The notes beneath the pieces were generated by a model. The model was not told the DNA's origin and ran no database searches. It saw only the letters and a program-made list of their open reading frames with translations. A stretch of 64,000 nucleotides of DNA from Escherichia coli. Its GTDB lineage: Bacteria; Pseudomonadota; Gammaproteobacteria; Enterobacterales; Enterobacteriaceae. The number at the start of each line of letters is the position of its first letter. Positions within the stretch are counted from its first letter, which is position 1. Shown here piece after piece: positions 1 to 64,000 of this stretch. Where the stretch lies: assembly GCF_051903065.1 (NCBI RefSeq), contig NZ_CP178438.1; one strand, 5' to 3'. Position numbers and translations under genes: made by a program.

Positions 1-660
1 CACCGGATTGTTTTTACGGCGGCGGCAGAGAATGTCGATCATCAGGTCGATTTCGTGGTCGCGGCACAGTACCGGGTCAAGTTTTCCGTTACGGGCGTCT
101 GCGGTCATGTTTTTGGCGTAGCGGGCCAGCAGGGTGTCGCTGGTTTCCGTTGCGCGGGGCGTTTGCCCGCCAGCCAGATCCACGGATTCGGCGGATTCTT
201 TTGTCCATGCGGCGAAATCCTGCTGTAACTGGTCGCGGTTTATGGCCGTCAGCAGACGGGCAGCAGCGGGTGGAATATAGCGCAGCGGTGAATGCAACAG
301 AGTAAGCAGCAGGACGCCGCTGCGCAGTTCGCTGTGCTGCATCTGGGCTGAGGCCAGCAGCCATGACTCCTTGAGCCATTCGATCAGCATCGGGGAGAAG
401 CTGGGATAGCCATCGGCGGAACGTCCGCCGGGATAACTCTCCACGGTCAGCGCCTGGCGTAAATCCTCCGCACTGATGCCTGTGCGTTCGGCAATCACCC
501 TTACGTCGTTGCGCGGGATTGCCAGCATCTGTAACAGCACATGGGCAACGGTGATCTCACTGGCCTGCTGGCTCATACACTCCGAGGCAGCCACTTCCAG
601 CGCCTGTTTTGCAAAGGGGTTAAGCCGCTTTACCAGCGTGGCTAAATCAATCTGGATCAT
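1..660 (-). CDS. tssH: T6SS AAA+ ATPase ClpV/TssH, N-terminal ~220 codons only (gene continues past window start)
   Basis: Minus-strand frame open to the window edge, ATG at 660-658. Translation [32 protein letters not shown]...[23 protein letters not shown] matches the ClpV N-domain. Absent from the ORF track because there is no stop inside the window. Confidence 0.85.
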
Positions 661-669
661 AAGATGTCC

Positions 670-1443
670 TTATCGGAGTAATTTATTGAGCTGATGCAGA
701 ATATCCTGTGTCTGGCTGTCCAGACGCAGCAGATAAAACAGATAAAATACGGCCAGCACAACAAGACCTCCGCACATTACATGCCTGATGGTCAGCCGCC
801 GGATTAACTGATAACGCCCACCCTGTATGTTGTTCTTCTGGTGAAGCAGCGGAAATGGCGCATCGCCGCGCAGTTTGTGCAGGGCATGGTGCAGGCGCTG
901 GTAGATCCGCTCAAATTCATCCTGTTGCTGAATGGCAACCTTGTAGCGCCCGCGAAAGCCGAGCGAAAAACAAAGGTATAAAAATTCCAGCAGATCCTGG
1001 TAACGTACCGGCTCCCGGATAAGGCGTTCGAGCAGGATAAACACTTTCTCGCCGCCCCAGGCTTCGTTATGAAAATGAACCAGCAGCGACTGTTTGATCC
1101 ATTCGTTTTTGTTGGACCAGCCGTTGCCCAGCGCCGCTTCATCAATAAACGTGCAGAGAATGTAACGGAACGAAACAATGACGCCCGGTTCGTATCCCTG
1201 TTCCTGGAGTAGTTGTTCTACGGCCTGGACATCGGTTACCACCTGGGCAAACAGATGTTCTGGCATGGCCTGGCTGTTCATGGTGGACAGACGCATCACC
1301 ATGCCGAGCAACGGCGTGGCGGCGTCAATCATTGGGTTCAGGCTGTTGCCGCGAAGGGCGAGACGGTACTGACGTCCTGATGTTCCGCTCTCCGGCTCCA
1401 TGGGAAAAACCGACGGTTCACCCATACCGCTGATATCGCTCAT
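670..1443 (-). CDS. tssL: T6SS membrane protein TssL (DotU/IcmH family)
   Basis: 257-aa ORF with a C-terminal hydrophobic helix (LVVLAVFYLFYLL) and DotU-like N-domain; sits in a T6SS gene string. Confidence 0.85.
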   Translation of the reverse strand: MSDISGMGEPSVFPMEPESGTSGRQYRLALRGNSLNPMIDAATPLLGMVMRLSTMNSQAMPEHLFAQVVTDVQAVEQLLQEQGYEPGVIVSFRYILCTFIDEAALGNGWSNKNEWIKQSLLVHFHNEAWGGEKVFILLERLIREPVRYQDLLEFLYLCFSLGFRGRYKVAIQQQDEFERIYQRLHHALHKLRGDAPFPLLHQKNNIQGGRYQLIRRLTIRHVMCGGLVVLAVFYLFYLLRLDSQTQDILHQLNKLLR

Positions 1444-1447
1444 TCAC

Positions 1448-2794
1448 TTATCCCCTTATCGCCCAGAGCTGAAGGTTCAGATCGGGGAAGGTGCCGGAGA
1501 TATGCAGCGCCAGCGCGCCCGCTTTTATCACGTCCTGCCAGGCTGGGGTGCCTTTTTCCAGTTCGAAGTAAACATAACCTTCATGCCAGGGCAACTGACG
1601 CGGCGCAGCGGTAAGCGTGTGCAGCGGAATACCCGGCACCTGCACGCTGACCACGCTGCGGATTTTGTCGGTAGCGGCCACTTTCGACTGCTGGATGAAC
1701 TGGCGTTGTACCTGGTCGTAGGGCATCCTGGCGCGCACTGCCAGTACCAGCTTGCAGGACTGCAACAGTGTGGGATCGTTGATGGTGGCGATCCAGGTCC
1801 CCTCTGAAAAGAACAGCGGCAGATTCTGCGCACGCGGCACCAGTACGGTATTGAGCGCGCGCCGCAGTTCCGGGATCACGGTTCTGGTGAAGGTCGCGGT
1901 AAGATCCCTGTGATTATATGGCTCCACGGTGCAGGGCAGGCGATTACCTTCGGTAAAGGTCATCAGTTCTCCCAGCAGCCCCACCAGATCCCGGTAGAAG
2001 GCTTCCGGATGCAGCGTGTGCAGTTGGGAACGATGCGTGAACTGCATTTGATGGCGGTTAAGCATCTGCAACATCATAAATTCGGCTACATCGGCGATCC
2101 CGCTCTGTTCAGGCGAACCAATGCGCCCGGCCAGGTCAGCGGCGCGGGTGGCAAGCAGTCCCTGCACCTCGCCGGAGAATGCCCCGAGCAACCCGCTGAC
2201 ACGGACGGCCTGAATGGTGGGAATAAAGGTGTTGTCCAGCACCAGCGCGCCGGTGGCATTTTTATTGAGGATAAGGCACAGGGGGAGAGTCACCATCGCG
2301 CTGAGATCATCTGCGCCGCTGACTATCCTGGGGATCAACTGTCCCAGACCGACTGGCTGTTCGTCGCCTTCGTCAGTGTGAAAATCACGGACGCGGGTAT
2401 GGGTGAGGCGGTAACGCTCCGTACCCTGACCGGCGCTGTGCAACCCCTGGATTTCATTGATCACGTCGCTTATCACCGGCAGCGCCAGATAAATACTGTG
2501 GCTCTCTTTCGATGAAAGGGTTCCCGGCTGGAAAGGTTCCGGCAGCAGATCTTGGTCGGGAATACTGAATACGGTGCCGTCAGGCATGCAGCCCGCCGCA
2601 CGGTCAATCATAATTTTGCCCTGAGCAAGCAGTTCGGTATTGATGGAGAGTTCCGTAAAGCCCCAGAAAAAATCACCCAGTGCATCCAGACGACGGGTCA
2701 GCAGGTACTCGCAGTGACGCTGCTGTTGCTGAAAATGCTGCGGCAGGGCAAACAGCCCTTCCTGCCAGATCACCTTGTTTTTCATTGTTGCCAT
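1448..2794 (-). CDS. tssK: T6SS baseplate protein TssK
   Basis: 448 aa; N-terminus MATMKNKVIWQEGLFALPQHFQQQ is the typical TssK start; synteny. Confidence 0.9.
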   Translation of the reverse strand: MATMKNKVIWQEGLFALPQHFQQQQRHCEYLLTRRLDALGDFFWGFTELSINTELLAQGKIMIDRAAGCMPDGTVFSIPDQDLLPEPFQPGTLSSKESHSIYLALPVISDVINEIQGLHSAGQGTERYRLTHTRVRDFHTDEGDEQPVGLGQLIPRIVSGADDLSAMVTLPLCLILNKNATGALVLDNTFIPTIQAVRVSGLLGAFSGEVQGLLATRAADLAGRIGSPEQSGIADVAEFMMLQMLNRHQMQFTHRSQLHTLHPEAFYRDLVGLLGELMTFTEGNRLPCTVEPYNHRDLTATFTRTVIPELRRALNTVLVPRAQNLPLFFSEGTWIATINDPTLLQSCKLVLAVRARMPYDQVQRQFIQQSKVAATDKIRSVVSVQVPGIPLHTLTAAPRQLPWHEGYVYFELEKGTPAWQDVIKAGALALHISGTFPDLNLQLWAIRG

Positions 2795-2796
2795 CG

Positions 2797-3321
2797 TCAG
2801 TTTTCCTCTTTTTTCATCTCAATCGCACTGGCGCGGATGTGCACCAGCAGGCGATAGTGGTGGCCGATACTTTCTACCGGCTCAATTTGTTTCCATTCTG
2901 TGGACTGGTCGTCTGAAAAATAGGCAATGACGCCGATATAACCGGTTTTCTCATCCAGCTTGATCGGCGGCAGTGTTTTTACGGTATCCGGCAACAGGTT
3001 GAAGTCCTGGTGATCGATATAGTTTTTCCCTAGCACGTCGGGCAGCGCGGTGGTGGCAACCTGGTCGTAGTCGGCGGCCTGGAATTTGGAGTCGTCGCTC
3101 AGATAAATCAGCTGGACATCCACCGGCGCGGCTTCGCCGTCCGCCGTCAGGTTGCTGTCCGGCTCGGTCAGCAGCGTGACGGTTAGCTCGGTTGACTGAT
3201 CCATCAGCTTTCCGACCTGAATATCCGGATTGCGGATCACCTGGCTGATTTTTTTCGCTGTTTCACAGCCAGTTAATACGACGCTCATCAGAACGCAGGC
3301 CAGAAACGCTTTGCCGTTCAT
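2797..3321 (-). CDS. tssJ: T6SS outer-membrane lipoprotein TssJ
   Basis: 174 aa; signal peptide with lipobox LTGC; 1-bp spacing to tssK. Confidence 0.85.
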   Translation of the reverse strand: MNGKAFLACVLMSVVLTGCETAKKISQVIRNPDIQVGKLMDQSTELTVTLLTEPDSNLTADGEAAPVDVQLIYLSDDSKFQAADYDQVATTALPDVLGKNYIDHQDFNLLPDTVKTLPPIKLDEKTGYIGVIAYFSDDQSTEWKQIEPVESIGHHYRLLVHIRASAIEMKKEEN

Positions 3322-4610
3322 GCTTCCGGCTCCCGCTGTTTTTCTCGCAGCACCCGGTCATAGACCTGGGCATAAACTTCATTGAACAGCATTTCAAATC
3401 CTTGCTGTCGGCTGGAGGCCAGCTCATCGTAATAGTTGCTGTACATCTGCCATGCCCAGGCGTCGTCCATTTTCTGGCGCAGTTCATGGCTGCGGCGGTA
3501 TTGCGCAAAGCGGCGCATCAGGTTGCCCGGCGAGAAGGCCTCCAGCATGACACGCAACGCTTCCACAATCGCCGCCCGGTTAGCCTCTTCATGATGCCGG
3601 ATGTTGCGCAGGCTTTCGCCGATGGCCGCGGGTGCTGCGAGATGTACCGGACTTTTACCCTCAGCGAACATGACGTTCAGCGCAGTGGCGTAGTCCATAT
3701 CAAGGCGAAGCGGGTTGTCTTCCAGTGGACGCAGGTGTTTATCCGACAGGCTGTTCTGTTGTTGTTGCAGGCTCAGCAATCCCTTAATGGCAGCCTGCAA
3801 CGCCCGTCCGGCCTCTTCGAGAAACTCATCCGCATCCTGAGAATCGTGCAGCGTCAGCGGGCACTCCATACCGCGCAGCAGCGGGGTCACGGCCAGGTGG
3901 TACTGCGCCATGGCAGAAAATTCATCGTCGTCCTCATAACGGGCATTGCCGGGCGGCAGATCCATAAACGGCGTATTGATCCCGTTTGCACCTGTCAGTT
4001 CGGAGGCGAGGGCGACGGGCCGGGAAACGCGTGGTGCGATCGGATCATCTGCCACCATCAGGCTTTCCGTCTGGAGTGCCTGGAGCGGATCGCTGGAAAA
4101 ACCGTGCGCCACCGTGGGGGCAAGCTGATGCTGGAACGGCATTCCCGGATAGGACGGTTGTCCCTCGGTGGTCAGCAGGGTGTCCGCCAGACTGTCGCGG
4201 TTCATCACAATCGTTTCCGGGGTTGCCATCCGCTCGTCGTAGGTGACAGCCGCGCCGTCATGCAGAAACGCTTTCAACGCCAGTGCACCGAGCTGGATCT
4301 CATCCCCTTGGCGCAGGCGGATGAGCGCACCGGAAGAAACCGGGGCCAGATTAATCATCAGTCCCGGCGTCAGGCACCGCAGGCAATAGGCTCCGTCGTG
4401 CCGGATAACGGTACAGGCACGCGCAGCAATGCTTCCCGCCCGATCCTGTACCTGCCAGTGACATTCCGGCGTATGACCAATATCACCGCCGTTTTCGCTG
4501 AACAGGCATTTTGCGGCGCGTCCGCTTTCCAGTTCGTTGCCATTCATCACCTGTAAAGTCAGTGAGGCCTGGCGGGATTGCTGTTTTTCCTCAGCCATAA
4601 GTGGTTCCAT
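3318..4610 (-). CDS. tagH: T6SS-associated FHA-domain protein (TagH-like)
   Basis: Start moved to the internal ATG at 4610 (MEPLMAEEKQQ...), which follows the tssG stop; FHA-like N-domain (GHTPECHW...IRHDGAYCLRCLTPGLMINL). Confidence 0.75.
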   Translation of the reverse strand: MEPLMAEEKQQSRQASLTLQVMNGNELESGRAAKCLFSENGGDIGHTPECHWQVQDRAGSIAARACTVIRHDGAYCLRCLTPGLMINLAPVSSGALIRLRQGDEIQLGALALKAFLHDGAAVTYDERMATPETIVMNRDSLADTLLTTEGQPSYPGMPFQHQLAPTVAHGFSSDPLQALQTESLMVADDPIAPRVSRPVALASELTGANGINTPFMDLPPGNARYEDDDEFSAMAQYHLAVTPLLRGMECPLTLHDSQDADEFLEEAGRALQAAIKGLLSLQQQQNSLSDKHLRPLEDNPLRLDMDYATALNVMFAEGKSPVHLAAPAAIGESLRNIRHHEEANRAAIVEALRVMLEAFSPGNLMRRFAQYRRSHELRQKMDDAWAWQMYSNYYDELASSRQQGFEMLFNEVYAQVYDRVLREKQREPEA

Positions 4611-4614
4611 AGAA

Positions 4615-5664
4615 TTATTCCCTGATTCGGATGGTGATGGCGGGCGGTACTTTCGGCTGACCAATAAAGCTGGTTCTGCCGAGGCGGGAGCTGGCCGGAT
4701 CGCCAAGGCGCATCCCTTTAGCCTGCTGTGGTGCCAGGCACAGCCGTAAATCCCAGGCAAACTGGTCGCGCAGAATAAAGGAAAGGAACATGGTCAGCGG
4801 CAGGTGATTTTCGCCATCGGGTAAAAATGAGAGATAACGCTCCCGCGACAGGTTGCCAATCTGCAACAGAAATTTTCCGCTGCGATCCGGCACCCGTGCG
4901 CCGAGCGTAAAATTAACGCCAAGTATGGAGCGTCCGGGAATATGTCCAGCCGTTTTTCCTTTCGGATTACGTACACCCAGCCGGTTCTGGTGTGCCGAAT
5001 CAATGGCGACTTTACGTAGTTGCCAGCGTTCAATGGTGACATCCGGCAAATCAAAACAGTGCGACACCAGATTACAGATAACCTCCGGCGCGCGGCCTGG
5101 TGTTGCCAGAATTCCGGCGTAAGCCAGCATTTTGCTGTGGTTAATGGCAAGCCTGTCACGCACGCTCTGATTACCCAGCCCGACCAGCGCGTACATGCGC
5201 TGTGAAAAGGTGTCAGTGCCGCCATTACGAAAGCAGATGTAGTAGCGGTATTTGCGCCAGGCATGATAGGCAAACTGTGTCCAGCGGTGGCTGAACAGAT
5301 CGAGAAATTCTTTAAGGCCGTCTTCGTTCTGTGCGGACTCCTGCGCCATCTGATCCAGATAATAGCCCGGTAGCGGCGACTGGCTGCCGGAAAAGCCCAG
5401 GAAACGGGTTTGCAGTACATACTGTCCGTTCTGGCTACGGGAAAGCACACTCAGGTCCGTACCCGGAAAACCGATATTGGCGTCAGAGCTGAAACGCACG
5501 ATCTCTTGGGCTGGCTCGGTACGCAGGGAAATATCCTGGCCCGGAGCGCCATACCGACGGTACAGCGCCTCCATCAGCACATAGAAATTGCAGTTGCGCA
5601 CATCCGCCGATAACGGCGGTTTTACCGCTATATAAGGGCGTGCTGACCCATTTTCTCCTGCCAT
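4615..5664 (-). CDS. tssG: T6SS baseplate protein TssG
   Basis: 349-aa ORF, TssG/ImpH-like; overlaps the tssF 3' end as is typical. Confidence 0.85.
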   Translation of the reverse strand: MAGENGSARPYIAVKPPLSADVRNCNFYVLMEALYRRYGAPGQDISLRTEPAQEIVRFSSDANIGFPGTDLSVLSRSQNGQYVLQTRFLGFSGSQSPLPGYYLDQMAQESAQNEDGLKEFLDLFSHRWTQFAYHAWRKYRYYICFRNGGTDTFSQRMYALVGLGNQSVRDRLAINHSKMLAYAGILATPGRAPEVICNLVSHCFDLPDVTIERWQLRKVAIDSAHQNRLGVRNPKGKTAGHIPGRSILGVNFTLGARVPDRSGKFLLQIGNLSRERYLSFLPDGENHLPLTMFLSFILRDQFAWDLRLCLAPQQAKGMRLGDPASSRLGRTSFIGQPKVPPAITIRIRE

Positions 5665-7487
5665 TCCCAGGCCTCCTGACTTTCCGTGTTGATGATTTTC
5701 AGACAGTGGTACGAATTGATGCTGGCGTAGAGAGCAAAAAAGTGCGAGAGCACTGTACCAAGAAGATAAATTTCACCTTCGCAGATAAATGGATCGGGAC
5801 GTATCCACAACGTGGTCGCCAGCCCGCGAACCGGCACGCCTTTAAACAACCTGTCAACAGGTTTGGTTTCGAGTTTTTCTATGGCATCCAGTTTCTGGCG
5901 CGACAGTCTGGCCCGCTGCGGATGGTGAGCGCCTGGCAGGTCGAAGGTCCGCAGGATCTGGATCAGTGTCTCCCTGTCCAGCAGGGAGAGGTAGTTCAGG
6001 TTCATCGCGGAAATCAGCGACCAGTGCATGTCGCCGTCCGTGACTGGCCAGAGCGGCTGCGTTGGGCGTGTGACATTATGAAATGAGGCCACCGCCGGGT
6101 TTTTGTTGACGGCCACGCAGATATCGCCGATATGCAGCCGAGCAGGGATCATACGGTTGGTACAGATTAATGACGTGGTGATCACATCATCATTAAACCG
6201 TGAGCTGTCCGGAATGCTGCCGTCCGCATGGACAAAGGCGATACTATGTTCAAGCCCGCGGTGAAACAGGGATGTTTTAGTCCGGTGATGCCAGTAAACG
6301 ACTTCCCGCTGGCGGCTGTACTCCATCTGGTGCTGGAAGCTTTCAAATTCGGGCCAGACACGCGCCTGGCTGCCAGGGTTGGATTCAGTACCTGAAACTT
6401 TGACTTTGCTGGTGACTGTGCTTATCTGAAAAATGTCATAAGCGTCGGGATGCCGGTGGCTGGCGCGCAGCGGGTATTCCGCTATCCGTCCATCAGGCCT
6501 GACGGGTTCCGCATAATGCGTAAACAGGTTAATGGCTGGCGTACAGTGCAGACGCAGTGAGTCCTGGCGTAGCTTGATGTCGGCAGGTAACGGGCGGTTA
6601 AAGTGCAGGCGCAGCGTAAACGCGCTGACCGGGAAATCGTCCGGTAGTGGCGCAACATCGCGCAGATGGAAAAAAAAGAAGGCTTCGGGATAGCAGAAAT
6701 ACTCCTGGAGTACCCGATAGCCGCTGTGGACATTTTTCGGCCACGGTAGCAGGGCGTCCTGGTTTTCAAATCCGGCGGCCTCCAGCCACAGATCCGGCAG
6801 CGGCAGGCGGTACTCTCCGGCAATCAGTTCCGCATCCATCAGGCATTCGCAAAACCACAGATAAAGCTGGTGTCGGGTATAATCGTCTTCATTACCCAGC
6901 CAGAACGTTATTTTGTTCAGGTCAAGCATGGCGGGGGAGACATTGTTATCTGCGGTAAAACTGATATCTATGATGCCTTCTTTCAGGCTGCTGGCGTTGC
7001 GGGTGTCGAGAATGCGCAGTGGTTGCAGCCAGATATCGCGCGCCAGCGTGAAATGACAGGCTACGGAAGAAACGATTTTATCATGATTGTCAGACAGCAC
7101 CTTCTGAGCAGCCAGGGCGGACTTTTCTGAGCGGCTTCTGATCAGTTCATTACGACAGACCTGAACAGGGACTTTTAACTGATCGGTTTTGGGTTCATAG
7201 GCAATAACCGTCATGGCCGGAACCGGGCGTAAATAGTTTGCCCACAGCATACGGATTAGCCCATGAGTGAATTCGGGGAATTCGTCCTCAAGTTTCTGGC
7301 GCAGGCTACCGGACATAAAGGCAAAGGCTTCCATCAGTCGCTCCACGTCCGGATCACCCTCTTTCTCGGCCAGAAAGTGGGCCAGATGTGGTTTTTCCTG
7401 CGCCAGCAGTTTGCCAAGCTGGCGAAGATAATCCAGCTCTTCGCGGTAGTAACGTTCTTCAAAAGCCACAGAGATCACTCCACACAA
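5628..7487 (-). CDS. tssF: T6SS baseplate protein TssF
   Basis: 619-aa ORF; ...EERYYREELDYLRQLGKLLAQEKPHLAHFL is the TssF N-terminal signature. The track start is a TTG, so the exact start (7487 vs a few codons inside) is uncertain. Confidence 0.85.
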   Translation of the reverse strand: MCGVISVAFEERYYREELDYLRQLGKLLAQEKPHLAHFLAEKEGDPDVERLMEAFAFMSGSLRQKLEDEFPEFTHGLIRMLWANYLRPVPAMTVIAYEPKTDQLKVPVQVCRNELIRSRSEKSALAAQKVLSDNHDKIVSSVACHFTLARDIWLQPLRILDTRNASSLKEGIIDISFTADNNVSPAMLDLNKITFWLGNEDDYTRHQLYLWFCECLMDAELIAGEYRLPLPDLWLEAAGFENQDALLPWPKNVHSGYRVLQEYFCYPEAFFFFHLRDVAPLPDDFPVSAFTLRLHFNRPLPADIKLRQDSLRLHCTPAINLFTHYAEPVRPDGRIAEYPLRASHRHPDAYDIFQISTVTSKVKVSGTESNPGSQARVWPEFESFQHQMEYSRQREVVYWHHRTKTSLFHRGLEHSIAFVHADGSIPDSSRFNDDVITTSLICTNRMIPARLHIGDICVAVNKNPAVASFHNVTRPTQPLWPVTDGDMHWSLISAMNLNYLSLLDRETLIQILRTFDLPGAHHPQRARLSRQKLDAIEKLETKPVDRLFKGVPVRGLATTLWIRPDPFICEGEIYLLGTVLSHFFALYASINSYHCLKIINTESQEAWEWQEKMGQHALI

Positions 7488-7900
7488 TAGCGTTGATGGT
7501 TGTCCAGCAAAATGTCAAATTCAAACACTCCCCTGGTTTCGCTGACATCGACCGTAGCCACAATATGAAAACGCAGTTCCACAGGGGCGTATTCATCCGG
7601 TGCAGCAGCCGTAACAACAACATCGGTAATACGAGGTTCGTAATGTAAAATGCACTGGCTAATGGACTTACGGATTTCTCGTCTGAAATCGCTGGAGGCC
7701 AGCGATTCATCATTTAAATCAGTAATCCCCAGCTCTGGTGAGCCATAACAACTGCCGGAGCGGGTATTCAGGACCTGTTGCAGGTTACGTCTGATGGAAC
7801 GTATCAGTGCTTCTTTTGGATTCTGGTATGAAGGCGGGTTGGCCGCCTCACGGATACGTTCAAAAAGACTGCTGGTTGGCCCTGAATCCCGTCTTTGCAT
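7475..7900 (-). CDS. tssE: T6SS baseplate protein TssE (gp25-like)
   Basis: 141-aa ORF between tssC and tssF; size and position fit gp25-like TssE. Confidence 0.85.
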   Translation of the reverse strand: MQRRDSGPTSSLFERIREAANPPSYQNPKEALIRSIRRNLQQVLNTRSGSCYGSPELGITDLNDESLASSDFRREIRKSISQCILHYEPRITDVVVTAAAPDEYAPVELRFHIVATVDVSETRGVFEFDILLDNHQRYCVE

Positions 7901-7904
7901 CTGA

Positions 7905-9389
7905 TTATTCCTTATCCAGTCGTCCGACCAGACTCAGGTCGAAACTGGCACCCATGTATTTAAAATGCGGTCTGACAGAAATCGCGACCTGGTACCAGCC
8001 TGGCTCACCATCCACATCAAGTACCTCGATCTTCGCCTGACGTAATGGCCGGTGGCTGCGGACTTCGGCAGGCGGATTCTCCTGGTCGGCCACATACTGG
8101 CGAATCCAGGTGTTCAGCTCGCGCTCCAGGTCACTGCGTTCTTTCCATGAGCCAAGCTGTTCGCGCTGAATTACCTTGATGTAATGCGCTAACCTACTGA
8201 TAAAAAATAAGTATGGCAGCTGGGTGCCGAGTTTATAGTTGGTCTCCGCAGCCTTGCCTTCGGGGGTTTTGGGGAATGTTTTGGGTTTCTGCACCGAGTT
8301 GGCCGAGAAAAAGCACGCATTATCAGACCCTTTACGCATGGTCAGTGTGATAAAGCCTTCTTCCGCCAGCTCATACTCTCTCCGGTCAGTTACCAACACT
8401 TCAGTCGGAATTTTTGCCTGCATTTGCCCCATGGATTCATACAGATGCACCGGGAGGTCTTTGACTGCGCCGCCGCTGGAAGGGCCAATGATATTGGGAC
8501 ACCAGCGATATTTAGCAAAACTTTCAGCCAGGTTCGCAGCTAGTAAAAACGAGGTGTTCCCCCACAAATAAGACTCGTGACTCTGGCTGACGTCTTCATG
8601 GTAACGGAAGGTCCTGGCTGGGTTCTCATCCGGCGAGTAAGGGTGACGCAGCAGGAACCGGGGGGCGGTCAGCCCCAGGTAGCGTGAATCTTCTGATTCA
8701 CGCAAGGCACGCCAGCGGGAATAGGCCGGGCCTTCAAAGATGGCTCCTGGTTCTTTAATCCCCGGTAACTCTGTCCATGAGTCCAGACCGAAAAATTCGG
8801 ATGATACTGATGAGAGGAACGGGCTGTGCGCCATCGCACTGACCTGGCTGATATATTTCAGCAACTTCATATCCGGCGTGGTGTTCTTAAAGGCAAAGTT
8901 GCCGATTACCGCCGCCACTGGCTCACCGCCAAATTGTCCGTAACCGCTTGAATATACATGTTTGTAATATGCAGACTGCGTGATTTCAGGTGCAAATTCG
9001 AAATCATCCAGCAGTTCTTCCTGAGTGACATTCAGGAAATGGACCTTGATGTTTTCCCGTGTATCCGCGCGTTCAACCAGCAGCTTCAGCGAGCGCAGCA
9101 GGGATTCCAGTTCCTGAAACTCCGGGGCATGAATAATGGCATCCATCTGCCTGCTGGTTCGGGCATCAATATCAGCAATCATGGCGTCAACGGCCAGGAT
9201 ATTGATAGGTTCAGCGCTACTGTCACCCTGTAACATGGCGGCAATAAAGGCGCTCACGCCCTGGCGGGTGATATCGTAGCTTTCTGATTTAGGCTGGACG
9301 CGTGTTTGCGCCATGATTTCATCAAGCAGAGATGGGGGCGCGGCGGTTTGCGACGCGCTGACGGGAGCAATATCTTCCTTTACTGACAT
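7905..9389 (-). CDS. tssC: T6SS contractile sheath large subunit TssC
   Basis: 494 aa, VipB/TssC-like; immediately downstream of tssB. Confidence 0.9.
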   Translation of the reverse strand: MSVKEDIAPVSASQTAAPPSLLDEIMAQTRVQPKSESYDITRQGVSAFIAAMLQGDSSAEPINILAVDAMIADIDARTSRQMDAIIHAPEFQELESLLRSLKLLVERADTRENIKVHFLNVTQEELLDDFEFAPEITQSAYYKHVYSSGYGQFGGEPVAAVIGNFAFKNTTPDMKLLKYISQVSAMAHSPFLSSVSSEFFGLDSWTELPGIKEPGAIFEGPAYSRWRALRESEDSRYLGLTAPRFLLRHPYSPDENPARTFRYHEDVSQSHESYLWGNTSFLLAANLAESFAKYRWCPNIIGPSSGGAVKDLPVHLYESMGQMQAKIPTEVLVTDRREYELAEEGFITLTMRKGSDNACFFSANSVQKPKTFPKTPEGKAAETNYKLGTQLPYLFFISRLAHYIKVIQREQLGSWKERSDLERELNTWIRQYVADQENPPAEVRSHRPLRQAKIEVLDVDGEPGWYQVAISVRPHFKYMGASFDLSLVGRLDKE

Positions 9390-9411
9390 ACTGAAAATCC
9401 TTCTGTGAAAA

Positions 9412-9915
9412 TTATTTCTGAACGGCGATACCCAGTTCTTGGATCAGCTGCTCGCGGCTGTCTTCGTTTTCCAGTAGCGCCTGAAGTTGTGCGCGGAAGG
9501 CCGGAATATTGCCTAGTGGAGACTTAAGTGCGACCAGAGCTTCACGCAATTCGAGAAGACGTTTTATTTCTGGTACCTGGCTGGCAATATGGTCCGGAGA
9601 AAGGTCATCCATAGATTTGACTTTCAGGTTGACGTACATTTGCTCATTGGGAGCGTCACTGAGTTCAGCCGGAACAACAAACTCCCGTTCAATGTCAGCT
9701 TCTGAAATGACTGCGTTGAGGTTATAGCGGTTGATAGCAATGGCAGTTCGCTCGTCCAACGGCGTGTTATCTGGTTTCCCTTTCAGATTGCCGGTGATCA
9801 ATAAATTCAGCGGCAATTCGATATCAGCAGCCACCCCATCAACTTTTGGTGTATACCGAACGCTGATTCTTTCTTTCGGCGCGACACTGCCGCCATTGTT
9901 GTTCATTTTGCTCAT
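9412..9915 (-). CDS. tssB: T6SS contractile sheath small subunit TssB
   Basis: 167 aa, VipA/TssB-like (RISVRYTPKVDGVAADIELPLNLLITGNL...). Confidence 0.9.
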   Translation of the reverse strand: MSKMNNNGGSVAPKERISVRYTPKVDGVAADIELPLNLLITGNLKGKPDNTPLDERTAIAINRYNLNAVISEADIEREFVVPAELSDAPNEQMYVNLKVKSMDDLSPDHIASQVPEIKRLLELREALVALKSPLGNIPAFRAQLQALLENEDSREQLIQELGIAVQK

Positions 9916-10493
9916 AAAAATGTTCCCGTTCAGGCCATGAGCACAGCATTTTCGTACTGCATAAAAATACCGAAGATACCGTTTCAGTGGCAGTTAGATA
10001 ATGTAACCTTCCTTCTGTTGTGATCAGTATTCTACTCATGAAATAAAATATTAAAAGAACTATTTATATTTTAGAAAGAGATGTATTCTTCCTTGCTAAT
10101 ATATTATAGTGAAATAAATTTTGGTATTTATAGACTTGGTGAATATGATTTTACGGTCAATAAAATACCATAATATATTGATTTATATGCATTTATTAAA
10201 TTGATTAATAAGTTTTATGTATGGTTTTATCAATTAATTAATTGCTGGCAATACATCATAAGGAATTCCTTTAAGGAATGTCTTAATTGCGTGCTGGAAC
10301 GATGGCGGAGTAAGTGTCGTAATAATTTGTTTTTGACGCGGCTGTGGATTTTTATGGGGGGGGAAGATACGTTATGGATAATTGTGCTGTTGAAGTTGAT
10401 ATATTTTTAGCTTATGTGACCGTGTTCTGAAATTGACTAAAAATATATTTAAACACCATAAAAGAGTTTTTCAGTAGGTGCTAATTACGTGTG

Positions 10494-10502
10494 CCTGTAA
10501 CT
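10494..10502. repeat. 9-bp target-site duplication CCTGTAACT (left copy) of the IS903 insertion
   Basis: Identical 9-mer directly abuts both IS ends (10494-10502 and 11560-11568). Confidence 0.85.
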
Positions 10503-11559
10503 GGCTTTGTTGAATAAATCGAACTTTTGCTGAGTTGAAGGATCAGATCACGTATCTTCCCGACAACGCAGACCGTTCCGTGGCAAAGCAAAAGTTCAAA
10601 ATCACCAACTGGCCCACCTACAATAAAGCCCTCATCAACCGTGGCTCCATAACTTTCTGGCTGGATGATGAAGCTATTCAGGCCTGGTATGAGTCAGCAA
10701 CACCTTCTTCACGAGGCAGACCTCAGCGCTATTCTGACCTTGCCATCACGACTGTGCTGGTCATTAAACGCGTATTCAGGCTGACCCTGCGCGCTGCGCA
10801 GGGCTTTATTGATTCCATTTTTTCTCTGATGAACGTTCCGCTACGCTGCCCGGATTACAGCTGTGTCAGCAGGCGGGCAAAGTCGGTTAATGTCAGTTTC
10901 AAAACGCCCACCCGGGGTGAAATCGCACACCTGGTAATTGATTCCACCGGGCTGAAGGTCTTCGGTGAAGGCGAGTGGAAAGTCAAAAAGCATGGCCAGG
11001 AACGCCGCCGTATCTGGCGTAAGCTGCATCTCGCCGTTGACAGTAAAACACATGAAATCATCTGCGCTGACCTGTCGCTGAACAACGTTACGGACTCAGA
11101 GGCCTTCCCCGGGTTAATCCGGCAAACCCACCGGAAAATCAGGTCAGCCGCCGCCGATGGCGCTTACGATACCCGGCTATGTCACGATGAACTGCGGCGT
11201 AAGAAAATCAGCGCGCTTATCCCTCCCCGAAAAGGTGCGGGTTACTGGCCCGGTGAATATGCAGACCGTAACCGTGCAGTGGCTAATCAGCGAATGACCG
11301 GGAGTAATGCGCGGTGGAAATGGACAACAGATTACAACCGTCGCTCGATAGCGGAAACGGCGATGTACCGGGTAAAACAGCTGTTCGGGGGTTCACTGAC
11401 ACTGCGTGACTACGATGGTCAGGTTGCAGAGGCTATGGCCCTGGTACGAGCGCTGAACAAAATGACGAAAGCAGGTATGCCTGAAAGCGTGCGTATTGCC
11501 TGAAAACACAACCCGCTACGGGGGAGACTTACCCGAAATCTGATTTATTCAACAAAGCC
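10503..11559 (+). mobile_element. IS903-type insertion sequence (IS5 family), about 1057 bp
   Basis: Terminal inverted repeats GGCTTTGTTGAATAAATC at 10503-10520 and its reverse complement at 11542-11559; internal transposase ORF; flanked by a 9-bp direct repeat. Confidence 0.9.
10535..11503 (+). CDS. IS903-group transposase
   Basis: 322-aa ORF (TTG start in the track; true start may be slightly internal); IS5/IS903-type transposase sequence. Confidence 0.85.
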   Translation: MKDQITYLPDNADRSVAKQKFKITNWPTYNKALINRGSITFWLDDEAIQAWYESATPSSRGRPQRYSDLAITTVLVIKRVFRLTLRAAQGFIDSIFSLMNVPLRCPDYSCVSRRAKSVNVSFKTPTRGEIAHLVIDSTGLKVFGEGEWKVKKHGQERRRIWRKLHLAVDSKTHEIICADLSLNNVTDSEAFPGLIRQTHRKIRSAAADGAYDTRLCHDELRRKKISALIPPRKGAGYWPGEYADRNRAVANQRMTGSNARWKWTTDYNRRSIAETAMYRVKQLFGGSLTLRDYDGQVAEAMALVRALNKMTKAGMPESVRIA

Positions 11560-11568
11560 CCTGTAACT
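11560..11568. repeat. 9-bp target-site duplication CCTGTAACT (right copy)
   Basis: See left copy. Confidence 0.85.
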
Positions 11569-11684
11569 CGAATAAAGAAAAGGGTGTGGTTCCTGATGTG
11601 AGCCGCATCACACTCTAACCCGTCGGGGATTAACGACGGGTTGTTCGTAAAACAGCAGTTGATAATTTCACAAGGAGTTCATAA

Positions 11685-12203
11685 ATTCCAACCCCATGTT
11701 ACATTTCAATTACAGGTCAGACCCAGGGGAACATCACTGCCGGTGCTTTCACCGCAGATTCTGTCGGCAATATCTACGTGCAGGGACACGAAGATGAAAT
11801 GCTGGTGCAGGAGTTTCTGCATAACGTTACTGTTCCAACCGATCCACAGTCTGGTCAACCTTCCGGGCAGCGCGCGCACAAACCGTTCATTTTCACCGTG
11901 GCGCTGAACAAAGCCGTTCCGCTGCTGTACAACGCGCTGGCCTCCGGTGAAATGCTGCCGAAAGTGGAGCTGCACTGGTGGCGTACTTCAGTTGAAGGCA
12001 AGCAGGAGCACTACTTCACCACACGTCTTACTGACGCGACGATTGTGGACATGAACCTGCACATGCCGCACTGCCAGGACCCTGCACAGCGTGAGTTTAC
12101 GCAATTGCTCGCAGTATCACTGGCATACCGTAAGGTTGAGTGGGAGCACATCAAATCCGGTACTTCTGGTGCCGATGACTGGCGTGCACCGCTGGAAGCA
12201 TAA
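11685..12203 (+). CDS. hcp: T6SS tube protein Hcp, apparent non-ATG (ATT) start
   Basis: Frame-0 translation IPTPCYISITGQTQGNITAGAFTADSVGNIYVQGHEDEML... follows a TAA stop at 11682-11684; AGGAG at 11673-11677 is 7 nt upstream of ATT 11685. The track called only the GTG at 11778. Confidence 0.75.
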   Translation: MPTPCYISITGQTQGNITAGAFTADSVGNIYVQGHEDEMLVQEFLHNVTVPTDPQSGQPSGQRAHKPFIFTVALNKAVPLLYNALASGEMLPKVELHWWRTSVEGKQEHYFTTRLTDATIVDMNLHMPHCQDPAQREFTQLLAVSLAYRKVEWEHIKSGTSGADDWRAPLEA

Positions 12204-12215
12204 ATCTGAGTCAAC

Positions 12216-12247
12216 AACATCCTGCCTTCGTGCAGGATGTTGTTTTT
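12216..12247 (+). terminator. Rho-independent terminator-like hairpin after hcp
   Basis: AACATCCTGC-cttcg-GCAGGATGTT followed by a T-run. Confidence 0.6.
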
Positions 12248-12423
12248 GTACGTGTAAAAAATGAGTGTCAGTAAGGAGTTACGCTTACATGAGGGAGATG
12301 GCGGATGCCGGAAACCCGGGCGGTAGCGTACCTGAAAATGTAAAGATGAGTGTAACGCTGCACTGGCACCCTTTGCTGCATGGTGAGAATCATTTGGTCC
12401 GTGAATAAATCAGGGAGGTCATT

Positions 12424-14823
12424 ATGTCCTTAAAAGGTCTGCGCTTTACGCTGGAGATTGACGGCCAGGAGCCGGACACCTTTGCAGTGGTGAATTTCAG
12501 GTTAATCCAGAACCAGTCTTATCCGTTTGTGATGAGTGTGGATGTTGCCAGCGACTCTTTTATGCAGACGGCGGAGATGCTGCTGGAGAAGAAGGCGACG
12601 CTGGCCATCTGGCAGGGCGCGGTGGCGCAGCGTTATGTCACCGGCGTGGTGGCGGGTTTTGGTATGCAGGAGAACAATGGCTGGCAGATGCGTTATCACC
12701 TGCGTATTGAGCCGCCGTTATGGCGGTGCGGGCTGCGGCAGAACTTCCGTATCTTCCAGCAGCAGGATATCCGGACGATATCGGCCACGTTACTGAACGA
12801 GAACGGCGTCACGGAGTGGACGCCGCTGTTTTATGAGGACCATCCGGCGCGGGAGTTCTGTGTGCAGTACGGGGAGTCGGACCTGGCGTTTCTGGCGCGG
12901 CTGTGGGCGGAGGAGGGAATTTTCTTCTTTGAGCGGTTTGCGGCGGACAGTCCGGAGCAGAAGCTGACGCTGTGCGACGATGTGGCGGGGCTGTCACAGG
13001 CGGGAGAGCTTCCGTTTAACCCGGACACATCGGCAGGAGCGGAGACAGAGTGTGTCAGTATGTTCCGTTATGAGGCGTATGTCCGCCCGTCGTCGGTGCA
13101 GAGCCAGGATTACACGTTTAAGGTGCCGGACTGGCCGGGGATGTATGAGCAGCAGGGTGAGAACCTGAACGGACAGCTGGCGCAGTATGAGATATTTGAT
13201 TATCCGGGAAGGTTCAAGGATGAACAGCACGGTAAGGATTTCACGCTGTACCAGATGGAGAGCCTGCGCAGTGATGCGGAAAAGGCCACAGGGCAGAGTA
13301 ATTCACCGAAGCTGTGGCCGGGAACGCGGTTTACGCTGACGGGGCATCCGCAGAAGATGCTGAACCGTGAATGGCAGGTGGTACAGAGCATTCTGTCAGG
13401 GGACCAGCCGCAGGCGCTGCACGGCAGCCAGGGGAGAGGAACCACGCTGGGAAATCAGTTAGAGGTGATACCGGCGGACCGGACGTGGCGTCCACGGCTG
13501 CAAAGCAAACCGAAGGTGGACGGGCCGCAGAGTGCCATTGTGACCGGGCCGAAGGGTGAGGAGATATTCTGCGACGAACATGGCCGGGTACGGGTGAAGT
13601 TCCACTGGGACCGTTATCACGGGATGACGGAGGCGAGTTCATGCTGGGTGCGGGTATCACAGGCGTGGGCGGGGCCGGGGTTTGGTAACCTGGCGATACC
13701 GCGGGTGGGTCAGGAGGTGATTGTTGACTTCCTGAACGGAGACCCGGACCAGCCGCTGGTCATGGGCCGGACGTACCATGAGGACAACCGTTCGCCGGGG
13801 AGCCTGCCGGGGACGAAGACGCAGATGACGATACGGTCGAAGACCTATAAAGGAAGCGGATTTAACGAGTTGCGCTTTGAGGACGCCACCAGTAATGAGC
13901 AGGTGTATATCCATGCGCAGAAGAACATGGATACGGAGGTGCTCAACGACCGGACAACGGATGTGAAACATGACCATACGGAAACCATCGGTAACGACCA
14001 GAAGATAACGGTGGTGAAGGGTCAGACGGTTCAGGTCGGTACAAAAAAAGAGGGGGGCCACGACCAGAGTATCACGGTGGCGAATGACCGGTGCATCACG
14101 GTACGTAATGACCAGACGCTGCAGGTGACGAATGACCGGACGGTGAGCGTGAGTCACGATGACGGTCTGTACGTAAAAAATGACCGAAAGGTGACGGTGA
14201 AAGGGAAGCAGGAGCATAAGACGACGGGTAACCACATCAGCCTGGTGGAGGGGAAGCACAGCCTGGAGGTGAAGGGGGACCTGGCGGAGAAGGTGAGTGG
14301 CGCGCTGGGGATAAAAGTGGACGGGGATATCGTGCTGGAGAGCAGCAGCCGGATAAGCCTGAAGGTGGGTGGCTCGTTTATCGTCATTCAGCCGGGCGGA
14401 GTGGATATTGCCGGGCCGAAGATAAACCTGAACGGTGGGGGCAGTGCGGGGACACCGGTGGGGACGATGCAGCCGGCGGTGCTGGAGGCTCCGGAGGATG
14501 AGAGCAGTGATGATGGCAGTGATGACTCCGGAGAGGATAGTGGCAATCCCGCAGGGAGTGACGGAGGAGGTGATGGCGGTGACGATGAAGATGATCCTGA
14601 AAAATATACCCTCCAGTTCCATTTTACGGACGATGACGGGATACCGTATTCAGAGACGCAGTATATTGCCTTTTTTGAGGATGGCACACAGACGCGTGGT
14701 GAAACAGACAGAGAGGGATATACAGAAATATTTTATACAGATACAGCACAGGAAATTAAAGTCCAATTGTTATTTTCGGATGCTTTTTATATTGAGCCGG
14801 AGGGGCATTATGGCAGGGAATAA
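12424..14823 (+). CDS. vgrG: T6SS spike protein VgrG with acidic linker and C-terminal extension domain
   Basis: 799 aa; gp27/gp5-like body, repetitive beta-helix (VKNDRKVTV...), acidic Asp/Glu/Ser-rich linker, then a ~65-aa C-terminal domain. Confidence 0.9.
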   Translation: MSLKGLRFTLEIDGQEPDTFAVVNFRLIQNQSYPFVMSVDVASDSFMQTAEMLLEKKATLAIWQGAVAQRYVTGVVAGFGMQENNGWQMRYHLRIEPPLWRCGLRQNFRIFQQQDIRTISATLLNENGVTEWTPLFYEDHPAREFCVQYGESDLAFLARLWAEEGIFFFERFAADSPEQKLTLCDDVAGLSQAGELPFNPDTSAGAETECVSMFRYEAYVRPSSVQSQDYTFKVPDWPGMYEQQGENLNGQLAQYEIFDYPGRFKDEQHGKDFTLYQMESLRSDAEKATGQSNSPKLWPGTRFTLTGHPQKMLNREWQVVQSILSGDQPQALHGSQGRGTTLGNQLEVIPADRTWRPRLQSKPKVDGPQSAIVTGPKGEEIFCDEHGRVRVKFHWDRYHGMTEASSCWVRVSQAWAGPGFGNLAIPRVGQEVIVDFLNGDPDQPLVMGRTYHEDNRSPGSLPGTKTQMTIRSKTYKGSGFNELRFEDATSNEQVYIHAQKNMDTEVLNDRTTDVKHDHTETIGNDQKITVVKGQTVQVGTKKEGGHDQSITVANDRCITVRNDQTLQVTNDRTVSVSHDDGLYVKNDRKVTVKGKQEHKTTGNHISLVEGKHSLEVKGDLAEKVSGALGIKVDGDIVLESSSRISLKVGGSFIVIQPGGVDIAGPKINLNGGGSAGTPVGTMQPAVLEAPEDESSDDGSDDSGEDSGNPAGSDGGGDGGDDEDDPEKYTLQFHFTDDDGIPYSETQYIAFFEDGTQTRGETDREGYTEIFYTDTAQEIKVQLLFSDAFYIEPEGHYGRE

Positions 14824-15613
14824 TAATACTAGTGGGACTTCACAACCCGAGTCGCAAGTATGTGTAGTACCGCAAAAAATTACAAATAAATTTAAAATAA
14901 TGATGAGTAAGGCTTGTAAAGCACAGAAAATGGTTTTATTGAAAAGAGCAGATGATATTATGTCATGGGAGGGGGAACAACAACGAGATTTTATTAAAGT
15001 TTTTGGCCTTAAAGGCGAGGACATTATAAAAATCAGAAAAGTTGGGGAAGATACTGGGAAACGAATGCAAGCGAGACTATTCATAATGGATGGCATCAGA
15101 CGAATAATGACGATTGCAAATGGTTTGACGATCGAAAGCTATAAAGATTATACGAACTGCAATGAATTTGCTGCTTTTATTAGTCCACATCTTGATCCTC
15201 CTTACATTGTAAATATCGGAGCGCATTTTGAATACAGACATGGTATAAAACAGTCGGTTACAGGTAGAGACTCTCATGTAAGTACACTTTGCCATGAAAT
15301 GTCCCATATATTTTGGTATTGGGGTGACAATCAAAAAGGTGGTATGTGGACTCAGGATTATACGGGTATTAATAAGTTCGCAACAAGTAATAAGGATGAA
15401 GTTAGCTATGAGAAACATGTTTCAGTGGCTAATGATCTGGTTACATTGCGTAAAGATCAGTTATTTGAGAATGCATATAATGTTGAAAGATATTTTTATA
15501 TAAAATTAAATGATGAAGATATTGAAGCTCAAGATGAGAATATGTTAGCAAAAAAAGTAGAGGATAAAATAAAAGAGATAGAAAAATGTTTTGATGAGTT
15601 GACGGGGAAATAA
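14810..15613 (+). CDS. Putative T6SS cargo effector, HExxH zinc-metallopeptidase-like
   Basis: ATG at 14810 overlaps the vgrG stop; AT-rich; HEMSH motif encoded at 15293-15307. The track's longer 14435 start lies inside vgrG and is rejected. Confidence 0.55.
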   Translation: MAGNNNTSGTSQPESQVCVVPQKITNKFKIMMSKACKAQKMVLLKRADDIMSWEGEQQRDFIKVFGLKGEDIIKIRKVGEDTGKRMQARLFIMDGIRRIMTIANGLTIESYKDYTNCNEFAAFISPHLDPPYIVNIGAHFEYRHGIKQSVTGRDSHVSTLCHEMSHIFWYWGDNQKGGMWTQDYTGINKFATSNKDEVSYEKHVSVANDLVTLRKDQLFENAYNVERYFYIKLNDEDIEAQDENMLAKKVEDKIKEIEKCFDELTGK

Positions 15614-15614
15614 G

Positions 15615-16364
15615 ATGAAGAGGTTGGCTTTCTATAATCTAAATTATGTTGTACTGATGGTTTTTTTTCTTTGTTTTTTGCCATTATCTATTGCAATTGC
15701 AATAGATAATGAGAATCTTTTTGTAAAAAAATACAGATTCGGTTTTGAACGAAGAAGTGACAATGGGAAACCAATTATTTATCTTAGCCATAATTTAGCG
15801 CCAGAGGAAAATATAAGTAATGAATTAACAAATGATGTTGTTGTTAAATTGGTGGTTAAGCCACATGCTGAAAATATTTTAGCTACTATAACTTTTTATA
15901 ACAGTAGTACTAAATCGTATTTTCTCCCCAGAATATATTATCCAAAGAACTTCCAAAAAGGAAATGGAGATGTATTTGATGCTTTGTGTGATGACGAATT
16001 CTTGATTACATCAGGAAATATTAGCTTAGACTATCTAGGAGGCTTTTGTCCCTTTGAGCTTGATTTGAATTTGAGCCGATGGGTGGAAATTACGGCAGGT
16101 AAAAAAATATCTTTTGATGTAAAATTGAATGATATGCATTCATTTCTCCCCAGTTTAAATAATTATCATATAAAAACATTAAACTACAAACTTGTTAGGA
16201 GAAAATGGTTTGTATTAAAATCAATTAATGAAACATTCCTCTCTATTTTGATGAAAAGATACTCATGTAATGAATATGATTTTAGAGCTATATCATTTAG
16301 TGGAGAGGGATGTGATAATTATGAATTTGATAAAAATACGTTTTTTTTGTTAATCAAATATTAG
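15615..16364 (+). CDS. Signal-peptide protein, candidate cognate immunity protein
   Basis: Start 1 nt after the effector stop; N-terminal hydrophobic signal (VVLMVFFLCFLPLSIAIA); AT-rich. Confidence 0.5.
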   Translation: MKRLAFYNLNYVVLMVFFLCFLPLSIAIAIDNENLFVKKYRFGFERRSDNGKPIIYLSHNLAPEENISNELTNDVVVKLVVKPHAENILATITFYNSSTKSYFLPRIYYPKNFQKGNGDVFDALCDDEFLITSGNISLDYLGGFCPFELDLNLSRWVEITAGKKISFDVKLNDMHSFLPSLNNYHIKTLNYKLVRRKWFVLKSINETFLSILMKRYSCNEYDFRAISFSGEGCDNYEFDKNTFFLLIKY

Positions 16365-16600
16365 ATAAAGATGATGAGCAACATTCTGTTCATATTAGGT
16401 CTAATGAATTTTCCATCAATATCGATGGAAGCTTGGTAAAGCAACCTTATTGATTAAAATGTATCGCAGGTTTTATTTTCTGTAATGCTGGTGCATGTGC
16501 GTAAATATTTCTTAAGAGCCGGAAACACCTCTTCCGCCTTTATCGACGATAAACCTACCGCCAGAACCGGTGATGCCATTGACTGCGGTGGCGTGGTTAA

Positions 16601-16941
16601 AGGTGGAGGGCGATGTGGTGCTGGAGAGCAGCAGCCGGATAAGCCTGAAGGTGGGCGGTTCGTTTGTGGTCATCCATTCAGGGGGCGTGGACATCGTCGG
16701 GCCGAAAATCAATCTCAATAGCGGCGGTAGTCCGGGAACGCCGGTGCCGACGCTGCAACCGGCGGTTCTGAAAGCGCTGGCAGATGATAAAAGTTTAGCG
16801 GCTGAGCAAAATGATAGTAATGCATCGTCCGATCAGAATGATAACAACGATGAGGGTGAGGAAGCGCCAGAAAAATCGGTGTGTAAGGAGTGCCTGAAAA
16901 GGGCGCAGGAAGCCGCCGCCGCTTTTGCGCCTCGTGGATAA
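16601..16941 (+). pseudogene. Orphan vgrG 3' remnant with a different C-terminal tail
   Basis: Nucleotide and protein similarity to vgrG 14310-14470 (VLESSSRISLKVGGSF.V.IQ/HSGGVDI.GPKINLN.GGS.GTPV), then a divergent acidic tail; no vgrG N-terminal body upstream. Confidence 0.7.
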
Positions 16942-16947
16942 GGGAGA

Positions 16948-17718
16948 ATGACGATGATAACAGTATCGCCACGCGCTACCGATCAAGACAAATATATTAT
17001 CTGGCTGAAGCAGGCTGAATCATTCTGTTCTGCCGCTGGTTTGGATTACATAGATGTGCTTGTTGACCAGGCTGGAACCGACCAACCTTTGCAAAATGAG
17101 ATACTTCATCTGTGGCCAGCCATTCACTGGTATGCCCTGTTTGAAGGAACGCCTGAAGCTGAGACGATGGAGTATTCCCCTGTAGTGTTACGCCTGTACT
17201 TTGCGCTCAGTAGCCATCGCAAATTTCTGGCACAACTGATGGCGTCATTTGCTGATACGCCGCGTCTTACTTTGTTGATATCCCCTCTTACATTCGACCT
17301 GCTGGGGCGGCATCTTCAGGTATTGTCACAGGTTCAGTGGGAAGAACAGACCGGATTGCTGCGTTACTATGATAATCGGGTGTTCCCTTTACTGTTCACA
17401 CATGTTTTGACTAACGAGCAGCAGGCGACATTTACTGATATTGCGTTGTTCTGGAGCTGGTTAGACCGTGATGGTGAGATTAACTGGAAATCAGGAAGTT
17501 TTTCACCAGAACGCAGGCTTACTGACAACCCGGAGATGAATCGGGTGGATGATGTACAGGTGGGATTGATGGGCTGTATCTGCGACGCTGAAGTCCTGAT
17601 GAAGGAGAAAGCAGTCAGTGAACTCAGTCAGGAAAGCTATTTTGCCCACTGTCTTGATATTGCTTTCAGAGCCAATGACGCGAAATATTTCGGAGCTTTG
17701 CGGGACTTCGAAGGATAA
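16948..17718 (+). CDS. Putative T6SS effector adaptor (DUF4123-like), low confidence on family
   Basis: 256-aa ORF between the vgrG remnant and the immunity/effector pair; position and size fit adaptor/chaperone genes. Start may be the third codon (16954). Confidence 0.45.
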   Translation: MTMITVSPRATDQDKYIIWLKQAESFCSAAGLDYIDVLVDQAGTDQPLQNEILHLWPAIHWYALFEGTPEAETMEYSPVVLRLYFALSSHRKFLAQLMASFADTPRLTLLISPLTFDLLGRHLQVLSQVQWEEQTGLLRYYDNRVFPLLFTHVLTNEQQATFTDIALFWSWLDRDGEINWKSGSFSPERRLTDNPEMNRVDDVQVGLMGCICDAEVLMKEKAVSELSQESYFAHCLDIAFRANDAKYFGALRDFEG

Positions 17719-18061
17719 TATTGTGGTGATGTACGGGGAGATTTATCTGTTTAAAAGTCCGTAGCTGTTAATATCAAGAGATAATCGTGAAATAAACGGA
17801 AAATCAAGCTCGACATGTAATGGTAGTATCCATCATGTTGCATTTGTGTTCGATCGTAATGTCAGTTCACTTGGCTGCAATATATTTTGCGTAATATCAT
17901 CAATGCTCTGTCGATATTCCAATGTGTGACAATCGAAAGATATGCATTTTATTTGCTTCTTTGTCAAAACTTTATTGTCGTAGAAACAATACCCATCAAT
18001 TAAAATCTCTCAAAGTAAAAGAACCAGCAACATGTCCAGCAAAATAAGGAAAAGTATCAGT

Positions 18062-18586
18062 ATGAGAGCGATTTTCAAATGTTATTCTCTAATGATTTTA
18101 TTTGCAGTATCAGGCTGTTCAATGGCAAAAAATAGCGGTGATTACACTGCTGTGGATATTAATGGGATAAATCATACGGATAAGGATATAAATTATATAC
18201 ACATCAATGGTTACGGCGGACCAAATATTGGTCCATTCGGAGACGGTGGAGGATATTGTTGCGTTATGCTGCCAGATAAGTGGCATTCTGGATTAAAAGC
18301 CCAGGTTGAATGGGAAATTACCCCAAATACAGTACCTCCGCCACCACTCTATAAGGATTGGGATAAATATCAGGCCTGGGAGAAAAAACTAAAAGAAAGT
18401 TACATTCAACATACCGCAATTGTTGATATCCCGGAATACGATGCTGAGCTTTGTGGCCTGACCGTTCATTTTCTAACGTGTAATCAGATTAAAGTGACAA
18501 CCGTCTGCCAGAAGTATGGCACACCGAATTATCCCATCAAAGAACCCCGCGAGATGAAGGAACCAGCAACATGTCCAGCGAAATAA
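18062..18586 (+). CDS. Lipoprotein, Tli-like candidate immunity for the adjacent lipase
   Basis: MRAIFKCYSLMILFAVSGC lipoprotein signal; AAGGA ~12 nt upstream. The track start at 18032 lies inside a duplicated 3'-end repeat and is rejected. Confidence 0.6.
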   Translation: MRAIFKCYSLMILFAVSGCSMAKNSGDYTAVDINGINHTDKDINYIHINGYGGPNIGPFGDGGGYCCVMLPDKWHSGLKAQVEWEITPNTVPPPPLYKDWDKYQAWEKKLKESYIQHTAIVDIPEYDAELCGLTVHFLTCNQIKVTTVCQKYGTPNYPIKEPREMKEPATCPAK

Positions 18587-18602
18587 GTGGTCTGGCTTTT
18601 CC

Positions 18603-20663
18603 GTGTTATGCCCCCCAGCGTTTCCTGAAAATGGGCGATTAATATTATCTGAAGCGCAGGTAAACGCGAACTACCTAAAACAAATCAATAAAACAGAAGA
18701 GCACAAAACCAACTGTAGTAAACAGGCTGGATTTAGAATTGGCTTTACGTGTAATCAAAGTCTGCATATTAGTCTGTTTTTTGATGGTACAAATAATAAT
18801 GAATATAATGACACTCCTGGACACCCAATCAATATTGCCAAACTGTTTCATACGACCTATCAGAACGCAGAAGAACAGGGATATTTTAACTACTATATAC
18901 CGGGTGTAGGCACACCATTTCCCAAGATAGGTGAAATGGATTACAGCAACAGCGGGCTGGAGTTCGCTACTGGTGGTGAAGATCGAATTAATTGGGCATT
19001 ATTACGCCTCGTGGATGCCCTGAGCTATTCCATTGACCCTTCCCATAAGCGACTGGATGATAATGTGGCAAAAGAGCACATTCCTCTTATGCGCGCTCCC
19101 TGGCCTATGACTGGTGAAGTGAATCGTCGCAATGTGATTAACCCCTACCTGGAAAAATTACAGGGACTGTTAGAGCAAGCCAGTCCGCGCCTGCTAAACG
19201 TAAAGCTGTTTATCTACGGATTTTCCCGTGGCGCAGCGGAAGCACGAACTTTTGTTAACTGGTTGACTCAGTTAGCTTGCCCGCAGGAGCAACAGGTGAT
19301 GCTGGCCGGGTTAGCTGTCAGTATTGAGTTTTTGGGGCTGCTGGATACCGTAGCTTCTGTGGGGGCGGCGCATGTTTTACCGGGCGCTGCCGGTCATATG
19401 GGATGGGCCGATAGTACTCAGCAACTCCCTGATGAGAGGCAGTTTCCCGGCCTGATTAAATGCTGCCGCCACTTCGTTGCCGCGCATGAGCAGCGGCTGT
19501 GCTTTCCGCTGGATTCAATCCGTCGTCCAGACGGAAATTATCCTTTAAATGCAGAGGAAATTATCTATCCGGGGATGCACTCTGATGTCGGTGGTGGCTA
19601 TCCCGTTCGCGATCAGGGGAAGTCCTGTGGTGACTCAGGCGAAATTCTTTCTCAGATAGCACTGCATGATATGTATCTTGCTGCATTTGATTCAGGAGCA
19701 CCACTTGCTGTTTATTCTAAATTTGTTACTCCATTAATAAAAGGTGTGTCGCCTCTGCGAATTATGAGTCCTTCTAGCGTAAAGGAATTTACGATTGCTA
19801 ATTCATTAACAAAACGCTTCAACATCTGGCGACAAACGCTGCTGAACACCACCTTGCAGGGTACAGAAGAAATGATTGATACGAGGGAAGGTTATCACTC
19901 CTATCAACTTGCCCAGGTTCTTGAAAGCGCAATTAGCGATCAGATCGGCTGGATCACCGCCTGGCGTATCGGTCGCTATGCGAATAACAGCCTTCTTGTG
20001 CAACCTTTTTATATTAAGGCGCCACAGCTGGATAAAGATGGACTTGATAAAGAGGCTAAAGCGCGTAAAGAACAAATGGAAAATATTGAAAAAGAGCGGG
20101 CGAACAAGCAGAAAGGGAATGGCACACTTGATGAAAGTAATCAGGGCATTCCTATCCTTGACCCAACCAATGCTCAGTATCAGTTGCGAGAGGCAGCCCG
20201 AGAATTTCAGAGCGATTATAAAGGATGGACGCGCGATATTAACGGCAGCGTCATGGAGAAAGCCATTCAGATTCTTGTGGATGTCATTCCTAAATATCCG
20301 GTGTATCTGATTAATGGCGATGATGAAGCAAAAGAATATCAGCAAATTAAGGCTATGGGAGACGGACTCTATCCACAATTTTTTATTGATTCACTGGGAA
20401 CGGGAACGCGTACTCAGCCCTGCGCTGAATTACTGGCTCTCTATGATGACCAGGTTCACGACTCCCGCGCCTGGTTTATGCAAAGTTCGCTGGGTGGACG
20501 CGAACCCTGGGGCGGTTATTTTCGCTACCGCATGATTTACTTCGGTGATGAGGCTAATAAAGAGCTGAAGCTAATCTCTGCAGATGGCAAAGTTGTTGGT
20601 GATCAGCCCACATCCAACCGGGTCATTTATTGGATGGAATCGAAAACGGTGAGCCGAGGTTAA
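18603..20663 (+). CDS. tle1: T6SS phospholipase effector, Tle1-like (DUF2235, GxSxG)
   Basis: 686 aa; LFFDGTNNN N-terminal core motif and GFSRGA (GxSxG) at 19217-19234. Start codon uncertain: GTG 18603, no in-frame ATG upstream. Confidence 0.7.
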   Translation: MLCPPAFPENGRLILSEAQVNANYLKQINKTEEHKTNCSKQAGFRIGFTCNQSLHISLFFDGTNNNEYNDTPGHPINIAKLFHTTYQNAEEQGYFNYYIPGVGTPFPKIGEMDYSNSGLEFATGGEDRINWALLRLVDALSYSIDPSHKRLDDNVAKEHIPLMRAPWPMTGEVNRRNVINPYLEKLQGLLEQASPRLLNVKLFIYGFSRGAAEARTFVNWLTQLACPQEQQVMLAGLAVSIEFLGLLDTVASVGAAHVLPGAAGHMGWADSTQQLPDERQFPGLIKCCRHFVAAHEQRLCFPLDSIRRPDGNYPLNAEEIIYPGMHSDVGGGYPVRDQGKSCGDSGEILSQIALHDMYLAAFDSGAPLAVYSKFVTPLIKGVSPLRIMSPSSVKEFTIANSLTKRFNIWRQTLLNTTLQGTEEMIDTREGYHSYQLAQVLESAISDQIGWITAWRIGRYANNSLLVQPFYIKAPQLDKDGLDKEAKARKEQMENIEKERANKQKGNGTLDESNQGIPILDPTNAQYQLREAAREFQSDYKGWTRDINGSVMEKAIQILVDVIPKYPVYLINGDDEAKEYQQIKAMGDGLYPQFFIDSLGTGTRTQPCAELLALYDDQVHDSRAWFMQSSLGGREPWGGYFRYRMIYFGDEANKELKLISADGKVVGDQPTSNRVIYWMESKTVSRG

Positions 20664-20734
20664 GTTCATAAGATTGAGGGGGGGGTGACCGGGAAAATGT
20701 AGACATGTAGTGCCTAATCACCCCAGTTCAAACC

Positions 20735-20762
20735 CATCCGCATCCCGCCATGCCGGAAACTT
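20735..20762. repeat. 28-bp copy of the yafV 3' end (direct repeat with 23283-23310)
   Basis: CATCCGCATCCCGCCATGCCGGAAACTT is identical at both sites. Confidence 0.8.
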
Positions 20763-20920
20763 CACACTGTACTCCCAGGGAAAAATCACGTAATGCTGCT
20801 TTTTTTGTACTAAATAATTCGCATTTTATGTTCAATAATTGAGGTGTTCCTTATTACCTAAAGCTGTTTTTCATTGCTTATACATGATCAAATACTCATT
20901 GCATAATTAAGGGGGGCAAA

Positions 20921-21684
20921 ATGGAACTTAAAAAATTGATGGAACATATTTCTATTATCCCCGATTACAGGCAAGCCTGGAAAGTGGAACATAAATTGCC
21001 AGATATTCTATCTGTTAACTATTTGCGCCGTTATTTCTGGTGCATAATGCTGGGAAGATATAGAGGATTTGGGGAAACACATCCCGATTTTTTGAAGTGA
21101 TATGGTGATTTTGAAAATGGTATTCCTGTTCACGATATCATTGCCAGAGTTGTATCCTGTATCAGTCCTGAAAAATTTCATGAGTGCTTTATTAACTGGA
21201 TGCGTGACTGTCATTCTTCAGATGATAAAGACGTCATTACAATTGATGGAAAAACGCTCCGGCACTCTTATGATAAAAGTCGTCACAAGGGAGCAATTTA
21301 TGTCATTAAAATCCGTCTTCATATTGTTTGCATGTCTCTGATGAATTTATTGATTTTACGTTTGAATGGAAAGGGCTGAAGAAATTATGCATGGCAGCCT
21401 CATTTCGCTCAATAATAGCAGAACAAAAGAAAAATCCCGAAATGACGGTCAGATATTATAGCATTTCTGCTGATTTAACCGCAGAGAAGTTCGCCACAGC
21501 GAACCGAAATCACTGGCAAGTGGAGAATAAATTGCACTGGCATCTGGACGTGGTAATGAATAAAGACGACTTCAAAATAAGAAGAGGAAATGCAGCAGAA
21601 TTATTTTCAGGGATACCGAAGATCGCTATTAATATTTTAACGAAAGATAAGATAATCAAGGCAGGGGCAAGATGTAAGATGTGA
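20921..21684 (+). pseudogene. ISAs1-family (H-repeat-associated) transposase pseudogene with internal deletion and stops
   Basis: [26 protein letters not shown]... N-terminus, in-frame stop, and C-terminal part (...[11 protein letters not shown]...[11 protein letters not shown]...) in three broken frames. Confidence 0.75.
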
Positions 21685-21912
21685 AAAGCAGCTGCGGACA
21701 GAGACTACCTCGCGTCAGTCCTTGCGGGGGCGGGCTTTCGTAATCTTGTTCTGCAAGGGATGATAAAAAGTGCAACTTTATTCCACGCAGCTATTTAGAC
21801 AGCGTACAGTAAACAAACGAAAGTTGTTATTTCAATGGTCAGGGCAAGAGCATGAAGTGTTTACTACACACTATGCTCTTGTCCTGGAGTCAGGTCTTGT
21901 TTGGAGGGATAA

Positions 21913-22416
21913 ATGGTAGATATTGTCGAGGCCGATAAAACGGATATTTATTTCATTCAGGAGAGTGTTTATGGTAAAATCGGGCTGCCAGCTTTTGGTA
22001 ATACAATAGGACCATCTGCACAGCAGGTTGTTAAAAAGGTATTCGCTGTCGTTAAAGAACGAGATAAGACACATGCAAAACAGAGATTATTGTTGGAATA
22101 TAATGGTAACAAACTCTGGATGAATGCTATTGATGGCAGTGAAGCTATCCTACCAATAGAATTTTCTAAGCGATACGAACTTTCATTATTCAATACTACT
22201 AATTTTGGAGAAGATCCTTTTCCTGATGTTAATTTATATAATAATATGAAATCAAGTTTTTTTGTAAGGTTTGGTGGAACATCCCATCCCGAGGCTTGGG
22301 CTATTTATAATGCAAGTACGAAAGAGGTTAAATATATAGAAACTGCAAGAGAAATTGATAAAATATTCAGTGATTTTAACTTGAGTGGTACATTGCCAAT
22401 TCACATTGGTCAATGA
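21913..22416 (+). CDS. Hypothetical protein (AT-rich, unknown function)
   Basis: 167-aa ORF with GGAGGG RBS; no family recognised. Confidence 0.5.
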   Translation: MVDIVEADKTDIYFIQESVYGKIGLPAFGNTIGPSAQQVVKKVFAVVKERDKTHAKQRLLLEYNGNKLWMNAIDGSEAILPIEFSKRYELSLFNTTNFGEDPFPDVNLYNNMKSSFFVRFGGTSHPEAWAIYNASTKEVKYIETAREIDKIFSDFNLSGTLPIHIGQ

Positions 22417-22482
22417 TTTTTTAAATTGTGTGATTAAATAATTGAACATTAGTGATGATTTATAGCATCATTATTCTATAAC

Positions 22483-22995
22483 ATGAATAAACGGATTGAA
22501 TGTGTTATGTTAAAAATGAGTTTATACGTAATAATATTGTTATTTTCCTTTCAGATTAGTGCAGCCATTACTAGCAAGGAAAGTGAGGTTGTTTCACCAT
22601 TATTAATGGATGTTAATTCTTCACTAACAATGCAAAATATTTCTGAATTATCCACATCATCGGAACCATCGCAACAGGGGGTATTTCCTGTAATATGTAC
22701 TCGACTTCATCCTGGCTCCGTAATGAAACGCCAGTTATTAACCGGCTGGGGGCCTGTTTTTATAATTGGTGATGATCCTTTTTCTCTGCGCTGGATGAGT
22801 GAACATCTGGAGATCCTTAAATCGCTAAATGCCCTTGGTTTGGTTGTTAATGTTGAATCAGTAGAACGAATGGAGGTATTACAGCAGCGGGCTGATGGGT
22901 TATTGTTATTGCCAGTTATCTGCGATAATTTCGTGCAAACTCTGCAATTAAATGCTTATCCGGTATTAATCACAGAGATGGAAATATCACAATGA
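22483..22995 (+). CDS. Hypothetical secreted protein (signal peptide)
   Basis: 170-aa ORF; N-terminal hydrophobic signal MSLYVIILLFSFQISAAIT; AT-rich. Confidence 0.5.
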   Translation: MNKRIECVMLKMSLYVIILLFSFQISAAITSKESEVVSPLLMDVNSSLTMQNISELSTSSEPSQQGVFPVICTRLHPGSVMKRQLLTGWGPVFIIGDDPFSLRWMSEHLEILKSLNALGLVVNVESVERMEVLQQRADGLLLLPVICDNFVQTLQLNAYPVLITEMEISQ

Positions 22996-23017
22996 TTAAT
23001 AACATAATTACTGCAAA

Positions 23018-23222
23018 TAATATCGTAATTTTGAAAATGGTAATCCTGTTCACGGCACCATAATTAGAGTTATGTCTTGTATCCGTTCAGTATAATTTCA
23101 CGAATGCTTTATTAACTGGATGCGTGACTGCCATTCATCAAATGACAAAGACGTCATCGCGATTGATGGAAAAGCACTTCCACACTCCTATGATAAAAGT
23201 GGTCGCAGGAGAGCGGGCTTTC
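23018..23222 (+). pseudogene. Second ISAs1-family transposase fragment (about 200 bp, direct repeat of 21095-21300)
   Basis: YGDFENG...[24 protein letters not shown]... segment is duplicated at both locations. Confidence 0.7.
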
Positions 23223-23268
23223 GTAGTCTTCCCCGACTCTCCCCAGCCCTAAACACAACACCCACTCA

Positions 23269-24045
23269 CTACAACCTAAACTCATCCGCATCCCGCCATG
23301 CCGGAAACTTATCGCGATATTCCCTTAACACCGCCATCGACAGCTCCGCATCAATGCGCGTTGCCTGATGCGCGTCGGCAGTAGCGATAATCTCGCCCTG
23401 TGGATTAATCACCCGGCTGTCACCGCGATAATGGCAGCCGTTGCCATCGCTGCCGACGCGATTGCATCCCGCCACATACGCCTGATTCTCAATCGCGCGG
23501 GCCGTCAGCAATGCCTGCCAGTGCAGAGAGCGCGGAGCAGGCCAGTTGGCAACGTAGATGGCGAGGTCATAATCGTTGAGATTGCGCGACCACACCGGAA
23601 AACGTAAGTCGTAGCACACCAACGGCAAAATACGCCAGCCGCGCCATTCCACAATCACTCGCGCATTGCCCGCTTTATAATGCAGATGCTCATCTGCCAT
23701 GCGGAACAGATGACGCTTATCATAAAAATGTACCGTGCCGCCCGGCTCAACCAGCAAAAAGCGGTTAACCGAACCAGACTCCGTTTGTAATGCAACACTG
23801 CCTGCAATCAGCGCATTGCACTGCTGCGCTTTGGCTGTCATCCAGTTCACTACGTCATCTTGTGCTAGCGACGAAGCAGCCGCTTCCATGGCAAAGCCGC
23901 TGGTAAACATCTCCGGTAGAACGATCACATCGCGCCCGGTAATACCTTCCAGTTGACGATCAAAATGACGCAGGTTGGCAGGGCCATCCATCCACACCAG
24001 TGGTTGCTGCAAAAGCGTAATCTTCAAACCAGGCACGGTGTACAA
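23269..24045 (-). CDS. yafV: Carbon-nitrogen hydrolase family protein YafV
   Basis: 258-aa ORF, nitrilase-superfamily sequence; true start may be 3 codons internal. Confidence 0.9.
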
Positions 24046-24189
24046 CTCCTTTATGCGAAGGGTTTTATAACTTTAACACCTTATCAGGCAGTTGCCTTAG
24101 CGCAGAATAAATTGATAACAAATGCTGATATTGGAAATATCTGATTTGCAAATTATCGTGTTATCGCCAGGCTTTAGGAGGTTAATAAC

Positions 24190-24663
24190 ATGGGCAGGAT
24201 AAGCTCGGGAGGAATGATGTTTAAGGCAATAACGACAGTCGCCGCTCTGGTCATCGCCACCAGTGCAATGGCGCAGGATGATTTAACCATTAGTAGCCTT
24301 GCAAAGGGCGAAACCACCAAAGCTGCGTTTAATCAGATGGTGCAAGGGCATAAGCTGCCTGCCTGGGTGATGAAAGGCGGTACTTATACCCCTGCACAAA
24401 CCGTAACGTTGGGAGATGAGACGTATCAGGTGATGAGCGCGTGCAAACCGCATGACTGTGGCTCGCAACGTATCGCTGTGATGTGGTCCGAGAAATCTAA
24501 TCAGATGACGGGGCTGTTCTCGACTATTGATGAGAAAACGTCGCAAGAGAAACTCACCTGGTTGAATGTGAACGATGCGCTTTCGATTGATGGTAAAACG
24601 GTGCTGTTCGCGGCGTTGACCGGCAGCCTGGAAAACCATCCGGATGGCTTTAATTTTAAATAA
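24190..24663 (+). CDS. ivy: Inhibitor of vertebrate lysozyme
   Basis: 157 aa, signal peptide, CKPHDC motif. Confidence 0.95.
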   Translation: MGRISSGGMMFKAITTVAALVIATSAMAQDDLTISSLAKGETTKAAFNQMVQGHKLPAWVMKGGTYTPAQTVTLGDETYQVMSACKPHDCGSQRIAVMWSEKSNQMTGLFSTIDEKTSQEKLTWLNVNDALSIDGKTVLFAALTGSLENHPDGFNFK

Positions 24664-24677
24664 TTAGCGGATAAAGA

Positions 24678-24699
24678 AACGGAGCCTTTCGGCTCCGTT
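24678..24699. terminator. Bidirectional terminator hairpin between ivy and fadE
   Basis: AACGGAGCC-tttc-GGCTCCGTT between convergent genes. Confidence 0.7.
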
Positions 24700-24705
24700 A
24701 TTCAA

Positions 24706-27150
24706 TTACGCGGCTTCAACTTTCCGCACTTTCTCCGGCAACTTTACCGGCTTCGTCGCCAGCTCTTCCGGATCAAAGTCATCAACGTTAATACTGCGCA
24801 GACGGCTTTCTTCCGCTTTCACCAGAATAGCGGCTTCATCTTTATCAATCAGCCCCTTCGCCAGCGCGTTGTGCGCCAGTTCATCCAGACGGGTAAATGG
24901 CAGATTTTTACCCAGCTCTTTACAGATCCGCTGATGAATCGGGTCGGCGGCAATCACATCCACCAACGCCTCTTCCAGTAAACCAACCGGGTTATGCTCG
25001 CTTGGCGTCAGGTACTGACCGCGACCAATACGTGAACGAGTGGCGTTCGGCACTTGTAAAATCTTCGCCACTTTATGATCCAGCTTGTCAGACGGTGCCA
25101 GATAATGACGTCCGGTCGGGAAGATCACCACATTCAGCAGCCCGGCAACCACGCGGTTCGGGAAGTTTTGCAGTAAATCGTCCATCGCCTGTTCTGCCTG
25201 ATACAGCGCATCCTGTACGCCCCAGTGCACCAGCGGCAGATCGGCTTCATTACGGCCTTCGTCGTCATAACGCTTCAGAACGGCAGAGGCGAGGTAAAGC
25301 TGGCTTAAAATATCACCCAGACGTGCCGAGATACGCTCACGACGTTTCAGGCTGCCGCCCAGCACTGCCATCGAGACATCAGAAAGCAGGGCGAGGTTGG
25401 CGCTCAGGCGGTTCAGGTGCTGATAGTAGCGTTTAGTGGCATCGCCGGTTGGCGTGCTGCTGGTTAAACCGCGCGTCAGGCCCAGCCAGAAGCTGCGAAC
25501 TTTGTTGCTACCGACGTGACCGATATGTTTGAACAACAGTTTATCGAACGCGTTGACGTCATTGTTCTTCGCCGCTTCCATCTCTTCCAGCACGTACGGA
25601 TGGCAACGAATCGCTCCTTGTCCGAAGATCATCATGCTGCGGGTCAGAATGTTAGCCCCTTCAACGGTGATGGCAATCGGTGCGCCCTGGTAAGCACGCG
25701 CCAGGAAGTTGCTTTGCCCGAGCATAATGCCTTTACCGCCGGTAATATCCATCGCATCAATAATCGACTGCTGCCCGCGGTGGGTACAGTGATACTTAAC
25801 GATAGCCGACAGCACGGCAGGTTTTTCGCCGAGCATAATGCCGTAGGTAATCAGCGATGCCGCAGCATCCATTACATAAGCGTTCCCGGCAATACGCGCC
25901 AGCGGCTCTTCAATCCCTTCCATCTTACCGATAGAGATTTTGAACTGACGGCGAATGTGAGCATACGCGCCCGTTGCCAGCGCTACCGATTTCACGCCGC
26001 CGGTTGAGTTGGAAGGCAGGGTGATGCCGCGGCCTACCGAGAGGCACTCCACCAGCATCCGCCAGCCTTGCCCGGCCATTTTGGGTCCGCCGATGATGTA
26101 ATCGATCGGTACGAAGACATCTTTACCGCGCGTCGGTCCGTTCTGGAAAGGTACGTTCAGCGGGAAGTGGCGACGACCAATTTCCACGCCCGGCGTGGTG
26201 GTCGGGATCAGCGCACAGGTAATACCTAAATCTTCTGCACCACCCAGCAATTTTTCCGGGTCGGAGAGTTTAAACGCCAGACCAAGCACGGTCGCAATCG
26301 GTGCCAGCGTAATGTAGCGTTTGTTCCAGGTCAGACGCATCCCCAGCACCTGCTGGCCCTGCCATTCACCCATGCAGACAATCCCGGTATCCGGGATAGC
26401 GCCCGCATCGGAACCCGCTTCCGGGCTGGTTAGTGCAAAGCAAGGGATTTCCTGACCACGCGCCAGACGCGGCAGATAGTGATCTTTCTGCTCGTCAGTG
26501 CCGTAATGTTGCAGCAGCTCGCCCGGGCCTAATGAGTTCGGCACGCCGACGGTAATCGCCAGGATCCCGCTCACGCCGGAGAGTTTTTGCAGCACGCGAG
26601 ACTGGGCATAAGCCGAGAACTCCAGCCCGCCGTACTCTTTTTTGATGATCATCGCGAAGAAACGATGCTCTTTAAGGTACGCCCACAACTCCGGCGGCAG
26701 ATCCGCCAGCTCATGAGTAATCTGGAAATCATTCGCCATCCGGCAGGCTTCTTCTACCGGGCCGTCGAGAAACGCTTGCTCTTCAGCGGTCAGGCGCGGC
26801 TGCGGATAGTTATGCAGCTTTTTCCAGTCCGGCTTGCCCTGGAACAAGTCGCCCTCCCACCAGGTGGTGCCCGCATCAATCGCTTCTTTCTCAGTGCGCG
26901 ACATCGGCGGCATCACCTTACGGAAACCGCGAAATACCGGCGCGGAAATCATCGACTTACGCATAGGCGCAAAGTTAAATGGCACGAGGATAATGGCCAG
27001 AGGCACCAGTACCCACACCGACCACAGACCAGCAACGCCGAGGGCGGCTGTCCAGGCGAGCAAAATCAGACTGCTGATAAATAAGCTCACGCGGTGATAG
27101 AACAACGCGCCGAGCAGGACAACCGTAGCGAGAATACTCAAAATCATCAT
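24706..27150 (-). CDS. fadE: Acyl-CoA dehydrogenase FadE
   Basis: Track ORF is 840 aa; start trimmed to [11 protein letters not shown] (814 aa) by comparison with the known FadE N-terminus. Confidence 0.95.
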
Positions 27151-27389
27151 AACGAAAAGCCCCTTACTTGTAGGAGGTCTGACCACTTGTGATGATATGG
27201 TTGTAGTGGATGTAAAAACATTTAGCAATGTGTTTACAATATAATTACAACAAAGCTCACATTGTTGCTGTTTTTATCCGCACTTCAGGTCAAAAAGTCC
27301 TGGTCATAGCACCGGCCCGTACTTCTCGCTTTTGGCGGTATCCGGTACACTGCATTTTGTCTATTACATTTATGCTGAAGGATATCCTC

Positions 27390-27968
27390 ATGTACCAGGA
27401 TCTTATTCGTAACGAACTGAACGAAGCGGCGGAAACGCTGGCTAACTTTTTAAAAGATGACGCCAATATTCACGCCATTCAGCGCGCGGCGGTCCTGTTA
27501 GCAGACAGCTTTAAAGCCGGTGGCAAAGTGCTTTCCTGCGGCAACGGCGGTTCCCATTGCGACGCTATGCACTTTGCCGAAGAGTTGACCGGTCGCTACC
27601 GTGAAAACCGTCCGGGCTACCCGGCGATTGCTATTTCTGACGTTAGTCATATTTCATGCGTCGGTAACGATTTCGGTTTCAATGATATTTTCTCCCGTTA
27701 CGTTGAAGCGGTAGGTCGCGAAGGCGATGTACTGCTGGGGATCTCCACCTCCGGTAACTCTGCAAACGTGATCAAAGCGATCGCAGCGGCGCGTGAGAAG
27801 GGAATGAAAGTGATCACCCTGACCGGTAAAGACGGCGGCAAAATGGCTGGCACGGCGGATATCGAAATTCGCGTACCGCACTTTGGTTATGCCGACCGCA
27901 TTCAGGAGATTCACATTAAAGTGATCCATATCCTGATCCAGTTGATTGAAAAAGAGATGGTTAAGTAA
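27390..27968 (+). CDS. gmhA: Phosphoheptose isomerase GmhA
   Basis: 192 aa from the internal start [17 protein letters not shown]... Confidence 0.95.
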
Positions 27969-28130
27969 GTCTGGCGTAGGCCGGATAAGACGTTTACGCC
28001 GCATCCGGCAATTGTGCACCGATGCCTGATGCGACGCTGACGCGTCTTATCATGCCTACAAATCTGTACGCGAACCGTAGGCCGAATAATGCGTTCACGC
28101 CGCATCCGACCTGAAAATTCTTAAATCAAT
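27969..28130. repeat. REP/BIME cluster
   Basis: Repeated palindromic units GCCGGATAAG...GCCGCATCCGGCA and GCCTGATGCGACGCTGACGCGTCTTATCA. Confidence 0.85.
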
Positions 28131-28176
28131 CTTCGCCGGGGGCCATGCGCTCCCGCTGTTGTGGAGGTTACCCATG

Positions 28177-28941
28177 TGCGAATTGCTCGGGATGAGCGCC
28201 AACGTCCCTACCGATATCTGCTTTAGTTTCACCGGTCTGGTGCAGCGTGGTGGTGGAACCGGGCCACATAAAGATGGCTGGGGCATTACCTTTTACGAAG
28301 GTAAAGGCTGTCGCACATTTAAAGATCCGCAACCCAGCTTTAACTCACCTATCGCCAAACTGGTCCAGGACTACCCGATAAAATCCTGTTCGGTGGTGGC
28401 TCATATTCGCCAGGCTAATCGGGGCGAGGTGGCGCTGGAAAATACTCACCCATTTACCCGCGAGTTATGGGGGCGTAACTGGACTTATGCCCATAACGGA
28501 CAACTGACGGGCTACAAATCACTGGAAACCGGCAACTTCCGCCCGGTAGGCGAAACCGACAGTGAAAAAGCCTTCTGCTGGCTCCTGCATAAATTAACGC
28601 AGCGTTACCCGCGCACACCGGGCAACATGGCGGCGGTATTTAAATATATCGCCTCACTGGCGGATGAACTGCGGCAGAAGGGCGTTTTCAACATGCTGCT
28701 TTCGGACGGGCGCTATGTAATGGCGTATTGCTCGACTAATTTACACTGGATCACCCGCCGCGCGCCGTTTGGCGTGGCAACGTTGCTGGATCAGGATGTG
28801 GAAATCGACTTCAGCTCGCAGACCACACCGAATGATGTGGTCACGGTGATTGCGACACAGCCGCTGACGGGCAATGAAACCTGGCAAAAAATTATGCCAG
28901 GCGAATGGCGCTTATTTTGCCTCGGGGAGCGTGTAGTTTGA
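28177..28941 (+). CDS. yafJ: Class II glutamine amidotransferase-like protein YafJ
   Basis: MCELLGMS... N-terminal Cys nucleophile; 255 aa. Confidence 0.9.
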
Positions 28942-29652
28942 TGCCAGCTGTGGTTGCACAACTTCGTGGCTTAACGGCTTGCTGACCACGTAACGACCAT
29001 TGACCACAGAAACGGTCGGTGGCTTACGGGTTTGCTCAAAGTAGTCGTAACCCGGCTTCAGTTGCTCCCAGAAGTCCTTAAAGTTGGAATATTTGTGGCG
29101 CTTCATATTAGCGTCGGTCATGCGGAACGGGTAAATGCTCACTTGCACGCTCGGCTGACCAAATACCAGTGCGCCAGTAACGAACTGGAAAATCTCGTCA
29201 ATGCCCTGATTGGTCATCGCGTAGCAGCCGATGGAAACACAATCGCCGTGGATCATCAGGTATTTCCCTTCATAACCATGCGCACGGTCATAGGCATTGG
29301 GGAAACCAATATTAATCGCTTTGTAGTAACGGCTGTCTGGTTTTAACTGATTACGCTGGACGCTATAAAACCCTTCCGGGCTTTTGAAATCGCCCTGACG
29401 CTGTTTTGGCCCTAAGCCGCCGGAATATTTACAGATTTTATAGCTGTCGAGCAGTTGATATTGCTCGCCCATTTTGACGTAGAGATCGAGCGTACGTTCT
29501 TCCTTGAAGATCTGGATGTAGACAGGGGATCCCATCAACTGCTGCTTATACTCTTTGCTCACTGGCGTGGTCGAGCTACTGCTGCCCAGCAAACCGGCAA
29601 ACGAAACGCACGGGATCAACAACATCGCAAGAATTAATGCGATTTTACGCAT
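28912..29652 (-). CDS. yafK: L,D-transpeptidase-like periplasmic protein YafK
   Basis: 246 aa with signal peptide, YkuD-type. Confidence 0.9.
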
Positions 29653-29807
29653 ACTGCTTATTCCTTGATAAAACGGTTACACACGCCAGGACGGCAAAAT
29701 GGATCCCAAATCGGAATAGTCTGGATTTGGAAGGCTCACATTATCACCAAAAGAGTTTTACGCAAGCCTGTCGGCGCAGGGTTTACAAATTTCATCGGAA
29801 GCGGGCT

Positions 29808-30086
29808 TTACCCAAAGAGCGCCGCGTGAGTTCCAGTTCTCTCAAATCGTAAAAGTTTATCGGTAAGTTTGTAAATCAGGAGCCAGTCCGGTTCGACATG
29901 AGCATCGCGATAACCTTTCCATGAACCTTGCAGCGGGTGGTCTTTATAAACAGCTGGAATCGGTAAAGTATTATTGATAAGAAGCGTCATAAGATATTTC
30001 AATTTATTCATATCCTTATGACGCTTTTGTGCAAGTTTTACATCCTTTGAAAATTGTCCCGAGTATTCAATATCCCTTTGAATCAT
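29808..30086 (-). CDS. yafQ: Type II toxin YafQ (RelE-like mRNA interferase)
   Basis: 92 aa, matches YafQ. Confidence 0.95.
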   Translation of the reverse strand: MIQRDIEYSGQFSKDVKLAQKRHKDMNKLKYLMTLLINNTLPIPAVYKDHPLQGSWKGYRDAHVEPDWLLIYKLTDKLLRFERTGTHAALFG

Positions 30087-30088
30087 AT

Positions 30089-30349
30089 TTAAATTCCTAA
30101 TTTATCAAATAAATCATCGGCGTCTTTGGCCTTATGAACATCAACGCCAGCTTCGCTGTTTTTGATTGATTGAATGGTTAATTGATTAGGCTCGCGTAAA
30201 TCAAACGGCAATGCCTTTTCACGCGCGACCTTTGTGAGGGTTATGCGAACCAGGTCAGAGATGGTCAGCCCCATCCCGGCCAGTACGTCCGCCGCCTGAT
30301 TCTTCAGATCTTCATCGATTCGGGCGCGAACAAACGCGTTAGCAGCCAT
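30089..30349 (-). CDS. dinJ: Antitoxin DinJ
   Basis: 86 aa, matches DinJ; 2-bp spacing to yafQ. Confidence 0.95.
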   Translation of the reverse strand: MAANAFVRARIDEDLKNQAADVLAGMGLTISDLVRITLTKVAREKALPFDLREPNQLTIQSIKNSEAGVDVHKAKDADDLFDKLGI

Positions 30350-30365
30350 TGGGGTATCTCCTGTG

Positions 30366-30381
30366 CTGTATATTTATTCAG
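30366..30381. promoter_or_regulatory. LexA box upstream of dinJ
   Basis: CTGTATATTTATTCAG (CTGT-N8-CAG) 17 bp upstream of the dinJ start. Confidence 0.7.
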
Positions 30382-30558
30382 CTTGAATTGTAGCTCAAAT
30401 GAGCAACAGCGACAATCTATGAGTAATTTAATAAACGGATGTTTTTACATAATTAACTGAAATATATTTATTAATTTTATAATAATGGTTTATTAAGTTT
30501 GTTCAGGTACGGGCCGGGATACACTGTAACATCAATGCATGACCAGCCATTATTCAAT

Positions 30559-31308
30559 ATGTCCTTGCCATCGATTCCATCCTTTGTATTGTCGGGATTA
30601 CTGTTGATTTGTTTGCCGTTTTCTTCATTTGCCAGCGCCACCACATCACATATCTCTTTCAGCTACGCCGCCCGCCAGCGGATGCAAAACCGTGCGCGTT
30701 TATTAAAACAGTACCAAACCCATCTGAAAAAGCAGGCCAGCTATATTGTGGAAGGCAATGCCGAAAGCAGAAGGGCGCTGCGCCAGCACAACCGCGAACA
30801 GATAAAACAGCATCCAGAATGGTTTCCTGCGCCGCTCAAGGCGAGTGACAGACGCTGGCAGGCGCTGGCGGAAAACAACCACTTTTTAAGCAGCGACCAT
30901 TTGCATAACATTACCGAAGTGGCGATTCACCGCCTGGAGCAGCAGCTTGGCAAGCCTTACGTCTGGGGCGGCACGCGGCCTGATAAAGGCTTTGACTGTA
31001 GCGGGTTGGTTTTTTATGCCTACAACAAGATCCTCGAGGCGAAGCTCCCGCGTACGGCTAATGAGATGTATCACTACCATCGGGCAACGATTGTGGCGAA
31101 TAACGACCTGCGCCGGGGAGATTTGCTGTTTTTCCATATCCACAGCCGCGAGATTGCCGACCATATGGGGGTGTATCTGGGCGATGGGCAATTTATCGAG
31201 TCGCCGCGTACGGGGGAAACCATTCGGGTAAGCCAGTTAGCAGAACCTTTCTGGCAGGATCATTTTTTAGGCGCGCGCCGGATTTTGACGGAAGAGACGA
31301 TTTTGTAG
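30559..31308 (+). CDS. yafL: NlpC/P60-family peptidase YafL
   Basis: NlpC/P60 Cys-His core (DCSGLVFYAY...HMGVYLG); start placed at MSLPSIPSF. Confidence 0.85.
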   Translation: MSLPSIPSFVLSGLLLICLPFSSFASATTSHISFSYAARQRMQNRARLLKQYQTHLKKQASYIVEGNAESRRALRQHNREQIKQHPEWFPAPLKASDRRWQALAENNHFLSSDHLHNITEVAIHRLEQQLGKPYVWGGTRPDKGFDCSGLVFYAYNKILEAKLPRTANEMYHYHRATIVANNDLRRGDLLFFHIHSREIADHMGVYLGDGQFIESPRTGETIRVSQLAEPFWQDHFLGARRILTEETIL

Positions 31309-31395
31309 GACGGATAAGGCATTCACGCCGCATCCGGCAGTTGTACGCAGGTGCCTGATGCGACGCTGGCGCGTCTTATCATGCCTACGAGCCCG
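31309..31395. repeat. REP elements (left of rayT)
   Basis: GGATAAGGCATTCACGCCGCATCCGGCA ... GCCTGATGCGACGCTGGCGCGTCTTATCATGCCTAC. Confidence 0.85.
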
Positions 31396-31483
31396 CGAAT
31401 ATTTGCGAGCCGCTTTCCCGATATAAAACAACCTCATTGCCAACCTTTCCTTTTCTTCTTACCGTTGAGAAAAAGGAGTCGCT

Positions 31484-31981
31484 ATGTCTGAATATCGTCG
31501 TTATTACCTCAAGGGGGGAAGCTGGTTTTTCACGGTGAATTTACGGAATCGTCGAAGCCAACTTTTGACTACCCAGTACCAGACGCTCCGTAACGCCATT
31601 ATTAAAGTTAAGCGAGCCAGACCTTTTGAAATTAATGCCTGGGTAGTTTTGCCGGAGCATATGCATTGCATATGGACATTACCCGAAAGCGATGATGATT
31701 TTTCCTCCCGCTGGCGGGAGATTAAAAAGCAGTTCACCCATGCTTGCGGATTGAAAAATATCTGGCAACCGCGTTTTTGGGAGCACGCCATTCGCAATAC
31801 CACAGATTATCGCCATCATGTTGATTATATTTATATAAATCCAGTGAAACATGGCTGGGTAAAGCAGGTGAGAGATTGGCCATTCTCAACGTTCCATCGC
31901 GATGTCGCGCGAGGGTTATATCCCATCAATTGGGCGGGAGACATAACGGATTTGAGCGCTGGGGAGCGTATCATTTTATAA
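31484..31981 (+). CDS. rayT: REP-associated tyrosine transposase RayT (TnpA_REP)
   Basis: 165 aa, matches RayT/YafM; flanked by REP clusters. Confidence 0.9.
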   Translation: MSEYRRYYLKGGSWFFTVNLRNRRSQLLTTQYQTLRNAIIKVKRARPFEINAWVVLPEHMHCIWTLPESDDDFSSRWREIKKQFTHACGLKNIWQPRFWEHAIRNTTDYRHHVDYIYINPVKHGWVKQVRDWPFSTFHRDVARGLYPINWAGDITDLSAGERIIL

Positions 31982-31990
31982 TTTTGCGCT

Positions 31991-32100
31991 GGTGCCGGAT
32001 GTGCTTACGCTTATCCGGCCTACGAATCGTGCTTTAACGGTAGGCCGGATAAGGCGTTCACGCCGCATCCGGCAATTGTGCACCAATGCCGGATGCGCCC
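31991..32100. repeat. REP elements (right of rayT)
   Basis: Inverted REP pair GCCGGATAAG...GCCGCATCCGGCA. Confidence 0.85.
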
Positions 32101-32112
32101 CTTAAAGGCCAA

Positions 32113-33843
32113 TCAACTCAACGCCCCCATAATCTTCAACTCCAGCTCATCCGGCACTTCGTTATACGACAGCACATGCAGCCCCGGCGCAAACAATCTT
32201 GCATAACGCGCCAGCAAAGGGCGCAGCTGCGGCGGCACCAGCAGCACCGGGTCTTTCCCCGCTGCTTTCATCTGCTCCTTCACCTGCGGCATCGTGCTCT
32301 GGAACTGGTTGAGCATGTTCGGGTCGACCGGCACGCTGTCGAGCATCACTTTACCGCCCTGTTGCGCCTGATTCACCACATTGGTGAGCAGATTTTCCAG
32401 CTCATTATTCAGCGTATACACCGTCAGCTCCTGCTTGCGAACGAACGGATGGGTAATGCTGCGCCGCAGCGCCAGGCGTACATCGACCGCCAGCAGAATA
32501 TGATCTTTAGTCACCGCGCTACTGGCGACCAGCACGGTGGCGATGGTGACGATATCGCGCAGGGAAACGCCTTCGGTCAGTAGTGTGCGGTACACTTTCA
32601 GCAACTGGCTGTAATTCAGCGCCGCGCTTAAGTCTTCTGCCAGGCGCGGTGCCATCGACGACAAACGGTTATGCAACTGTGTGATGTCGTCATAGTTAAA
32701 CAAATCAGGAATATAGCTGCGTACAATCTTATTCACATGGGTGGCAATCACGCTGGCGCTGTCGATCACCTGATACCCCATATTCAGCGCCTTCGCTTTC
32801 TGCGCAGGCTGGATCCAGGTCACCGGCATCCCGTACGCCGGGTCGTTCCCCAGCACGCCGTCAATCTCGCCGTAGGTTTCGCTGGAGGGCAGGGCCATCA
32901 GTTTATCCGCCGGAATATCCGCTTCATCAGCCTTAATGCCGTTGATGAAAATAGCGTACTGGCTGGGCTTAAGGCGGAAGTTTTCCCGAATGCGGATCTC
33001 CGGCAGCAGCACGCCGTTGCCGTCGGATATCACCTGTCGCACGCCGCGAATACGCTGGGTGAGCGGGTTGCCCTGGGCTTTGTCCACCAGCGCCACCAGC
33101 TTGTAACCGAGGCTTAAACTGATAGGCTCGATCAGCGGTATCGTTTCCCAACTGACCTGTTGCTCGCTGGTTTCGGTGATGGTGCGGGTCAGCGTTTCGA
33201 GACTTTTCTCCTCCGCCTCCGCTGCCTGCGGGCGTTTGCTCATCCGCCAGCCGGTAAAGCCAAGCAGGGCGCTGAACAGCAAAAACGGCAGATGCGGCAT
33301 TCCCGGCACCACCGCCAGCACAAACATAATCCCGGTGGCGGTGTAGAGCACCGACGGGCTTGCCAGCAGCTGGTGGCGCACGTCATGGGCGATATCGCCG
33401 TTGTCGCTGACGCGGGTGACGATAATCGCCGCCGCGGTGGAGAGCAGCAGGGAAGGGATCTGCGCCACCAGCCCGTCGCCGATGGTCATCAGCACATATT
33501 GCTGGAAGGCAGCATCGGCGCTCAGGTTGTATTTGAAGATCCCGATACAGACACCGCCGATCAGGTTGATCGCCAGAATCATCATCCCGGCGATGGCGTC
33601 CCCGCGCACAAACTTTGATGCCCCGTCCATCGCGCCGTAGAAATCGGCCTCGCTGGCGACATCTTTACGCCGGGTTTGCGCCTGCGCCTGGTTGATCAAC
33701 CCGGCGTTAAGGTCGGCGTCAATCGCCATCTGTTTGCCGGGCATCGCGTCCAGGGTAAAGCGGGCAGAAACCTCGGAAATACGCTCGGCCCCTTTGGTGA
33801 CGACGATAAAGTTGATTGTCAACAGCGTCAGTAAATCCGAGCG
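32113..33843 (-). pseudogene. lfhA: Flag-2 flhA homologue remnant, 5'-truncated
   Basis: FlhA-like from about residue 135 onward (VTKGAERISEVSARFTLDAMPGKQMAIDADLNAGLI...); N-terminal membrane region absent. Confidence 0.8.
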
Positions 33844-34582
33844 TGAAAGCATTATCGCCGCGCTGCACGGGCAGTCGATTTTCAACGGTGGCGGGTTGTC
33901 GCCGTTAAATAAAATCAGCCCGTCTCATCCGCCAAAACCTGCCACCGTGGCGGTGCCGGAAGAGACGGAGAAAAAAGCGCGCGACGTCAACGAGAAAACG
34001 GCGCTGCTGAAGAAGAAATCCGCCACCGAGCTTGGTGAGCTGGCAACCAGTATCAACACCATTGCCCGTGATGCGCATATGGAAGCGAATCTGGAGATGG
34101 AGATTGTCCCGCAGGGATTACGCGTGCTGATTAAAGACGACCAGAATCGCAATATGTTCGAACGCGGCAGCGCGCAGATTATGCCGTTCTTTAAAACGCT
34201 GCTGGTGGAGTTAGCGCCAGTGTTCGACTCGCTCGATAATAAAATTATTATTACCGGGCATACCGATGCGATGGCCTACAAAAACAATATCTACAACAAC
34301 TGGAACCTTTCGGGTGACCGCGCGCTTTCGGCTCGTCGGGTGCTGGAAGAGGCCGGAATGCCGGAAGATAAAGTGATGCAGGTAAGCGCAATGGCGGACC
34401 AGATGCTGCTGGATGCCAAAAATCCGCAAAGCGCGGGCAATCGGCGTATTGAGATTATGGTGCTGACCAAAAGTGCGTCCGATACGCTGTATCAATACTT
34501 TGGTCAGCATGGGGATAAAGTGGTGCAGCCGCTGGTGCAAAAGCTGGATAAGCAGCAGGTGCTTTCGCAGCGAACGCGCTAA
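33844..34582 (+). pseudogene. lafU: Flag-2 motB-like remnant, 5'-truncated (junction coordinate approximate)
   Basis: OmpA/MotB C-domain (IIITGHTDAM...NWNLSGDRALSARRVLEEAG...NRRIEIMVL); no MotB N-terminal TM segment. Confidence 0.7.
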
Positions 34583-34620
34583 ATGCTGAATCTTTACGCA
34601 TTTCTCAAACCCTGAAATCA

Positions 34621-34636
34621 CTGTATACTTTACCAG
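34621..34636. promoter_or_regulatory. LexA box upstream of dinB
   Basis: CTGTATACTTTACCAG 17 bp upstream of the dinB ATG. Confidence 0.8.
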
Positions 34637-34652
34637 TGTTGAGAGGTGAGCA

Positions 34653-35708
34653 ATGCGTAAAATCATTCATGTGGATATGGACTGCTTTTTCGCCGCAGTG
34701 GAGATGCGCGACAATCCCGCCCTGCGCGATATCCCTATTGCTATTGGCGGCAGCCGCGAACGTCGGGGGGTGATCAGCACCGCCAATTATCCCGCGCGTA
34801 AATTTGGCGTACGCAGCGCTATGCCGACAGGGATGGCGCTCAAATTATGCCCACATCTCACCTTGCTTCCGGGGCGCTTTGACGCCTACAAAGAAGCCTC
34901 AAATCATATCCGTGAAATCTTCTCGCGCTACACCTCTCGCATTGAGCCGTTGTCACTGGATGAGGCTTATCTCGATGTCACCGACAGCGTCCATTGCCAC
35001 GGTTCTGCGACCCTCATCGCCCAGGAAATCCGCCAGACGATTTTCAGCGAGCTGCAACTGACGGCGTCTGCGGGCGTGGCGCCAGTAAAGTTTCTCGCCA
35101 AAATCGCCTCCGACATGAATAAACCCAACGGCCAGTTTGTGATTACGCCGGCAGAAGTTCCGACATTTTTACAAACCTTACCACTGGCAAAAATCCCCGG
35201 CGTCGGCAAAGTCTCGGCGGCAAAACTGGAAGCGATGGGGCTGCGGACCTGCGGTGATGTACAAAAGTGTGATCTGGTGATTCTGCTTAAACGCTTTGGC
35301 AAATTTGGCCGCATTTTGTGGGAGCGTAGTCAGGGGATTGACGAGCGCGACGTTAACAGCGAACGGTTACGAAAATCCGTCGGCGTGGAACGCACGATGG
35401 CGGAAGATATTCATCACTGGTCTGAATGTGAAGCGATTATCGAGCGGCTGTATCCGGAACTTGAACGCCGTCTGGCAAAGGTAAAACCTGATTTACTGAT
35501 TGCTCGCCAGGGAGTGAAATTAAAGTTCGACGATTTTCAGCAAACCACTCAGGAGCACGTCTGGCCGCGGCTGAATAAAGCTGACTTAATCGCCACCGCG
35601 CGTAAAACCTGGGATGAACGCCGCGGCGGGCGAGGTGTGCGACTGGTGGGGCTGCATGTGACGTTGCTTGACCCGCAAATGGAAAGACAACTGGTGCTGG
35701 GATTATGA
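34653..35708 (+). CDS. dinB: DNA polymerase IV
   Basis: 351 aa, [20 protein letters not shown]... Confidence 0.97.
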
Positions 35709-36157
35709 ATAACATACAAATAAGAAACTATCAGCCTGGCGATTTTCAGCAACTATGCGCTATTTTCATTAGAGCGGTTATGATGACCGCCAGTCAGCAT
35801 TATTCACCACAACAAATTGCCGCCTGGGCGCAGATTGACGAATCTCGCTGGAAGGAGAAACTCGCGAAATCACAAGTGCGGGTTGCAGTCATTAATGCAC
35901 AACCGGTTGGTTTTATTTCCCGCATTGAACATTATATCGATATGTTATTTGTTGACCCTGAATACACCCGCCGTGGGGTTGCCAGTGCTTTGTTAAAACC
36001 TTGGATTAAGTCTGAATCCGAACTTACGGTGGACGCCAGCATAACCGCAAAACCCTTTTTTGAACGTTATGGTTTTCAGACAGTTAAGCAGCAGCGCGTT
36101 GAATGCCGGGGAGCGTGGTTTACTAATTTTTCTATGCGATATAAACCGCAACATTAA
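35705..36157 (+). CDS. yafP: GNAT-family acetyltransferase YafP
   Basis: 150 aa; ATG overlaps the dinB stop (ATGA). Confidence 0.85.
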
Positions 36158-36462
36158 ATCCAGCTTGCAAGGAAAATAACGCCCGCTTGGTATGTGCGCG
36201 TTTTCTTATTCCACAAACTGCAAGGAGGTAAATCATGACAAATCCTTTATCAATGACTCTTTGCAGACCTTTCCAGGATTAATTCTTTTTTTCTTGCCCT
36301 GGATTCGTCTGCCATTTCCTGATTTTTATATTTATATACTCTAAATAATTCGAGTTGCAGGAAGGCGACAAGCGAGTGAATCCCCAGGAGCTTACATAAG
36401 TAAGTGACTGGGGTGAACGAACGCAGTCGCAGTTCATGCAACTTGAAGTATGACGAGTATAA

Positions 36463-37011
36463 ATGGAATGGTACATGGGCAAATATATTCGTCCCTTATC
36501 CGATGCGGTATTTACCATCGCATCTGATGACCTGTGGATCGAGAGTTTAGCGATCCAACAATTACACACCACGGCAAATTTACCCAACATGCAGCGCGTA
36601 GTGGGGATGCCAGATTTACACACCCCGGACGCGGCTACCCGATTGGCGCAGCGTTCTTCTCTGTTGGTCGTTTTTACCCGGCAAGACGTCGCGGTAACGG
36701 TGCTGGAAACCGAAGCCGGGCGTTATCCTGACACGCTGCGTTCGTCGGGGCCGGGCGGTCAACATGTCAATAAAACCGACTCGACGGTACGCGCCACGCA
36801 TTTGGCATCCGGTATTAGCGTGAAGGTTCAGTCAGAGCGTAGTCAGCATGCTAACAAGCGGCTGGCACGATTGCTGATTGCCTGGAAGCTGGAGCAACAG
36901 CAACAGGAAAATAGCGCAGTGCTGAAATCGCAGCGGCGAATGTTCCATCACCAGATTGAACGTGGCAACCCGCGACGGACATTCACAGGGATGGCTTTTA
37001 TCGAAGGATAA
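36463..37011 (+). pseudogene. prfH: rtcB'-prfH' fusion remnant (release-factor homologue RF-H with GGQ motif, truncated)
   Basis: N-terminal ~50 aa resemble the RtcB N-terminus (...VVGMPDLH...); the rest is release-factor-like ([20 protein letters not shown]...). Confidence 0.6.
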
Positions 37012-37023
37012 TGAAGGATGAAA

Positions 37024-37055
37024 CTGCCGGAAGGCGATTAAACGCCATCCGGCAG
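37024..37055. terminator. Palindromic hairpin between prfH' and pepD (bidirectional terminator-like)
   Basis: CTGCCGGA...TCCGGCAG with inner GGCG/CGCC. Confidence 0.5.
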
Positions 37056-37067
37056 CAAATCAAATAA

Positions 37068-38525
37068 TTACTTCGCCGGAATTTCTTTCAGCAGTTCAGT
37101 CAGCAGTGTCCAGTAATGACCTACGCTTTCGATGTGAACTTGCTCATCCGGAGAGTGTGGACCGGTGATTGTTGGCCCGATAGAAACCATGTCCATTTCC
37201 GGATACGGTTTTTTGAACAGACCACATTCCAGGCCCGCGTGGATAATCTGGATGTTCGGCGTCTTGTTGAACAGGCGCTGATAGGTTTCACGTACCAGAT
37301 GCATCACCGGAGAATTAGCGTCCGGCTGCCAGCCAGGATATGCGCCTTTTGCTTCGGTTTTCGCGCCAGCCAGTTTACCCAGCGAATCCAGCATGCTCAC
37401 CACGTAGTCTTTACCGCTGTCGATCAGAGAACGGATCAGGCAGTGAATTTCTACGTTATTGTCAGTCATGGTCACCACACCGACGTTCAGGGAGGTTTCG
37501 ACCACACCTTTTGCCACGTCGGAATTGCGGATCACACCGTTCGGGGTGGCGTTCAGCAGACGAATAAAGGTATCGCGAGATTTCGCAATCAGGGCAGCTT
37601 TATCGTTCGCAACAGAGTCCAGCAGCAATGCCAGATTCTTCTCTTTTTCTGCCAGCTCGTTTTTCAGGATCTCCTGATAGGTATTCACCAGAGATTTCAG
37701 TGCGTCGACTTTATCAGCTGCGACAGCAATGGTCGCAAAGGCTTCACGCGGGATGGCGTTACGCAGTGTACCGCCGTTGAAATCGATAAGGCGCAGATCC
37801 AGTTCTTCTGCATGACCCGCCAGGAAGCGCACCAGCAGTTTGTTGGCATTACCGAGGCCAACGTGGATTTCACCGCCGGAGTGACCGCCTTTCAGACCTT
37901 TTAAGGTTAACTTGAAGGTTTCAAAACCAGCTGGAACCGCTTCACGATCTAAATGCAGGTTGGAGGTGAAGTCGATACCCCCCGCGCAACCCATGTAGAT
38001 TTCACCTTCTTCTTCGGAGTCGGTGTTAATCAGAATATCAGCCTGCAACCAGTTGCTCTGTAAGCCAAAAGCACCGTCCATACCGGCTTCTTCGGTCATG
38101 GTCAGCAGCACTTCCAGCGGACCGTGAACCACGTTTTCGTCAGCCAGAACCGCCAGTGCAGAGGCCATACCAATGCCGTTATCCGCACCCAGCGTGGTGC
38201 CGCGCGCTTTAACCCATTCGCCATCAATATAAGGCTGGATAGGATCTTTCGTGAAGTCATGCACGGTGTCGTTATTTTTCTGCGGCACCATATCGAGGTG
38301 GGCCTGCAAGACGACCGGTTTACGATTTTCCATACCTGCTGTAGCAGGTTTACGAATCAGGATATTACCTACCTGATCGCGTTCGACATGGAAACCTTTC
38401 TCTTTTGCCCAACCAACAATGTATTCAGCGAGTTGCTCTTCATGATAGGACGGGTGAGGAATAGAACAGATTTTGGCAAAAATATCCCACAGCGGCTGTG
38501 GAGATAATTGAGACAGTTCAGACAC
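37068..38525 (-). CDS. pepD: Cytosol nonspecific dipeptidase PepD
   Basis: 485 aa, matches PepD. Confidence 0.97.
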   Translation of the reverse strand: MSELSQLSPQPLWDIFAKICSIPHPSYHEEQLAEYIVGWAKEKGFHVERDQVGNILIRKPATAGMENRKPVVLQAHLDMVPQKNNDTVHDFTKDPIQPYIDGEWVKARGTTLGADNGIGMASALAVLADENVVHGPLEVLLTMTEEAGMDGAFGLQSNWLQADILINTDSEEEGEIYMGCAGGIDFTSNLHLDREAVPAGFETFKLTLKGLKGGHSGGEIHVGLGNANKLLVRFLAGHAEELDLRLIDFNGGTLRNAIPREAFATIAVAADKVDALKSLVNTYQEILKNELAEKEKNLALLLDSVANDKAALIAKSRDTFIRLLNATPNGVIRNSDVAKGVVETSLNVGVVTMTDNNVEIHCLIRSLIDSGKDYVVSMLDSLGKLAGAKTEAKGAYPGWQPDANSPVMHLVRETYQRLFNKTPNIQIIHAGLECGLFKKPYPEMDMVSIGPTITGPHSPDEQVHIESVGHYWTLLTELLKEIPAK

Positions 38526-38785
38526 GTTAAGTCTCCTTGTCGATCACCCGCAAAACAGTATTGCAGGTCACAGGGTTAGCAGAAAATGTTGTCAACACAA
38601 GACAGGCTTGCGAGATATGTTTGAGAATACCACTTTATCCCGCGTCAGGGAGAGGCAGTGCGTAAAAAGACGCGGACTCATGTGAAATACTGGTTTTTAG
38701 TGCGCCAGATCTCTATAATCTCGCGCAACCTATTTTCCCCTCGAACACTTTTTAAGCCGTAGATAAACAGGCTGGGACACTTCAC

Positions 38786-39244
38786 ATGAGCGAAAAATAC
38801 ATCGTCACCTGGGACATGTTGCAGATCCATGCACGTAAACTCGCAAGCCGACTGATGCCTTCTGAACAATGGAAAGGCATTATTGCCGTAAGCCGTGGCG
38901 GTCTGGTACCGGGTGCGTTACTGGCGCGTGAACTGGGTATTCGTCATGTCGATACCGTTTGTATTTCCAGCTACGATCACGACAACCAGCGCGAGCTTAA
39001 AGTGCTGAAACGCGCAGAAGGCGATGGCGAAGGCTTCATCGTTATTGATGACCTGGTGGATACCGGTGGTACTGCGGTTGCGATTCGTGAAATGTATCCA
39101 AAAGCGCACTTTGTCACCATCTTTGCAAAACCGGCTGGTCGTCCGCTGGTTGATGATTATGTTGTTGATATCCCGCAAGATACCTGGATCGAACAGCCGT
39201 GGGATATGGGCGTCGTATTCGTCCCGCCAATCTCCGGTCGCTAA
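38786..39244 (+). CDS. gpt: Xanthine-guanine phosphoribosyltransferase
   Basis: 152 aa, matches Gpt. Confidence 0.97.
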
Positions 39245-39335
39245 TCTTTTCAACGCCTGGCACTGCCGGGCGTTGTTCTTTTTAACTTCAGGCGGGTTAC
39301 AATAGTTTCCAGTAAGTATTCTGGAGGCTGCATCC

Positions 39336-40580
39336 ATGACACAGGCAAACCTGAGCGAAACCCTGTTCAAACCCCGCTTTAAACATCCTGAAACCTCGAC
39401 GCTAGTCCGCCGCTTTAATCACGGCGCACAACCGCCTGTGCAGTCGGCCCTTGATGGTAAAACCATCCCTCACTGGTATCGCATGATTAACCGTCTGATG
39501 TGGATCTGGCGCGGCATTGACCCACGCGAAATCCTCGACGTCCAGGCACGTATTGTGATGAGCGATGCCGAACGTACCGACGATGATTTATACGATACGG
39601 TGATTGGCTACCGTGGCGGCAACTGGATTTATGAGTGGGCCACCCAGGCGATGGTGTGGCAACAAAAAGCCTGTGCGGAAGAAGATCCGCAACTCAGTGG
39701 TCGTCACTGGCTGCATGCGGCTACGTTGTACAACATTGCCGCCTATCCTCATCTGAAAGGAGATGACCTGGCCGAGCAAGCGCAGGCTTTGTCAAACCGC
39801 GCCTATGAAGAGGCCGCTCAGCGTCTGCCGGGCACGATGCGGCAGATGGAGTTTACCGTACCTGGCGGTGCGCCCATCACCGGCTTTTTGCATATGCCGA
39901 AAGGCGATGGCCCGTTCCCGACGGTATTAATGTGTGGTGGTCTGGATGCGATGCAGACGGACTATTACAGCCTGTATGAACGTTATTTTGCGCCGCGCGG
40001 CATTGCGATGCTGACTATTGATATGCCGTCGGTGGGCTTTTCTTCAAAATGGAAGCTCACCCAGGACTCCAGCCTGTTGCATCAGCACGTCTTAAAGGCA
40101 CTGCCTAACGTACCGTGGGTGGATCACACTCGCGTCGCGGCCTTTGGTTTCCGTTTCGGCGCTAACGTTGCCGTGCGTCTGGCATACCTTGAATCACCGC
40201 GTCTGAAAGCGGTTGCCTGTCTTGGTCCGGTAGTTCATACCCTGTTGAGTGATTTTAAGTGCCAGCAACAGGTGCCGGAAATGTATCTTGACGTTCTGGC
40301 CAGTCGTTTGGGGATGCATGATGCTTCCGACGAAGCGTTGCGCGTGGAGCTGAATCGCTATTCATTAAAAGTGCAAGGATTGCTGGGACGTCGCTGCCCA
40401 ACGCCAATGTTATCAGGCTACTGGAAGAACGATCCGTTCAGCCCGGAAGAGGACTCACGCTTAATCACCTCATCATCTGCTGACGGTAAATTATTAGAGA
40501 TCCCATTTAACCCGGTGTATCGGAATTTTGACAAAGGTCTTCAGGAAATCACAGAATGGATCGAAAAACGTTTGTGTTAA
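39336..40580 (+). CDS. frsA: Esterase FrsA
   Basis: 414 aa, matches FrsA. Confidence 0.95.
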
Positions 40581-41039
<459 letters not shown>

Positions 41040-41048
41040 GTGAAATGT

Positions 41049-41069
41049 GCCGGATGCATCACATCCGGC
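41049..41069. terminator. Bidirectional terminator hairpin between crl and phoE
   Basis: GCCGGATG-catca-CATCCGGC between convergent genes. Confidence 0.65.
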
Positions 41070-41077
41070 AATAATCA

Positions 41078-42133
41078 TTAAAACTGATAGGTCATGCCAA
41101 CCGCGACAATATCATCATTATTAATATTCAATTTGTTATCGCTATCCAGTTGGTTGATTTTATAATCAACAAACGCTGACATATTTTTGTTGAAATAATA
41201 TGTAGCCCCGACATCGATATAATTGACCAGATCTTCATCACCGATACCTTCAATATCTTTCCCTTTCGATAAGACATAACCCAGCGATGGACGCAGACCA
41301 AAATCAAACTGGTATTGAGCGACCGCTTCAAAGTTCTGTGTCTTATTGGCAAAGCCGCCAGTTATTGGCGTCATTTTGCGTGTTTCAGAATAAAAAGTTG
41401 CCAGATAAATATTATTGGCATCGTATTTCAGACCTGTAGCCCATGCTTCTGCACGCTTGCCTGTGCCACGGCTTTGCAGGTTCTGCTCGTTGGTGCGATC
41501 TGAGTTGGTATAGGCCCCACTAATGGCGAAATCGCTGCCGCCAAAGTCATATGTCAATGACGTGCCGAAGCCATCGCCGTTTTGCTTTTTAACGTCGCGG
41601 TTTTCGTTTTTCCCTTGATATTGCAGGGTTAAGTTCAGGCCATCGATAACGCCGAAGAAGTCGGTGTTCCGATACGTCGCCAGACCGCTGGCGCGTTTGG
41701 TCATAAAGTTGTCGGTCTGCGCCGAGGAGTCGCCACCAAATTCCGGGAACATATCGGTCCAGGCTTCCACGTCATACAACGCGCCCAGGTTACGACCATA
41801 ATCGAAAGAACCCAAATCTTTATATTTCAACCCGGCAAAAGCGAGACGCGTTTTTTGCTGTGCAGTATCACTCTCCGCTTTATTACCGGCAAACTCCGCT
41901 TCCCAGCGGCCATAACCAGTCAGTTGATCGTTAATTTGTGTTTCGCCTTTAAAACCAAAACGGATATAACTCTGGTCGCCATCTTTACTGTCATTATCAC
42001 TCATATAATGCATGGCTTTAACTTTGCCATAGACATCCAGTTTATTACCGTCTTTGTTATATACTTCTGCGGCCTGTACGGATGCAGATGCCACAATGCC
42101 CATCACCACTAATGCCAGAGTGCTCTTTTTCAT
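41078..42133 (-). CDS. phoE: Outer-membrane phosphoporin PhoE
   Basis: Porin sequence; start at [21 protein letters not shown]. Confidence 0.95.
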
Positions 42134-42213
42134 TTTCATTCCTGATTTTAATTAACGCGCGAATATTCAGCGGGAGAGTCCCGTTGAAAACAGGAAAGTT
42201 TTTAACCTGAGAT

Positions 42214-42231
42214 TGTTAAAGATATATTACG
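42214..42231 (-). promoter_or_regulatory. Pho box (PhoB-binding site) in the phoE promoter
   Basis: Reverse complement reads CGTAATATATCTTTAACA, about 80 bp upstream of phoE. Confidence 0.6.
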
Positions 42232-42420
42232 GATTAATAATATTCTTAAAATGTGGTAATTTATTAAATCTGTAATAAAAGCGTAAACAACTGCCGCTAG
42301 GCTTGCTGATCCCGCGCAACAAAACGCCATGCTTTGCTCGCAGATGGTTGGCAACCGACGACAGTCCTGCTAAAACGTTCGTTTGATATCATTTTTCCTA
42401 AAATTGAATGGCAGAGAATC

Positions 42421-43524
42421 ATGAGTGACAGCCAGACGCTGGTGGTAAAACTCGGCACCAGTGTGCTAACAGGCGGATCGCGCCGCCTGAACCGTGCCCA
42501 TATCGTTGAACTTGTTCGCCAGTGCGCGCAGTTACATGCCGCCGGGCATCGGATTGTTATTGTGACGTCGGGCGCGATCGCCGCCGGACGTGAGCACCTG
42601 GGTTACCCGGAACTGCCAGCGACTATCGCCTCGAAACAACTGCTGGCGGCGGTAGGGCAGAGTCGACTGATTCAACTGTGGGAACAGCTGTTTTCGATTT
42701 ATGGCATTCACGTCGGGCAAATGCTGCTGACTCGTGCTGATATGGAAGACCGTGAACGCTTCCTGAACGCCCGCGACACCCTGCGTGCGTTGCTCGATAA
42801 CAATATCGTTCCGGTAATCAATGAGAACGATGCTGTCGCTACGGCAGAGATTAAGGTCGGCGATAACGATAACCTTTCTGCGCTGGCGGCGATTCTGGCG
42901 GGTGCCGATAAACTGTTGCTGCTGACCGATCAAAAAGGTTTGTATACCGCTGACCCGCGCAGCAATCCGCAGGCAGAACTGATTAAAGATGTTTACGGCA
43001 TTGATGACGAACTGCGCGCGATTGCCGGTGACAGCGTTTCAGGCCTCGGAACTGGCGGCATGAGTACCAAATTGCAGGCCGCTGACGTGGCTTGCCGTGC
43101 GGGTATCGACACCATTATTGCCGCGGGCAGCAAGCCGGGCGTTATTGGTGATGTGATGGAAGGCATTTCCGTCGGTACGCTGTTCCATGCCCAGGCGACT
43201 CCGCTTGAAAACCGTAAACGCTGGATTTTCGGTGCGCCGCCGGCGGGTGAAATCACGGTAGATGAAGGGGCAACCGCCGCGATTCTTGAACGTGGCAGCT
43301 CCCTGTTGCCGAAAGGAATTAAAAGCGTGACTGGCAATTTCTCGCGTGGTGAAGTCATCCGCATTTGTAACCTCGAAGGTCGCGATATCGCCCACGGCGT
43401 CAGTCGTTACAACAGCGATGCATTACGCCGTATTGCCGGACACCACTCGCAAGAAATTGATGCAATACTGGGATATGAATATGGCCCGGTTGCCGTTCAC
43501 CGTGATGACATGATTACCCGTTAA
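42421..43524 (+). CDS. proB: Glutamate 5-kinase
   Basis: 367 aa from [16 protein letters not shown]... Confidence 0.97.
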
Positions 43525-43535
43525 GGAGCAGGCAA

Positions 43536-44789
43536 ATGCTTGAACAAATGGGCATTGCCGCGAAGCAAGCCTCGTATAAATTAGCGCAACTCTCCAGCCG
43601 CGAAAAAAATCGTGTGCTGGAAAAAATCGCCGATGAACTGGAAGCACAAAGCGAAATCATCCTCAACGCTAACGCCCAGGATGTTGCTGACGCGCGTGCC
43701 AATGGCCTTAGCGAAGCGATGCTTGACCGTCTGGCACTGACGCCCGCACGGCTGAAAGGCATTGCCGACGATGTACGTCAGGTGTGCAACCTCGCCGACC
43801 CGGTGGGGCAGGTAATCGATGGCGGCGTACTGGACAGCGGCCTGCGTCTTGAGCGTCGTCGCGTACCGCTGGGGGTTATTGGCGTGATTTATGAAGCGCG
43901 CCCGAACGTGACGGTTGATGTCGCTTCGCTGTGCCTGAAAACCGGTAATGCGGTGATCCTGCGTGGTGGCAAAGAAACCTGTCGCACTAACGCGGCAACG
44001 GTGGCGGTGATTCAGGACGCCCTGAAATCCTGTGGCTTACCGGCTGGTGCCGTGCAGGCGATTGATAATCCTGACCGTGCGTTGGTCAGTGAAATGCTGC
44101 GTATGGATAAATACATCGACATGCTGATCCCGCGCGGCGGGGCTGGTTTGCATAAACTGTGCCGCGAACAGTCGACGATCCCGGTGATCACAGGTGGTAT
44201 AGGCGTATGCCATATTTACGTTGATGAAAGTGCAGAGATCGCTGAAGCATTAAAAGTGATCGTCAACGCGAAAACTCAGCGTCCGAGCACATGTAATACG
44301 GTAGAAACGTTGCTGGTGAATAAAAACATCGCCGATAGCTTCCTGCCCGCATTAAGCAAACAAATGGCGGAAAGCGGCGTGACATTACACGCAGATGCAG
44401 CTGCGCTGACACAGTTGCAGGCAGGCCCCGCGAAGGTGGTGGCGGTTAAAGCCGAAGAGTATGACGATGAGTTTCTGTCATTAGATTTGAACGTCAGAAT
44501 CGTCAGCGATCTTGACGATGCCATCGCCCATATTCGTGAACACGGCACACAACACTCCGATGCGATCCTGACCCGCGATATGCGCAACGCCCAGCGTTTT
44601 GTTAACGAAGTGGATTCGTCCGCTGTTTACGTTAACGCCTCTACGCGTTTTACCGACGGCGGCCAGTTTGGACTGGGTGCGGAAGTGGCGGTAAGCACAC
44701 AAAAACTCCACGCGCGTGGCCCAATGGGGCTGGAAGCACTGACCACTTACAAGTGGATCGGCATTGGTGATTACACCATTCGTGCGTAA
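43536..44789 (+). CDS. proA: Gamma-glutamyl phosphate reductase
   Basis: 417 aa, matches ProA. Confidence 0.97.
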
Positions 44790-44903
44790 ATAAAATCGGG
44801 TGATGCAAAAGTAGCCATTTGATTCACAAGGCCATTGACGCATCGCCCGGTTAGTTTTAACCTTGTCCACCGTGATTCACGTTCGTGAACATGTCCTTTC
44901 AGG

Positions 44904-44979
44904 GCCGATATAGCTCAGTTGGTAGAGCAGCGCATTCGTAATGCGAAGGTCGTAGGTTCGACTCCTATTATCGGCACCA
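44904..44979 (+). tRNA. thrW: tRNA-Thr (anticodon CGT)
   Basis: GCCGATATAGCTCAGTTGGTAGAGCAGCGCATTCGTAATGCGAAGGTCGTAGGTTCGACTCCTATTATCGGCACCA; cloverleaf with CGT anticodon. Confidence 0.95.
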
Positions 44980-44993
44980 TTTAAATCAATAAG

Positions 44994-46157
44994 TTACACA
45001 TCATTAGTACCTTCCTTATTTTTTGACTGGGACAAATTTGGGACCGATGGGTTCAGGATCGAGTCTATTTGCCGTGCGTGTTCGGTAAGGTGATTAGGTG
45101 CAAGGTGAGCATATCGACGAACCATTTCGATAGACTCCCAGCCTCCCATTTCCTGTAACACTGACAACGGGACTCCGGCTTGAACTAGCCAACTTGCCCA
45201 GGTGTGTCTCAAGTCGTGAAATCTGAAATCATCAATACCAGCCCGTCTCAGCGCCGCTTTCCAGGCTGTGTTTGCGTCATACCGCATCTTCCTTACTGTT
45301 GGCGCTTTCGTTCCGTCTGGTTTGGTACAGCTTTCCTTGTACACAAATACCCAACGGTGATGATTCCCGATTTGTTTTTTCAAAACGCGACATGCAGTAT
45401 CATTCAGCGCAACGCCAATTGCGCGGTTTGATTTACTCTCTTCCGGGTTTATCCATGCCACCCGGCGCTGCATGTCTATTTGTTGCCATTCAAGGTTGAT
45501 GATGTTCGAGCGTCTTAAGCCTGTTGCCAGTGCAAATTCAACAACAGACTTTAATGGCTCCGGACATTCATCAATCAGCCTTTGTGCTTCATGGGGCTCC
45601 AGCCAGCGGATCCGTTTATTCTTTGGTTGAGGCACTTTAATAATTGGTGCCTTATCCAGCATTTTCCATTCACGCTCTGCGGCTCTTAGTAGGGCCTTTA
45701 TAAATGAAAGATGCGTAGCCTTCGTTGCAACGGACGCTGGTTTTGGCGTGTATTCTGGAACAGGTTTCCCTTTTTTTCTGCATGCTTCTGCCCTGAGTCT
45801 CCAGTTTTCCTCATGACGCCGGTTCGTCATTTTCTGCATTGCTGAATAAATTTTTGATTCAGTAATGTCTCTTAGTTGCATTCCTGCGAAATGTTGAAGC
45901 CAGAATCCGATCCGGCTTTTGTCATCGTCCAGTGATTTTTTATGTGCTTTCTCTTCAAGCCACCTGACACACGCTTCCTCGAACGTTATATCAGGTATTT
46001 CACCAAGTTTGCTGACCCGCCATGCTTCAGCCTTTAGCTTGTCATGGAGTTCTGTCGCCTGCCTTTTGTCCTTTGTTCCAAGAGACTGTTTAAATCTTTT
46101 ACCGTTCGGCAATGTGAAACTGGCGTACCATATTTCACCTCTGCGGAAGAGTGACAT
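44994..46157 (-). CDS. int: Phage tyrosine integrase (P22-type, thrW-specific)
   Basis: 387 aa, [31 protein letters not shown]...; C-terminal catalytic domain ([10 protein letters not shown]...RYAH); directly adjacent to the tRNA 3' end. Confidence 0.93.
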
Positions 46158-46384
46158 TTTCTTTCCTCTGTTATGCCATCACCCGCGCTCACCTGGACAG
46201 TATGCAGCGGAGACTGAAGAGCCGCAATGCAGGCTTGTCGTGTTGTGAGGTAAGGAGATTTATTCTTAGTGGGATCTTTGCGTGTTGCCTGAAGACGCCC
46301 TGTGCGTATCCAGTTAATGGCAGTCGGTCTGGATATCTTGAGAAAATGACAGGCCTCATCGAGTGTGAGGCTGTATGGCTCCAT
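46034..46384 (-). CDS. xis: Phage excisionase (P22 Xis-like)
   Basis: Start at internal [32 protein letters not shown]; overlaps the int 5' end. Confidence 0.8.
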
Positions 46385-46689
46385 TATTTCACCTCTTGCT
46401 GTGACATTGTTGAAAAATGGATACCAGCTCGTTGCTGCCAGACGATCCAACCGAGAGTCATATCCCATGCCATGTATTCGTTATCGCCGTTTTTTGCTCT
46501 CCGACGATCTACTAAGTCACCGAAACGCTTTTCCATGAATAATTCATAAGCTTCGCGTTCATCTGGTTCTACTTCCAGAGATAGGAGTGCGATTTCATAA
46601 GCACGGCGCTCAATATCGTCTCGCACGTCAAGGCTGCTGATACGCTCTTTAATTTCTTTAATCAGTTCTTTGTCGGTAAAAGTGGTCAT
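46384..46689 (-). CDS. Phage hypothetical protein
   Basis: 101-aa ORF tightly packed in the early-left operon. Confidence 0.5.
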   Translation of the reverse strand: MTTFTDKELIKEIKERISSLDVRDDIERRAYEIALLSLEVEPDEREAYELFMEKRFGDLVDRRRAKNGDNEYMAWDMTLGWIVWQQRAGIHFSTMSQQEVK

Positions 46690-47051
46690 TATGCTCCAGC
46701 CTCCGGTGCTTTTGGCATTACTGCCCAGTGAGTGATATTGACGTTTTCAAGGTCCCCGACCTGAAATGTCCACTGCCATTCTCCGGTTTCTTTTTGTCCC
46801 CAGGTGTACCAGAGAGAACGCCAGCCAATTAGCCAGCCTTCTCCGTTAGCATCGAATAACAAAACACTTTCATTTGCTGGTGGCAGTTCAGTTGACACTG
46901 GTATTACTTTGTTTTCCTGTGCTGCACATTTAGCTTCAAGCGCATCGAATTTACGCACTAGGTATTCAGCATCTGTTTCATTTACTTTCAGATCTCGCGG
47001 TACACATCTCCCACGAAGAAACCCTTCCATTTCGAAAACATTCATGCGCAT
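46689..47051 (-). CDS. Phage DUF551-like protein
   Basis: 120-aa ORF with a Trp-rich C-terminus typical of DUF551 prophage proteins. Confidence 0.6.
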   Translation of the reverse strand: MRMNVFEMEGFLRGRCVPRDLKVNETDAEYLVRKFDALEAKCAAQENKVIPVSTELPPANESVLLFDANGEGWLIGWRSLWYTWGQKETGEWQWTFQVGDLENVNITHWAVMPKAPEAGA

Positions 47052-47578
47052 TTGCGTAACTCCGATAACTCGTTAAAGCGTTCCATAAACATCCCGTAGG
47101 CATGGCCCGGTGCCAGTGGAATCACGTTGAACATCTCTGTTGCCGGGATACCTTCCAGTACAGGCCAGAAAGAGCCATCATCAAGCCCGAGATCGCGGCG
47201 TTCGGTTGCCAGCATGATGAGATCGGCATATTTCACGGGCGTACTCATAACTGGGGGTAACCCGTATTTCTCACGGATTACGGCGTCTATTTTTTCTTCC
47301 ATTTGTTTATAGTCAGGAAGAAGGCGTTTCAGTGGTGCGGGAATGTCCTGGCAATACGCTTCTGTTGCATCATGCATTAACGCTTCAAAAGCAAATTCCT
47401 GCGGCACCAGCTGGCTGCAAAGAACCGCATGTTGGGCGACGCTGTAGAAGTGCGAAAGATGACCGGCAAAGCGACAGATATTTGAAAGGGAAACCGCGAT
47501 ATCGTTAATATCGATGTCGTCTTTATTTATCCTGTCATAATAAAAATGCTTCCCGGAAAAAGTTTTAATAAATGACAT
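47042..47578 (-). CDS. HD-domain phosphohydrolase (5'-deoxynucleotidase-like)
   Basis: HD motif (...ALMHDATEAY...); start at ATG 47578 with GGAG RBS (MSFIKTFSG...). Confidence 0.7.
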   Translation of the reverse strand: MSFIKTFSGKHFYYDRINKDDIDINDIAVSLSNICRFAGHLSHFYSVAQHAVLCSQLVPQEFAFEALMHDATEAYCQDIPAPLKRLLPDYKQMEEKIDAVIREKYGLPPVMSTPVKYADLIMLATERRDLGLDDGSFWPVLEGIPATEMFNVIPLAPGHAYGMFMERFNELSELRKCA

Positions 47579-47705
47579 TTTGTTCTCCACGTATATGCGC
47601 TGCACCGCGCTGAATTCTGGTAAAAAGAATCCCTCACCATCCGGCGATTATTGAGTAAATTACGTTTCCATAAATGCCCCCGCAGGGGCATTTGCAGTAA
47701 TGAAA

Positions 47706-48530
47706 TCAGGCGGTGAAAGTACCAATAAAGGTTTCTACTTTGCTGTCCTTGAATTTCTCAACAAGCAGATCACGAAATTCGTTAGCCATTTCTTCCTGCA
47801 CCGCCTCCAGCTGAATAATGCGCAGAACCAGTACAGGACGATCGCCAGTGATAATACTGAGGCGTAATTTAAACGGACGTTCTTTCAGACCTTCAAACGG
47901 AACGCATTTAAATTCAAATGCCACTGGCATAATGTCTTTGGTCTTCGCTTCGACAGACTCCATCAGGGAGCGTTTGCCGCTGAAGTCATTATCTTCAAAA
48001 TCAGCGGTCTGGTTTGCTTCAATCGTGATTTTACGGACAGCCGCAGCCGCTTTTGTTGCCTGAATAGCGTCACCATTAGCATCAAAGCCCACAAGATAGT
48101 CGGCCCAGTCTTCAATCCATTCTGCTAGTGACTTCTGGGAGTTACGCTCGCCGTTAACAGACAACAGAGCAGAGAACGGTGCTGTCTTTTTCAGTTTGAG
48201 TGTGGCGGTGTTATCTGCGTGACCTGGTTCATCAATAGTACCCAGGTTAAGCACACTGACGGCACGCATATTATCAGCATCGATAAAGCAGCGGGTGCCT
48301 TCATCTGCAAGATCTTTAGAATAACGGGTAAAGTCATCGATGCTGGCAGTGGAAAGCGCACCACGGAAACGGAAGCGATTTAAATTAAATTTTTCCAGAT
48401 CATGAATGCGGAAATTCTCAGGCAATGCCACAGCATCGGCACCAATCTTACTGATAATTTCATTAACACCCTGAGCAGAAATAAGGGCATGGATTTGATT
48501 AATTGCGGTTGCGTCTAAGTTCTGAGACAT
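47706..48530 (-). CDS. Phage protein, YfdQ-like (DUF2303 family)
   Basis: 274-aa ORF resembling prophage YfdQ. Confidence 0.6.
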
Positions 48531-48595
48531 AATAAGTCCTCACTATATAAAGATATTCAGTGATGAGATAAATAATCAGTTAATTAAAAACGATA

Positions 48596-48958
48596 TTAAC
48601 GACCTGCTGCGCGGAGTTTTCCGTCAGGTTCACCGGCAAGAGTCAGTAACTGTCCCTGGTCTTCCTGCAGAATAGTCAGGCGACCACCGCGATTGACATA
48701 CATCGGCGTTTCGGTGGTGTCTTCTTCGGAAATTTTCCCGCGGTTAGTCGGGCGAACATATGAGAGTTTGTGTTTGATTTTCACTCGGTTCTCATCAAAC
48801 GGTTCGATTTCCAGGTTGAGCGAGACCTTACCTTTGGTTTTCGTGTTCATCACACCGGAAGCGACTTCACTGAGAACTGCGCCGATTTTGGTTTCAAATA
48901 CGCCGCCGTCCAGCTCCCCGATAAATGCCTGCACATCAGTACTGCGTTCGCTAGCCAT
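48596..48958 (-). CDS. Phage protein, YfdP-like
   Basis: Start at ATG 48958 (MASERSTDVQ...) preceded by AGGAG; the track's longer ORF upstream is rejected. Confidence 0.55.
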   Translation of the reverse strand: MASERSTDVQAFIGELDGGVFETKIGAVLSEVASGVMNTKTKGKVSLNLEIEPFDENRVKIKHKLSYVRPTNRGKISEEDTTETPMYVNRGGRLTILQEDQGQLLTLAGEPDGKLRAAGR

Positions 48959-49426
48959 TTTGCTGCTCCTCATCATATCGACCCTGCAAGGTCGGTTAGT
49001 TTCTCCACAAAACAGAGAAGAACACCTGCGGTGACTGCCGCCCGGATGGATTGGGTTATGAGCCCGTCGTCCGGTGATGCTCTTCTCTGTTTTGTAAAAA
49101 GGACGGTACCAGCCGGAAGCAAGAGTACAAGCTGGTACCGCCAAGACTACACACAGCATAAAGTTGTGGTGCCGGGTGCCTCCCGGTGCCTGGCGAAGGT
49201 TGCACACCAGGCGGGTGGGTATCCACAGAAGGTCGACTGTCAGCCTCAACCTTAACCCGCGTGCGCTGAGCCGCATTCACCACAACGCTAAGGATTCTCT
49301 CTGGTTGAAAATACTTAGCTGTTATGTGCCTGCTTTTAGCCACATCAGGCGAGGTGGACCTAGTTATTCCCCAACAACAAGGATTCGGTTAATCTGGTTA
49401 TCCCCAACAACGCAAAAGGAAAAGAA

Positions 49427-49861
49427 ATGTCCGGTAATATCTATACGCTGTACAAATCCCACTGTGAAAATGTTGGAAAGTATCGGGGCATTGAAATCAG
49501 TGGGGTAGTGTCATCAGTCGAAATAAGCAAAGTTGAATCAAGGGCAACATTACTTACTCTTTTGGACCTTGTCTTACATGAGCACCGGAAGAAATTCGGC
49601 ACTCCCTATAATCAGTTGAATGGGAAAAAGGCTCTGGTTCACCTTATTCTGATGAAGCATCACTGGATGCCAAAACAGATTAATGAGATGAAATTTGATG
49701 AACTTCTTCTTTCAATTCAGGATGAACTCACACTTGATAAAATAAGCGTAACCGCCCAGAAATTTTTAGATTATCGAGACTGGAGATCACAAATTCATCA
49801 CTTTGATGATTTTGACGAAAATGAATGGGATCCTAATTTGTCTGCACAATATCTAAAGTAA
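49427..49861 (+). CDS. Hypothetical protein (AT-rich moron, opposite to the leftward operon)
   Basis: 144-aa ORF with AAAGGAAAAG RBS region; tandem 34-nt-spaced repeats upstream and a terminator downstream. Confidence 0.55.
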   Translation: MSGNIYTLYKSHCENVGKYRGIEISGVVSSVEISKVESRATLLTLLDLVLHEHRKKFGTPYNQLNGKKALVHLILMKHHWMPKQINEMKFDELLLSIQDELTLDKISVTAQKFLDYRDWRSQIHHFDDFDENEWDPNLSAQYLK

Positions 49862-50039
49862 CATCCTGTGATAAAACCGTGATTTCCTGATCCAGTTTTT
49901 TTAAGGAGTCTATTGTTTCCTGTCGATAAGACAGCACTTCACGAAGCTGGTTTATAGCTGCCAGCTTCTTTGTCATCCACTCATAAATTTCCTCATCTGT
50001 GTAGCCAGGCGCGACGATTTTGGGTTCTGTTTTGTGCAT
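49833..50039 (-). CDS. Hypothetical small protein, first gene downstream of the putative pL
   Basis: 68 aa from ATG 50039 (MHKTEPKIVAPGYTDEEIYEW...) with AGGAG 7 nt upstream; 3' end overlaps the convergent 49427 gene by 29 bp. Confidence 0.4.
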   Translation of the reverse strand: MHKTEPKIVAPGYTDEEIYEWMTKKLAAINQLREVLSYRQETIDSLKKLDQEITVLSQDVTLDIVQTN

Positions 50040-50078
50040 TTCACATCTCCTCAAGTTATCAGTTACTTGTTGATGGGG

Positions 50079-50106
50079 ACCAGATTGTTAAAGAGCTAAG
50101 CGTCCT
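50079..50106 (+). terminator. Rho-independent terminator-like hairpin (plus strand)
   Basis: GCGTCC-tgta-GGGCGC followed by TTTTTT. Confidence 0.5.
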
Positions 50107-50188
50107 GTAGGGCGCTTTTTTGTTGCTAACGAATCATCCTGGACTTCATATGCTCCAGGCGGCTACTTCGTGGGCGTCCTGCCTGTTC

Positions 50189-50227
50189 GTTGTTTCGCTT
50201 GGGTACATTATGTATCTCAAAGGTACA
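50189..50227 (-). promoter_or_regulatory. Putative pL/OL: leftward promoter with GTAC-containing operator half-sites
   Basis: Minus-strand TTGACA (50223-50218), 17-nt spacer, ATAATG (50200-50195); GGTACAT motifs at 50191 and 50211 resemble the OR palindromes. Confidence 0.5.
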
Positions 50228-50233
50228 TTGTCA

Positions 50234-50257
50234 AGTATAAAAAAACCTGCCGAAGCA
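50234..50257 (-). terminator. Terminator of the repressor transcript
   Basis: Minus-strand AACCTGC-ttcg-GCAGGTT followed by TTTTTTT, just downstream of the cI stop. Confidence 0.6.
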
Positions 50258-50273
50258 GGTTCATAAACATTGA

Positions 50274-50948
50274 TTAGGCTTTGATTTTGTATCTTCTTGG
50301 TTTTCCTGAGAAAATCACTGTACCAATTATAGAGCAATTACCGTTGATCTTAATGTAAGGCTCAGGCCAGTTTGGGTTTAACGCTTTGAGATAACGCTGT
50401 GTCCCATCTTCTATCAACCTTTTGAAGGTGGTTTCGCCTGTATCGTGCATCAATGCAATAACGTCGTCACCGTGGCAGGCAGGTACTTCAGGATCGACAA
50501 AAATCATGTCTCCCGGGCGGTACTCATCAATCATTGAATCACCTATCACCCGCAAGATATAAGTCATTTCCCCACAGGGTACAGGGCAGGGATACGTTTC
50601 TGCTGTGCTCAAATCAACCTCAGAATATCCAACTTCTTTCCATGCTCCGGCCTGTACCCATGATATGACAGGGACTAATGTGATTTGTTTATTAGTGATT
50701 GAAACATCAGGTTTTTTTGTGATGTTCGTTGTCTGGTGTTCTTGATCGAGCCATCCGACAGGCAGGTCGAAACATTTTTCGATGTGTCGTGCCATGCTGT
50801 CACCGATATTTTTAGTAGCACCATCTCCCATAAACCTGCTGGTCTGGGTTGGCTCGCGATCAATCATAGTGGCAAAGGAAGAATTCCCGCCAACACCATC
50901 TCTCAGTTTTCTGGCGTTAGACCGCCGGATGTCATGGATTGTTTTCAT
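50274..50948 (-). CDS. cI: Phage CI-type repressor (HTH plus S24 LexA-like peptidase domain)
   Basis: 224 aa; C-terminal S24 motifs (GDSM...K); ATG has no upstream RBS, consistent with a leaderless transcript. Confidence 0.85.
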   Translation of the reverse strand: MKTIHDIRRSNARKLRDGVGGNSSFATMIDREPTQTSRFMGDGATKNIGDSMARHIEKCFDLPVGWLDQEHQTTNITKKPDVSITNKQITLVPVISWVQAGAWKEVGYSEVDLSTAETYPCPVPCGEMTYILRVIGDSMIDEYRPGDMIFVDPEVPACHGDDVIALMHDTGETTFKRLIEDGTQRYLKALNPNWPEPYIKINGNCSIIGTVIFSGKPRRYKIKA

Positions 50949-50962
50949 AACGAAATTAAAAC

Positions 50963-51033
50963 CCTTGTACCGTTAAGGTACAAGTATCTTGAAGGTTCAT
51001 TTCAATCATGTAATATGTACACCGGAGGTACAT
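50963..51033. promoter_or_regulatory. OR region: two palindromic operators and the rightward promoter
   Basis: CTTGTACC-gttaa-GGTACAAG (50963-50983) and ATGTAC-accggag-GTACAT (51015-51033); TTGAAG-16-TAATAT promoter at 50987-51014. Confidence 0.65.
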
Positions 51034-51038
51034 ATTGT

Positions 51039-51239
51039 ATGAAAGCGTATTGGGACTCTTTAACCAAAGAACAGCAGGGCGAGTTGGCCGGAAAAGTTGG
51101 CTCAACACCTGGCTACTTACGGCTGGTTTTCAATGGCTATAAAAAAGCCAGTTTTGTGCTGGCTAAAAAACTTGAGCAATGCACGTCAGGTGCAATTACG
51201 AAATCTGACTTAAGACCGGATATCTATCCGAAAGATTAG
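51039..51239 (+). CDS. cro: Cro-like HTH repressor
   Basis: 66 aa from ATG 51039 with GGAGG RBS (MKAYWDSLTKEQQGELAGKVGSTPGYL...). Confidence 0.75.
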   Translation: MKAYWDSLTKEQQGELAGKVGSTPGYLRLVFNGYKKASFVLAKKLEQCTSGAITKSDLRPDIYPKD

Positions 51240-51270
51240 CAGAACACTTTCAATTTTTAACCACAGAACG

Positions 51271-51834
51271 ATGAGGCTAACCGTGGGTAAGCATCACTGG
51301 AAAATAGAAAAACAGCCTGAGTGGTACGTGAAAGCTGTCAGAAAAACTATCGCGGCGTTGCCGGGTGGTTACGCTGAAGCGGCTGACTGGCTCGATGTAA
51401 CAGAAAACGCTTTATTCAACCGCCTTCGTGCAGATGGCGATCAGATTTTCCCGCTGGGATGGGCAATGGTTTTACAGCGTGCTGGTGGCACTCACTTCAT
51501 TGCTGATGCTGTGGCGCAGTCTGCAAATGGCGTCTTTGTGTCTCTTCCTGACGTCGAGGATGTGGACAACGCCGATATCAACCAACGCCTGCTGGAAGTC
51601 ATTGAACAGATCGGCAGTTATTCAAAACAGATTCGTTCAGCAATTGAAGACGGTGTAGTGGAACCGCATGAGAAGACAGCAATTAACGATGAGCTGTACC
51701 TCTCAATTTCGAAGCTGCAGGAGCATGCAGCACTGGTCTACAAAATCTTTTGCGTTTCAGAAAGTAGTGACGCCCGCGAGTGTGCAGCTCCGGGCGCCGT
51801 GGCGTGTCGTGACTGTGGAGAAACTAACGCATGA
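51271..51834 (+). CDS. Phage CII/YdaT-like regulatory protein
   Basis: 187-aa ORF directly after cro. Confidence 0.5.
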
Positions 51835-52189
51835 ACAGTTTAACAACACACTACCGTCGCTCGCAACTGATTGCGCTTCCTGTACCGGGTGGAAAAGCGA
51901 AGGTGGAGTATTGCTATGCAGTAAATGTACCAGGTGACAGGGAAATTGTAACCCACAGCTTTGCAGAGTGGGCTGTGGGTGATTTCAACCGGCAGAAGGA
52001 GACAGTCCTTTGCGACAAGTTAACCGCTGGTTCAAAGATCACTACGGAGTGCCCGTCAGAGTCATTCGTTGGGAGCCGGAAACACAACGGGTTATCTACC
52101 TCCGTGAAGGCTATGAGCATGAGTGCTTCAGCCCGCTCGAACAGTTTCGTCGTAAATTCAGGGAAATAGAGGTCGGTCATGAGCACTAA
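51831..52189 (+). pseudogene. Phage gene with an apparent single-base frameshift in a T-run
   Basis: Frame 0 ([10 protein letters not shown]...QKETVL) is protein-like up to about 52010; frame 2 from 52010 ([59 protein letters not shown]) is protein-like and ends abutting the next gene. Confidence 0.5.
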
Positions 52190-53120
52190 ATTAACCGGCT
52201 ATGTATGGGATGGTTGCGCTGCGTCAGGCATGAAATTATCCAGCGTGGCAATTATGGCCCGCCTGGCTGATTTCAGTAATGACGAAGGTGTGTGCTGGCC
52301 ATCAATTGAAACCATTGCCCGTCAGATTGGCGCGGGGATGAGTACCGTCAGAACGGCTATCGCACGGCTGGAAGCAGAAGGCTGGTTAACGCGTAAGGCG
52401 CGTCGCCAGGGTAACCGCAATGCGTCGAATGTTTATCAGCTTAACGTTGCGAAGCTTCAGGCAGCGGCATTTTCTCAACTGTCAGATTCTGACCCGTCAA
52501 AATCTGACGCATCAAAATCTGACCCGTCAAAATTTGATGCGTCGAAATCTGGCAAAAAAGCGGGTTTTCACCCGTCAGAATCTGGCGGGGATCCGTCAGT
52601 AAAATCAAAACATGATCCGTCAGATAAAAAAACTTCTCGTCCGGACGCTTCGCAACCGGACACGCAGACGGCTGAACAGGAGTTTTTAACTCGCCATCCT
52701 GATGCGGTTGTATTCAGCCCTAAAAAGCGCCAGTGGGGAACGCAGGATGATTTGACCTGCGCACAGTGGCTCTGGAAAAAAATCATCGCCCTGTACGAGC
52801 TGGCCGCCGAATGTGACGGCGAGGTGGTTCGTCCCAAAGAACCGAACTGGACAGCCTGGGCAAACGAAATTCGCCTGATGTGTGTGCAGGATGGTCGTAC
52901 TCACAAACAAATCTGCGAGATGTACAGCCGCGTCAGCCGCGATCCGTTCTGGTGCCGTAACGTGCTCAGCCCGTCGAAGCTGCGGGAAAAATGGGATGAG
53001 CTTTCCCTGCGCTTATCGCCGTCCATCAGCACATACACAGAAAAACGCGAAGACCCGTATTTCAAATCCAGTTACGACAACGTGGACTACAGCCAGATCC
53101 CGGCAGGATTCAGGGGGTGA
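52179..53120 (+). CDS. Phage replication initiation protein (lambda O-like) with internal iterons
   Basis: 313 aa; N-terminal winged-helix region, repeat-encoded Ser/Asp/Lys-rich linker. Confidence 0.7.
   Translation: MSTKLTGYVWDGCAASGMKLSSVAIMARLADFSNDEGVCWPSIETIARQIGAGMSTVRTAIARLEAEGWLTRKARRQGNRNASNVYQLNVAKLQAAAFSQLSDSDPSKSDASKSDPSKFDASKSGKKAGFHPSESGGDPSVKSKHDPSDKKTSRPDASQPDTQTAEQEFLTRHPDAVVFSPKKRQWGTQDDLTCAQWLWKKIIALYELAAECDGEVVRPKEPNWTAWANEIRLMCVQDGRTHKQICEMYSRVSRDPFWCRNVLSPSKLREKWDELSLRLSPSISTYTEKREDPYFKSSYDNVDYSQIPAGFRG
52485..52625 (+). repeat. Iteron array, candidate phage origin of replication
   Basis: Tandem imperfect repeats (GACCCGTCAAAATCTGAC / GCATCAAAATCTGAC / CCGTCAAAATTTGATGCGTCGAAATCTGGC / CCGTCAGAATCTGGC / TCCGTCAG). 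Confidence 0.65.
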
Positions 53121-53611
53121 GCATGAGTCTTTTGAATGAAGTTCAGAAATTCATTGAAGCCCATCCGGGCTGTACTTCCGGAGACATTGCGGATGCTTTT
53201 GCAGGTTACTCACGGCAGCGCGTTCTGCAGTCAGCAAGCAAGTTACGTCAGAGTGGGCGTGTGGCTCACCGTTGTGAAGGGGATACACGCAGACATTTCC
53301 CGCGCCTGACTGAGAGAGCGCAGGAGCCGGAACCACAACCAGTTCGTGAAACCAGACCTGTGCGCAATTTCTATGTCGGCACTAACGATCCACGGGTGAT
53401 TTTGTGCCTGACCCGCCAGGCTGAAGAACTGGAGTCCAGGGGCCTATACCGTCGTGCTGCAACGGTGTGGATGGCGGCATTCCGTGAAAGCCACTCCCAG
53501 CCAGAACGAAACAATTTTCTGGCGCGTCGTGAGCAGTGCTTACAGAAAAGCAGCAAGCGCGCTGCATCGGGTGAAGAGTGGTATCTGTCAGGGAATTACG
53601 TGGGGGCGTAA
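53117..53611 (+). CDS. Phage hypothetical protein (possible HTH)
   Basis: 164-aa ORF overlapping the stop of the O-like gene. Confidence 0.5.
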   Translation: MSMSLLNEVQKFIEAHPGCTSGDIADAFAGYSRQRVLQSASKLRQSGRVAHRCEGDTRRHFPRLTERAQEPEPQPVRETRPVRNFYVGTNDPRVILCLTRQAEELESRGLYRRAATVWMAAFRESHSQPERNNFLARREQCLQKSSKRAASGEEWYLSGNYVGA

Positions 53612-53937
53612 TGACGACGTTAACTCAATGCCAGCAGCAGGTGCTGGATATGCTGATTTCTTATCAGAAAGAACGTGGCTTCCCGCCAACCAATCAGGAG
53701 GTGGCTACCATGCTGGGATACCGTTCAGTGAATGCAGCGGTGGAGCATCTTCGCGCACTGGAGAAAAAAGGCGTCATCACGATAAAGCGTGGCGTGGCAC
53801 GGGGGATAACGCTTCATACCGCGGTGAAGGACGACGACAGCGAGGCGGTCGGGATTATCCGCTCACTGCTTGCCGGTGAGGAAAACGCCAGGCTGCGTGC
53901 AGCCCACTGGTTACATGAGAGGGGCCTGAAAGTATGA
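53611..53937 (+). CDS. LexA N-terminal DNA-binding-domain-like protein (no peptidase domain)
   Basis: Start at ATG 53611 (MTTLTQCQQQVLDMLISYQKERGFPPTNQEVATMLGYRSVNAAVEHLRALEKKGVI), resembling the LexA winged-helix domain. Confidence 0.6.
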   Translation: MTTLTQCQQQVLDMLISYQKERGFPPTNQEVATMLGYRSVNAAVEHLRALEKKGVITIKRGVARGITLHTAVKDDDSEAVGIIRSLLAGEENARLRAAHWLHERGLKV

Positions 53938-54323
53938 AGCTGATCCTGCCTTTTCCGCCCAGCGTGAACACGTACTGGCGACACCCCAACAAAGGGGCGT
54001 TTGCTGGTAAGAGCCTGATAAGCGCGGCGGGGCGCAAATTCCAGAGCGCGGCGTGTGCAGCAATAGTTGAGCAGTTACGTCGTCTGCCAAAACCAACGTC
54101 GGCACCTGCTTCAGTGGAGATCGTGTTGTTTCCTCCGGATAACCGGATCCGCGATCTGGACAACTATAACAAGGCGCTGTTTGACGCCCTGACCCACGCG
54201 GGGGTGTGGGAAGACGACAGCCAGGTGAAAAGAATGCTGGTGGAGTGGGGGCCGGTTATCCCGGAAGGGAAGGTCGAGATCACTATCAGTAAGTACGAGA
54301 AAACGGCGGGTGCAGCCGCCTGA
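53934..54323 (+). CDS. rusA: Holliday-junction resolvase RusA-like
   Basis: 129 aa with conserved RDLDN motif. Confidence 0.85.
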   Translation: MKLILPFPPSVNTYWRHPNKGAFAGKSLISAAGRKFQSAACAAIVEQLRRLPKPTSAPASVEIVLFPPDNRIRDLDNYNKALFDALTHAGVWEDDSQVKRMLVEWGPVIPEGKVEITISKYEKTAGAAA

Positions 54324-54342
54324 TTAAGAGGAGAAACGAAGT

Positions 54343-55140
54343 ATGAATAATCTGATGGTCATTGATGGTATTGAAGTTCGTCGTGATGCTTATGGGCGTT
54401 ACAGCCTGAACGATCTGCACAGGGCTGCCGGTTCTCAGGATAAGCATAAGCCTGCATTCTGGCTCCGCAATGAGCAAACCGAACGTTTAATACGCGAGTT
54501 GCAGATTTGCAACTCGGTCAATATAGAGCCAGTTAACGTTAGTCGTGGCGGAAATAACCAGGGGACGTATGTCTGCAAAGAACTGGTGTATGCCTATGCA
54601 ATGTGGATCAGCCCGTCATTCCATCTGAAGGTGATCCGTACTTTCGATATGGTAACCAGCGCACCGGAAAAATTATACGGGCAGGCTGCTGACAAGATGC
54701 AGGCTGGCGTGATTCTGCTGGACTTTATGCGCCGGGAGTTAAACCTGTCTAACTCATCTGTGCTTGGGGCCTGTCAGAAACTCCAGGAGGCTGTTGGCTT
54801 ACCGAATCTGGCACCACGCTATGCCATTGATGCTCCTGCTGACGCGCCTGATGGCTCAAGTCGCCCGACACTGTCACTGAGTGCACTGCTGAAACAGTAT
54901 GGTATCTGCCTGACGGCTAATCAGGCATATCACCAGATGGCGAAGCTGGGGATCGTGGAACAACGCGAACGATACAGCCGTACCGCGATTAACAACATCA
55001 AAAAATTCTGGTCGCTGACAGCGAAAGGCTGCATGTTCGGCAAGAACATCACCAGTCCCGCAAATCCGCGCGAGACGCAGCCGCATTTCTTCGAATCCCG
55101 ATTCCCTGAGCTGTTAAAGCTGCTCGATACCGTTCATTGA
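54343..55140 (+). CDS. KilA-N domain protein (antirepressor-like)
   Basis: 265-aa ORF; KilA-N-type N-terminus. Confidence 0.6.
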   Translation: MNNLMVIDGIEVRRDAYGRYSLNDLHRAAGSQDKHKPAFWLRNEQTERLIRELQICNSVNIEPVNVSRGGNNQGTYVCKELVYAYAMWISPSFHLKVIRTFDMVTSAPEKLYGQAADKMQAGVILLDFMRRELNLSNSSVLGACQKLQEAVGLPNLAPRYAIDAPADAPDGSSRPTLSLSALLKQYGICLTANQAYHQMAKLGIVEQRERYSRTAINNIKKFWSLTAKGCMFGKNITSPANPRETQPHFFESRFPELLKLLDTVH

Positions 55141-55141
55141 G

Positions 55142-56137
55142 GTGACCGTGAGAGCACTACTGACCCCTGAAATAGCCCCGCGTATGGGGATCGTATTGTT
55201 CAGACCCGGTTCAGAGCTGATGCCCCTGTTTATGCAGGGGCGTGTCCTGCTGGAGCCTGAGCCGGAACGTTATTCATCTTTCGCCAGTGGTGCCGTTCCC
55301 GCGGCATCACAACCGCTGGCGGATGATCCTGCCGTTCGGGCCGTGTTCTGCAATGAGGCAGTGATCCGTCGTACTGGTGGCGTGGAATGTCTTGAAAGCT
55401 GGTTACTTCGTGAAAAGGGCTGTCAGTGGCCTCATTCCGACTGGCACAGCGAGAACATGACCACAATGCGACACGCGCCGGGCGCGATCCGTCTGTGCTG
55501 GCACTGCGATAACCAGCTGCGCGATCAGTTCACGGAACGGTTGGAATCAATGGCAACGGATAACTGTGCCCGCTGGGTGTTGTCTGTTGTGCGTCGGGAT
55601 CTCGGTTTTGATGACAGTCACGTTGTGACAATGCCGGAACTGTGCTGGTGGCTGATTCGTAATGACCTGGCGGATGCCTTACCGGAAAGTGCAGCCCGTA
55701 AGGCACTGAGATTACCGAAGCCTGTTGTGCCGTCTGTCACCCGGGAAAGTGACCTTGTTCCTTCGGTTCCTGCCACCAGCATTATCCAGGATAAAGCGAA
55801 AAAGGTGCTGGCGCTGAAAGTGGATCCAGAGTCGCCGGAGTCTTTTATGTTACGCCCAAAACGTCGCCGCTGGGTTAATGAAAAGTACACGCGCTGGGTT
55901 AAGACACAGCCGTGTGCATGTTGTGGAAAGCCTGCTGATGATCCCCACCACCTGATAGGTCACGGTCAGGGTGGAATGGGTACAAAAGCGCATGACCTCT
56001 TTGTGTTGCCTTTGTGCAGAAAGCATCACGACGAGCTGCATGCGGATACCGTGGCATTTGAAGAGATGTATGGCTCCCAGTTGGAGCTGATATTTCGTTT
56101 TATTGATCGTGCGCTGGCAATTGGCGTGCTGGCCTGA
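55142..56137 (+). CDS. Phage DUF968-like protein
   Basis: 331 aa; Cys/His-rich C-terminus (CACCGKPADDPHHLIGH...CRKHHDELH). Confidence 0.6.
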   Translation: MTVRALLTPEIAPRMGIVLFRPGSELMPLFMQGRVLLEPEPERYSSFASGAVPAASQPLADDPAVRAVFCNEAVIRRTGGVECLESWLLREKGCQWPHSDWHSENMTTMRHAPGAIRLCWHCDNQLRDQFTERLESMATDNCARWVLSVVRRDLGFDDSHVVTMPELCWWLIRNDLADALPESAARKALRLPKPVVPSVTRESDLVPSVPATSIIQDKAKKVLALKVDPESPESFMLRPKRRRWVNEKYTRWVKTQPCACCGKPADDPHHLIGHGQGGMGTKAHDLFVLPLCRKHHDELHADTVAFEEMYGSQLELIFRFIDRALAIGVLA

Positions 56138-56154
56138 TTTGGTGGAGAAAGTTG

Positions 56155-56502
56155 ATGCGTGATATGTATGAAGTATTGGACCGCTGGGGAGCATGGGCTG
56201 CAGCAGAAAATAGTGGTGTGGACTGGCAGCCGATAGCGGCTGGTTTCAAGGGACTTTTACCACACGGTAAAAAGTCACGTCTCCAGTGTGATGATGATGA
56301 AGGCATCATGATAGATAGTTGTGTGGCTAGGTTGCGTAAATATAAGCCGGAAGAGTATGAGCTGATAATTGCTCACTTTGTTATCGGTATCTCATTACGC
56401 ACTATTGCGAAGAAGAGAAAATGCTCTGATGGGACTATAAGAAAAAAGTTGCAAGCTGCATTGGGATTTATTGATGCAGTTATATATATAATACATGGGT
56501 AA
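56155..56502 (+). CDS. Late-gene antiterminator Q (QuuD-like)
   Basis: MRDMYEVLDRWGAWAAAENSGVDWQPIAAGFKGL... resembles DLP12 QuuD; GGAG RBS before ATG 56155. Confidence 0.8.
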   Translation: MRDMYEVLDRWGAWAAAENSGVDWQPIAAGFKGLLPHGKKSRLQCDDDEGIMIDSCVARLRKYKPEEYELIIAHFVIGISLRTIAKKRKCSDGTIRKKLQAALGFIDAVIYIIHG

Positions 56503-56526
56503 TTTATTAGACGGCCATATTGGCCG

Positions 56527-57714
56527 TCAGCTAAATAAATATGTAATAGCATAAGGCGTAAGTAAAAAGTAGAACCTAAATGTAAGATATAAGCCACATA
56601 AAACTATAATTCCTAATGAGGCAAAAACAACTTTCTGAACAAGCAATCTTGTGGTTAAACTATCAAATGTATCCTTTATATCTTCGTAAATAGCCTTGAA
56701 GTTATATTCTGCTTGTTGTTTTTTATGATTTAACTCATCATTTATTGCTGTTAAAGTTTGCCATTGATTAAATAGAACAAATAGAATCATAATAGTGAAG
56801 AACAATGCACCCAACACTACAGCTGTATTTATTAATGCTTGACTATCCCAACCATTAGCCTGCTTCATTTGAGTCGCAACGATAATTGTTGCGACGGGGA
56901 TACCTAATATCTGATTTTGTATGTCACTGAATACTTTATGTATTTTTCCCATCTCTTCTATTTTGGCTACTCGTAACTGATCCAGTATTTTCTCGTAAGA
57001 AAAACCAGAAACGAATACTTTGTATCCTTTTTGATAACTTTCATAAAGTTGTCCTAAATCCCTTAACATGAAGGAAAAAGAGGTTTCTTTAGTTTTAGAT
57101 TCACATGATGATTTTATGCTACTTGCTAAAATAGTAAGTTTTTGATCTTTATGCGTATCTTCTGCAAAGTTTGCGATCAAATTATGAATCAGATCTCCAT
57201 TAACATTCATAAGATCATCGCTAGAATAATTTACTGGAATTTTTAGTACGTTGGATTCGACGAATACCAATTCAAAATTTGTTTCATCTAAATAAGCAGA
57301 ACAATCTTTGAATAAAGTAATTAAGCTCAAAACATCTCTGTACTTGGATATAATAGCAGGCGACTTTTTATCCCTGTTGTGATAATTAAGTTCGATTATA
57401 AAGAAGTTACTGGCTTCCTTTATCCTATTTTTAGGATTTTTTAAATACTCATTAAAAGAGAAATGTAGCTGCCCCAATCGTAATTTGGGGGGGGTTATAT
57501 GTAAGGTTATAGTTTGGCCTAACTCAATGTTGCCAGATTCAAGGGTGATGCCAAAATCATGGGGATTCTCTGTGATATCGTTGATGATGTCACAGAGCTC
57601 CTCGTTTGAAAGAATGAGTGATGCTTCAGATAGGGTACCTGCAAATGTAGCGGCCTTGTAAATAGTCACTAAGTCTTTGAAGGTTCTCTGATTGTTACTG
57701 CTCATCCTCTTCAC
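56527..57714 (-). CDS. Hypothetical protein with two C-terminal transmembrane helices (cassette gene 2)
   Basis: 395 aa; hydrophobic segments ALINTAVVLGALFFTIMILFVLF and VVFASLGIIVLCGLYLTFRFYFLL; 20-bp overlap with the upstream gene; AT-rich. Confidence 0.6.
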   Translation of the reverse strand: MKRMSSNNQRTFKDLVTIYKAATFAGTLSEASLILSNEELCDIINDITENPHDFGITLESGNIELGQTITLHITPPKLRLGQLHFSFNEYLKNPKNRIKEASNFFIIELNYHNRDKKSPAIISKYRDVLSLITLFKDCSAYLDETNFELVFVESNVLKIPVNYSSDDLMNVNGDLIHNLIANFAEDTHKDQKLTILASSIKSSCESKTKETSFSFMLRDLGQLYESYQKGYKVFVSGFSYEKILDQLRVAKIEEMGKIHKVFSDIQNQILGIPVATIIVATQMKQANGWDSQALINTAVVLGALFFTIMILFVLFNQWQTLTAINDELNHKKQQAEYNFKAIYEDIKDTFDSLTTRLLVQKVVFASLGIIVLCGLYLTFRFYFLLTPYAITYLFS

Positions 57715-58729
57715 CTAATTCTGATAAAATCTCTGATCTTAGCGTATCCGGAATCTCGGTAAGTATCAATTTATCGTTTTCTGAATCATAAAGAACGCTG
57801 CCATCATGCAAGGCCGCACGCTCGAATTTCAGAGACCAATGTTTGGACTTTCCTTTGAAACTAACAAGCCCACGTATAACGTTGCCATCAGGCACGAACC
57901 CATCAGAGAACTCCAGATCGTCATTGGTTAACTTTTCAACTAACAACTCAGGAGCAGTTGGCCATATCTCGTTTGCAAAAACTTGAGTGTCGAAAGCTTC
58001 ACCAGAACGATTTAAATTTTTTAATTTTTCATGAGCCTTATTTAGGAACTCTTCACGTGCCTCTGGTTCAAAACCTCTTTCAGTAGCAAATTCTAAAAGT
58101 GCATTCCGTAATTTTGTTGTTTCTTGTTTGGCAATTAGAATATCGTTACAACCTAAAAACTTTTTGAAATAACCTGCTACTGAATTTTGCCCCTTTAGAA
58201 AGCTAATATATCTCTCTTTGCCATTCTGGCGCCCAGTTAAGTCAATTCGTCCCGCTACTCGAAGTTTAGCAATGTCTAGATATTCACTTTCTTGAATTTC
58301 AAAATCGTGGACTGAAGAGCCAACTGCTGATGTTAGGATTGCAACCATCAAATAATGATTTCCATTTACCTCATTATGGGCAATTATTACATAACCACCA
58401 GTAGACATTGATTCATCATCGGCTCTGGCTTTTAAATGATTGATCATTCGGATACTAGTATCATAAAAACTATGTGTTTTATTTACGAAATAATCATCAA
58501 CGATATTACCCATAGGGTAACTATCGCGGTCATCTTCAAATTTACCATATCCTTTACCTGCTCTCCCAGAGTACCTTTCAGTAAGTGCGTTAGAGAGGTC
58601 TTTTGATGCTTGCTGAACAGGTTTTTCTGAAGGACAAGGAATAATGGTGGCTAACCCCTGTTGTTCCTTGTTCATAATGTGAACAATAAACTTATGAGTG
58701 ATATTAGTGGGGGTCGCTGATGCAGTCAT
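57695..58729 (-). CDS. NdpA/YejK-like nucleoid-associated protein homologue (cassette gene 1)
   Basis: 344 aa; blocks GGYVIIAH...YLMVAILTS, LDIAKLRVAGRIDLTGRQNGKERYISFLKGQN...FKKFLG and a C-terminal LILTEIPDTLRSEI mirror YejK (GGFVLFCH, LDLDKMQLASRIDLTAWQTNSDRYLSFLKGKNG...FLHFLG, LTIKGTPPNLRDQL). Confidence 0.7.
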   Translation of the reverse strand: MTASATPTNITHKFIVHIMNKEQQGLATIIPCPSEKPVQQASKDLSNALTERYSGRAGKGYGKFEDDRDSYPMGNIVDDYFVNKTHSFYDTSIRMINHLKARADDESMSTGGYVIIAHNEVNGNHYLMVAILTSAVGSSVHDFEIQESEYLDIAKLRVAGRIDLTGRQNGKERYISFLKGQNSVAGYFKKFLGCNDILIAKQETTKLRNALLEFATERGFEPEAREEFLNKAHEKLKNLNRSGEAFDTQVFANEIWPTAPELLVEKLTNDDLEFSDGFVPDGNVIRGLVSFKGKSKHWSLKFERAALHDGSVLYDSENDKLILTEIPDTLRSEILSELGEEDEQ

Positions 58730-58845
58730 AACAACATCCTTTTAATGGTTTTGAACAATTGGTGTTGATAATACTTCAAAAAATACTAATGCGTACGCAA
58801 AAAATACAGTACTCTGTTAAGAGTGGTTACTTCGCCACACAGCTT

Positions 58846-58868
58846 AAACCCGCCGTCGAGCGGGTTTT
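58846..58868 (+). terminator. Short GC hairpin plus T-run (tR'-like terminator candidate upstream of the lysis genes)
   Basis: AAACCCG-ccgtcgag-CGGGTTTT; possible promoter TTGATA-17-TAATGC about 60 bp upstream. Confidence 0.35.
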
Positions 58869-59019
58869 GTCGTTTCTGGGCTTTGGTATTCGTTGGGCTT
58901 GGTCTATCTAGCTCTTATCCATTGGCTCGGCTTCTTTTACGTTTCCGCTTCTGATTTGCGGTTCGTGGTACTCCCTCAATTTGCACCTCTTGTATCGGCG
59001 AGGTGAGAGATAACTACAA

Positions 59020-59346
59020 ATGCCTCATAACCCAAATACCTGGCTGGAGTTGGTCCAGAGCTGGTGGCGTGGAGACACACCGCTGGGCGCAGTGATTATG
59101 TCGATTGTTATGGCTGGTTTGCGCATTGCCTATTTTGGCGGTGGTGGTGGCTGGAAGCGAAAAACACTCGAAATTCTACTCTGTGGCGCTCTGACGCTGA
59201 CTTTTGCATCCGCTCTTGAGTATGTCGGATGGCCTAAATCGCTTTCTGTTGCCATTGGTGGTGGGGTGGGGCTGATCGGTGTCGATGCTATTCGTGGGGC
59301 TGCAATGAGAGTAATCGGTAATAAGTTTGGTGGCTCTAAGGAGTAA
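59020..59346 (+). CDS. Putative holin
   Basis: 108 aa with several hydrophobic segments, immediately upstream of the endolysin. Confidence 0.65.
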   Translation: MPHNPNTWLELVQSWWRGDTPLGAVIMSIVMAGLRIAYFGGGGGWKRKTLEILLCGALTLTFASALEYVGWPKSLSVAIGGGVGLIGVDAIRGAAMRVIGNKFGGSKE

Positions 59347-59349
59347 TTT

Positions 59350-59826
59350 ATGCAGGTACTAAATTCCCAGCGTAAAGCTTTCCTCGATATGGTGGCATGG
59401 TCAGAAGGAACGGATAACGGGCGACAACCGACACGTAACCACGGTTATGATATTATTGTTGGTGGTGAACTATTCACTGATTACTCCGATCACCCTCGCA
59501 AACTTGTCACGCTAAACCCCAAACTCAAATCAACAGCTGCAGGCCGTTATCAACTTCTTTCACGCTGGTGGGATGCTTACCGCAAGCAGCTTGGGCTGAA
59601 AGACTTCTCTCCAAAAAGCCAGGATGCTGTGGCATTGCAGCAGATTAAAGAGCGTGGCGCTTTACCGATGATTGATCGCGGCGATATTCGTCAGGCTATC
59701 GATCGTTGCAGCAATATCTGGGCTTCACTGCCGGGCGCTGGTTACGGTCAATATGAACATAAAATAGGTGACCTGATTGCCCGATTCAAAGAGGCTGGCG
59801 GGGTGGTAAATGAAGTTGAGCTATAA
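59350..59826 (+). CDS. Endolysin, lambda R-type lytic transglycosylase
   Basis: 158 aa; NQRKAFLDMVAWSEGTDNGRQ...DRCSNIWASLPGAGYGQ matches lambda R. Confidence 0.93.
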   Translation: MQVLNSQRKAFLDMVAWSEGTDNGRQPTRNHGYDIIVGGELFTDYSDHPRKLVTLNPKLKSTAAGRYQLLSRWWDAYRKQLGLKDFSPKSQDAVALQQIKERGALPMIDRGDIRQAIDRCSNIWASLPGAGYGQYEHKIGDLIARFKEAGGVVNEVEL

Positions 59827-60202
59827 GCTGGTTATCGCAGCATTCTTCTCTACTGTCATCGGTTCTTTCATCTGGTCTGCTAACCACTACTACAGCAAAT
59901 ATCAGCACGAAAAGAAACGTGCTGATGAGGCTGTACAAAATGCTGAATCCGCAACCGCTATTACCAATAATGTCCTGCAATCACTGCAAATCGTCAATAC
60001 AGTTCTGGAGGCTAACCAGCATGCAAAACAGCAGATCGCACTGGAGTCACAGAGAACCCAGGAAGATATCAAAGTGGCTGTTGAGAATGATGATTGCGCT
60101 TCCCGTCTTGTTCCTGCTCGTGCAACTGAGCGGCTGCGCCGGTACGCGGACAATTTACGTACCAGTTCCGGCGGTACCACTACCGGCGAACCTGACCGCT
60201 GA
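59810..60202 (+). CDS. Spanin inner-membrane subunit (Rz-like)
   Basis: 130 aa, N-terminal TM helix then coiled-coil; overlaps the R 3' end. Confidence 0.75.
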   Translation: MKLSYKLVIAAFFSTVIGSFIWSANHYYSKYQHEKKRADEAVQNAESATAITNNVLQSLQIVNTVLEANQHAKQQIALESQRTQEDIKVAVENDDCASRLVPARATERLRRYADNLRTSSGGTTTGEPDR

Positions 60203-60344
60203 AACCCCACAGCCAGCTATTCCTGATCCGCTGACTTACAGAGATAGTCTGGATTTAAACGTGAGCCTGCTGTCAGTGCTGGCTGCCTGTAATAGGGATA
60301 AGGCTGATATTCGTAAAATTGAAGCAGAGAAGAGTGAGCCATGA
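60087..60344 (+). CDS. Spanin outer-membrane lipoprotein (Rz1-like), overlapping Rz in another frame
   Basis: Internal start MMIALPVLFLLVQLSGC (lipobox), Pro-rich mature part; extends past the Rz stop. Confidence 0.65.
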   Translation: MMIALPVLFLLVQLSGCAGTRTIYVPVPAVPLPANLTAETPQPAIPDPLTYRDSLDLNVSLLSVLAACNRDKADIRKIEAEKSEP

Positions 60345-60538
60345 AGCAGTAAAGTGGAAAGATCGCAGCAAGAAGTGCCTGTTCAGAATTAATGAAGATG
60401 CCTCAAATACCTAAAATAGCGAGTAGCCAGATGCACGTCAACTACGAGTGTGTGGCCAGCATAACGTTGTATAAACTAAGTGATAGCAGAGTTCAATATA
60501 CGTATACTGAGAGAACTATTTCTATTTGAGAACTGAAA

Positions 60539-61132
60539 ATGACGGACTATACTTTTTTTTACTGGATAGAGATGCTTCTTAAAGAAGGCAATGTTTTATT
60601 TATTGTTCTTGCTTGTTTGATTGTCTTTTTTACTTTAAAAAAAGAAATAATAATGGTTTTAGGTCGTCTTAATACAGTTAAGCTAGGTGACTATGAGATT
60701 AAATTTAAAAAAGAAATGTTTGAAATAGAATCTAAAAGTATAGAGGTTATTAAAAATTTACCTGGAACAAATCCTGTCCTGCCGACACAACTCATTGAGA
60801 ATTTCAATATTTTTGAGAGTCTTGCTAGTACTCAGCCTAATGTTGCTGTACTTTCAGCTTGGCGCGAATTGGAGTTAACCGCTATAACGCTTGCATCTAA
60901 AAAGGGGGTTGAGATCAACGGGACATCTTTAGGGCGGGCTTCAGGTATCGCTGCCTTGAAAAATGTCCAATCTGCAAACAAAATTTCTAGTGACATTGTT
61001 AAGCTTTATGAAAAAACAGGAGAGTCTATTAAGCCTATATCCCAAGGAAAGCTCTTATGTACTCAGGAAGATGCTTTGGCATTCTGTAAGAATGCAAAAA
61101 GACTTAGCAATTATTTAACATCCATATTTTAG
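60539..61132 (+). CDS. Hypothetical protein with N-terminal TM helix (AT-rich moron after the lysis cassette)
   Basis: 197-aa ORF, about 30% GC against a ~50% GC phage background. Confidence 0.5.
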   Translation: MTDYTFFYWIEMLLKEGNVLFIVLACLIVFFTLKKEIIMVLGRLNTVKLGDYEIKFKKEMFEIESKSIEVIKNLPGTNPVLPTQLIENFNIFESLASTQPNVAVLSAWRELELTAITLASKKGVEINGTSLGRASGIAALKNVQSANKISSDIVKLYEKTGESIKPISQGKLLCTQEDALAFCKNAKRLSNYLTSIF

Positions 61133-61208
61133 TATGTATCCATAGAGCATCCATTATTATTGGAGTAGTCGTTACAGCAGGCATTCACTGAGTGCCTGCT
61201 GCTGAACT

Positions 61209-61421
61209 CTAATAGCAAGATGGAGAATCTGCATTAAATTTTTGAGAGAGATTACTTATTTCATTCACTCCCTTATGATTAAGTAATAGCCTAATATTTT
61301 CTGGAGCCTTGAATATAAATGGGCCTTTTAGATCCTCGATGATTCCTCCTGCGACGCAGATCAAATGCTTGAAATCAACATCTTCAATTGTGGGCTTGGA
61401 GTCCAGATTATCGCTTGTCAT
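61209..61421 (-). CDS. Hypothetical small protein
   Basis: 70-aa ORF, AT-rich, convergent with the 60539 gene. Confidence 0.3.
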   Translation of the reverse strand: MTSDNLDSKPTIEDVDFKHLICVAGGIIEDLKGPFIFKAPENIRLLLNHKGVNEISNLSQKFNADSPSCY

Positions 61422-61550
61422 TTAAAAACATCCTTTCTTGCCATTAGCAGCATTGAGCATGTTATGGAATCTGTAATTTAGGATGCTGGTACTACCAGTA
61501 CTTTTTTTGTTTCATTTTGTGAATCACCTCATTTACGAGGGGAGCCTATC

Positions 61551-61901
61551 ATGCCACCACGAACACCAAAAGCCTGCCGTGTTCGCGGCTGCCGCTCTAC
61601 AACCACAGACCCTTCAGGCTACTGCGAAAGCCACAAAAGCGAAGGCTGGAAGCAATACAAAACTGGACAATCCCGTCATCAGCGCGGCTACGGTTCGAAG
61701 TGGGACAGTATCCGCGCGCGTGTCCTGAAGCGTGACAAAGGCCTGTGTCAGTTATGTCTGCGTGCTGGTGTGGTGCGTGAGGCGAAGACCGTTGACCACA
61801 TCATCCCTAAATCGCATGGCGGCACTGATGTCGACAGTAATCTGCAGAGTTTGTGCTGGCCGTGTCATAAGGCGAAGACGGCCCGTGAACGGCTGAAGTA
61901 A
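61551..61901 (+). CDS. Phage HNH endonuclease (terminase-associated)
   Basis: 116 aa; Cys-rich HNH motif (CQLC...VDHIIPKSHGGTDVDSNLQSLCWPCH). Confidence 0.85.
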   Translation: MPPRTPKACRVRGCRSTTTDPSGYCESHKSEGWKQYKTGQSRHQRGYGSKWDSIRARVLKRDKGLCQLCLRAGVVREAKTVDHIIPKSHGGTDVDSNLQSLCWPCHKAKTARERLK

Positions 61902-62017
61902 GAACCAGTTCCCACTGCCAGAGGGGAGGGGCGGGTCAAATCCCTGTGACCTGACGTCTTCCGGACTGCCCGCCCCATCGTTTTTTTATACCCGCGAAAA
62001 ATGAAATTTAACCAGGA

Positions 62018-62521
62018 GTGCCGCATATGGCTGGAACGGCGGGGCGTTCCGGGCGTCGCCCCAAGCCAACGGCGCGCAAGGCGCTGGCCGGAAACCCCGG
62101 CAAGCGAGCCCTGAACAAAGATGAACCTGTTTTTACGCCCATCAAAGGTGTTGAGCCACCGGAGTGGTTCGCTGAAGAGGATCTCCCTCTCGCCACGATC
62201 ATGTGGCAACTGACAACCAAAGAACTCTGCGGTCAGGGCCTGCTGTGCGTGACTGACCTAGCGGTACTTGAGCGGTGGTGCGTGGCCTATGAGTTCTGGC
62301 GACGTGCCGTGAAAAATATTGCCAAACAGGGCAACACCATCACCGGTGCAATGGGCGGTATGGTCAAAAATCCGGAGCTGACCGCCAAAAAAGAACAGGA
62401 GTCCGAGATGAGCAGTACGGGGGCAATGCTCGGACTCGACCCCAGCAGCCGCCAGCGTCTGATTGGCCTGGCGGGGAAGAAGAAAGCCACTAACCCGTTT
62501 CTGAAAATCATCGAATCATGA
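62018..62521 (+). CDS. Terminase small subunit (P27-family-like)
   Basis: 167-aa ORF directly upstream of the large subunit. Confidence 0.75.
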
Positions 62522-64000
62522 GCCGGAAATCTTACCCCAACGTAAATGCTGCCAATCAGTATGCCCGGGATGTCGTGCGCGGAAAGATTGTGGCCTGCCA
62601 GTTTGTGATTCAGGCCTGCCAGCGCCATCTTGATGACCTGATGGCGGAAAAAAGTAAGTCGTTTCGTTACCGCTTCGACAAGGACCTGGCTGAACGGGCC
62701 GCCAAATTTATTCAGCTGTTGCCGCACACCAAGGGTGAGTGGGCATTCAAGAGGATGCCCATCACGCTGGAGCCGTGGCAGCTCTTTGTGATCTGCTGCG
62801 CGTTTGGCTGGGTCAATAAAGGCTCCCGGCTGCGCCGCTTCCGTGAGGTGTATACCGAAATCCCCCGTAAGAACGGCAAATCGGCAATCTCTGCCGGTGT
62901 CGCCCTGTATTGTTTTGCCTGTGATAACGAGTTTGGCGCGGAAGTGTATTCCGGTGCCACGACAGAGAAACAGGCGTGGGAAGTCTTTCGCCCGGCGCGA
63001 CTGATGTGTAAACGCACACCCATGCTGACGGAAGCGTTCGGGATTGAGGTTAACGCCTCAAACATGAACCGTCCGGAGGATGGCGCGCGGTTTGAACCGC
63101 TGATCGGTAACCCCGGTGATGGATCATCACCCCACTGTGCGGTGGTGGATGAATATCACGAGCACGCCACCGATGCGCTTTACACCACGATGCTTACCGG
63201 GATGGGGCGCGACGTCAGCCACTGATGTGGGCCATTACTACTGCCGGGTACAACATTGAGGGGCCGTGCTACGACAAGCGGCGGGAAGTCATCGAGATGC
63301 TCAACGGCTCGGTGCCCAACGATGAACTGTTCGGGATCATCTATACCGTTGATGAAGGTGACGACTGGACCGACCCGCAGGTGCTGGAAAAAGCCAATCC
63401 AAATATTGGCGTGTCGGTTTATCGCGAATTTTTGTTAAGTCAGCAGCAGCGTGCGAAAAATAACGCCCGTCTGGCAAACGTCTTTAAAACAAAACACCTC
63501 AATATCTGGGTGTCGGCGCGTTCGGCGTATTTCAACCTGGTGAGCTGGCAGAGCTGCGAGGATAAATCACTGACCCTTGAGCAGTTCGAGGGGCAGCCGT
63601 GCATTCTGGCCTTTGACCTGGCGCGTAAGCTGGATATGAACAGCATGGCGCGACTTTATACCCGCGAGATTGACGGTAAAACGCATTACTACAGTGTGGC
63701 CCCGCGTTTCTGGGTACCGTATGACACGGTGTACAGCGTCGAGAAAAATGAAGATCGACGGACAGCCGAACGCTTTCAGAAATGGGTGGAAATGGGCGTT
63801 CTGACCGTTACCGATGGTGCAGAGGTGGATTATCGCTACATCCTCGAAGAGGCCAAAGCGGCGAACAAAATCAGCCCGGTCAGTGAGTCACCCATCGACC
63901 CTTTCGGAGCGACCGGGCTCTCACATGACCTTGCTGATGAAGACCTGAACCCCATCACTATCATTCAGAACTACACCAACATGTCCGACCCGATGAAAGA
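62518..64000 (+). CDS. Terminase large subunit, disrupted by a 1-nt frameshift near 63204-63207, 3'-partial at window end
   Basis: Frame 1 carries Walker A (IPRKNGKS) and Walker B (AVVDEYHEH) and stops at 63225; frame 0 from 63153 continues terminase-like to the window end. Confidence 0.8.

Follow-up and report, generated by a model that had tools for sequence, protein, structure and literature searches.

The DNA between tssB and hcp studied here is probably a two-way promoter spacer of a T6SS-2 cluster that is silenced by H-NS, with the IS903B element in it uncoupling hcp as one lesion among several in a decaying, silent system. T6SS-2 is the most widespread T6SS of E. coli and is notoriously silent in the laboratory. 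The window (the whole stretch of 64,000 nucleotides that was analysed) was found to be 100% identical to the chromosome of E. coli 23CRST027 (NZ_AP045789.1). As a locus the region is ordinary and already known, being the divergent tssB/hcp promoter spacer of the common E. coli T6SS-2 cluster, which has been studied previously. Knowing the silencing DNA, and how strains lose or bypass its control, aids the reading of T6SS gene content in clinical genomes.

Gene order and annotation place the cluster within the aspV-yafV island (tRNA-Asp, aspV). The flanking genes, and a hairpin beyond hcp, are as follows.

tssB (vipA), 9412-9915, minus strand: ORF of 167 aa (Pfam T6SS_VipA, E=1e-44; WP_000041479.1), the first gene of the leftward structural operon.
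hcp (hcp2B type), 11685-12203, plus strand: Pfam T6SS_HCP; the RefSeq CDS WP_001142963.1 starts there, with an ATT start codon.
Intrinsic-terminator-like hairpin, 12213-12250, plus strand: directly 3' of hcp, a 13-bp perfect stem followed by TTTTTG.

The original prediction described 9916-10502 as a divergent control region of the T6SS cluster. This is borne out by the two opposed operons that diverge from the spacer, tssB-tssC-tssE-tssF-tssG leftward and the hcp-vgrG-effector operon rightward, and by the promoter, EMSA and RT-PCR primers published for APEC DE719, which map onto it with 0-2 mismatches. The 587 bp in question are exactly the DNA from the tssB start codon to the left end of IS903B (10503). 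Before the insertion the intergenic region measured 703 bp (9916-10502 plus 11569-11684), and its 116 bp nearest hcp had been left out of the prediction. The intergenic allele is present in 551-552 of 5426 complete E. coli genomes, with O157 carrying a divergent allele at the same site; this distribution and the accessory nature of the island agree with the horizontal acquisition that had been proposed. Spacer identity is 92% to APEC O18, which is near-identical in the hcp-proximal 270 bp, and 98% to EAEC 042. Two ORFs were rejected as genes, both lacking a Pfam match: a 69-aa ORF at 10201-10410 (plus strand), where alleles differ by substitutions and indels, which speaks against coding, and an ORF at 9839-10039 (minus strand), which is out of frame with tssB in a region with indels among alleles. 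No known RNA family was found in the spacer by an Rfam scan of 9300-12500 (E<=1), the two chance-level matches both lying outside it.

An extreme A+T content of roughly 75-80% had been predicted for the whole 587 bp. The actual value is 69.0%, against a window average of 50.6%, and the predicted range applies only to a core at 10020-10260. The 587 bp nevertheless lie 2.6 SD above the mean (SD 7.1% for windows of this length), and only 1.5% of such windows reach 69%, the other places with at least this value being at ~15.2-16.6 kb, at 22.0-22.7 kb and in two overlapping stretches at 56.5-57.5 kb. The many A/T tracts also predicted are present, as 24 A/T-only runs of at least 6 bases. From tssB towards hcp, the following parts can be distinguished.

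tssB-proximal conserved block, 9916-10015, minus strand: ~59% A+T; presumed tssB leader or core promoter.
AT-rich core, 10020-10260, no strand: 78.8% A+T; candidate H-NS nucleation or silencing region.
Variable stretch of ordinary composition, 10261-10380, no strand: 57.5% A+T, with a G8 run at 10356-10363.

No other 241 bp of the 64 kb are as AT-rich as the core (z=3.5; 0.06% of windows), in which TpA steps have a frequency of 16.3%, the window value being 4.8%. Near-matches to the H-NS motif TCGATAAATT (up to 2 mismatches) occur in the spacer at 8.5 per kb vs. 1.5 per kb, and the core holds four of the six as well as both IHF-consensus matches; weak sigma-70-like matches were also found in it on both strands by consensus scan. 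Among alleles the core is the most variable part of the spacer, yet its A+T is kept, and across five lineages A+T remains at 67-71% even where identity drops to ~59%. The tssB-proximal block (58.8% A+T over 9916-10000) is nearly invariant in seven E. coli alleles and can still be made out in E. whittamii, Pseudocitrobacter and O157 Sakai, in which the remaining spacer has diverged. The G run also varies: ECNB21-M121 shares the G8 of the window, 042 has G6 and B2-type alleles have G5T. A second AT-rich patch (76-78% A+T in 50-bp windows) lies at ~10399-10465. On neither strand of the spacer was there a GG-N10-GC match of the sigma-54 type expected for some T6SS clusters, and the spacer contains no match to a Fur box or to the Fis consensus.

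The insertion itself is well defined.

IS903B, 10503-11559, plus strand: 1057 bp, with a transposase gene at 10535-11503 in the same orientation as hcp.
Left copy of the 9-bp target-site duplication CCTGTAACT, 10494-10502, no strand: present as a single copy in empty-site alleles.
Right copy of CCTGTAACT, 11560-11568, no strand.

The element ends in perfect 18-bp terminal inverted repeats (GGCTTTGTTGAATAAATC), and its transposase has DDE_Tnp_1 and DDE_Tnp_1_5 domains (RefSeq 'IS5-like element IS903B family transposase'). As the 9-bp duplication is intact, IS903B inserted by simple transposition. It is absent from 548 of the 552 genomes with this allele and was found in the spacer in only two, which are sister isolates from one place. 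No obvious palindrome was seen by eye in the 21 bp around the target duplication.

According to the original prediction, this was a region that IS903 had targeted. IS903B did enter the intergenic region, but it sits on the shoulder facing hcp, ~240 bp away from the AT-rich core; flanks of 25-250 bp on either side of the insertion point have an A+T of 58-61%. Targeting of AT-rich or H-NS-bound DNA by IS903B is plausible, because H-NS-bound DNA regionally captures IS5-family elements, IS903 included (PMC11335895). Re-analysis of the IS903 sites of Swingle et al. placed 19 of 32 in H-NS-bound DNA in the wild type and 11 of 33 in the absence of H-NS (PMC11335895). One insertion, in a chromosome with 21 places matching a query that was one-third IS903B, is insufficient to demonstrate targeting. 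That the insertion was instead a chance by-product of IS903B expansion in this lineage is quite possible, falling a little short of an even chance. The same query matched 15 places in the empty-site strain ECNB21-M121, which together with the confinement of the insertion to two sister isolates fits such an expansion, as does the readier survival under selection of intergenic than of intragenic insertions. The modest A+T at the insertion point also speaks for chance, although weakly, since capture is regional; the re-analysed IS903 sites, and the independent entry of two other IS families into the same 66 bp (see below), speak for capture.

Whichever way it arrived, IS903B lies between two sets of putative hcp signals, downstream of the first and upstream of the second as well as of hcp, while the tssB side of the spacer is physically untouched. 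The first set is listed here.

Published hcp2B promoter fragment, distal part, 10399-10502, plus strand: placed by APEC DE719 primer mapping; hardly any variation between E. coli alleles.
Perfect 12-bp inverted repeat, 10399-10410 and 10437-10448: within the hcp2B promoter fragment.
Candidate CpxR-P binding determinant, 10409-10432: 24 bp, equivalent of the tested APEC site.
-35-like TTGACT, 10433-10438: adjoins the CpxR determinant.

CpxR-P was reported to shift the Phcp2B fragment of APEC DE719, but not a probe starting at TTGACTAAAAAT (PMC6534853). The EMSA-F primer maps to 10409-10429 with 2 mismatches and the deletion probe without CpxR-P binding starts at 10433. The candidate determinant reads GTGAC in the window for GTAAT in the tested APEC sequence (2 substitutions), and no match to GTAAA-N5-GTAAA with up to 2 mismatches was found at 10409-10432. 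A consensus scan of 10400-10502 gave no good plus-strand promoter, and promoter positions in the spacer are putative.

The second set of signals belongs to what is presumed to be the hcp leader.

Perfect CRP core consensus TGTGA-N6-TCACA (TGTGAGCCGCATCACA), 11597-11612, no strand: candidate site, 73 bp upstream of the hcp start.
Conserved hairpin AACCCGUCG-GGGAUUAA-CGACGGGUU, 11617-11642, plus strand: GGA in the loop; presumed hcp leader.
hcp Shine-Dalgarno AAGGAG, 11672-11677, plus strand: 7 nt before the start codon; kept in all lineages compared.

The CRP core is the sole exact match in the 64 kb (0.06 expected per window; present in 6 of 100 shuffles) and is invariant in seven E. coli alleles, with one mismatch each in E. 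whittamii and Pseudocitrobacter. No promoter was found at a canonical distance from it: the nearest -10-like element, GATAAT (11661-11666), would put CRP at ~-68.5 and has no usable -35. An hcp-near promoter with the -35 TTGTTC, served by the CRP site, was rejected, its spacer being only 14 nt. The CRP half-sites may instead form part of a predicted RNA helix. The 39-nt segment 11612-11650, which holds the hairpin, has a predicted fold of -17.4 kcal/mol, and 88% of cells are paired in the hairpin across five lineages, compared with 32-52% in slid controls. There is one two-sided compensatory change and there are several wobble changes; this covariation evidence is thin, as wider footprinting with a TssB query gave just three loci (E. 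whittamii, a Pseudocitrobacter MAG and a 285-bp 'Moellerella' contig, the last close to the E. coli B2-type allele). The hairpin was rejected as an intrinsic terminator, having no U-run after the stem. The CRP core and leader hairpin are testable candidate regulatory elements, undescribed for this allele in the literature cited on it.

Natural IS insertions in the spacer are rare (~3 events in 552 genomes) but clustered. Besides IS903B, two further breakpoints were identified.

IS5 breakpoint, CTAA at 10437-10440: strain S1-ISR-02-A.
IS1 breakpoint, between 10476 and 10477: strain SCU-176.

The three independent events fall within 10437-10502, i.e., 66 bp of the 703-bp spacer (P ~0.025 under a uniform null, for what is a very small sample), and hcp and all three transposase genes share one orientation. 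At bglR of E. coli K-12, IS1 and IS5 activate an H-NS-silenced, CRP-dependent promoter. By analogy, insertions between an AT-rich silencer and a CRP-dependent hcp promoter could activate the hcp-vgrG-effector operon, either by relieving H-NS repression or by driving the operon through read-through, in the manner of IS1 and IS5 at bglR. This explanation is considered unlikely. The clustering and shared orientation are in its favour, as is the fact that the window's single perfect CRP core follows just downstream of the breakpoints. So is strain S1-ISR-02-A, in which every core tss gene is annotated as intact alongside IS5; that IS5 activates the bgl operon, which H-NS silences, is itself established, according to work cited in PMC11335895. 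The accompanying damage points the other way: in the present lineage hcp then lost its ATG and tssM has a stop, and the IS1 event of SCU-176 removed the spacer together with 46 nt from the start of tssB and truncated vgrG. Furthermore, no canonical promoter fits the CRP site, the half-sites of which may belong to the RNA helix, and should the promoter be the TTGACT beside the CpxR determinant, each of the three insertions would have destroyed it or separated it from hcp. The sample of three events is, moreover, very small. Slightly less likely still is an extended version, in which 10437-10502 is a recurrent bglR-like IS landing pad that uncouples the hcp-vgrG-effector operon from silencing, with the GGA motifs of the hairpin and Shine-Dalgarno adding a CsrA checkpoint. 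If true, the landing pad would allow natural E. coli populations to turn on T6SS-2 effector expression by mutation.

The reading preferred here, H-NS silencing of the spacer with IS903B as a lesion, draws on its composition and on experiments in related strains. The traits of H-NS-silenced promoters are present (high A+T, TpA-rich tracts and location in accessory DNA), and that the spacer would be kept silent by H-NS is well supported by homology. In APEC DE719, inactivation of H-NS raises clpV2, hcp2A and hcp2B (PMC5874247), and in EHEC EDL933 deletion of hns raises T6SS genes, one of them ~60-fold (PMC5363993). The EHEC hcp3-tssB spacer is described as an H-NS-bound bidirectional promoter in earlier work, as cited in PMC13141884. 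This is the sole direct binding evidence cited and it concerns an allele 59% identical to that of the window; H-NS occupancy of the spacer in the present strain is inferred from the work on APEC DE719, whose allele belongs to the same family, and on the orthologous EHEC spacer. The least probable alternative is that the spacer, being long, non-coding and part of an accessory island, became AT-rich by passive compositional drift, with no role of its A+T in silencing and with regulation only via gene-near sites. It is compatible with the core being the least conserved part among alleles and with nearby effector and immunity genes being equally AT-rich, but is hard to reconcile with A+T staying at 67-71% in lineages diverged to ~59% identity, with a several-fold enrichment of TpA steps and H-NS-motif near-matches and with derepression of both operons in hns mutants of APEC and EHEC (PMC5874247, PMC5363993).

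In the mechanism proposed, the ~240-bp core (79% A+T, TpA-rich) most likely nucleates H-NS filaments or bridges, which would hold both divergent promoters off under laboratory conditions. Specific signals would reside in the gene-proximal blocks, which are lower in A+T and better conserved than the core. On the hcp side these may comprise the CpxR-P determinant at 10409-10432 with the adjoining TTGACT, followed by a leader of ~200 nt with the CRP-like core, the conserved GGA-loop hairpin and the Shine-Dalgarno. IS903B would uncouple hcp-vgrG from the upstream control DNA, and hcp expression would be expected to be lost through it. The element is oriented as hcp, and read-through transcription could still express the gene.

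T6SS-2 in 23CRST027 is probably decaying, since IS903B cuts hcp off, hcp has an ATT start and tssM, which lies outside the window, is annotated with an internal stop in the genome record. The ATT start is common to 23CRST027 and its sister strain 23CRST031 and is private to their lineage, the start being ATG in six further E. coli alleles, Sakai, E. whittamii, Pseudocitrobacter and the closest empty-site strain, ECNB21-M121. IS903B would most simply be one of several lesions in a system that was already silent, and the T6SS-2 cluster of 23CRST027 should not be scored as functional. The vgrG gene is annotated as 'frameshifted', yet an open 799-aa ORF was found at 12424-14823.

Among known systems, the closest is the vipA2/hcp2B region ('Phcp2B') of T6SS2 in APEC DE719 (PMC6534853, PMC5874247), which has the same cluster type and allele family as the window; both operons are reported there to be derepressed upon H-NS inactivation, and CpxR-P binds the equivalent of 10409-10432. 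The window differs in having GTGAC for GTAAT in that determinant, G8 for G5T, ATT as the hcp start and IS903B 62 bp downstream of the CpxR determinant. The 't6sP' region of EHEC O157:H7 (z0264/tssB to hcp3; PMC5363993, PMC13141884) lies in the same aspV-yafV island with the same gene order, and its spacer of 696 bp and 67% A+T is one for which H-NS repression was shown by hns deletion. It shares with the window an Hcp ~95% identical, the hairpin, the Shine-Dalgarno, the 'GTGAGCYGCATC' block and the terminator after hcp, the hairpin at 12213-12250 being in the same position as the EHEC terminator 'h3R region I' (PMC13141884). However, the spacer is only 59% and TssB ~58% identical, and the EHEC CRP core has lost its right half by deletion, and EHEC transcription start sites and binding data are not transferable base for base to the window. 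The T6SS of Salmonella SPI-6 is also silenced by H-NS (Brunet et al. 2015, as cited in PMC5363993 and PMC5874247); the principle of an AT-rich accessory-T6SS promoter under H-NS is the same and the cluster is different, the likeness being drawn from the literature alone. The likeness to bglR consists in AT-rich upstream DNA followed by IS1/IS5-family insertions, a CRP core and the gene; here, however, the CRP-promoter geometry is non-canonical and the accompanying lesions suggest loss and not gain of function. Finally, IS903B in this strain and IS5 in another, both in a region expected to be H-NS-bound, resemble the 'transposon capture' by H-NS (PMC11335895), although these are single natural events as opposed to population mapping, and the insertion is at the edge of an AT tract and not at its peak.

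The 3.2 kb surrounding the tssB-hcp spacer are a 100% match to the chromosome of strain 23CRST027 (NZ_AP045789.1), isolated from human faeces in Ecuador; record coordinates equal window coordinates plus 552759. The annotated neighbourhood places a type VI secretion system (T6SS) cluster between tRNA-Asp (aspV) and yafV/ivy/fadE, with its genes annotated as follows:

Minus strand: tssM, tssA, vasI, tssH, tssL, tssK, tssJ, tagH, tssG, tssF, tssE, tssC, tssB
Plus strand: hcp, vgrG, M35 peptidase, Tle1/Tli1-type effector and immunity genes

TssB (9412–9915), TssC, TssE, TssF, Hcp, VgrG and the DDE transposase are supported by Pfam. Immediately 3' of hcp, at 12213–12250, lies a strong terminator-like hairpin in which a T run comes after a perfect 13-bp stem. 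It matches "h3R region I", a terminator that has been reported from the hcp3-vgrG3 gap of EHEC.

The segment 9916–10502, bounded by the tssB start codon and the left end of an IS element, was originally predicted to be roughly 75–80% A+T. This is real yet overstated: the value fits the core at 10020–10260 (78.8%, more than in any other 241-bp stretch of the window, z=3.5; TpA frequency 16.3% vs 4.8%), but the segment as a whole has 69.0%, placing it in the top 1.5% of 587-bp windows (mean 50.6%, SD 7.1%). At that scale it has equals at ~15240–16560, 21990–22740 and 56530–57520; the first two cover T6SS cargo genes (M35 peptidase with a hypothetical gene, and tla1/tli1) and the third falls inside a prophage. 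Composition across the segment is patchy, with 59% A+T in the 85 bp nearest tssB, 57.5% at 10261–10380 and a second AT-rich patch at about 10399–10465. A G8 homopolymer at 10356–10363, within 10261–10380, differs in length among alleles (G8, G6, G5T); it may be prone to slippage or, in certain records, an artefact of assembly.

The spacer allele was found in 551–552 of 5426 complete E. coli genomes and was chromosomal in every case. Primers published for "T6SS2" of the APEC strain DE719 (PMC6534853) can be placed on the window: the forward primer for the hcp2B promoter and EMSA corresponds to 10409–10429 with two mismatches, 10433 is the first base of the deletion probe, the reverse primer covers the hcp start, and the RT-PCR primers for vipA, hcp2B and vgrG fall within tssB, hcp and vgrG. 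This identifies the spacer as the vipA2/hcp2B divergent region, on which APEC work has already been published. When H-NS was inactivated in DE719, clpV2, hcp2A and hcp2B increased; iron and Fur were without effect, and the serum response differed between the two operons (PMC5874247). The hcp2B fragment was shifted by CpxR-P, whereas a probe lacking its first 24 bp (equivalent to 10409–10432) was not, and deletion of cpxR lowered hcp2B, vgrG and xmtU, with no such effect on vipA or clpV (PMC6534853). The original reading, a probable nucleoid-protein-silenced divergent control region, largely holds; this regulatory reading is already known in the literature for the family.

Conservation was compared among seven E. 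coli alleles, E. whittamii, one Pseudocitrobacter MAG and O157. Conserved blocks are gene-proximal (9916–10015 on the tssB side; 10406–10502 and 11569–11684 on the hcp side), and variation is greatest in the AT-rich core, although A+T is 67–71% in every lineage. This fits, without proving, selection that acts on composition or on the structure of the DNA rather than on sequence, as would be required for H-NS binding. The spacer has 8.5 near-matches per kb to the H-NS high-affinity motif, vs 1.5 per kb in the window, and the core holds two matches to the IHF consensus. A 285-bp Moellerella wisconsensis contig (NZ_LGAA01000080.1), carrying the tssB start and 193 bp of spacer, closely resembles the E. 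coli B2-type allele by eye; the assembly in question was probably contaminated with E. coli DNA.

The hcp side of the spacer contains the following elements:

10399–10410 and 10437–10448, arms of a perfect 12-bp inverted repeat, ATATATTTTTAG / CTAAAAATATAT, bracketing the CpxR determinant
10409–10432, CpxR determinant, by equivalence with APEC
10433–10438, TTGACT
10494–10502, IS903B target; with 11560–11568, the 9-bp direct duplication CCTGTAACT flanking IS903B
10503–11559, IS903B, 1057 bp, with perfect 18-bp terminal repeats
11597–11612, perfect CRP core TGTGA-N6-TCACA, TGTGAGCCGCATCACA, 73 bp upstream of hcp
11617–11642, hairpin with GGGAUUAA in its loop
11672–11677, Shine-Dalgarno AAGGAG of hcp

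A consensus scan of 10400–10502 gave no convincing plus-strand promoter. The CpxR determinant directly adjoins TTGACT, which favours a candidate hcp promoter there with a leader of ~200 nt; a promoter nearer hcp served by the CRP site would have non-canonical geometry. The CRP core is the only perfect one in the 64-kb window (0.06 expected) and is invariant among the E. coli alleles. BProm-predicted CRP sites have been mentioned for the S. sonnei spacer (PMC10924462); experimental work on the core of the window allele was not found in the literature. The 39-nt segment with the hairpin has a predicted fold of -17.4 kcal/mol, and across five lineages pairing holds in 88% of cells, vs 32–52% with the partner slid, with one compensatory change. 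The hairpin carries GGA in its loop, and a second GGA follows about 46 nt later in the Shine-Dalgarno sequence; together they resemble paired CsrA sites, a layout that would fit the reported role of CsrA as a negative regulator of hcp3 in EHEC (PMC13141884).

Excision of IS903B with one duplication copy restores a 703-bp spacer that is 98.6% identical to that of EAEC 042. ECNB21-M121, the closest empty-site strain, differs from the restored sequence at only three positions, two of them in the spacer and the third in the hcp start codon. The transposition was therefore a simple one, and recent. The same insertion is present in the sister isolate 23CRST031, with its transposase frameshifted by a 1-bp deletion (position 11107). 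IS903B has the CpxR determinant and TTGACT on its upstream side and the CRP core, hairpin and hcp on its downstream side, so that an extra 1066 bp separate hcp-vgrG from the CpxR site and the AT-rich core, whereas the tssB side is unaltered.

The original prediction held that IS903 had targeted this AT-rich region. Local A+T at the insertion point is only 58–61%, but regional capture is supported by the literature: re-analysed IS903 sites of Swingle et al. fell in H-NS-bound DNA in 19/32 cases in wild type vs 11/33 without H-NS, and IS5-family elements in general show H-NS-linked regional capture (PMC11335895). A chance hit is also quite possible, since the chromosome has 21 places matching a query of which one-third is IS903B; these suggest an IS903B expansion in 23CRST027. 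The spacer is disrupted in only 4/552 genomes, by three independent events:

10494–10502, IS903B, two sister isolates
10437–10440 (CTAA, inside TTGACT), IS5, S1-ISR-02-A
between 10476 and 10477, IS1, SCU-176; rest of spacer and first 46 nt of tssB lost

The IS5 target is the first four bases of the right arm of the inverted repeat. The three breakpoints share 66 bp (10437–10502) of the 703-bp spacer (P ~0.025, uniform null), and all three transposase genes are oriented as hcp. This clustering directly upstream of the CRP core is reminiscent of bglR and, together with the intact core tss genes of S1-ISR-02-A, keeps alive the idea that the insertions may de-silence hcp as at bglR; the hcp start codon, a tssM stop and the SCU-176 deletions point to inactivation instead.

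The hcp start codon (11685–11687) is ATT in 23CRST027 and 23CRST031, and ATG in all others compared (six further E. coli alleles, O157 Sakai, E. whittamii, Pseudocitrobacter and ECNB21-M121). As an initiation codon AUU works very poorly in E. coli; the RefSeq hcp CDS is still annotated from the ATT position. An internal stop is annotated in tssM (NZ_AP045789.1 544953–548480, upstream of the window), and vgrG is marked as frameshifted in RefSeq, yet a 799-aa vgrG ORF is open at 12424–14823. The simplest reading is a silent T6SS-2 cluster gathering lesions, as described for T6SS-2 of S. sonnei (PMC10924462). The IS903B position and the ATT start are new, strain-specific items, and the IS cluster, CRP core and leader hairpin are small new leads.

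In EHEC O157 the cluster sits in the same island, and its gene order is the same. Deletion of hns derepresses it (PMC5363993), and a further paper, citing Kim et al. 2022, treats the tssB-hcp3 spacer as a bidirectional promoter that is bound by H-NS and has several transcription start sites (PMC13141884). These data back the principle rather than base-level positions, because the O157 spacer and TssB are only 59% and about 58% identical to those of the window. Hcp, in contrast, is about 95% identical, and these values suggest that a recombination boundary falls within the spacer, in its hcp-proximal part. Window 9412–12203 and O157 Sakai 27937–29652 thus show mosaic divergence between two aspV T6SS-2 alleles.

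Follow-up and report, generated by a model that had tools for sequence, protein, structure and literature searches.

The DNA analysed here, called the window throughout, is a 64-kb stretch of Escherichia coli DNA that contains part of a T6SS cluster. In the annotation of the near-identical genome 23CRST027 the cluster lies between tRNA-Asp (aspV)/yafT and yafV-ivy-fadE. The T6SS of EHEC Sakai occupies the same chromosomal slot, and the system at that slot is named T6SS-2 in the literature (PMC13141884). We identified the locus as the E. coli T6SS-2 of the aspV island. Its genes are arranged as a structural operon (tssB...tssM-vasL-hcp) that diverges from an operon of hcp, vgrG and effectors, with an intergenic region of about 700 bp between the two and another hcp gene at the distal end of the cluster. 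The same divergent layout has been described for the T6SS2 of APEC (PMC5874247) and for EHEC (PMC13141884).

The proteins TssB, Hcp and VgrG all scored above the curated thresholds of their families (Table 1). Compared with Sakai, Hcp was 94% identical and TssB only 54%; the locus therefore belongs to a sub-lineage distinct from the EHEC cluster. The hcp gene beside vgrG, which is the one meant by hcp in the following, is designated hcp2B by inference from the gene architecture. The distal hcp gene, of the Hcp2A type, was intact in the sister genome. A two-gene prophage insert was submitted to PADLOC and gave no match.

Table 1. Positions of genes, IS903B features and native control DNA in the window.
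Feature	Position	Strand	Remarks
tssB, contractile sheath small subunit	9412..9915	-	TIGR03358, 172 bits; PGAP annotation of 23CRST027; first gene of the structural operon diverging from hcp
Native tssB/hcp control DNA left on the tssB side	9916..10502	.	587 bp; includes the original target CCTGTAACT copy at 10494-10502; σ70-like candidates in both directions
Left 9-bp target-site duplication CCTGTAACT	10494..10502	.	IS-free relatives have one copy
Left terminal inverted repeat, IS903B	10503..10520	+	18 bp perfect; similarity reaches 33 nt at 79%
IS903B DDE transposase ORF	10535..11503	+	Uninterrupted; NF033579 match; oriented toward hcp
Right terminal inverted repeat, IS903B	11542..11559	-	18 bp perfect
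Right 9-bp target-site duplication CCTGTAACT	11560..11568	.	Directly abuts the right end of IS903B
Native DNA left beside hcp	11569..11684	+	116 bp; two stem-loops (~11583-11609, ~11616-11643); RBS AAGGAG at 11672-11677
hcp, Hcp2B-type tube protein	11685..12203	+	TIGR03344, 206 bits; start codon ATG->ATT
vgrG	12424..14823	+	799 aa, intact in the window; TIGR03361, 599 bits; second gene of the hcp-vgrG operon

An IS903B element between tssB and hcp

The intergenic region is interrupted by an intact IS903B element at 10503-11559 (plus strand, 1,057 bp). IS903B is a DDE transposon of the IS5 family that cuts its target with a 9-bp stagger. Over its full 1,057 bp the window copy was 100% identical to many E. 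coli copies named 'IS5-like element IS903B family transposase' by PGAP; the name IS903B was assigned via these PGAP-annotated copies in E. coli genomes. The terminal inverted repeat GGCTTTGTTGAATAAATC occurred exactly twice in the 64-kb window, once at each end of the element and in opposite orientation. The transposase ORF encodes 322 aa when read from TTG, or 307 aa from an in-frame GTG at 10580, and reached 357 bits against the NCBIfam model NF033579 (IS5 family transposase; cutoff 140). The transposase protein in 23CRST027 is WP_000654812.1. The GC content of the element was 53%. By every defining feature tested, that is length, 18-bp repeats, 9-bp duplication, ORF and identity, the element belongs fully to IS903B.

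The 9-bp sequence CCTGTAACT was likewise found exactly twice in the window, abutting the two ends of the element. Recurrence of a given 9-mer at one fixed position has a probability of 4^-9 = 3.8e-6. In the nearest IS-free relatives a single CCTGTAACT was present at the exact insertion point, and the element was therefore inserted precisely, with duplication of its target. The element is separated from tssB by 587 bp and from hcp by 125 bp; through the insertion, 1,066 bp were added between hcp-vgrG and the whole of the upstream control DNA (587 bp). The empty site was rebuilt in silico by removing the IS and one copy of the repeat. The rebuilt 703-bp intergenic region had a GC content of 33%, falling to 19-23% in its core, compared with 55% in the flanking T6SS genes.

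A 120-bp probe of the left junction was searched among 5,426 complete E. coli genomes and was fully matched in only two, 23CRST027 and 23CRST031, both of which have an IS903B annotated at the same place. The window showed zero mismatches to 23CRST027 (from human faeces, Ecuador) in the aligned parts of 1-62450, the differences consisting of 1-bp homopolymer changes and two extra IS1 copies in 23CRST027, and it was almost identical to 23CRST031. Two draft genomes also bear on the site: a contig of GCA_037286885.1 crosses the identical left junction and continues for 98 bp into the IS, and a contig of GCA_025874605.1 begins 8 bp after the end of the IS, breaking at the insertion site. IS903B-like sequence as such is widespread (1,993 of the 5,426 genomes). 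The two complete carriers are rich in it, with 20-21 IS903B places each against a median of 2 places per genome that match the left-junction probe.

Matches to the rebuilt empty site were found in 581 genomes, and in 551 of these the match covered at least 80% of its length; the 703-bp intergenic region was found in 552 genomes. The nearest IS-free relatives, ECNB21-M121, GCA_044079575.1, GCA_048109125.1 and GCA_024773585.1, differed from the window by few SNPs across the cluster. A comparison with IS-free alleles had been proposed with the initial annotation of this DNA; it gave about 550 genomes with an empty site against a junction in 2 of 5,426, and the IS was absent from nearly all relatives. 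We concluded that the insertion is real, precise, recent and confined to one clone. The initial annotation had described an IS903 with intact inverted repeats, a full-length transposase and a perfect 9-bp target duplication, inserted recently and precisely in the AT-rich region between tssB and hcp/vgrG with its transposase toward hcp. All of this was confirmed, the element being specifically IS903B. Two RefSeq genomes already have the insertion in their annotation, and neither the element nor its mode of insertion is new.

Control DNA and leader of hcp

In EHEC the counterpart of this intergenic region is reported to be bound and repressed by H-NS, and its promoter has been described as unknown (PMC13141884). 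In the T6SS2 of APEC both directions are repressed by H-NS, and hcp2B is derepressed in an hns mutant (PMC5874247). APEC O1 carries the region at 91% identity. The control region in the window is presumably coated with H-NS as well. A re-analysis of IS903 transposition found the insertions to concentrate in H-NS-bound DNA (PMC11335895), so that a landing at this place would be as expected of IS903.

The 116 bp of native DNA left beside hcp was conserved in E. coli, E. albertii, E. whittamii, Citrobacter, Pseudocitrobacter and Yokenella. The second of its two stem-loops folds at -17.4 kcal/mol (z = -2.0), and the pairing was kept via one-sided and some two-sided changes, which were compensatory in 2 of 8 pairs. 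Judged by these features, the retained 116 bp look like a transcribed leader rather than a promoter. The cross-species footprinting drew on five loci from other species, too few for the promoter to be localized from them.

Promoter predictions placed the hcp candidates on the far side of the insertion. In a consensus scan the single σ70-like match within the retained DNA (11659-11687) overlapped the RBS and the start codon, and the other plus-strand σ70-like sites were one inside IS903B and the remainder at 10121-10179. In a PWM scan of nine orthologous regions the better hcp candidates were all located upstream of the insertion, for most taxa between about -160 and -205 relative to the start codon, and the same type of scan on the rebuilt empty-site allele returned zero candidates in the DNA kept beside hcp. 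The promoters predicted for the tssB side, 10284-10255 and 10199-10170, are still contiguous with tssB. A σ54-dependent hcp promoter was also considered (TGGCAC-N5-TTGCW with up to 3 mismatches) and rejected; matches were fewer than in shuffled sequence, and none in the control region was convincing.

It had been suggested that the IS probably cuts hcp-vgrG off from its promoter or regulator-binding sites. The σ70-like candidates upstream of the insertion and the leader-plus-RBS character of the 116 bp speak for such a displacement from promoter and regulator sites, which we regard as plausible yet unproven, since the position of the promoter is a predicted one. Kim et al. reportedly mapped transcription starts in EHEC in 2022. 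The further suggestion of the initial annotation, that an outward promoter of the IS could drive hcp-vgrG, was not borne out. A consensus scan of the sequence across and beside both IS903B junctions, covering outward as well as hybrid promoters, found no promoter-like site, and the best hybrid that could be read by eye, TTCAAC-17-AATAAA, was weak. A literature search returned no report of an outward promoter in IS903 and nothing relevant on IS elements upstream of hcp. From the transposase stop codon to hcp there was no terminator-like site. Some read-through from the transposase promoter, which is weak, may occur. On these predictions IS-driven expression of hcp appears unsupported.

The start codon of hcp and the tssM stop

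The distance to hcp of about 125 bp given in the initial annotation holds if hcp starts at 11685, but it had been overlooked that the codon at 11685-11687 is ATT and not ATG. An in-frame TAA immediately precedes it. The first canonical start further on is a GTG at 11778, and initiation there would remove 31 conserved residues of Hcp. ATT was present in the window, 23CRST027, 23CRST031 and the draft GCA_025874605.1. ATG was read in every other allele (about 20 loci), among them 042, LF82, N96, 729_021014, SCU-176, S1-ISR-02-A, ECNB21-M121, Sakai, twelve draft genomes and five other species. With a 61-bp probe centred on the start codon, the ATT form was matched exactly in 2 of 547 complete genomes, which were the two IS carriers, and the other 545 differed.

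That the same PGAP protein accession is used everywhere could be taken to mean that ATT is normal for this hcp family. We rejected this, because the other alleles have ATG and the ATT probe was matched exactly in IS carriers only. Draft assemblies were searched by the exact TssC, VgrG and TssA proteins, and among them there was no genome with the IS and ATG, nor one with ATT and no IS. In all carriers that could be read for both features, the IS and ATT occurred together.

Initiation at AUU reaches about 1-2% (0.02-3%) of that at AUG in E. coli, and natural AUU starts have been confirmed only for infC and pcnB (bioRxiv 10.1101/063800). By this measure the ATT start would be a severe hypomorph for a protein that is required in bulk, with some initiation still allowed. 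PGAP annotates the ATT-start hcp as intact.

A further lesion was found in tssM. Over 10.3 kb upstream of the window 23CRST027 and ECNB21-M121 differ by one base, which creates a stop at codon 694 of 1,175 in tssM. 23CRST031 is annotated with the same internal stop, and tssM was intact in the IS-free relatives; the tssM loci read in the draft search were from a set that holds no IS carriers. As tssM lies outside the window, we infer the stop in the window's own genome from 23CRST027 and 23CRST031. Frameshifts in vgrG and in the transposase of 23CRST027 and 23CRST031 were considered as additional lesions and rejected; each is the loss of 1 bp in a G4/C4 run, the window lacks them, and they are probably assembly errors.

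Three lesions of loss-of-function type among about ten mutational events in the 33-kb cluster are the signature of an unmaintained T6SS. The ATT start of hcp and the tssM stop therefore shift the reading of the IS from regulatory rewiring to one lesion among several. With these two lesions it probably no longer matters whether hcp is activated or silenced by the IS, as the system is probably non-functional either way.

Origin and consequences of the insertion

We consider it fairly likely that a hop of a resident IS903B into H-NS-type DNA displaced the control of hcp-vgrG and, together with the ATT start of hcp and the tssM stop, forms part of a recent inactivation of T6SS-2 in this clone. A clone that already held about 20 copies of IS903B would have supplied the element, and a single recent transposition would have brought it into the divergent region, which is AT-rich and presumably coated with H-NS. 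The hcp promoter or promoters would lie upstream of the insertion point, and native transcription would have to cross the whole IS. The expression of hcp-vgrG would then most likely be lowered by polarity and not raised. T6SS-2 would be non-functional or in the course of being lost in the clone, and the IS would be one of three lesions, tolerated under relaxed selection or selected for loss, and not a regulatory innovation.

The insertion could also be a neutral passenger that leaves expression unaffected, either because the hcp promoter lies within or beside the retained 116 bp or because the operon is too tightly silenced for the IS to matter. A random hop is easily pictured in a clone with about 20 copies of IS903B, for which the chance of one landing in the cluster of about 33 kb is about 13%. 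The T6SS-2 of EHEC, APEC and S. sonnei is silent in laboratory conditions (PMC13141884, PMC5874247, PMC10924462). Conservation across genera begins at about -110, and a transcription start near there is conceivable. However, such a start would put the -35 element at or left of the insertion, that is, the IS would split the promoter, and no acceptable -10/-35 pair was found in 11569-11660. The regulator and H-NS nucleation sites would be displaced in any case. We therefore regard an insertion without effect as possible and rather unlikely.

Quite improbable, in our view, is a regulatory gain, in which the IS would raise the expression of hcp-vgrG and the downstream effectors. It could do so by relieving H-NS silencing, with 1 kb of 53%-GC DNA placed between the AT-rich core and hcp, or by transposase read-through or a hybrid promoter, and the ATT start would then be a secondary down-tuning of an Hcp made in excess. 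Such a role has precedents, as IS5-family elements are known to activate the H-NS-silenced operons bgl, flhDC and glpFK, and the transposase faces hcp with no terminator-like site in between. It is also favoured by other insertions near hcp. S1-ISR-02-A carries an IS5 with the target CTAA at -182 to -179 from hcp, and in SCU-176 an IS1 junction lies at -142, within a rearrangement that truncates vgrG and tssB. These two, found among the 552 genomes and both just upstream of hcp, together with IS903B at -125 to -117 amount to three independent IS events inside 66 bp (-182 to -117) of the 703-bp region. All three elements have their transposase oriented toward hcp. If insertions were placed uniformly, such clustering would have p ~0.025 and a shared orientation p = 0.125, values that hint at a local hotspot or at selection.

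Against a gain stand the lack of a σ70-like promoter spanning or abutting either IS end, the weakness of the hybrid site and the outcome of the literature search on IS903, all described above. The documented insertion of IS903B in a promoter region inactivates its gene (PMC10513040). The loss of the hcp start and the nonsense codon in tssM oppose selection for more T6SS activity, and the IS1 rearrangement in SCU-176 is a disruptive one. By our estimate, two or three insertions among 552 genomes are moreover about what the random genome-wide IS load would give.

An extension of this idea would make -182 to -117 upstream of hcp2B a recurrent landing pad for IS5-family elements and IS1, used in one orientation. 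Insertions there would rewire the expression of hcp2B, vgrG2 and the effectors independently of the structural operon, via H-NS derepression or IS read-through, and ATT in place of ATG would serve to throttle, in compensation, an hcp derepressed by the IS, and would not be simple decay. We think this very unlikely.

That an IS copy was misplaced by a repeat-collapsing or long-read assembler has a negligible probability, since nothing specific points to it beyond the homopolymer indel errors that the sister assemblies do have, whereas the window shares its junctions with two independent complete assemblies, one short-read draft contig crosses the left junction by 98 bp and another draft contig breaks exactly there, and the perfect 9-bp duplication is a signature of real transposition.

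The insertion resembles one at mgrB of Klebsiella, where IS903B at -27/-26 inactivates the gene and causes colistin resistance (PMC10513040). The 1,057-bp element and its 9-bp direct repeats are common to both cases, as is its position tens of bp upstream of a small gene whose coding sequence it leaves untouched, in IS903B-rich clones (clinical ones at mgrB). The IS cuts mgrB off from its promoter, and would do likewise with hcp. At mgrB, however, the IS lies inside the core promoter, was strongly selected by colistin and has a measured phenotype. The insertion described here, at -125/-117 with a promoter that is only predicted, is known from sequence alone.

The locus also resembles the 'transposon capture' of IS5-family elements by H-NS (PMC11335895, which for IS903 re-analysed the data of Swingle et al. 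2004), in that the target is AT-rich and horizontally acquired, that H-NS silencing is reported for the EHEC and APEC counterparts, and that IS903, IS5 and IS1 entered the same short stretch in different strains. It differs from it in that the insertions cluster beside the most AT-rich core and not inside it. IS1 and IS5 are known as activators of the H-NS-silenced operons bgl, flhDC, glpFK and fucAO. With these the present case shares an IS5-family element in fixed orientation upstream of a silent operon of the H-NS-repressed type. Here, however, the start codon of hcp was lost, the reverse of what would be expected under selection for expression.

The decay of T6SS-2 itself has been described in Shigella sonnei and EHEC, in which independent inactivating lesions (an IS in tssM, stop codons, frameshifts) were found and the system is silent in vitro (PMC10924462, PMC13141884). 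The chromosomal island and the architecture are the same as in the window. The lineage is another one and so are the lesions, namely an IS in the control region, the loss of the hcp start and a nonsense codon in tssM.

Taken by itself the insertion matters little: IS903B has inserted here in textbook fashion, and the affected system is probably inactive. The ATG to ATT mutation of hcp and the tssM stop are what the present analysis adds. The carriers and the IS-free genomes ECNB21-M121 and GCA_044079575.1, from which they are separated by a handful of SNPs, form a natural allele set for dissecting the divergent control region of T6SS-2. The 'intact' call of PGAP on the ATT-start hcp is a caution for annotation, because surveys of gene presence would count this T6SS as complete. 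The closest relatives of the clone have an apparently intact cluster, and the decay would therefore be very recent. The clone would thus be an example of very recent, multi-hit loss of a T6SS in E. coli of the human gut, which fits the recurrent decay of T6SS-2 in Shigella and EHEC.

Mobile elements at the hcp control region and elsewhere in the clone

Two further insertion sequences were found close to the IS903B site upstream of hcp, an IS5 in S1-ISR-02-A and an IS1 in SCU-176. Both were independent insertions lying at most 66 bp from the IS903B site, and in all three elements the transposase was oriented toward hcp. The IS1 of SCU-176 belongs to an inversion that truncated both vgrG and tssB. 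The sister genome 23CRST027 carried two copies of IS1, of 768 bp and 767 bp, with junction points corresponding to window positions 23059 and 31597. As the window does not contain these copies, it and 23CRST027 represent different isolates or assemblies of one clone. We concluded that IS1 too is active in the clone comprising the window and 23CRST027.

The two-gene insert of the thrW prophage was flanked by the Q antiterminator and the holin and lay on the opposite strand. Moron or defence genes usually occupy this position. Neither insert protein was matched by PADLOC.

Features of the window and of loci in other genomes
Feature	Location	Strand	Details
Two conserved stem-loops, hcp 5' leader	window 11583-11643
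Second stem-loop of hcp leader	window 11616-11643		loop GGGATTAA
IS5 insertion, S1-ISR-02-A	L007 3747-4941		window-equivalent 10437-10440
IS1 insertion, SCU-176	L012 about 3233-4000		window-equivalent 10476/10477
Effector-rich region downstream of vgrG	window approx. 14808-20660		M35 metallopeptidase overlapping 3' end of vgrG, with 249-aa partner; vgrG C-terminal fragment; Tla1 chaperone / Tli1a immunity / Tle1-like phospholipase module, with ISAs1 remnants after it
Two-gene insert, thrW-integrated lambdoid prophage	window 56527-58729	-	395-aa hypothetical protein; 344-aa "nucleoid-associated protein"

Sequence differences in vgrG and the transposase

Compared to ECNB21-M121, an IS-free close relative, vgrG carried 12 substitutions within 75 bp (12604-12678) and nearly none elsewhere. 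This segment resembles a short tract exchanged by recombination or gene conversion; the window itself holds no donor copy, and the window's version was common to several IS-free relatives. The "frameshifted" vgrG and IS903B transposase of 23CRST027 and 23CRST031 were traced to 1-bp losses in GGGG/CCCC runs (window 12871, 13399 and 11107). We rejected these as true lesions, since the runs are complete in the window, and they are thus probably long-read assembly errors.

Lesions in tssM and the hcp start codon, and the conserved hcp leader

In both sister genomes residue 694 of the 1,175 in tssM, a gene lying upstream of the window and outside it, was replaced by a nonsense codon (L013 18402, NZ_AP045789.1; L015, NZ_AP045800.1), the sole difference to ECNB21-M121 over 10.3 kb. 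In another E. coli with T6SS-2 (GCA_964290345.1, L042 5963-9482) tssM was broken into ORFs of 434 aa and 680 aa by a different lesion, and this is an independent case of T6SS-2 decay.

The second hcp-leader stem-loop was conserved in E. coli, E. albertii, E. whittamii, Citrobacter, Pseudocitrobacter and Yokenella, some of the changes in it being compensatory, and may serve to control hcp2B post-transcriptionally. The start codon of hcp itself was ATT instead of ATG (window 11685-11687). An exact match to the ATT probe was found in only 2 of 547 complete genomes, and one draft also has ATT; on these sequences the ATT start is clone-specific. PGAP called the ATT-start hcp intact under the usual protein accession, and the altered start would therefore be overlooked by presence/absence surveys.

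Follow-up and report, generated by a model that had tools for sequence, protein, structure and literature searches.

A probable start-codon lesion (ATG to ATT) in the T6SS2 tube gene hcp2B of one small Escherichia coli clone

INTRODUCTION

In ExPEC and APEC strains of Escherichia coli, the hcp gene located beside vgrG is named hcp2B, is under H-NS repression, and is needed to deliver effectors (PMC5874247). In APEC strain XM, hcp2B and vgrG2 form one operon (Ma et al. 2018; PMC5874247). Changes that weaken or remove T6SS genes have been described in other E. coli lineages. In EHEC O157:H7, a shift of the tssM start from ATG to TTG lowers T6SS output (PMC12981562), and in the MDR lineages ST131 and ST410 the T6SS was lost via IS insertions and deletions (PMC10711316).

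Start codons of the AUU type are rare in this species. AUU is read by the initiator tRNA in E. coli with low efficiency (Hecht et al., Osterman et al.). Initiation from AUU, AUA, AUC, and CUG was placed at 1 to 2% of AUG by Hecht et al., whereas Osterman et al. reported a 6- to 8-fold deficit of AUU relative to AUG, which was 4-fold in the context of infC. The confirmed AUU starts in E. coli are those of infC and pcnB only (Hecht et al.). In a survey of Salmonella based on comparison with close relatives, an ATG-to-ATT change was counted as gene inactivating (Kuo and Ochman 2010; PMC2916853).

Here, we characterize an hcp gene that has ATT at its start position, located in a 64,000-nucleotide stretch of E. 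coli DNA (the window), and compare it with related alleles and with the systems mentioned above.

RESULTS

An hcp reading frame without a canonical start codon

The following features define the hcp start region (all on the plus strand).

11685..12203, +: hcp (tssD; hcp2B-type tube gene of the E. coli T6SS2), identified by translation, TIGR03344, PDB matches, and the annotation of sister genomes
11685..11687, +: ATT, replacing the ancestral ATG; derived base T at 11687 (G in relatives), from alignment and 57-mer counts
11682..11684, +: in-frame TAA directly 5' of the start position, by sequence reading
11673..11677, +: Shine-Dalgarno (SD) sequence AGGAG, 7 nt from ATT, by sequence reading
11778..11780, +: GTG, codon 32, the first canonical in-frame start (ORF list), with no SD-like sequence 5' of it
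11799..11801, +: in-frame ATG, codon 39, used by gene callers as a fallback start (134-aa product) in hcp alleles with a damaged 5' end
11616..11643, +: conserved 10-bp stem-loop in the hcp leader, predicted for both alleles (ATG and ATT) in the MFE and centroid structures

The first-pass annotation had described a conserved Hcp N terminus that directly follows TAA and ATT codons, with AGGAG 7 nt upstream, and direct reading of the sequence confirms this arrangement. The codons after ATT (CCA ACC CCA TGT TAC ATT TCA ATT ...) encode PTPCYISITGQTQG..., and the frame remains open up to TAA 12201-12203, giving 172 codons with ATT counted. The same annotation had named GTG 11778 as the sole conventional in-frame start. 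This codon is indeed the first such start and begins the longest canonical in-frame ORF (141 aa, without 31 residues), but the ATG at 11799 is also in frame. Upstream, no ATG, GTG, or TTG codon occurs in frame 0 between TAA 11631-11633 and TAA 11682-11684; with the latter directly 5' of ATT, an upstream in-frame start is therefore impossible. A small upstream ORF that ends at this TAA and re-initiates at AUU, as in infC, was ruled out by the same scan. The TAA at 11682-11684 is also found in ATG alleles.

The translated frame matches the NCBIfam TssD profile TIGR03344 with an E value of 3.4e-62 (209 bits; cut-off, 58.9), residues 1 to 168 lying on profile positions 1 to 166/167, and matches the PDB Hcp chains 5mxn, 3he1, and 6a2v at 1e-85 to 3e-65. 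The solved chain 5mxn starts with PTPCYISI..., which aligns to codon 2. Because the profile is matched from residue 1 and 5mxn from codon 2, the residues following ATT are, by alignment, the genuine N terminus of the Hcp family. Membership in Hcp/TssD (TIGR03344, PF05638) is thus indicated by a full-length profile match, as well as by placement in a T6SS cluster with divergent tssB and tssC upstream and vgrG downstream; what the gene lacks is a canonical start codon from which it could be translated. In the sister genomes described below, RefSeq/PGAP annotates hcp as WP_001142963.1, a 172-aa CDS from ATT at exactly corresponding coordinates. The ATT allele shares its protein accession with ATG alleles and carries no pseudogene flag. 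The ATT start has therefore already been recorded, but without being marked as defective.

Translation from GTG 11778 or ATG 11799 could in principle supply a shortened functional Hcp, given that these are the only canonical in-frame starts and are the ones picked by gene callers. However, neither codon is preceded by an SD-like sequence, and the products would be devoid of residues 1 to 31 or 1 to 38. Both the family profile and the solved tube structures extend over these residues, which form the first beta strands of the ring. Homologs begin at the full N terminus and not at the equivalent of 11778, as do all 543 ATG alleles counted below. We consider a shortened functional product extremely improbable.

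Derived state and distribution of the ATT codon

Nucleotide-level alignment with a related hcp allele, a check that the first-pass annotation had proposed, revealed a single difference over 201 nt: E. coli 042 has ATG, with G where the window has T at 11687. To estimate frequencies, a 57-mer centred on the start codon was counted in the 547 complete E. coli genomes that carry the locus. The ATG version, otherwise identical, was present in 543 of these genomes and the ATT version in 2, 23CRST027 and 23CRST031, which are sister isolates from human faeces in Ecuador. The 701 nt around hcp match 581 complete genomes. Comparison of the window with 23CRST027 revealed no mismatches over ~62 kb, three homopolymer indels, and two IS1 copies that are absent from the window. 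With no mismatches over this length, the window represents another assembly or isolate of the 23CRST027/031 clone. The two IS1 copies are located at ~23059 and ~31597; their absence from the window implies either that IS1 is moving within the clone or that the isolates differ.

A look-up of the exact VgrG protein of the window returned ten places, of which nine have ATG with an uninterrupted intergenic region and one has ATT. The latter is the NCBI draft GCA_025874605.1, whose contig starts at 11567, at the IS903B edge (see below), and which is free of mismatches to the window over 6.2 kb, the sole difference being 6 nt in a repeat. This difference is located at 15689, where the repeat number of ATTGCA varies in a hypothetical gene downstream of the M35 peptidase gene (249 versus 251 aa). 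The ATG-bearing relative found to be nearest is GCA_044079575.1: it contains no IS, and comparison with the window over 8.4 kb yielded 2 SNPs, including position 11687. Strain ECNB21-M121, which also has ATG, shows ~20 substitutions relative to the window in 38 kb, of which 12 are clustered in a single vgrG patch. The base at the 11687 position is G in ECNB21-M121 and in the relatives L021 and L026.

With so few SNPs separating the window from the closest ATG relative (2 in 8.4 kb), ATT is a recent, derived G-to-T change. As expected of a young pseudogene, the potentially disabling change is derived with respect to close relatives (GCA_044079575.1 and ECNB21-M121). The retention of AUU among orthologs, which would be expected of a start of the infC/pcnB type, was not observed, the ATT codon occurring in one clone only. 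By these genome comparisons, the ATT codon is real, derived, recent, and restricted to one clone, and the earlier proposal that the ATG had mutated to ATT is upheld by the 042 allele, the 57-mer counts, and the near identity of close relatives.

The reality of the codon deserves separate consideration, because the sister RefSeq assemblies contain homopolymer indels typical of long-read-only assemblies and because two other clone-specific substitutions fall at Dcm CCWGG sites, where base calling tends to err. In the sister assemblies, one base is missing from 4- to 5-base homopolymers (G, C, or A) at some of positions 12871, 13399, 49096, and 11107, and these gaps yield the "frameshifted" annotations of vgrG and the IS903B transposase. 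They are probably assembly errors: at both vgrG sites (12871 and 13399), the window agrees with the unrelated strain ECNB21-M121. Decay of vgrG as a reading of the sister-genome "frameshift" was ruled out accordingly, as the sites are G4/G3 homopolymer differences and the window and ECNB21-M121 have an intact 799-aa ORF. An artefact with ATG in the true genome is nonetheless very improbable for the hcp codon. The G-to-T change at 11687 is a transversion outside any Dam or Dcm motif, and the window, in which the homopolymers are correct, has ATT. Even the Dcm-site stop codon in tssM (see below) was confirmed in assemblies of SRA runs. ATT rather than ATG is given by four assemblies of the clone, and since one of these is an independent NCBI draft (GCA_025874605.1), a sequencing error is unlikely.

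Predicted initiation and folding of the ATT allele

The SD sequence of the window hcp lies at a functional distance from AUU (AGGAG with a 7-nt spacer), as in genes of the infC/pcnB type. Some full-length Hcp may consequently still be made from ATT, by analogy with the reported AUU starts, and its residual level could be appreciable, given the strong SD sequence and the A/U-rich leader. Initiation at ATT does not conflict with the reading of a mutated ATG, as PGAP calls the CDS from ATT and AUU is a measured, weak initiator.

Folding of 141 nt gave an MFE of -34.0 kcal/mol for the window allele and -30.9 kcal/mol for the 042 allele, with a hairpin involving the SD sequence and the start codon in the window allele only. 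In this fold, the G-to-U change lets GGAGUU (11674-11679) pair with AAUUCC (11684-11689), covering both elements. In a 66-nt context, both alleles gave -6.5 kcal/mol, and the effect of folding is therefore modest. The models suggest a small extra penalty on translation, in which the new U may let the SD sequence pair with the start region. Independently of the start codon, the leader of all alleles contains the strong 10-bp stem-loop at 11616-11643, followed by UUGUUCGU. This element could serve as an attenuator, a processing site, or a stabilizing structure.

Genomic context of hcp in the T6SS island

The T6SS island is located between tRNA-Asp (aspV) and yafV. Its structural genes are divergent from hcp, whereas hcp, vgrG, an M35 peptidase gene, and a Tle1/Tli1/Tla1 module are on the plus strand.

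1..9915, -: T6SS2 structural genes tssH (partial), tssL/icmH, tssK, tssJ, tagH, tssG, tssF, tssE, tssC, and tssB, from sister annotation and ORFs
12424..14823, +: vgrG (tssI), 799 aa, intact (ORF list)

All of the genes in 1..9915 are open in the window and have identical coordinates in the sister annotation; every other T6SS gene within the window, including vgrG, is likewise open. The VgrG protein is found in identical form in 38 index blocks. The cluster includes a TagH/FHA gene and, at its far end outside the window, a divergent 159-aa hcp of the hcp2A type. A distant-mode blastn search for a close hcp paralog in 23CRST027 returned one place only. This comparison at the DNA level thus gave no close paralog that could act as a substitute; it does not bear on substitution by the divergent hcp2A type.

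Several other features of the region were noted. The 12 substitutions that distinguish the vgrG of the window from that of ECNB21-M121 fall within 75 nt (12604-12678) and look like a gene-conversion or recombination patch between vgrG copies. In tssK, a C-to-T change relative to ECNB21-M121 at position 2552 lies at a Dcm CCTGG site and is present in a Logan contig; it is synonymous, as both genomes have the same TssK protein accession. The interval 16595-20661 contains a vgrG C-terminal fragment, genes for a Tla1 chaperone, a Tli1a immunity protein, and a Tle1-like phospholipase, and then degraded ISAs1 remnants. It resembles a typical mosaic effector island, and the sister genome has an IS1 there. 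Farther downstream, according to the sister annotation (coordinates shifted by IS1), are a lateral-flagella (Flag-2) remnant with truncated flhA and lafU beside dinB (~32100-34600) and a lambdoid prophage next to tRNA-Thr after proA (~45800 to 64000).

Additional T6SS lesions in the same clone

An insertion sequence separates tssB from hcp in the ATT clone.

10503..11559, +: IS903B, 1,057 bp, located 125 nt 5' of the hcp start between the divergent genes tssB and hcp, from BLAST with the 042 intergenic region
10494..10502, no strand: target-site duplication, left copy, 9 bp, CCTGTAACT
11560..11568, no strand: target-site duplication, right copy, 9 bp, CCTGTAACT

Among complete genomes, the IS903B junction was found in the two sister isolates only. 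The right end of IS903B has ~19 to 20 matches in each of their chromosomes, suggestive of an expansion of this IS in the clone. The transposase gene (10535-11503), annotated as IS903B transposase in the sister genomes, is directed toward hcp, so read-through from IS903B into hcp is possible; the insertion may thereby abolish or replace native hcp transcription. A consensus promoter scan of hcp identified only weak sigma-70-like sites (7, versus 3.8 ± 1.9 in shuffled sequences), which were no better than those in the shuffles; one of them overlaps the hcp start codon.

A further lesion affects the membrane-complex gene tssM, which is located outside the window, ~6.4 kb upstream of its position 1 (NZ_AP045789.1, 544953-548480; positions 10954-14481 of L019). 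Codon 694 is changed from CAG to TAG (Q694*) in both sister genomes, and PGAP flags an "internal stop." The 693-aa truncated TssM was also found in Logan short-read contigs of two runs, SRR21143313 and SRR21142187; the contig from the latter shows 100% identity to window positions 1 to 5721. From these matches, we infer that tssM Q694* is present in the genome from which the window is derived. The substitution affects the inner C of a Dcm CCAGG site, a well-known hotspot of deamination. As expected of a degenerating T6SS, the lineage therefore carries further independent lesions, namely, IS903B and tssM Q694*. The occurrence of a nonsense codon and a start-codon loss among the few isolated changes relative to ECNB21-M121 is consistent with relaxed selection on the T6SS or with selection for its shutdown.

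Recurrent loss of hcp in other lineages

Hcp calls of 134 aa, starting from Met39, were found on contigs in 87 index blocks. Ten of these places were examined (window equivalent, 11685-11800; contigs with lesions, L007 to L015); eight carry independent lesions with the ATG intact, and the other two are scaffold gaps. The lesions all fall within the first 38 codons. They comprise two nonsense mutations, Q14* (CAG to TAG, seen in at least 11 samples and located at a Dcm CCAGG site) and S8* (TCA to TGA), together with a frameshift from G4 to G5, a deletion of 8 bp, and the insertion of a Mu-like prophage. Two contigs with a 141-aa product starting at GTG were considered as further ATT alleles and rejected, as they proved to be Nextera-adapter chimeras. 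The independent lesions in other lineages indicate that breakage of hcp2B is a common evolutionary outcome, to which the ATT codon would represent one more route.

DISCUSSION

Hcp is the T6SS tube protein and is consumed in bulk at each firing. We consider it highly probable that the ATT codon is a recent G-to-T start-codon lesion and that it makes hcp2B a hypomorphic or null allele in the decaying T6SS2 of one small clone. The transversion turned the ATG of hcp2B into ATT and would cause a loss of function or a strong reduction. With the SD sequence and its spacing intact, ribosomes can probably still use AUU to initiate full-length Hcp with fMet; if published reporter data apply, the output would lie between a few percent and roughly one sixth of that from ATG. 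Because Hcp is needed in bulk and Hcp2B is needed for delivery, such a drop alone would severely weaken T6SS2. The truncation of tssM is in any case expected to leave the machine dead, whatever the hcp start. Counting IS903B and the tssM nonsense codon, the T6SS of this clone has three lesions, and we therefore regard the ATT codon as part of an erosion, or a selected shutdown, of the system rather than as a conserved regulatory rare start.

A different function for the codon can be envisaged, in which ATT is a selected weak start that keeps Hcp low, as AUU does for infC and pcnB. The intact AGGAG at 7 nt, the measurable initiation from AUU in E. coli, the full-length CDS annotated by PGAP, and the absence of any other coding change relative to the 042 allele are all compatible with this idea. 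Against it, conservation of the codon is lacking (ATG is present in 543 of 547 genomes and in the nearest relatives with an identical VgrG), the allele is limited to a clone with tssM Q694* and with IS903B at the hcp leader, other lineages simply break hcp, and no autoregulatory logic like that of IF3 and infC is apparent. A functional weak start of this kind is unlikely, and selected down-tuning of Hcp2B with a low output of full-length protein is, in our estimation, distinctly unlikely. If true, hcp would be the third natural chromosomal AUU-initiated gene in E. coli, and selection might act to reduce the cost or toxicity of an abundant tube protein in an already disabled machine or might link the output of Hcp to the level of IF3. 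Decay is preferred over a tuned rare start because of the upstream IS903B and the tssM nonsense codon in the same clone.

The decay reading has consequences for annotation. Homology-guided annotation of rare starts can mask a functional start-codon knockdown, and the clone should not be scored as T6SS2 competent merely from an intact hcp CDS annotation. The ATT allele also adds to the repeated erosion of T6SS in commensal and clinical E. coli. A start-codon lesion in a decaying T6SS is an event of a kind already known and involves no new mechanism.

The gene order of the locus corresponds to that of the APEC/ExPEC T6SS2 (PMC5874247), with hcp next to vgrG and divergent from tssB/vipA and with hcp2A (159 aa) at the far end. 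Strain XM has the ATG allele at this locus. Unlike the APEC hcp2B, which has ATG, is expressed, and is required for delivery, the window allele has ATT and an upstream IS903B. The clone resembles ST131 and ST410 (PMC10711316) in having an IS insertion in the T6SS locus, to which it adds point lesions. It differs from those lineages in its clonal identity and in its lesions, and no large deletion was seen in the window. The EHEC tssM case (PMC12981562) is likewise a natural shift to a weaker start in a core gene of the same aspV-island T6SS, also read as evolutionary degeneration. That start arose by a 28-bp tandem duplication, is a canonical weak TTG, and was tested experimentally, whereas the hcp start of the window is a point mutation to a noncanonical codon, with a predicted effect.

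The Salmonella example (PMC2916853) involves the same substitution and the same comparative logic as that applied here to hcp. It belongs to a survey without a test of residual translation, and the hcp ATT allele, for its part, is not treated as a pseudogene in RefSeq. The likeness to infC and pcnB lies in the intact SD sequence and its spacing to AUU. In those two genes, AUU is fixed and tied to regulation; the ATT of hcp, in contrast, is clone specific and derived and belongs to a system with other lesions.

Follow-up and report, generated by a model that had tools for sequence, protein, structure and literature searches.

The type enzymes of the M35 family (Pfam PF14521 Aspzincin_M35 and PF02102) are Lys-directed zinc-dependent endopeptidases. 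The signature of the family is GTXDXXYG (PMC12924839). The closest tested T6SS relative of the locus described here comes from E. coli PAR, where M35-PAR (AKO63_2955) was found to be toxic when targeted to the E. coli periplasm from pET22b and to be neutralised by AKO63_2956, and was bound by a C-terminal VgrG fragment containing the TTR domain, according to the excerpted text of a 2023 paper (PMC10673891). No catalytic-site mutant is described in those excerpts, so that the dependence of PAR toxicity on proteolysis would be an assumption. The paper also treats the C-terminal half of the PAR VgrG as a separate 'DUF2345' gene because the PAR vgrG is frameshifted, whereas the vgrG described below is intact.

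Other described systems share parts of this architecture. For instance, P. aeruginosa VgrG2b with PA0261 (6H56; PMC6899460) follows the same logic of a VgrG, a TTR-like domain, an HExxH metallopeptidase that acts in the periplasm, and a periplasmic immunity protein. In EAEC VgrG1 with Tle1 (6sjl/6sk0), the C-terminal TTR is an internal adaptor for a downstream-encoded cargo, in that case a phospholipase (as cited in the excerpts of PMC10673891). VgrGs with a fused M35-like domain, such as Cronobacter sakazakii A0A222ZE11 (969 aa), combine the peptidase fold of the protein studied here with a T6SS spike (matches by Foldseek in AFDB50, E 1e-4 and 2.9e-5, probability 1.00), but there the domain is part of the VgrG, whereas the window encodes it as a cargo protein in its own right.

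The window analyzed here is a stretch of 64,000 nucleotides of E. coli (NCBI RefSeq GCF_051903065.1, contig NZ_CP178438.1). Its vgrG, ORF2, and ORF3 can be placed with high confidence in the E. coli T6SS-1 cluster as a three-part T6SS cargo module (Table 1), within an hcp-vgrG-effector unit of which hcp is the first gene. The ORF2 ATG lies 14 nt inside the 3' end of vgrG behind a Shine-Dalgarno sequence, GGAGGGG (14799-14805), and a gap of one base separates the ORF2 stop from the ORF3 start. The G+C content is 0.588 in the vgrG core, 0.406 in the VgrG tail domain, 0.343 in ORF2, and 0.292 in ORF3, compared with 0.494 for the whole window. The tight coupling of the three genes and the fall in G+C along them (0.59 to 0.29), both noted in the preliminary description, were borne out.

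Table 1. Positions of the module and its neighbors in the window.
Feature	Position	Strand	Details	Basis
hcp	11685..12203	+	172 aa	RefSeq annotation of near-identical locus
vgrG/tssI spike protein	12424..14823	+	799 aa, intact	TIGR03361, E 5e-180
Acidic Gly/Ser/Asp/Glu-rich VgrG linker	14494..14595	+	aa 691-724	read from sequence
TTR-like C-terminal adaptor domain of VgrG, proposed peptidase docking site	14596..14820	+	aa 725-799, ~75 aa	
ORF2, cargo effector, M35-like zinc metallopeptidase	14810..15613	+	267 aa; overlaps vgrG end	
HEMSH zinc-binding/catalytic motif (H162, E163, H166)	15293..15307	+	residues 162-166	
Asp183, proposed third zinc ligand	15356..15358	+		invariant in family alignment
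ORF3, immunity gene as read in window	15615..16364	+	249 aa, C-terminally truncated	
Predicted signal sequence of immunity protein (MKRLAFYNLNYVVLMVFFLCFLPLSIAIA)	15615..15701	+	basic then hydrophobic N-terminus	by inspection
T8 homopolymer, frameshift site	16341..16348	+	T9 in intact alleles	
Out-of-frame remainder of immunity gene, conserved tail ...VNQILDKDDEQHSVHIRSNEFSINIDGSLVKQPY	16349..16453	+		alternative-frame translation
3' remnant of displaced resident vgrG (tail for Tle1 module)	16595..16941	+		
Neighboring older effector module tla1/tli1a/Tle1-like	16948..20663	+		RefSeq annotation and NCBIfam
tla1 chaperone	16948-17718	+		NCBIfam Tla1, E 3e-65
tli1a immunity	18032-18586	+		NCBIfam Tli1a, E 8.5e-63
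Tle1-like phospholipase	18603-20663	+		RefSeq annotation

The ORF2 product is a divergent M35-type aspzincin. It has the three-dimensional fold of the aspzincins, and Aeromonas salmonicida AsaP1 is among its best structural and sequence matches. Taken alone, the window protein matches Pfam Aspzincin_M35 (PF14521) weakly (i-E 0.0022, 18.9 bits), and among 25 family members, two reach this model at E <= 0.001 and 15 at E <= 0.1. The family profile matches AsaP1 at E 6.7e-6, GfMEP at 4.8e-5, and PF14521-annotated proteins at 5.5e-31. A lack of HExxH conservation in homologues would have counted against the preliminary description; H162, E163, and H166 proved invariant in all 25 members at identities down to 26%, and the HEMSH is therefore not a chance motif. 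D183 is likewise invariant, T181 is at least 90% conserved, and the block around them reads GGMGTxD in most members and GGMWTQD in the window protein. Zinc ligands His162, His166, and Asp183 and a catalytic Glu163 are proposed.

In comparison with the classical M35 enzymes (Grifola frondosa peptidyl-Lys metalloendopeptidase 1g12, AsaP1 2x3a, and deuterolysin 1eb6), the window peptidase shares the HExxH, the downstream GTxD Asp, and a conserved C-terminal helix, which in this family is NAYNxExYF with Y223, N224, E226, Y228, and F229 invariant. The context of D183 fits GTxD, the first half of the M35 signature (as defined in PMC12924839), but the Tyr-Gly half is not conserved, the positions after D183 varying across the family alignment. 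The absent Tyr-Gly sets this subfamily apart as divergent but is compatible with the fold. Moreover, the His-to-Asp spacing is longer (17 residues vs. nine in GfMEP), neither a signal peptide nor a propeptide is present, and sequence identity is 15-19%. Unlike the classical enzymes, the window peptidase would reach its target on a T6SS spike, and it is accompanied by an immunity partner. The clade, which is restricted to Enterobacterales, combines the lack of Tyr-Gly and the longer spacer with the invariant NAYNxExYF helix and with immunity proteins of an orphan family.

PMC10673891 equates this family with the VgrG2b metallopeptidase, to which the aspzincin cargo is unrelated. A VgrG2b-type gluzincin was considered as a candidate and rejected, since the thermolysin-like fold, the Glu third ligand, and the likeness to 6H56 were not found. 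VgrG2b is a thermolysin-like gluzincin with Glu983 as third ligand and has its peptidase fused to the VgrG, whereas the window protein is an aspzincin with Asp183 proposed in that role and has a cargo gene of its own; in Enterobacteriaceae, immunity proteins of the PA0261 type are lipoproteins, but the window type has no lipobox. The conflation in the literature is hereby corrected, and the annotation of E. coli T6SS cargo as aspzincin is given a firm structural and sequence basis. The earlier view of ORF2 as an HExxH effector of no characterized family does not hold: it belongs to the M35 superfamily and has a relative, at 27% identity, that has already been tested. PGAP names the ORF2-type protein 'M35 family metalloendopeptidase', and UniProt labels relatives 'Lysine-specific metallo-endopeptidase domain-containing'. 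The window pair is thus an additional member of a family already named by databases, one relative of which has been tested in the laboratory, and the new details are the lack of kinship to the VgrG2b gluzincin, a T9-to-T8 frameshift in the immunity gene, and the displacement, by the cassette, of the tail of the VgrG that served Tle1.

The preliminary description had also read ORF2 and ORF3 as an effector/immunity pair, and this is supported because both are homologous to the tested PAR toxin and immunity proteins. ORF2 matches M35-PAR over its full length with 27.5% identity (E 6.6e-29), and the restored ORF3 matches AKO63_2956 with 31% identity (E 2.4e-30). The two systems have the same toxin and immunity families and the same gene order after a TTR-ending VgrG, but the PAR locus lies in a T6SS-2 cluster behind another VgrG class that has no acidic linker, whereas the window locus belongs to T6SS-1. 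The PAR toxin falls in a different clade, at low identity, and does not have the extra C-terminal helix (residues ~235-265) of the window peptidase. The order VgrG-TTR, peptidase, immunity homologue is kept in 13/13 loci, which include two unrelated VgrG core classes and different chromosomal sites. ORF2 and ORF3 on this VgrG therefore very probably form a T6SS aspzincin toxin and immunity cassette. The peptidase would ride the VgrG spike into a neighboring Gram-negative cell and cleave an envelope substrate in the recipient periplasm, while the ORF3 product, by homology to the tested pair, would bind and block it in the periplasm of producing cells and their kin. More tentatively, and with somewhat less than even confidence, these proteins may be a separate T6SS toxin class, namely aspzincins that cut a specific protein or linkage of the envelope not attacked by any known T6SS effector and that are carried in a self-contained TTR-peptidase-immunity cassette that swaps between VgrG classes.

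The VgrG itself matches Pfam Phage_GPD, Phage_base_V, and Gp5_trimer_C (twice), and the Pfam search finds nothing beyond residue ~672. The acidic linker and small extra C-terminal domain described earlier are both present. The 60 residues preceding the tail domain comprise 14 D+E and 22 G+S, and window-class VgrGs of other loci have a similar linker. No Pfam family matches the tail domain, and its profile matches the TTR domain of EAEC VgrG1 (6sjl/6sk0 residues 781-825) weakly, at E 1.1e-3; the two sequences are distantly related. The likeness to the TTR part of VgrG2b (6h56 construct, residues 24-61) is also weak, at E 0.05. A TTR-like domain closes the VgrG in 13/13 loci, and the identity of this tail tracks that of the peptidase (Mantel rho 0.39, p 0.002), while peptidase identity does not track the VgrG helix. 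The suggestion that the C-terminal domain of VgrG loads the cargo gains support because the tail resembles the Tle1-binding TTR of EAEC VgrG1, co-occurs with the peptidase in 13/13 loci, and diverges together with it. The "extra domain" is, by these comparisons, a TTR-type adaptor, on which we infer that the peptidase docks.

The immunity gene had been described as a 249-aa ORF with a signal peptide; its start and signal sequence stand, but its length does not, this being the truncated form of a 279-aa gene. The T9 alleles of three other E. coli genomes (A30, PapRG-04-4, and 33F4) have a CDS of 840 nt and 279 aa, while T8 is found in the window, 23CRST027, and FDAARGOS_943. Translation of the following frame up to 16453 still yields the conserved tail of 34 residues, and the portion removed by the frameshift contains the invariant I270 and G272. 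By inspection, a hydrophobic signal sequence opens all nine aligned immunity homologues, and no lipobox is found in any of the nine; C125 and C145 are fully conserved, and C218 and C233 almost fully. The ORF3 product is thus probably exported and disulfide-bonded, which would put it in the periplasm, the compartment where the toxin is expected to act.

The alternative that survives best accepts the cassette as genuine but holds that this strain does not deploy it, the module being decayed or silenced through damage to the immunity gene, the hcp start, and the promoter region. The hcp start codon is ATT in the window and ATG in strain A30, and an IS903B that is absent from A30 and 33F4 lies ~126 bp upstream of hcp. 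In view of these features and of the frameshift, which strips the conserved immunity tail, expression of the module may be weak here, or the module may be in decay. The near-identical genome 23CRST027 has a frameshifted vgrG, and PAR module 1 and B. agrestis likewise have split immunity homologues. However, the window retains an intact vgrG and peptidase gene along with 244 of the 279 immunity codons, a difference in homopolymer length may stem from faulty assembly, low-level initiation is possible from ATT, and selection would act against keeping a toxin whose immunity gene is dead if the T6SS still fired. Silencing in this strain is on balance unlikely, but to be taken seriously.

The remaining alternatives concern what the two proteins do, and each is far less probable than silencing. 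One would aim the peptidase at eukaryotic host proteins, like AsaP1, and deny ORF3 an immunity role. AsaP1 and the M35 enzymes of fungi are virulence factors directed at the host (PMC12924839), and the place of AsaP1 among the best matches of the window peptidase speaks for this reading; it is made very improbable by the exported partner protein linked strictly to the peptidase in 13/13 loci, by the PAR homologue, which is lethal to E. coli from the periplasm and is countered by its partner (PMC10673891), and by the adjoining Tle1 module, an antibacterial one of the same T6SS-1 type. Slightly less credible still is ORF3 as an accessory protein or chaperone for loading the peptidase, a role left room by its family having no recognizable match in Pfam, NCBIfam, or PDB and by the weak correlation between peptidase and ORF3 identities (Mantel rho 0.20, p 0.12). 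Against this role, the signal sequence and conserved cysteines of ORF3 place it in the periplasm, whereas the spike is loaded in the cytoplasm; the PAR homologue of ORF3 relieves toxicity (PMC10673891), and cytoplasmic chaperones at the window locus look like Tla1/DUF4123. The least plausible proposal, a secreted zincophore like the M35-related Candida Pra1 in place of a protease, is countered by the Glu163 that is invariant across the family and by the toxicity of a homologue that is paired with an immunity protein (PMC10673891), which a scavenger would not need.

The three parts of the cassette, namely the TTR tail and the genes for peptidase and immunity protein, appear to behave as one low-G+C unit recombining into different vgrG genes, and they define what is portable. 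In the window, the cassette has replaced the 3' end of the vgrG serving the Tla1/Tli1a/Tle1 module, leaving the vgrG remnant behind. The remnant has 78% DNA identity to vgrG 14309-14501, is annotated by PGAP as 'VgrG, missing N-terminus', and corresponds in position to an intact vgrG in strain MINF_1D, which represents the ancestral state. Read in this way, the locus shows effector cassettes displacing one another and then decaying.

A common E. coli paralogue of the module is found in the model strain EAEC 042 (EC042_RS08385-08395), in a PAAR-vgrG island by yncG/ansP. Its VgrG is 91% identical to that of the window with the same linker and TTR tail, its peptidase gene likewise overlaps the vgrG stop, and its peptidase and immunity proteins are 57% and 41% identical to those of the window. 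The 042-type paralogue occupies an orphan island, whereas the window allele lies in the main T6SS-1 cluster; the former was found in 641 of 5,426 complete E. coli genomes (12%) and the latter in 12. Given this spread, finding the periplasmic substrate of the family would explain a weapon used widely in competition among gut E. coli. At the window locus, the local signs of decay or displacement are a stranded Tle1 module, a frameshifted immunity gene, an ATT-start hcp, and an IS903B insertion.

The T6SS-1 cluster of the E. coli chromosome carries tssC and tssB on the minus strand (7905-9915), followed by a plus-strand hcp-vgrG unit and then by yafV/ivy/fadE. The module in question is composed of vgrG, a HEMSH peptidase gene (ORF2), and a putative immunity gene (ORF3); an ORF scan agrees exactly with the positions, overlap, and 1-nt gap given in the preliminary description. 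The acidic linker and the small extra domain claimed for the VgrG end were both located, and the claimed drop in G+C was recovered as well, falling from 0.588 in the vgrG core through 0.406 in the vgrG tail and 0.343 in ORF2 to 0.292 in ORF3, against a window mean of 0.494. Promoter and terminator scans gave counts no different from the chance level. As an observation, the three-gene module is confirmed, and its interpretation as an effector with its immunity protein is supported.

Features of the vgrG-peptidase-immunity module
Feature	Position	Strand	Remarks
vgrG	12424-14823	+	799 aa, intact; TIGR03361, E 5e-180
Asp/Glu/Gly/Ser linker	VgrG aa 691-724
Compact extra domain	VgrG aa 725-799		no Pfam match
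ORF2	14810-15613	+	267 aa; ATG within the final vgrG codons; GGAGGGG ribosome-binding site upstream
ORF3	from 15615	+	start one base past the ORF2 stop

ORF2 is a divergent aspzincin. Taken alone, it has a weak match to Pfam Aspzincin_M35 (i-E 0.0022), and single-sequence searches of NCBIfam, PADLOC, and PDB (phmmer) gave no match; a profile of the diverse family matches the M35 aspzincins AsaP1 of Aeromonas salmonicida (E 6.7e-6) and GfMEP of Grifola frondosa (E 4.8e-5), as well as proteins with a precomputed PF14521 annotation (E 5.5e-31). The zincin fold, proposed earlier as a check by structure prediction, was found as an aspzincin fold in a confident AlphaFold model built on a 48-sequence alignment (pLDDT 90.5, pTM 0.88), and a Foldseek search was in agreement; a first model from eight close homologues (pLDDT 62.8, catalytic core <50) was not used. 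The HExxH residues are likewise conserved: among 25 members with identity down to 26%, H162, E163, and H166 are invariant together with C161 and S165, as are D183 in a GGMGTxD block, which reads GGMWTQD in ORF2, and Y223, N224, E226, Y228, and F229, which belong to the NAYNxExYF motif.

The textbook M35 signature consists of HEXXH and GTXDXXYG (PMC12924839). The zinc ligands of GfMEP are H117, H121, and D130 (PMC3268031), and published M35 accounts consulted for residues behind Lys specificity name only the zinc ligands and a second-shell Asp154. In contrast to the textbook signature, the Tyr-Gly half of GTXDXXYG is not kept in the ORF2 family; the second His lies 17 residues ahead of the Asp in ORF2, compared with 9 in GfMEP (PMC3268031), and ORF2 possesses no signal peptide or propeptide, unlike textbook M35 peptidases. 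D183 is the putative third zinc ligand, assigned because it is invariant, stands in the motif context, and is consistent with the predicted fold. The family is small, with 49 representatives among 1.84 billion proteins (longest ≤306 aa) and 35 clusters in a collection of 5.8 billion proteins, where E. coli, Salmonella, Kluyvera, and Buttiauxella are named; nine loci were found in approximately 100,000 species-representative genomes, all in Enterobacterales. The preliminary description recognized no characterized family, but RefSeq and UniProt already have a name for the family to which ORF2 belongs, and a relative has been tested. A literature search found no paper pairing "aspzincin" with "type VI secretion".

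The tested relative comes from E. coli PAR, where the locus studied comprises VgrG, "DUF2345", M35-PAR (AKO63_2955), and AKO63_2956, according to PMC10673891. As described there, M35-PAR directed to the periplasm (pET22b) was lethal to E. coli, co-expression of AKO63_2956 restored growth, and "DUF2345" bound VgrG as well as M35-PAR. A full-length alignment of ORF2 with M35-PAR gives 27.5% identity (E 6.6e-29), and the restored ORF3 shares 31% identity with AKO63_2956 (E 2.4e-30). The effector/immunity reading, put forward earlier from gene arrangement and the drop in G+C, rests on this homology to a tested, though distant, pair. The PAR locus was placed in the T6SS-2 cluster, and its vgrG is annotated as frameshifted in RefSeq, so that the published "VgrG" and "DUF2345" are one gene and "DUF2345" is its C-terminal half, including the terminal small domain. 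The same cluster (comparison locus L009, NZ_CP012379.1 2961000-3010000) contains two tandem vgrG-aspzincin-immunity modules at 4771-13430; the module that accompanies the tested one sits just upstream of it, and in the first of the two the immunity gene is likewise split.

PMC10673891 also equates M35-PAR with the metallopeptidase domain of Pseudomonas aeruginosa VgrG2b. This equivalence is rejected: the VgrG2b domain was classed by Wood et al. as a thermolysin-like gluzincin with Glu983 as its third zinc ligand (PMC6899460), whereas M35-PAR and ORF2 are aspzincins, and the peptidases thus belong to different families. The delivery logic is common to both and the peptidase families are distinct, and a clear split between the ORF2 family and VgrG2b-type toxins is worth keeping.

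The end of VgrG is a probable TTR-type adaptor and moves together with the peptidase. A profile of the tail matches the TTR domain of EAEC VgrG1 (E 1.1e-3), which is reported to be involved in effector binding (as cited in PMC10673891), and gives a weaker match to the first, TTR-like part of the VgrG2b construct (E 0.05). At all 13 loci with a recognizable full or near-full-length family member, a VgrG ORF ending in TTR is followed by the peptidase gene and an ORF3 homologue in identical order. These loci include two very different VgrG core classes and unrelated chromosomal sites, namely T6SS-1 (window), a PAAR-vgrG island by yncG/ansP, cobB-potD (Buttiauxella), and T6SS-2 (PAR). Across 11 modules, the more alike two peptidases are, the more alike are their TTR domains (Mantel rho 0.39, p 0.002), a correlation not seen for the VgrG beta-helix next to the TTR domain (rho 0.07, p 0.26); drawn from a small sample of related sequences, this co-divergence is supportive, not decisive. 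In B. izardii (L014), a helix of the window class is combined with TTR and peptidase sequences from the other clade, and VgrGs with a fused domain of the ORF2 fold occur in AFDB, for example, in Cronobacter. The modular TTR-peptidase-immunity cassette is among the points worth pursuing.

Two further loci deserve mention. In Phytobacter ursingii (L015), the aspzincin module is followed by another vgrG (8075-10642) whose TTR-like tail is more distant (E 8.7e-10 with the tail profile); this additional VgrG presumably pairs with a different cargo. In Chimaeribacter coloradensis (L018, 4619-5234), the aspzincin gene persists as degraded fragments only, flanked by neither a TTR-tailed vgrG nor an immunity homologue, and the locus looks like a decayed cassette.

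The analysis shows how the genes are arranged, the predicted fold, the conservation of the catalytic residues, the homology to the tested pair, and the strict TTR linkage. In the proposed mechanism, the peptidase would dock on the TTR domain, be fired together with the spike, and act in the periplasm of the target cell, while ORF3 would block it in the periplasm of kin cells.

ORF3 has no relative in Pfam, NCBIfam, PADLOC, or PDB when searched as a single sequence, or in PDB and Pfam when searched as a profile. All nine aligned homologues carry a hydrophobic N-terminal signal sequence without a lipobox, and C125 and C145 are invariant among them, with C218 and C233 nearly so; the signal sequences and conserved cysteines fit an exported, probably disulfide-bonded protein. 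The position and signal sequence of ORF3 stand as first described, but the 249-aa reading is a truncated form of a 279-aa gene. At 16341-16348, the window, 23CRST027, and FDAARGOS_943 (three of six genomes sampled) have a T8 run; A30, PapRG-04-4, and 33F4 have T9 and a CDS of 840 nt (279 aa). T8 cuts the protein to 249 aa; the lost tail is readable out of frame at 16349-16453 and contains the invariant I270 and G272. T8 reflects either genuine slippage polymorphism or an assembly error in the homopolymer. The ORF3 signal-peptide codons contain a perfect 30-nt palindrome (CATTATCTATTGCAA/TTGCAATAGATAATG) at 15682-15711, and the RNA around it has a folding energy of -19.7 kcal/mol (z = -4.9 relative to shuffled sequences). 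The palindrome is not kept at the matching place in E. coli 042-type or Buttiauxella cassettes; the PAR cassette has only an imperfect one at a similar offset.

ORF3 and its out-of-frame tail are followed by a vgrG 3' remnant (16595-16941; 78% identical to 14309-14501) and then by tla1, tli1a, and a Tle1-like phospholipase gene (stretch 16595-20663). In MINF_1D, an intact vgrG lies directly upstream of tla1. The simplest reading is one recombination in the conserved vgrG end, which would have introduced another tail along with the peptidase and immunity genes and severed the old tail; the older Tle1 module seems to have been deprived of its spike upon entry of the aspzincin cassette. It would be without a dedicated spike in the window, because the window contains no second intact vgrG ORF. 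The window arrangement was found in 12 of 5,426 complete E. coli genomes, and a 57%-identical paralogue in the yncG/ansP island in 641 of the 5,426, EAEC 042 among them. In 23CRST027 (L001), two indels make the vgrG a pseudogene (7027-9424, against 12424-14823 in the window) in genomes otherwise 99.94% identical; the indels may be genuine or may stem from the assembly. Downstream of tle1, before the yafV side, 20900-22500 holds a disrupted ISAs1-family transposase along with small hypothetical genes, as annotated in a near-identical locus, and this is more evidence of mobile-element traffic at the cluster edge.

Module expression may be compromised in this strain, because of the hcp start codon and a nearby insertion element. 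The hcp start (11685-11687) is ATT in the window and 23CRST027 and ATG in A30 (G to T at 11687), and a sharp cut in Hcp translation would be expected. An IS903B (approximately 10480-11558; transposase 10535-11503) lies between the divergent tssB and hcp, ends approximately 126 bp upstream of hcp, is absent from A30 and 33F4, and may disturb the T6SS operon promoters.

Follow-up and report, generated by a model that had tools for sequence, protein, structure and literature searches.

Introduction

The closest described counterpart of the locus considered here is the Tle1 locus of the H2-T6SS of Pseudomonas aeruginosa, vgrG4a-tla1-tli1b-tli1a-tle1 (PA3294-PA3290), in which the last ∼20 residues of VgrG4a bind both Tla1 and Tle1 (PMC13133936). 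Extrapolating from these homologues, the usual arrangement would be one in which the extreme C-terminus of VgrG brings in the phospholipase Tle1 along with the DUF4123 adaptor Tla1, the lipase would be carried on the spike into the periplasm of a rival cell, and the producer would be protected by the outer-membrane lipoprotein Tli1a. The Tle1 of EAEC binds directly to the C-terminal domain of VgrG1, with no DUF4123 adaptor, and the EAEC immunity protein Tli1 belongs to a different family from Tli1a. A literature search found no paper on the present E. coli Tle1/Tla1/Tli1a module, its orphan form or experiments on these proteins.

C-terminal displacement has been described in vgrG, rhs and cdiA (Jackson 2009, PMC2935791; Steele and Moran 2021, PMC8125069), with Kirchberger 2017 cited in those papers on the same process. 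M35 metallopeptidases are known as T6SS cargo from P. aeruginosa VgrG2b and E. coli PAR M35 (PMC10673891).

Here we analyze a stretch of 64,000 nucleotides of an Escherichia coli genome (GCF_051903065.1, NZ_CP178438.1), hereafter the window, whose T6SS locus adjoins yafV-ivy-fadE. The segment 16597-20663, consisting of a vgrG tail, tla1, tli1a and tle1, is very probably the original cargo module of the T6SS spike gene in displaced form. Both the protein families and the evolutionary process are known, and the locus is a clear example of them rather than a new system.

Results

Anatomy of the displaced module

An earlier note, made from the sequence alone, had read this segment as an orphan vgrG 3′ end followed by a DUF4123 adaptor, a Tli-like lipoprotein and a Tle1-like lipase, and the blastn, NCBIfam and Pfam matches bear this out (Table 1). 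The adaptor-family similarity on which that reading hung is present in the profile searches, the adaptor gene matching both DUF4123 (PF13503, E = 1.2e-14, residues 38-159) and NCBIfam Tla1 (NF053803, 220.2 bits against a curated cutoff of 200). Its ATG at 16954 is better spaced than the start at 16948 from a GGGAG ribosome-binding site. The gene is 97-100% identical across all relatives, and it lies directly 3′ of a full vgrG in genomes L002 and L008 and 6-12 nt after the remnant in the window. By analogy with the P. aeruginosa proteins, we infer that Tla1 would bind the VgrG C-terminal tail and the effector.

Table 1. Features of the vgrG-tle1 region of the window
Feature	Position	Strand	Description
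Resident vgrG	12424-14823	+	799 aa
Conserved vgrG block in resident vgrG, upstream repeat copy	14294-14508	+	Repeat search, blastn; includes a 38-nt perfect match at 14332-14369
Incoming low-GC cassette	14502-16595	+	No counterpart in intact locus L002; GC 29-42%; in 12/5426 genomes
New vgrG tail of cassette	to 14823	+	Within cassette 14502-16595
M35-family peptidase	14810-15613	+	Weak Pfam Aspzincin_M35 match (E = 0.0022); RefSeq 'M35 family metalloendopeptidase'
Putative immunity gene of cassette	15615-16364	+	249 aa in the window, 279 aa in relatives
PAAR-gene fragment, right-hand cassette junction	16518-16616	+	About residues 59-91 of 94; out of frame with remnant
Orphan vgrG 3′ remnant	16597-16941	+	115 codons: conserved block, then Tla1/Tle1-cognate tail; repeat and homology searches
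tla1, DUF4123 adaptor/chaperone	16948-17718	+	Pfam and NCBIfam
31-nt junction unit	18018-18048	+	Ribosome-binding site, ATG and stop; repeat search; upstream of the only tli1a
tli1a, DUF3304 outer-membrane lipoprotein immunity gene	18032-18586 (RefSeq start 18062)	+	Single 'type A' copy; NCBIfam; lipobox
Severed native tle1 5′ end	18571-18642	+	ATG overlaps tli1a stop; 23 codons, then TAA
tle1 body, Tle1/DUF2235 phospholipase	18603-20663	+	686 codons from GTG; Ser219, Asp259, His337 (697-aa numbering)
C6 homopolymer, -1 frameshift site	18611-18616	+	C7 in all alleles with an intact 697-aa ORF

The lipoprotein called Tli-like in that note matches NCBIfam Tli1a_fam from the RefSeq start onward (NF053804, 211 bits against a cutoff of 110) and carries the lipobox AVSGC, with a signal peptide site between MRAIFKCYSLMILFAVSGC and S as read from the translation. 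This type A Tli1a, the putative immunity protein to the neighboring Tle1, is 58% identical to the type B, tle1-proximal copy of most strains. The 31-nt junction unit recurs at each tli1a/tli1a and tli1a/tle1 boundary. The location of the immunity gene upstream of the lipase had been remarked on; the location is correct and nothing odd, being the standard Tle1 order in P. aeruginosa and in all intact E. coli relatives.

The lipase itself, already proposed from its GFSRGA motif, matches the catalytic and C-terminal domains of the family (PF09994, E = 1.4e-13 and 5e-7; PF22137, E = 7e-57) and aligns over residues 11-677 with P. aeruginosa Tle1 (PDB 4O5P, E = 1.7e-118). The motifs GFS219RGA, LD259TVA and H337SDVGGGY align with positions 197, 245 and 310 of the EAEC Tle1 chain 6SJL_D, which we take to be its catalytic residues (Flaugnatti 2016); judged from these alignments, the Ser-Asp-His triad is intact. 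The EAEC Sci-1 Tle1/Tli1 pair with VgrG1 (PDB 6SJL/6SKI) likewise joins a Tle1-family phospholipase to an E. coli VgrG, with Ser, Asp and His aligned, yet the two lipases are distant (E = 5.8e-6 for a full-length 697-aa relative, over the catalytic core only). Far from being catalytically dead in all relatives, an outcome that would have counted against the lipase, the gene is intact in relatives that hold all three catalytic residues.

The E. coli module thus has the gene families and the order of the P. aeruginosa H2-T6SS Tle1 locus, including the immunity gene upstream of the lipase in tandem copies, one often a pseudogene, and a VgrG C-terminal tail binding both adaptor and lipase would be expected by analogy. 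The lipase is shorter, at 697 aa in E. coli compared with 884 aa in P. aeruginosa, the E. coli form being without the C-terminal ∼170 residues. Unlike the P. aeruginosa locus, the module in the window has a vgrG reduced to a 115-codon fragment and a frameshifted tle1.

The remnant and its full-length counterparts

When the remnant was aligned with the full vgrG, as the earlier note had proposed, 16595-16787 paired with 14309-14501 of the resident gene at 78% identity over 193 nt (blastn, E = 2.8e-40), and a repeat search extended the pairing to 16580-16794 and 14294-14508 at 76% identity. Within it lies a perfect 38-nt repeat in the same reading frame (14332-14369 and 16618-16655). The duplication previously put at the last ∼110 codons of vgrG is therefore real but smaller, amounting to ∼64 codons, and its counterpart is not the gene end but codons ∼629-693 of the 799-codon resident vgrG. 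The remaining ∼50 codons form a C-terminal tail unlike that of the resident vgrG, as had been noted; full-length vgrG genes of other E. coli genomes end in this same tail at 99-100% identity. The remnant has no start codon with a ribosome-binding site; in near-identical genomes, RefSeq labels it 'VgrG, incomplete, missing N-terminus' (9198-9542 of L001, equivalent to 16597-16941 of the window).

We rejected a tandem duplication of the strain's own vgrG, since the two copies are just 76-78% identical and the remnant tail is 99-100% identical to the full genes of other strains. Searches that included a distant mode found the remnant tail only once per genome, and hence no full vgrG bearing it in the strains with the M35 cassette. 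A complete second vgrG with this tail, which the note had proposed to look for in related strains, is accordingly lacking in M35 strains, and intact vgrG genes with this tail occur in strains without the cassette. The fragment has the layout of a C-terminal displacement, with a shared block followed by divergence into a tail that full-length genes carry elsewhere.

The intact form of the locus is seen at the same chromosomal site in L002 and L008, where the order is hcp, a full vgrG of 743 aa, tla1, one to three copies of tli1a and a tle1 of 697 aa. This tle1 is present in 69 complete E. coli genomes, most without the M35 cassette; among these 69, the intact vgrG directly upstream was inspected in L002 and L008.

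The incoming M35 cassette

Alignment of the window to L002 is interrupted by a 2.1-kb insert, and the two flanking parts overlap by 170 nt (L002 5973-6142). The insert, the low-GC cassette of Table 1, ends in an AT-rich spacer after its putative immunity gene, and in all 12 genomes that have it the remnant is present as well. A sliding identity plot over vgrG showed identity to the intact-type gene falling from at least 92% to none between ∼14400 and 14500 and gave no sharp position for the left crossover because the gene is a mosaic. The right-hand junction is more distinctive: 16518-16616 matches positions 59-91 of 94 of NCBIfam T6SS_PAAR_dom (E = 6.6e-9), has 92% nucleotide identity to E. 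coli PAAR genes and 87.5% to the PAAR gene of L005, and runs into vgrG in a different reading frame at ∼16596-16616. A foreign cassette with an illegitimate junction lies between the full gene and the fragment.

As in the described M35 cargo systems, an M35-like peptidase directly 3′ of vgrG is followed by a putative immunity gene, whereas the Pfam match here is weak (E = 0.0022) and there is no separate DUF2345 gene. When 100,044 representative genomes were scanned by peptide pattern, no relative of the M35 protein emerged, and with it no donor of the cassette. NCBIfam offers no family to which the lipase or the remnant, or the M35 protein or its downstream neighbor, could be assigned, and Pfam placed the new vgrG tail in no named domain, transthyretin-like or other.

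Since entry of the cassette moved the former vgrG tail, cargo included, further 3′, the module is the displaced original and not an added second one. The cargo set described in the earlier note as a second module thus stands as a cargo set, and it is the word second that fails: the Tle1 set was the cargo resident here first, and the M35 cassette upstream, found in 12 of 5426 genomes with relatives of the window among them, is the newcomer. The origin that the note had suggested, a swap of vgrG 3′ ends along with their effectors, agrees with the match of the remnant tail to full-length vgrG tails elsewhere.

A frameshift separates tle1 from its native start

In the window, the GTG at 18603 is the only start of the 686-codon lipase ORF region, the first in-frame ATG lying ∼110 codons in, and no ribosome-binding site precedes this GTG. 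The absence of an early in-frame ATG had been noticed before and the expression signal called unclear; the absence is confirmed, and the unclear signal now has a cause in the loss of one base from a run of seven C. Alleles with C7 (L002, L004, L005, L007-L009, L013 and L014) have a 697-aa ORF from the overlapping ATG, whereas with C6 (the window, L001, L003, L006 and L010-L012) the frame of that ATG, 18571 in the window, stops after 23 codons and the complete ORF from the native start of the family is lost. On this allele comparison, the native start is ATG 18571, and GTG 18603 is an annotation rescue of a frameshifted tle1. The exact 686-aa product occurs on 45 contigs (NCBI, ENA and Logan), so the C6 lesion is no one-off assembly error.

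With the native ATG leading to an early stop and no ribosome-binding site at the GTG, production of the lipase has most likely ceased or fallen to trace amounts; the adaptor and immunity genes are intact. Some lipase could still arise through low-level -1 slippage at the C run or through translation begun at GTG 18603. A promoter and terminator scan stood at chance level (19 found versus 15.9 expected; 4 versus 5.8) and is uninformative on transcription of the module. The scan found no convincing terminator between vgrG-M35 and the module, so transcription could read through from vgrG-M35.

Discussion

The route we infer begins with foreign DNA, comprising another vgrG 3′ end, an M35 peptidase and a putative immunity gene, that would have recombined into vgrG by one crossover in the ∼200-nt conserved block just 5′ of the variable tail and by an illegitimate join at the PAAR-gene fragment at its other end. 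The resident spike now ends in the new tail, and of the old one only the 115-codon remnant, lacking any start signal, survives. Because the old tail exists only in this startless fragment, Tla1 and Tle1 would be without a carrier. In addition, tle1 has lost one C of the C7 run, eleven codons downstream of the ATG, such that ribosomes starting at the native ATG terminate after 23 codons. One homologous crossover in a conserved block with one illegitimate join, and an old 3′ end moved downstream as an orphan with its linked immunity gene, are also the marks of the vgrG, rhs and cdiA displacements. Unlike those, in which only a toxin tip and its immunity gene are involved, the orphan here has kept, as separate genes, the adaptor and an almost complete effector, and the junction is a PAAR-gene fragment.

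The C6 form occurs in four tle1 allele backgrounds, each time with the cognate vgrG tail detached, and across these few lineages loss of the tail is apparently linked with inactivation of the lipase. An extension that we consider improbable is that the C7 run is a preferred off-switch, thrown repeatedly and possibly selectively after loss of the VgrG carrier, and that the stranded module is a reserve that RecA could re-arm by recombination across the in-frame 38-nt repeat. Such an event, if it occurs, would excise the M35 cassette and restore a complete vgrG that ends in the Tla1-binding tail. Re-arming by recombination of this kind is established for orphan Rhs toxins in Salmonella.

Could the module instead be a working second cargo, with Tle1 made from GTG 18603 or through slippage at the C run, and with the resident spike, a PAAR protein or another VgrG as its exporter? 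The open 686-codon ORF with its catalytic triad, the intact tla1 and tli1a, the lack of a strong terminator between the module and the upstream operon and the survival of the whole module in some M35-type strains would all fit. We nevertheless regard this as distinctly unlikely, given that the GTG is not preceded by a ribosome-binding site, the coupled native ATG reads in another frame, the cognate VgrG tail persists only as a fragment, loading in P. aeruginosa needs that tail, and the hcp start is ATT in the window.

There is still less to recommend a contingency-type switch, in which slippage in the C7 run would reversibly turn the lipase off and on while immunity stays constantly on. The run does lie within the 5′ coding region, eleven codons into tle1, and close relatives have both lengths; C6 arose in four different allele backgrounds, and both states occur in one allele family, with 45 frameshifted contigs compared with 29 carrying the C7 sibling. 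Seven C is, however, a short tract for phase variation where E. coli mismatch repair is functional, only the change from C7 to C6 is seen (no C8 and no clear reversion), every C6 locus already has its vgrG tail detached, which fits one-way decay, and other homopolymers of the island vary too. That tle1 is really intact and the absent C reflects faulty sequencing or assembly is hardly credible and was rejected as the main explanation, for although homopolymers are error-prone in long-read assemblies and single-base indels in G runs set sister genomes apart from the window, C6 is common to the window and three SNP-distinct RefSeq genomes from China and Ecuador, and the frameshift-dependent 686-aa protein is on record from 45 contigs in several archives.

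The displaced original module that we favor offers a clean case, dated by comparison, of turnover in the T6SS arsenal of E. coli, in which a new spike tail and toxin enter and the old tail, adaptor, immunity gene and toxin are left stranded. The apparent link between tail loss and lipase inactivation provides a natural test of how far a cargo depends on one specific spike tail. For annotation, the RefSeq 686-aa and 681-aa 'Tle1-like' proteins, with GTG or later starts, are to be read as frameshift alleles rescued in annotation; the 697-aa protein from which they derive has a native start that overlaps the immunity gene. This reading corrects an annotation habit.

Displacement does not force decay, as the M35-type strains GPT24-02 and FDAARGOS_944 keep tla1-tli1a-tle1 fully intact, and the displaced module may still be of use. 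In the lineage of the window there are further lesions, namely the change of the hcp start from ATG to ATT, an IS903B insertion upstream of hcp and truncation of an M35-linked gene, which suggest that decay may affect the whole locus rather than the tla1-tli1a-tle1 module alone.

An orphan vgrG 3' end heads a Tle1 module

The vgrG 3' remnant upstream of tla1, tli1a and tle1 is real and far beyond chance. A repeat search within the window paired 16580-16794 with 14294-14508 (76% identity), blastn aligned 16595-16787 with 14309-14501 (78% identity, E = 2.8e-40), and 38 nt are perfectly identical in the same reading frame (14332-14369 and 16618-16655). The duplication described in the earlier note is therefore borne out, as is the different C-terminal tail, but not its extent of the last ~110 codons: only ~64 codons are common, matching resident codons ~629-693, after which the two diverge completely, the resident gene continuing through an acidic linker to a C-terminal domain of ~70 residues and the remnant ending in ...EEAPEKSVCKECLKRAQEAAAAFAPRG. 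At their 3' ends, annotated vgrG genes of other E. coli genomes match the remnant tail with 99-100% identity. In RefSeq the remnant is entered as a partial VgrG with the N-terminus missing, and it has neither a convincing translation start nor the spike-forming domains.

Features of the locus, in window coordinates
Feature	Positions	Observation
IS903B (IS5 family)	10535-11503	divergent tssB/hcp intergenic region
hcp start codon	11685-11687	ATT
Resident vgrG	12424-14823	799 aa
M35 cassette	~14502-16595	
Putative immunity gene, ATG	15615	ORF of 249 aa
T homopolymers in that gene	15653-15661, 16341-16348	one-base variation among strains
PAAR fragment	16518-16616	positions 59-91 of the 94-position PAAR model
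vgrG remnant	16597-16941	115 codons
tla1	16948-17718	DUF4123 domain, E = 1.2e-14
Spacer upstream of tli1a	17980-18031	ends in degenerate tli1a 3' end (KEPATCPAK-stop)
tli1a	18032/18062-18586	'Tli1a family immunity protein' model, 211 bits (cutoff 110)
Native tle1 ATG	18571	
tle1 body	18603-20663	Tle1-like catalytic and C-terminal domains
First GTG of tle1 body	18603	no ribosome-binding site
C run	18611-18616	six C
TAA in frame with ATG	18640-18642	
ISAs1-family transposase remnants	20713-20776 / 23261-23324; 21095-21294 / 23015-23214	direct repeat pairs, 77-81% identical
Small ORFs between them	21913-22416; 22483-22995	second: RefSeq 'integrating conjugative element protein'

The adaptor, lipoprotein and lipase proposed from the sequence were each recovered by profile searches. 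The adaptor matches DUF4123 and, at 220 bits, scores above the curated threshold (200) of the NCBIfam equivalog 'toxin Tle1 chaperone Tla1', and the tli1a product has a lipoprotein signal with the lipobox VSGC at its end. The alignment of the full-length 697-aa relative to P. aeruginosa Tle1 (PDB 4O5P) covers residues 11-677 (E = 1.7e-118), and all three motifs, GFS219RGA, LD259TVA and H337SDVGGGY, are present. The Ser219, Asp259 and His337 motifs align with positions 197, 245 and 310 of EAEC Tle1 chain 6SJL_D, which are reportedly its catalytic Ser, Asp and His (Flaugnatti et al. 2016).

Copies of tli1a number from 0 to 3 per strain, in tandem (for example 7387-9006 in L002, the AF5 locus, and 5413-7018 in L012, from a further E. 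coli relative), and fall into two types that are 58-61% identical to each other. In most strains the copy next to tle1 is type B, and the window, A30 and their kin have a type A variant only. Copy 3 of L012 is an apparent chimera of both types. Each tli1a/tli1a and tli1a/tle1 boundary carries a 31-nt unit, and this unit and the ~540-nt spacing fit unequal crossing-over. The degenerate 3' end in the spacer suggests that the immunity array formerly reached further upstream. The position of the immunity gene before the lipase had been pointed out; this order is the rule for the Tle1 family: tli1a precedes tle1 in all intact E. coli relatives, as the immunity genes do in the P. aeruginosa locus (vgrG4a-tla1-tli1b-tli1a-tle1; PMC13133936).

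A lost cytosine separates tle1 from its start

Within the 31-nt unit lie a ribosome-binding site (AAGGA), an ATG and, 13 nt past the ATG, the stop of the upstream gene; the 697-aa tle1 ORF of the relatives starts at this ATG, which suggests translational coupling to tli1a. The window has the same ATG but six C in the run that follows, versus seven in intact alleles (C6 and C7), so that the frame ends after 23 codons. Addition of one C in silico gives MSSEISGLAFPCYAPPAFPENGRLIL... and the 697-aa ORF, and A30 and GPT24-02 have the window's tle1 allele with C7. The unclear expression signal noted for the lipase, an ORF opening only at GTG, is traced to this deletion, which puts the native ATG out of frame; the GTG is just the first start-like codon of the leftover ORF. 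A single assembly error was rejected as the cause, since the exact 686-aa product is recorded on 45 contigs (NCBI, ENA and Logan), and C6 is therefore a circulating allele.

The Tle1 set is displaced resident cargo

At the same chromosomal site AF5 and A21 (L008) carry hcp, a 743-aa vgrG, tla1, three tli1a and a 697-aa tle1. The alignment of the window with the AF5 locus stops at 14501 (L002 6142) and resumes at 16618 (L002 5973); the window therefore has ~2.1 kb extra, with 170 nt of vgrG present twice. This extra DNA (29-42% GC) contains a new vgrG tail, an M35 gene, whose product RefSeq names M35 family metalloendopeptidase and which has a weak Pfam match (E = 0.0022), and the gene of a membrane-anchored 249-aa protein that is probably the immunity protein of the peptidase. 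Of 5426 complete E. coli genomes, 12 have the cassette, in every case followed by the remnant. The tli1a-tle1 junction was found in 69 genomes, 12 of them with the cassette; four of the other 57 were inspected (L002, L007, L008 and L012). On these alignments we read the Tle1 set as the resident, displaced cargo and the M35 set as the newcomer, because the intact order is seen in L002 and L008 and the rare, low-GC cassette always comes with the remnant.

The ORF from the putative immunity gene's ATG encodes 279 aa in A30, PapRG-04-4 and 33F4. Four other strains have a stop after 29-31 aa and a later start in the RefSeq annotation.

The PAAR fragment directly before the remnant is 92% identical to E. 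coli PAAR genes at the DNA level, and 87.5% to the PAAR gene preceding vgrG in PapRG-04-4; fragment and remnant are in different frames and overlap in a short purine-rich stretch, AAAGGTGGAGGG. The junction fits one homologous crossover within the conserved vgrG block and one illegitimate join, as in the 'C-terminal displacement' known from rhs and suggested for vgrG (PMC2935791; PMC8125069). The earlier suggestion that vgrG 3' ends are swapped together with their effectors agrees with this route. Identity of vgrG to intact-type alleles is at least 92% up to ~14400 and gone by ~14500, and the left crossover can be placed only imprecisely because vgrG is mosaic. A peptide-pattern scan of 100,044 representative genomes with the M35 protein found no donor of the cassette. 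In GPT24-02 (L013 551-835) and PapRG-04-4 (L005 4140-4424) a complete PAAR gene, not hcp, precedes the M35-type vgrG; the entire composite island of PapRG-04-4 is surrounded by IS3, ISAs1 and IS100 elements at a site apart from tssB/C.

P. aeruginosa VgrG4a binds both Tla1 and Tle1 through its last ~20 residues, and point mutations in this stretch eliminate the interaction (PMC13133936). Searches for the E. coli tail with a tail-specific query, in near and distant modes, gave 67 genomes with exactly one copy each; for the M35 strains this copy is the remnant, so that they have no full vgrG with that tail. By analogy we infer that Tla1 and Tle1 would be without a carrier in the window strain, because the tail's only copy has no convincing start and no spike domains.

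Decay of the module and of the locus

From match spans in the records, C6 occurs in eight of the 69 genomes, spread over four tle1 allele backgrounds: ECNB21-M121, 23CRST027 and 23CRST031, which form the window-type trio; 2018-05-2CC; 32F4, 33F4 and 33E; and MFDS1022581. The cognate tail is detached in all eight, through the M35 cassette in seven and in the eighth through IS21 inserted in vgrG, an association drawn from few, non-independent lineages, with vgrG integrity examined in a handful of C7 genomes. It suggests relaxed, even negative, selection on a lipase that could not be exported. We think it improbable that the C run serves as an off-switch, preferred or reversible, and that deletion of the M35 cassette across the in-frame 38-nt repeat allows the old module to be re-armed.

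The modules of other M35-type genomes are variously affected: A30 has D259N at the predicted catalytic Asp, tla1 is broken in PapRG-04-4, tli1a is absent from 2018-05-2CC, and FDAARGOS_943 has IS600 and IS1 insertions within the module. In MFDS1019527 the tail lies under a partial gp5-domain annotation and vgrG is probably disrupted, still with C7; GPT24-02 and FDAARGOS_944 have complete modules. The A30 tle1 (L009 7287-9380) is in frame, with C7, and also has a substitution patch at residues 154-205.

The window shares its ATT hcp start with 23CRST027 and 23CRST031, versus ATG in ECNB21-M121, A30, AF5 and all further strains examined. The gene is still annotated as intact in RefSeq; the ATT start should sharply lower Hcp production. 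IS903B, missing from AF5, where window positions 10502 and 11560 adjoin, may disturb the promoters of both the tssB and hcp operons. In the window lineage a T-run frameshift also shortens the M35-linked gene product from 279 to 249 aa. Decay of the locus may therefore not be specific to the Tle1 module.

Known families and genomic setting

The module is built of known families that already have names in RefSeq, and its evolutionary route has been published; the mechanism of the E. coli module would be that of its P. aeruginosa homologues, from which we carry it over. Our literature search found no description of this E. coli Tle1/Tla1/Tli1a module, of the PAAR-fragment junction, or of the recurrent C-run frameshift and its co-occurrence with loss of the cognate tail.

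The locus is flanked by tssF/E/C/B, hcp and vgrG and, at its opposite end, by yafV, ivy and fadE, and 16400-20800 is 100% identical to the chromosomes of ECNB21-M121 and 23CRST031. No RefSeq complete genome matches the window exactly: SNPs set it apart from ECNB21-M121, and G-run indels from 23CRST027 and 23CRST031. In these sister genomes 23CRST031 (L001) and 23CRST027 (L003), unlike the window, vgrG is a pseudogene through single-base losses in G4 runs (window 13399 and 12871). Beyond tle1, remnants of ISAs1-family transposases flank two small ORFs.
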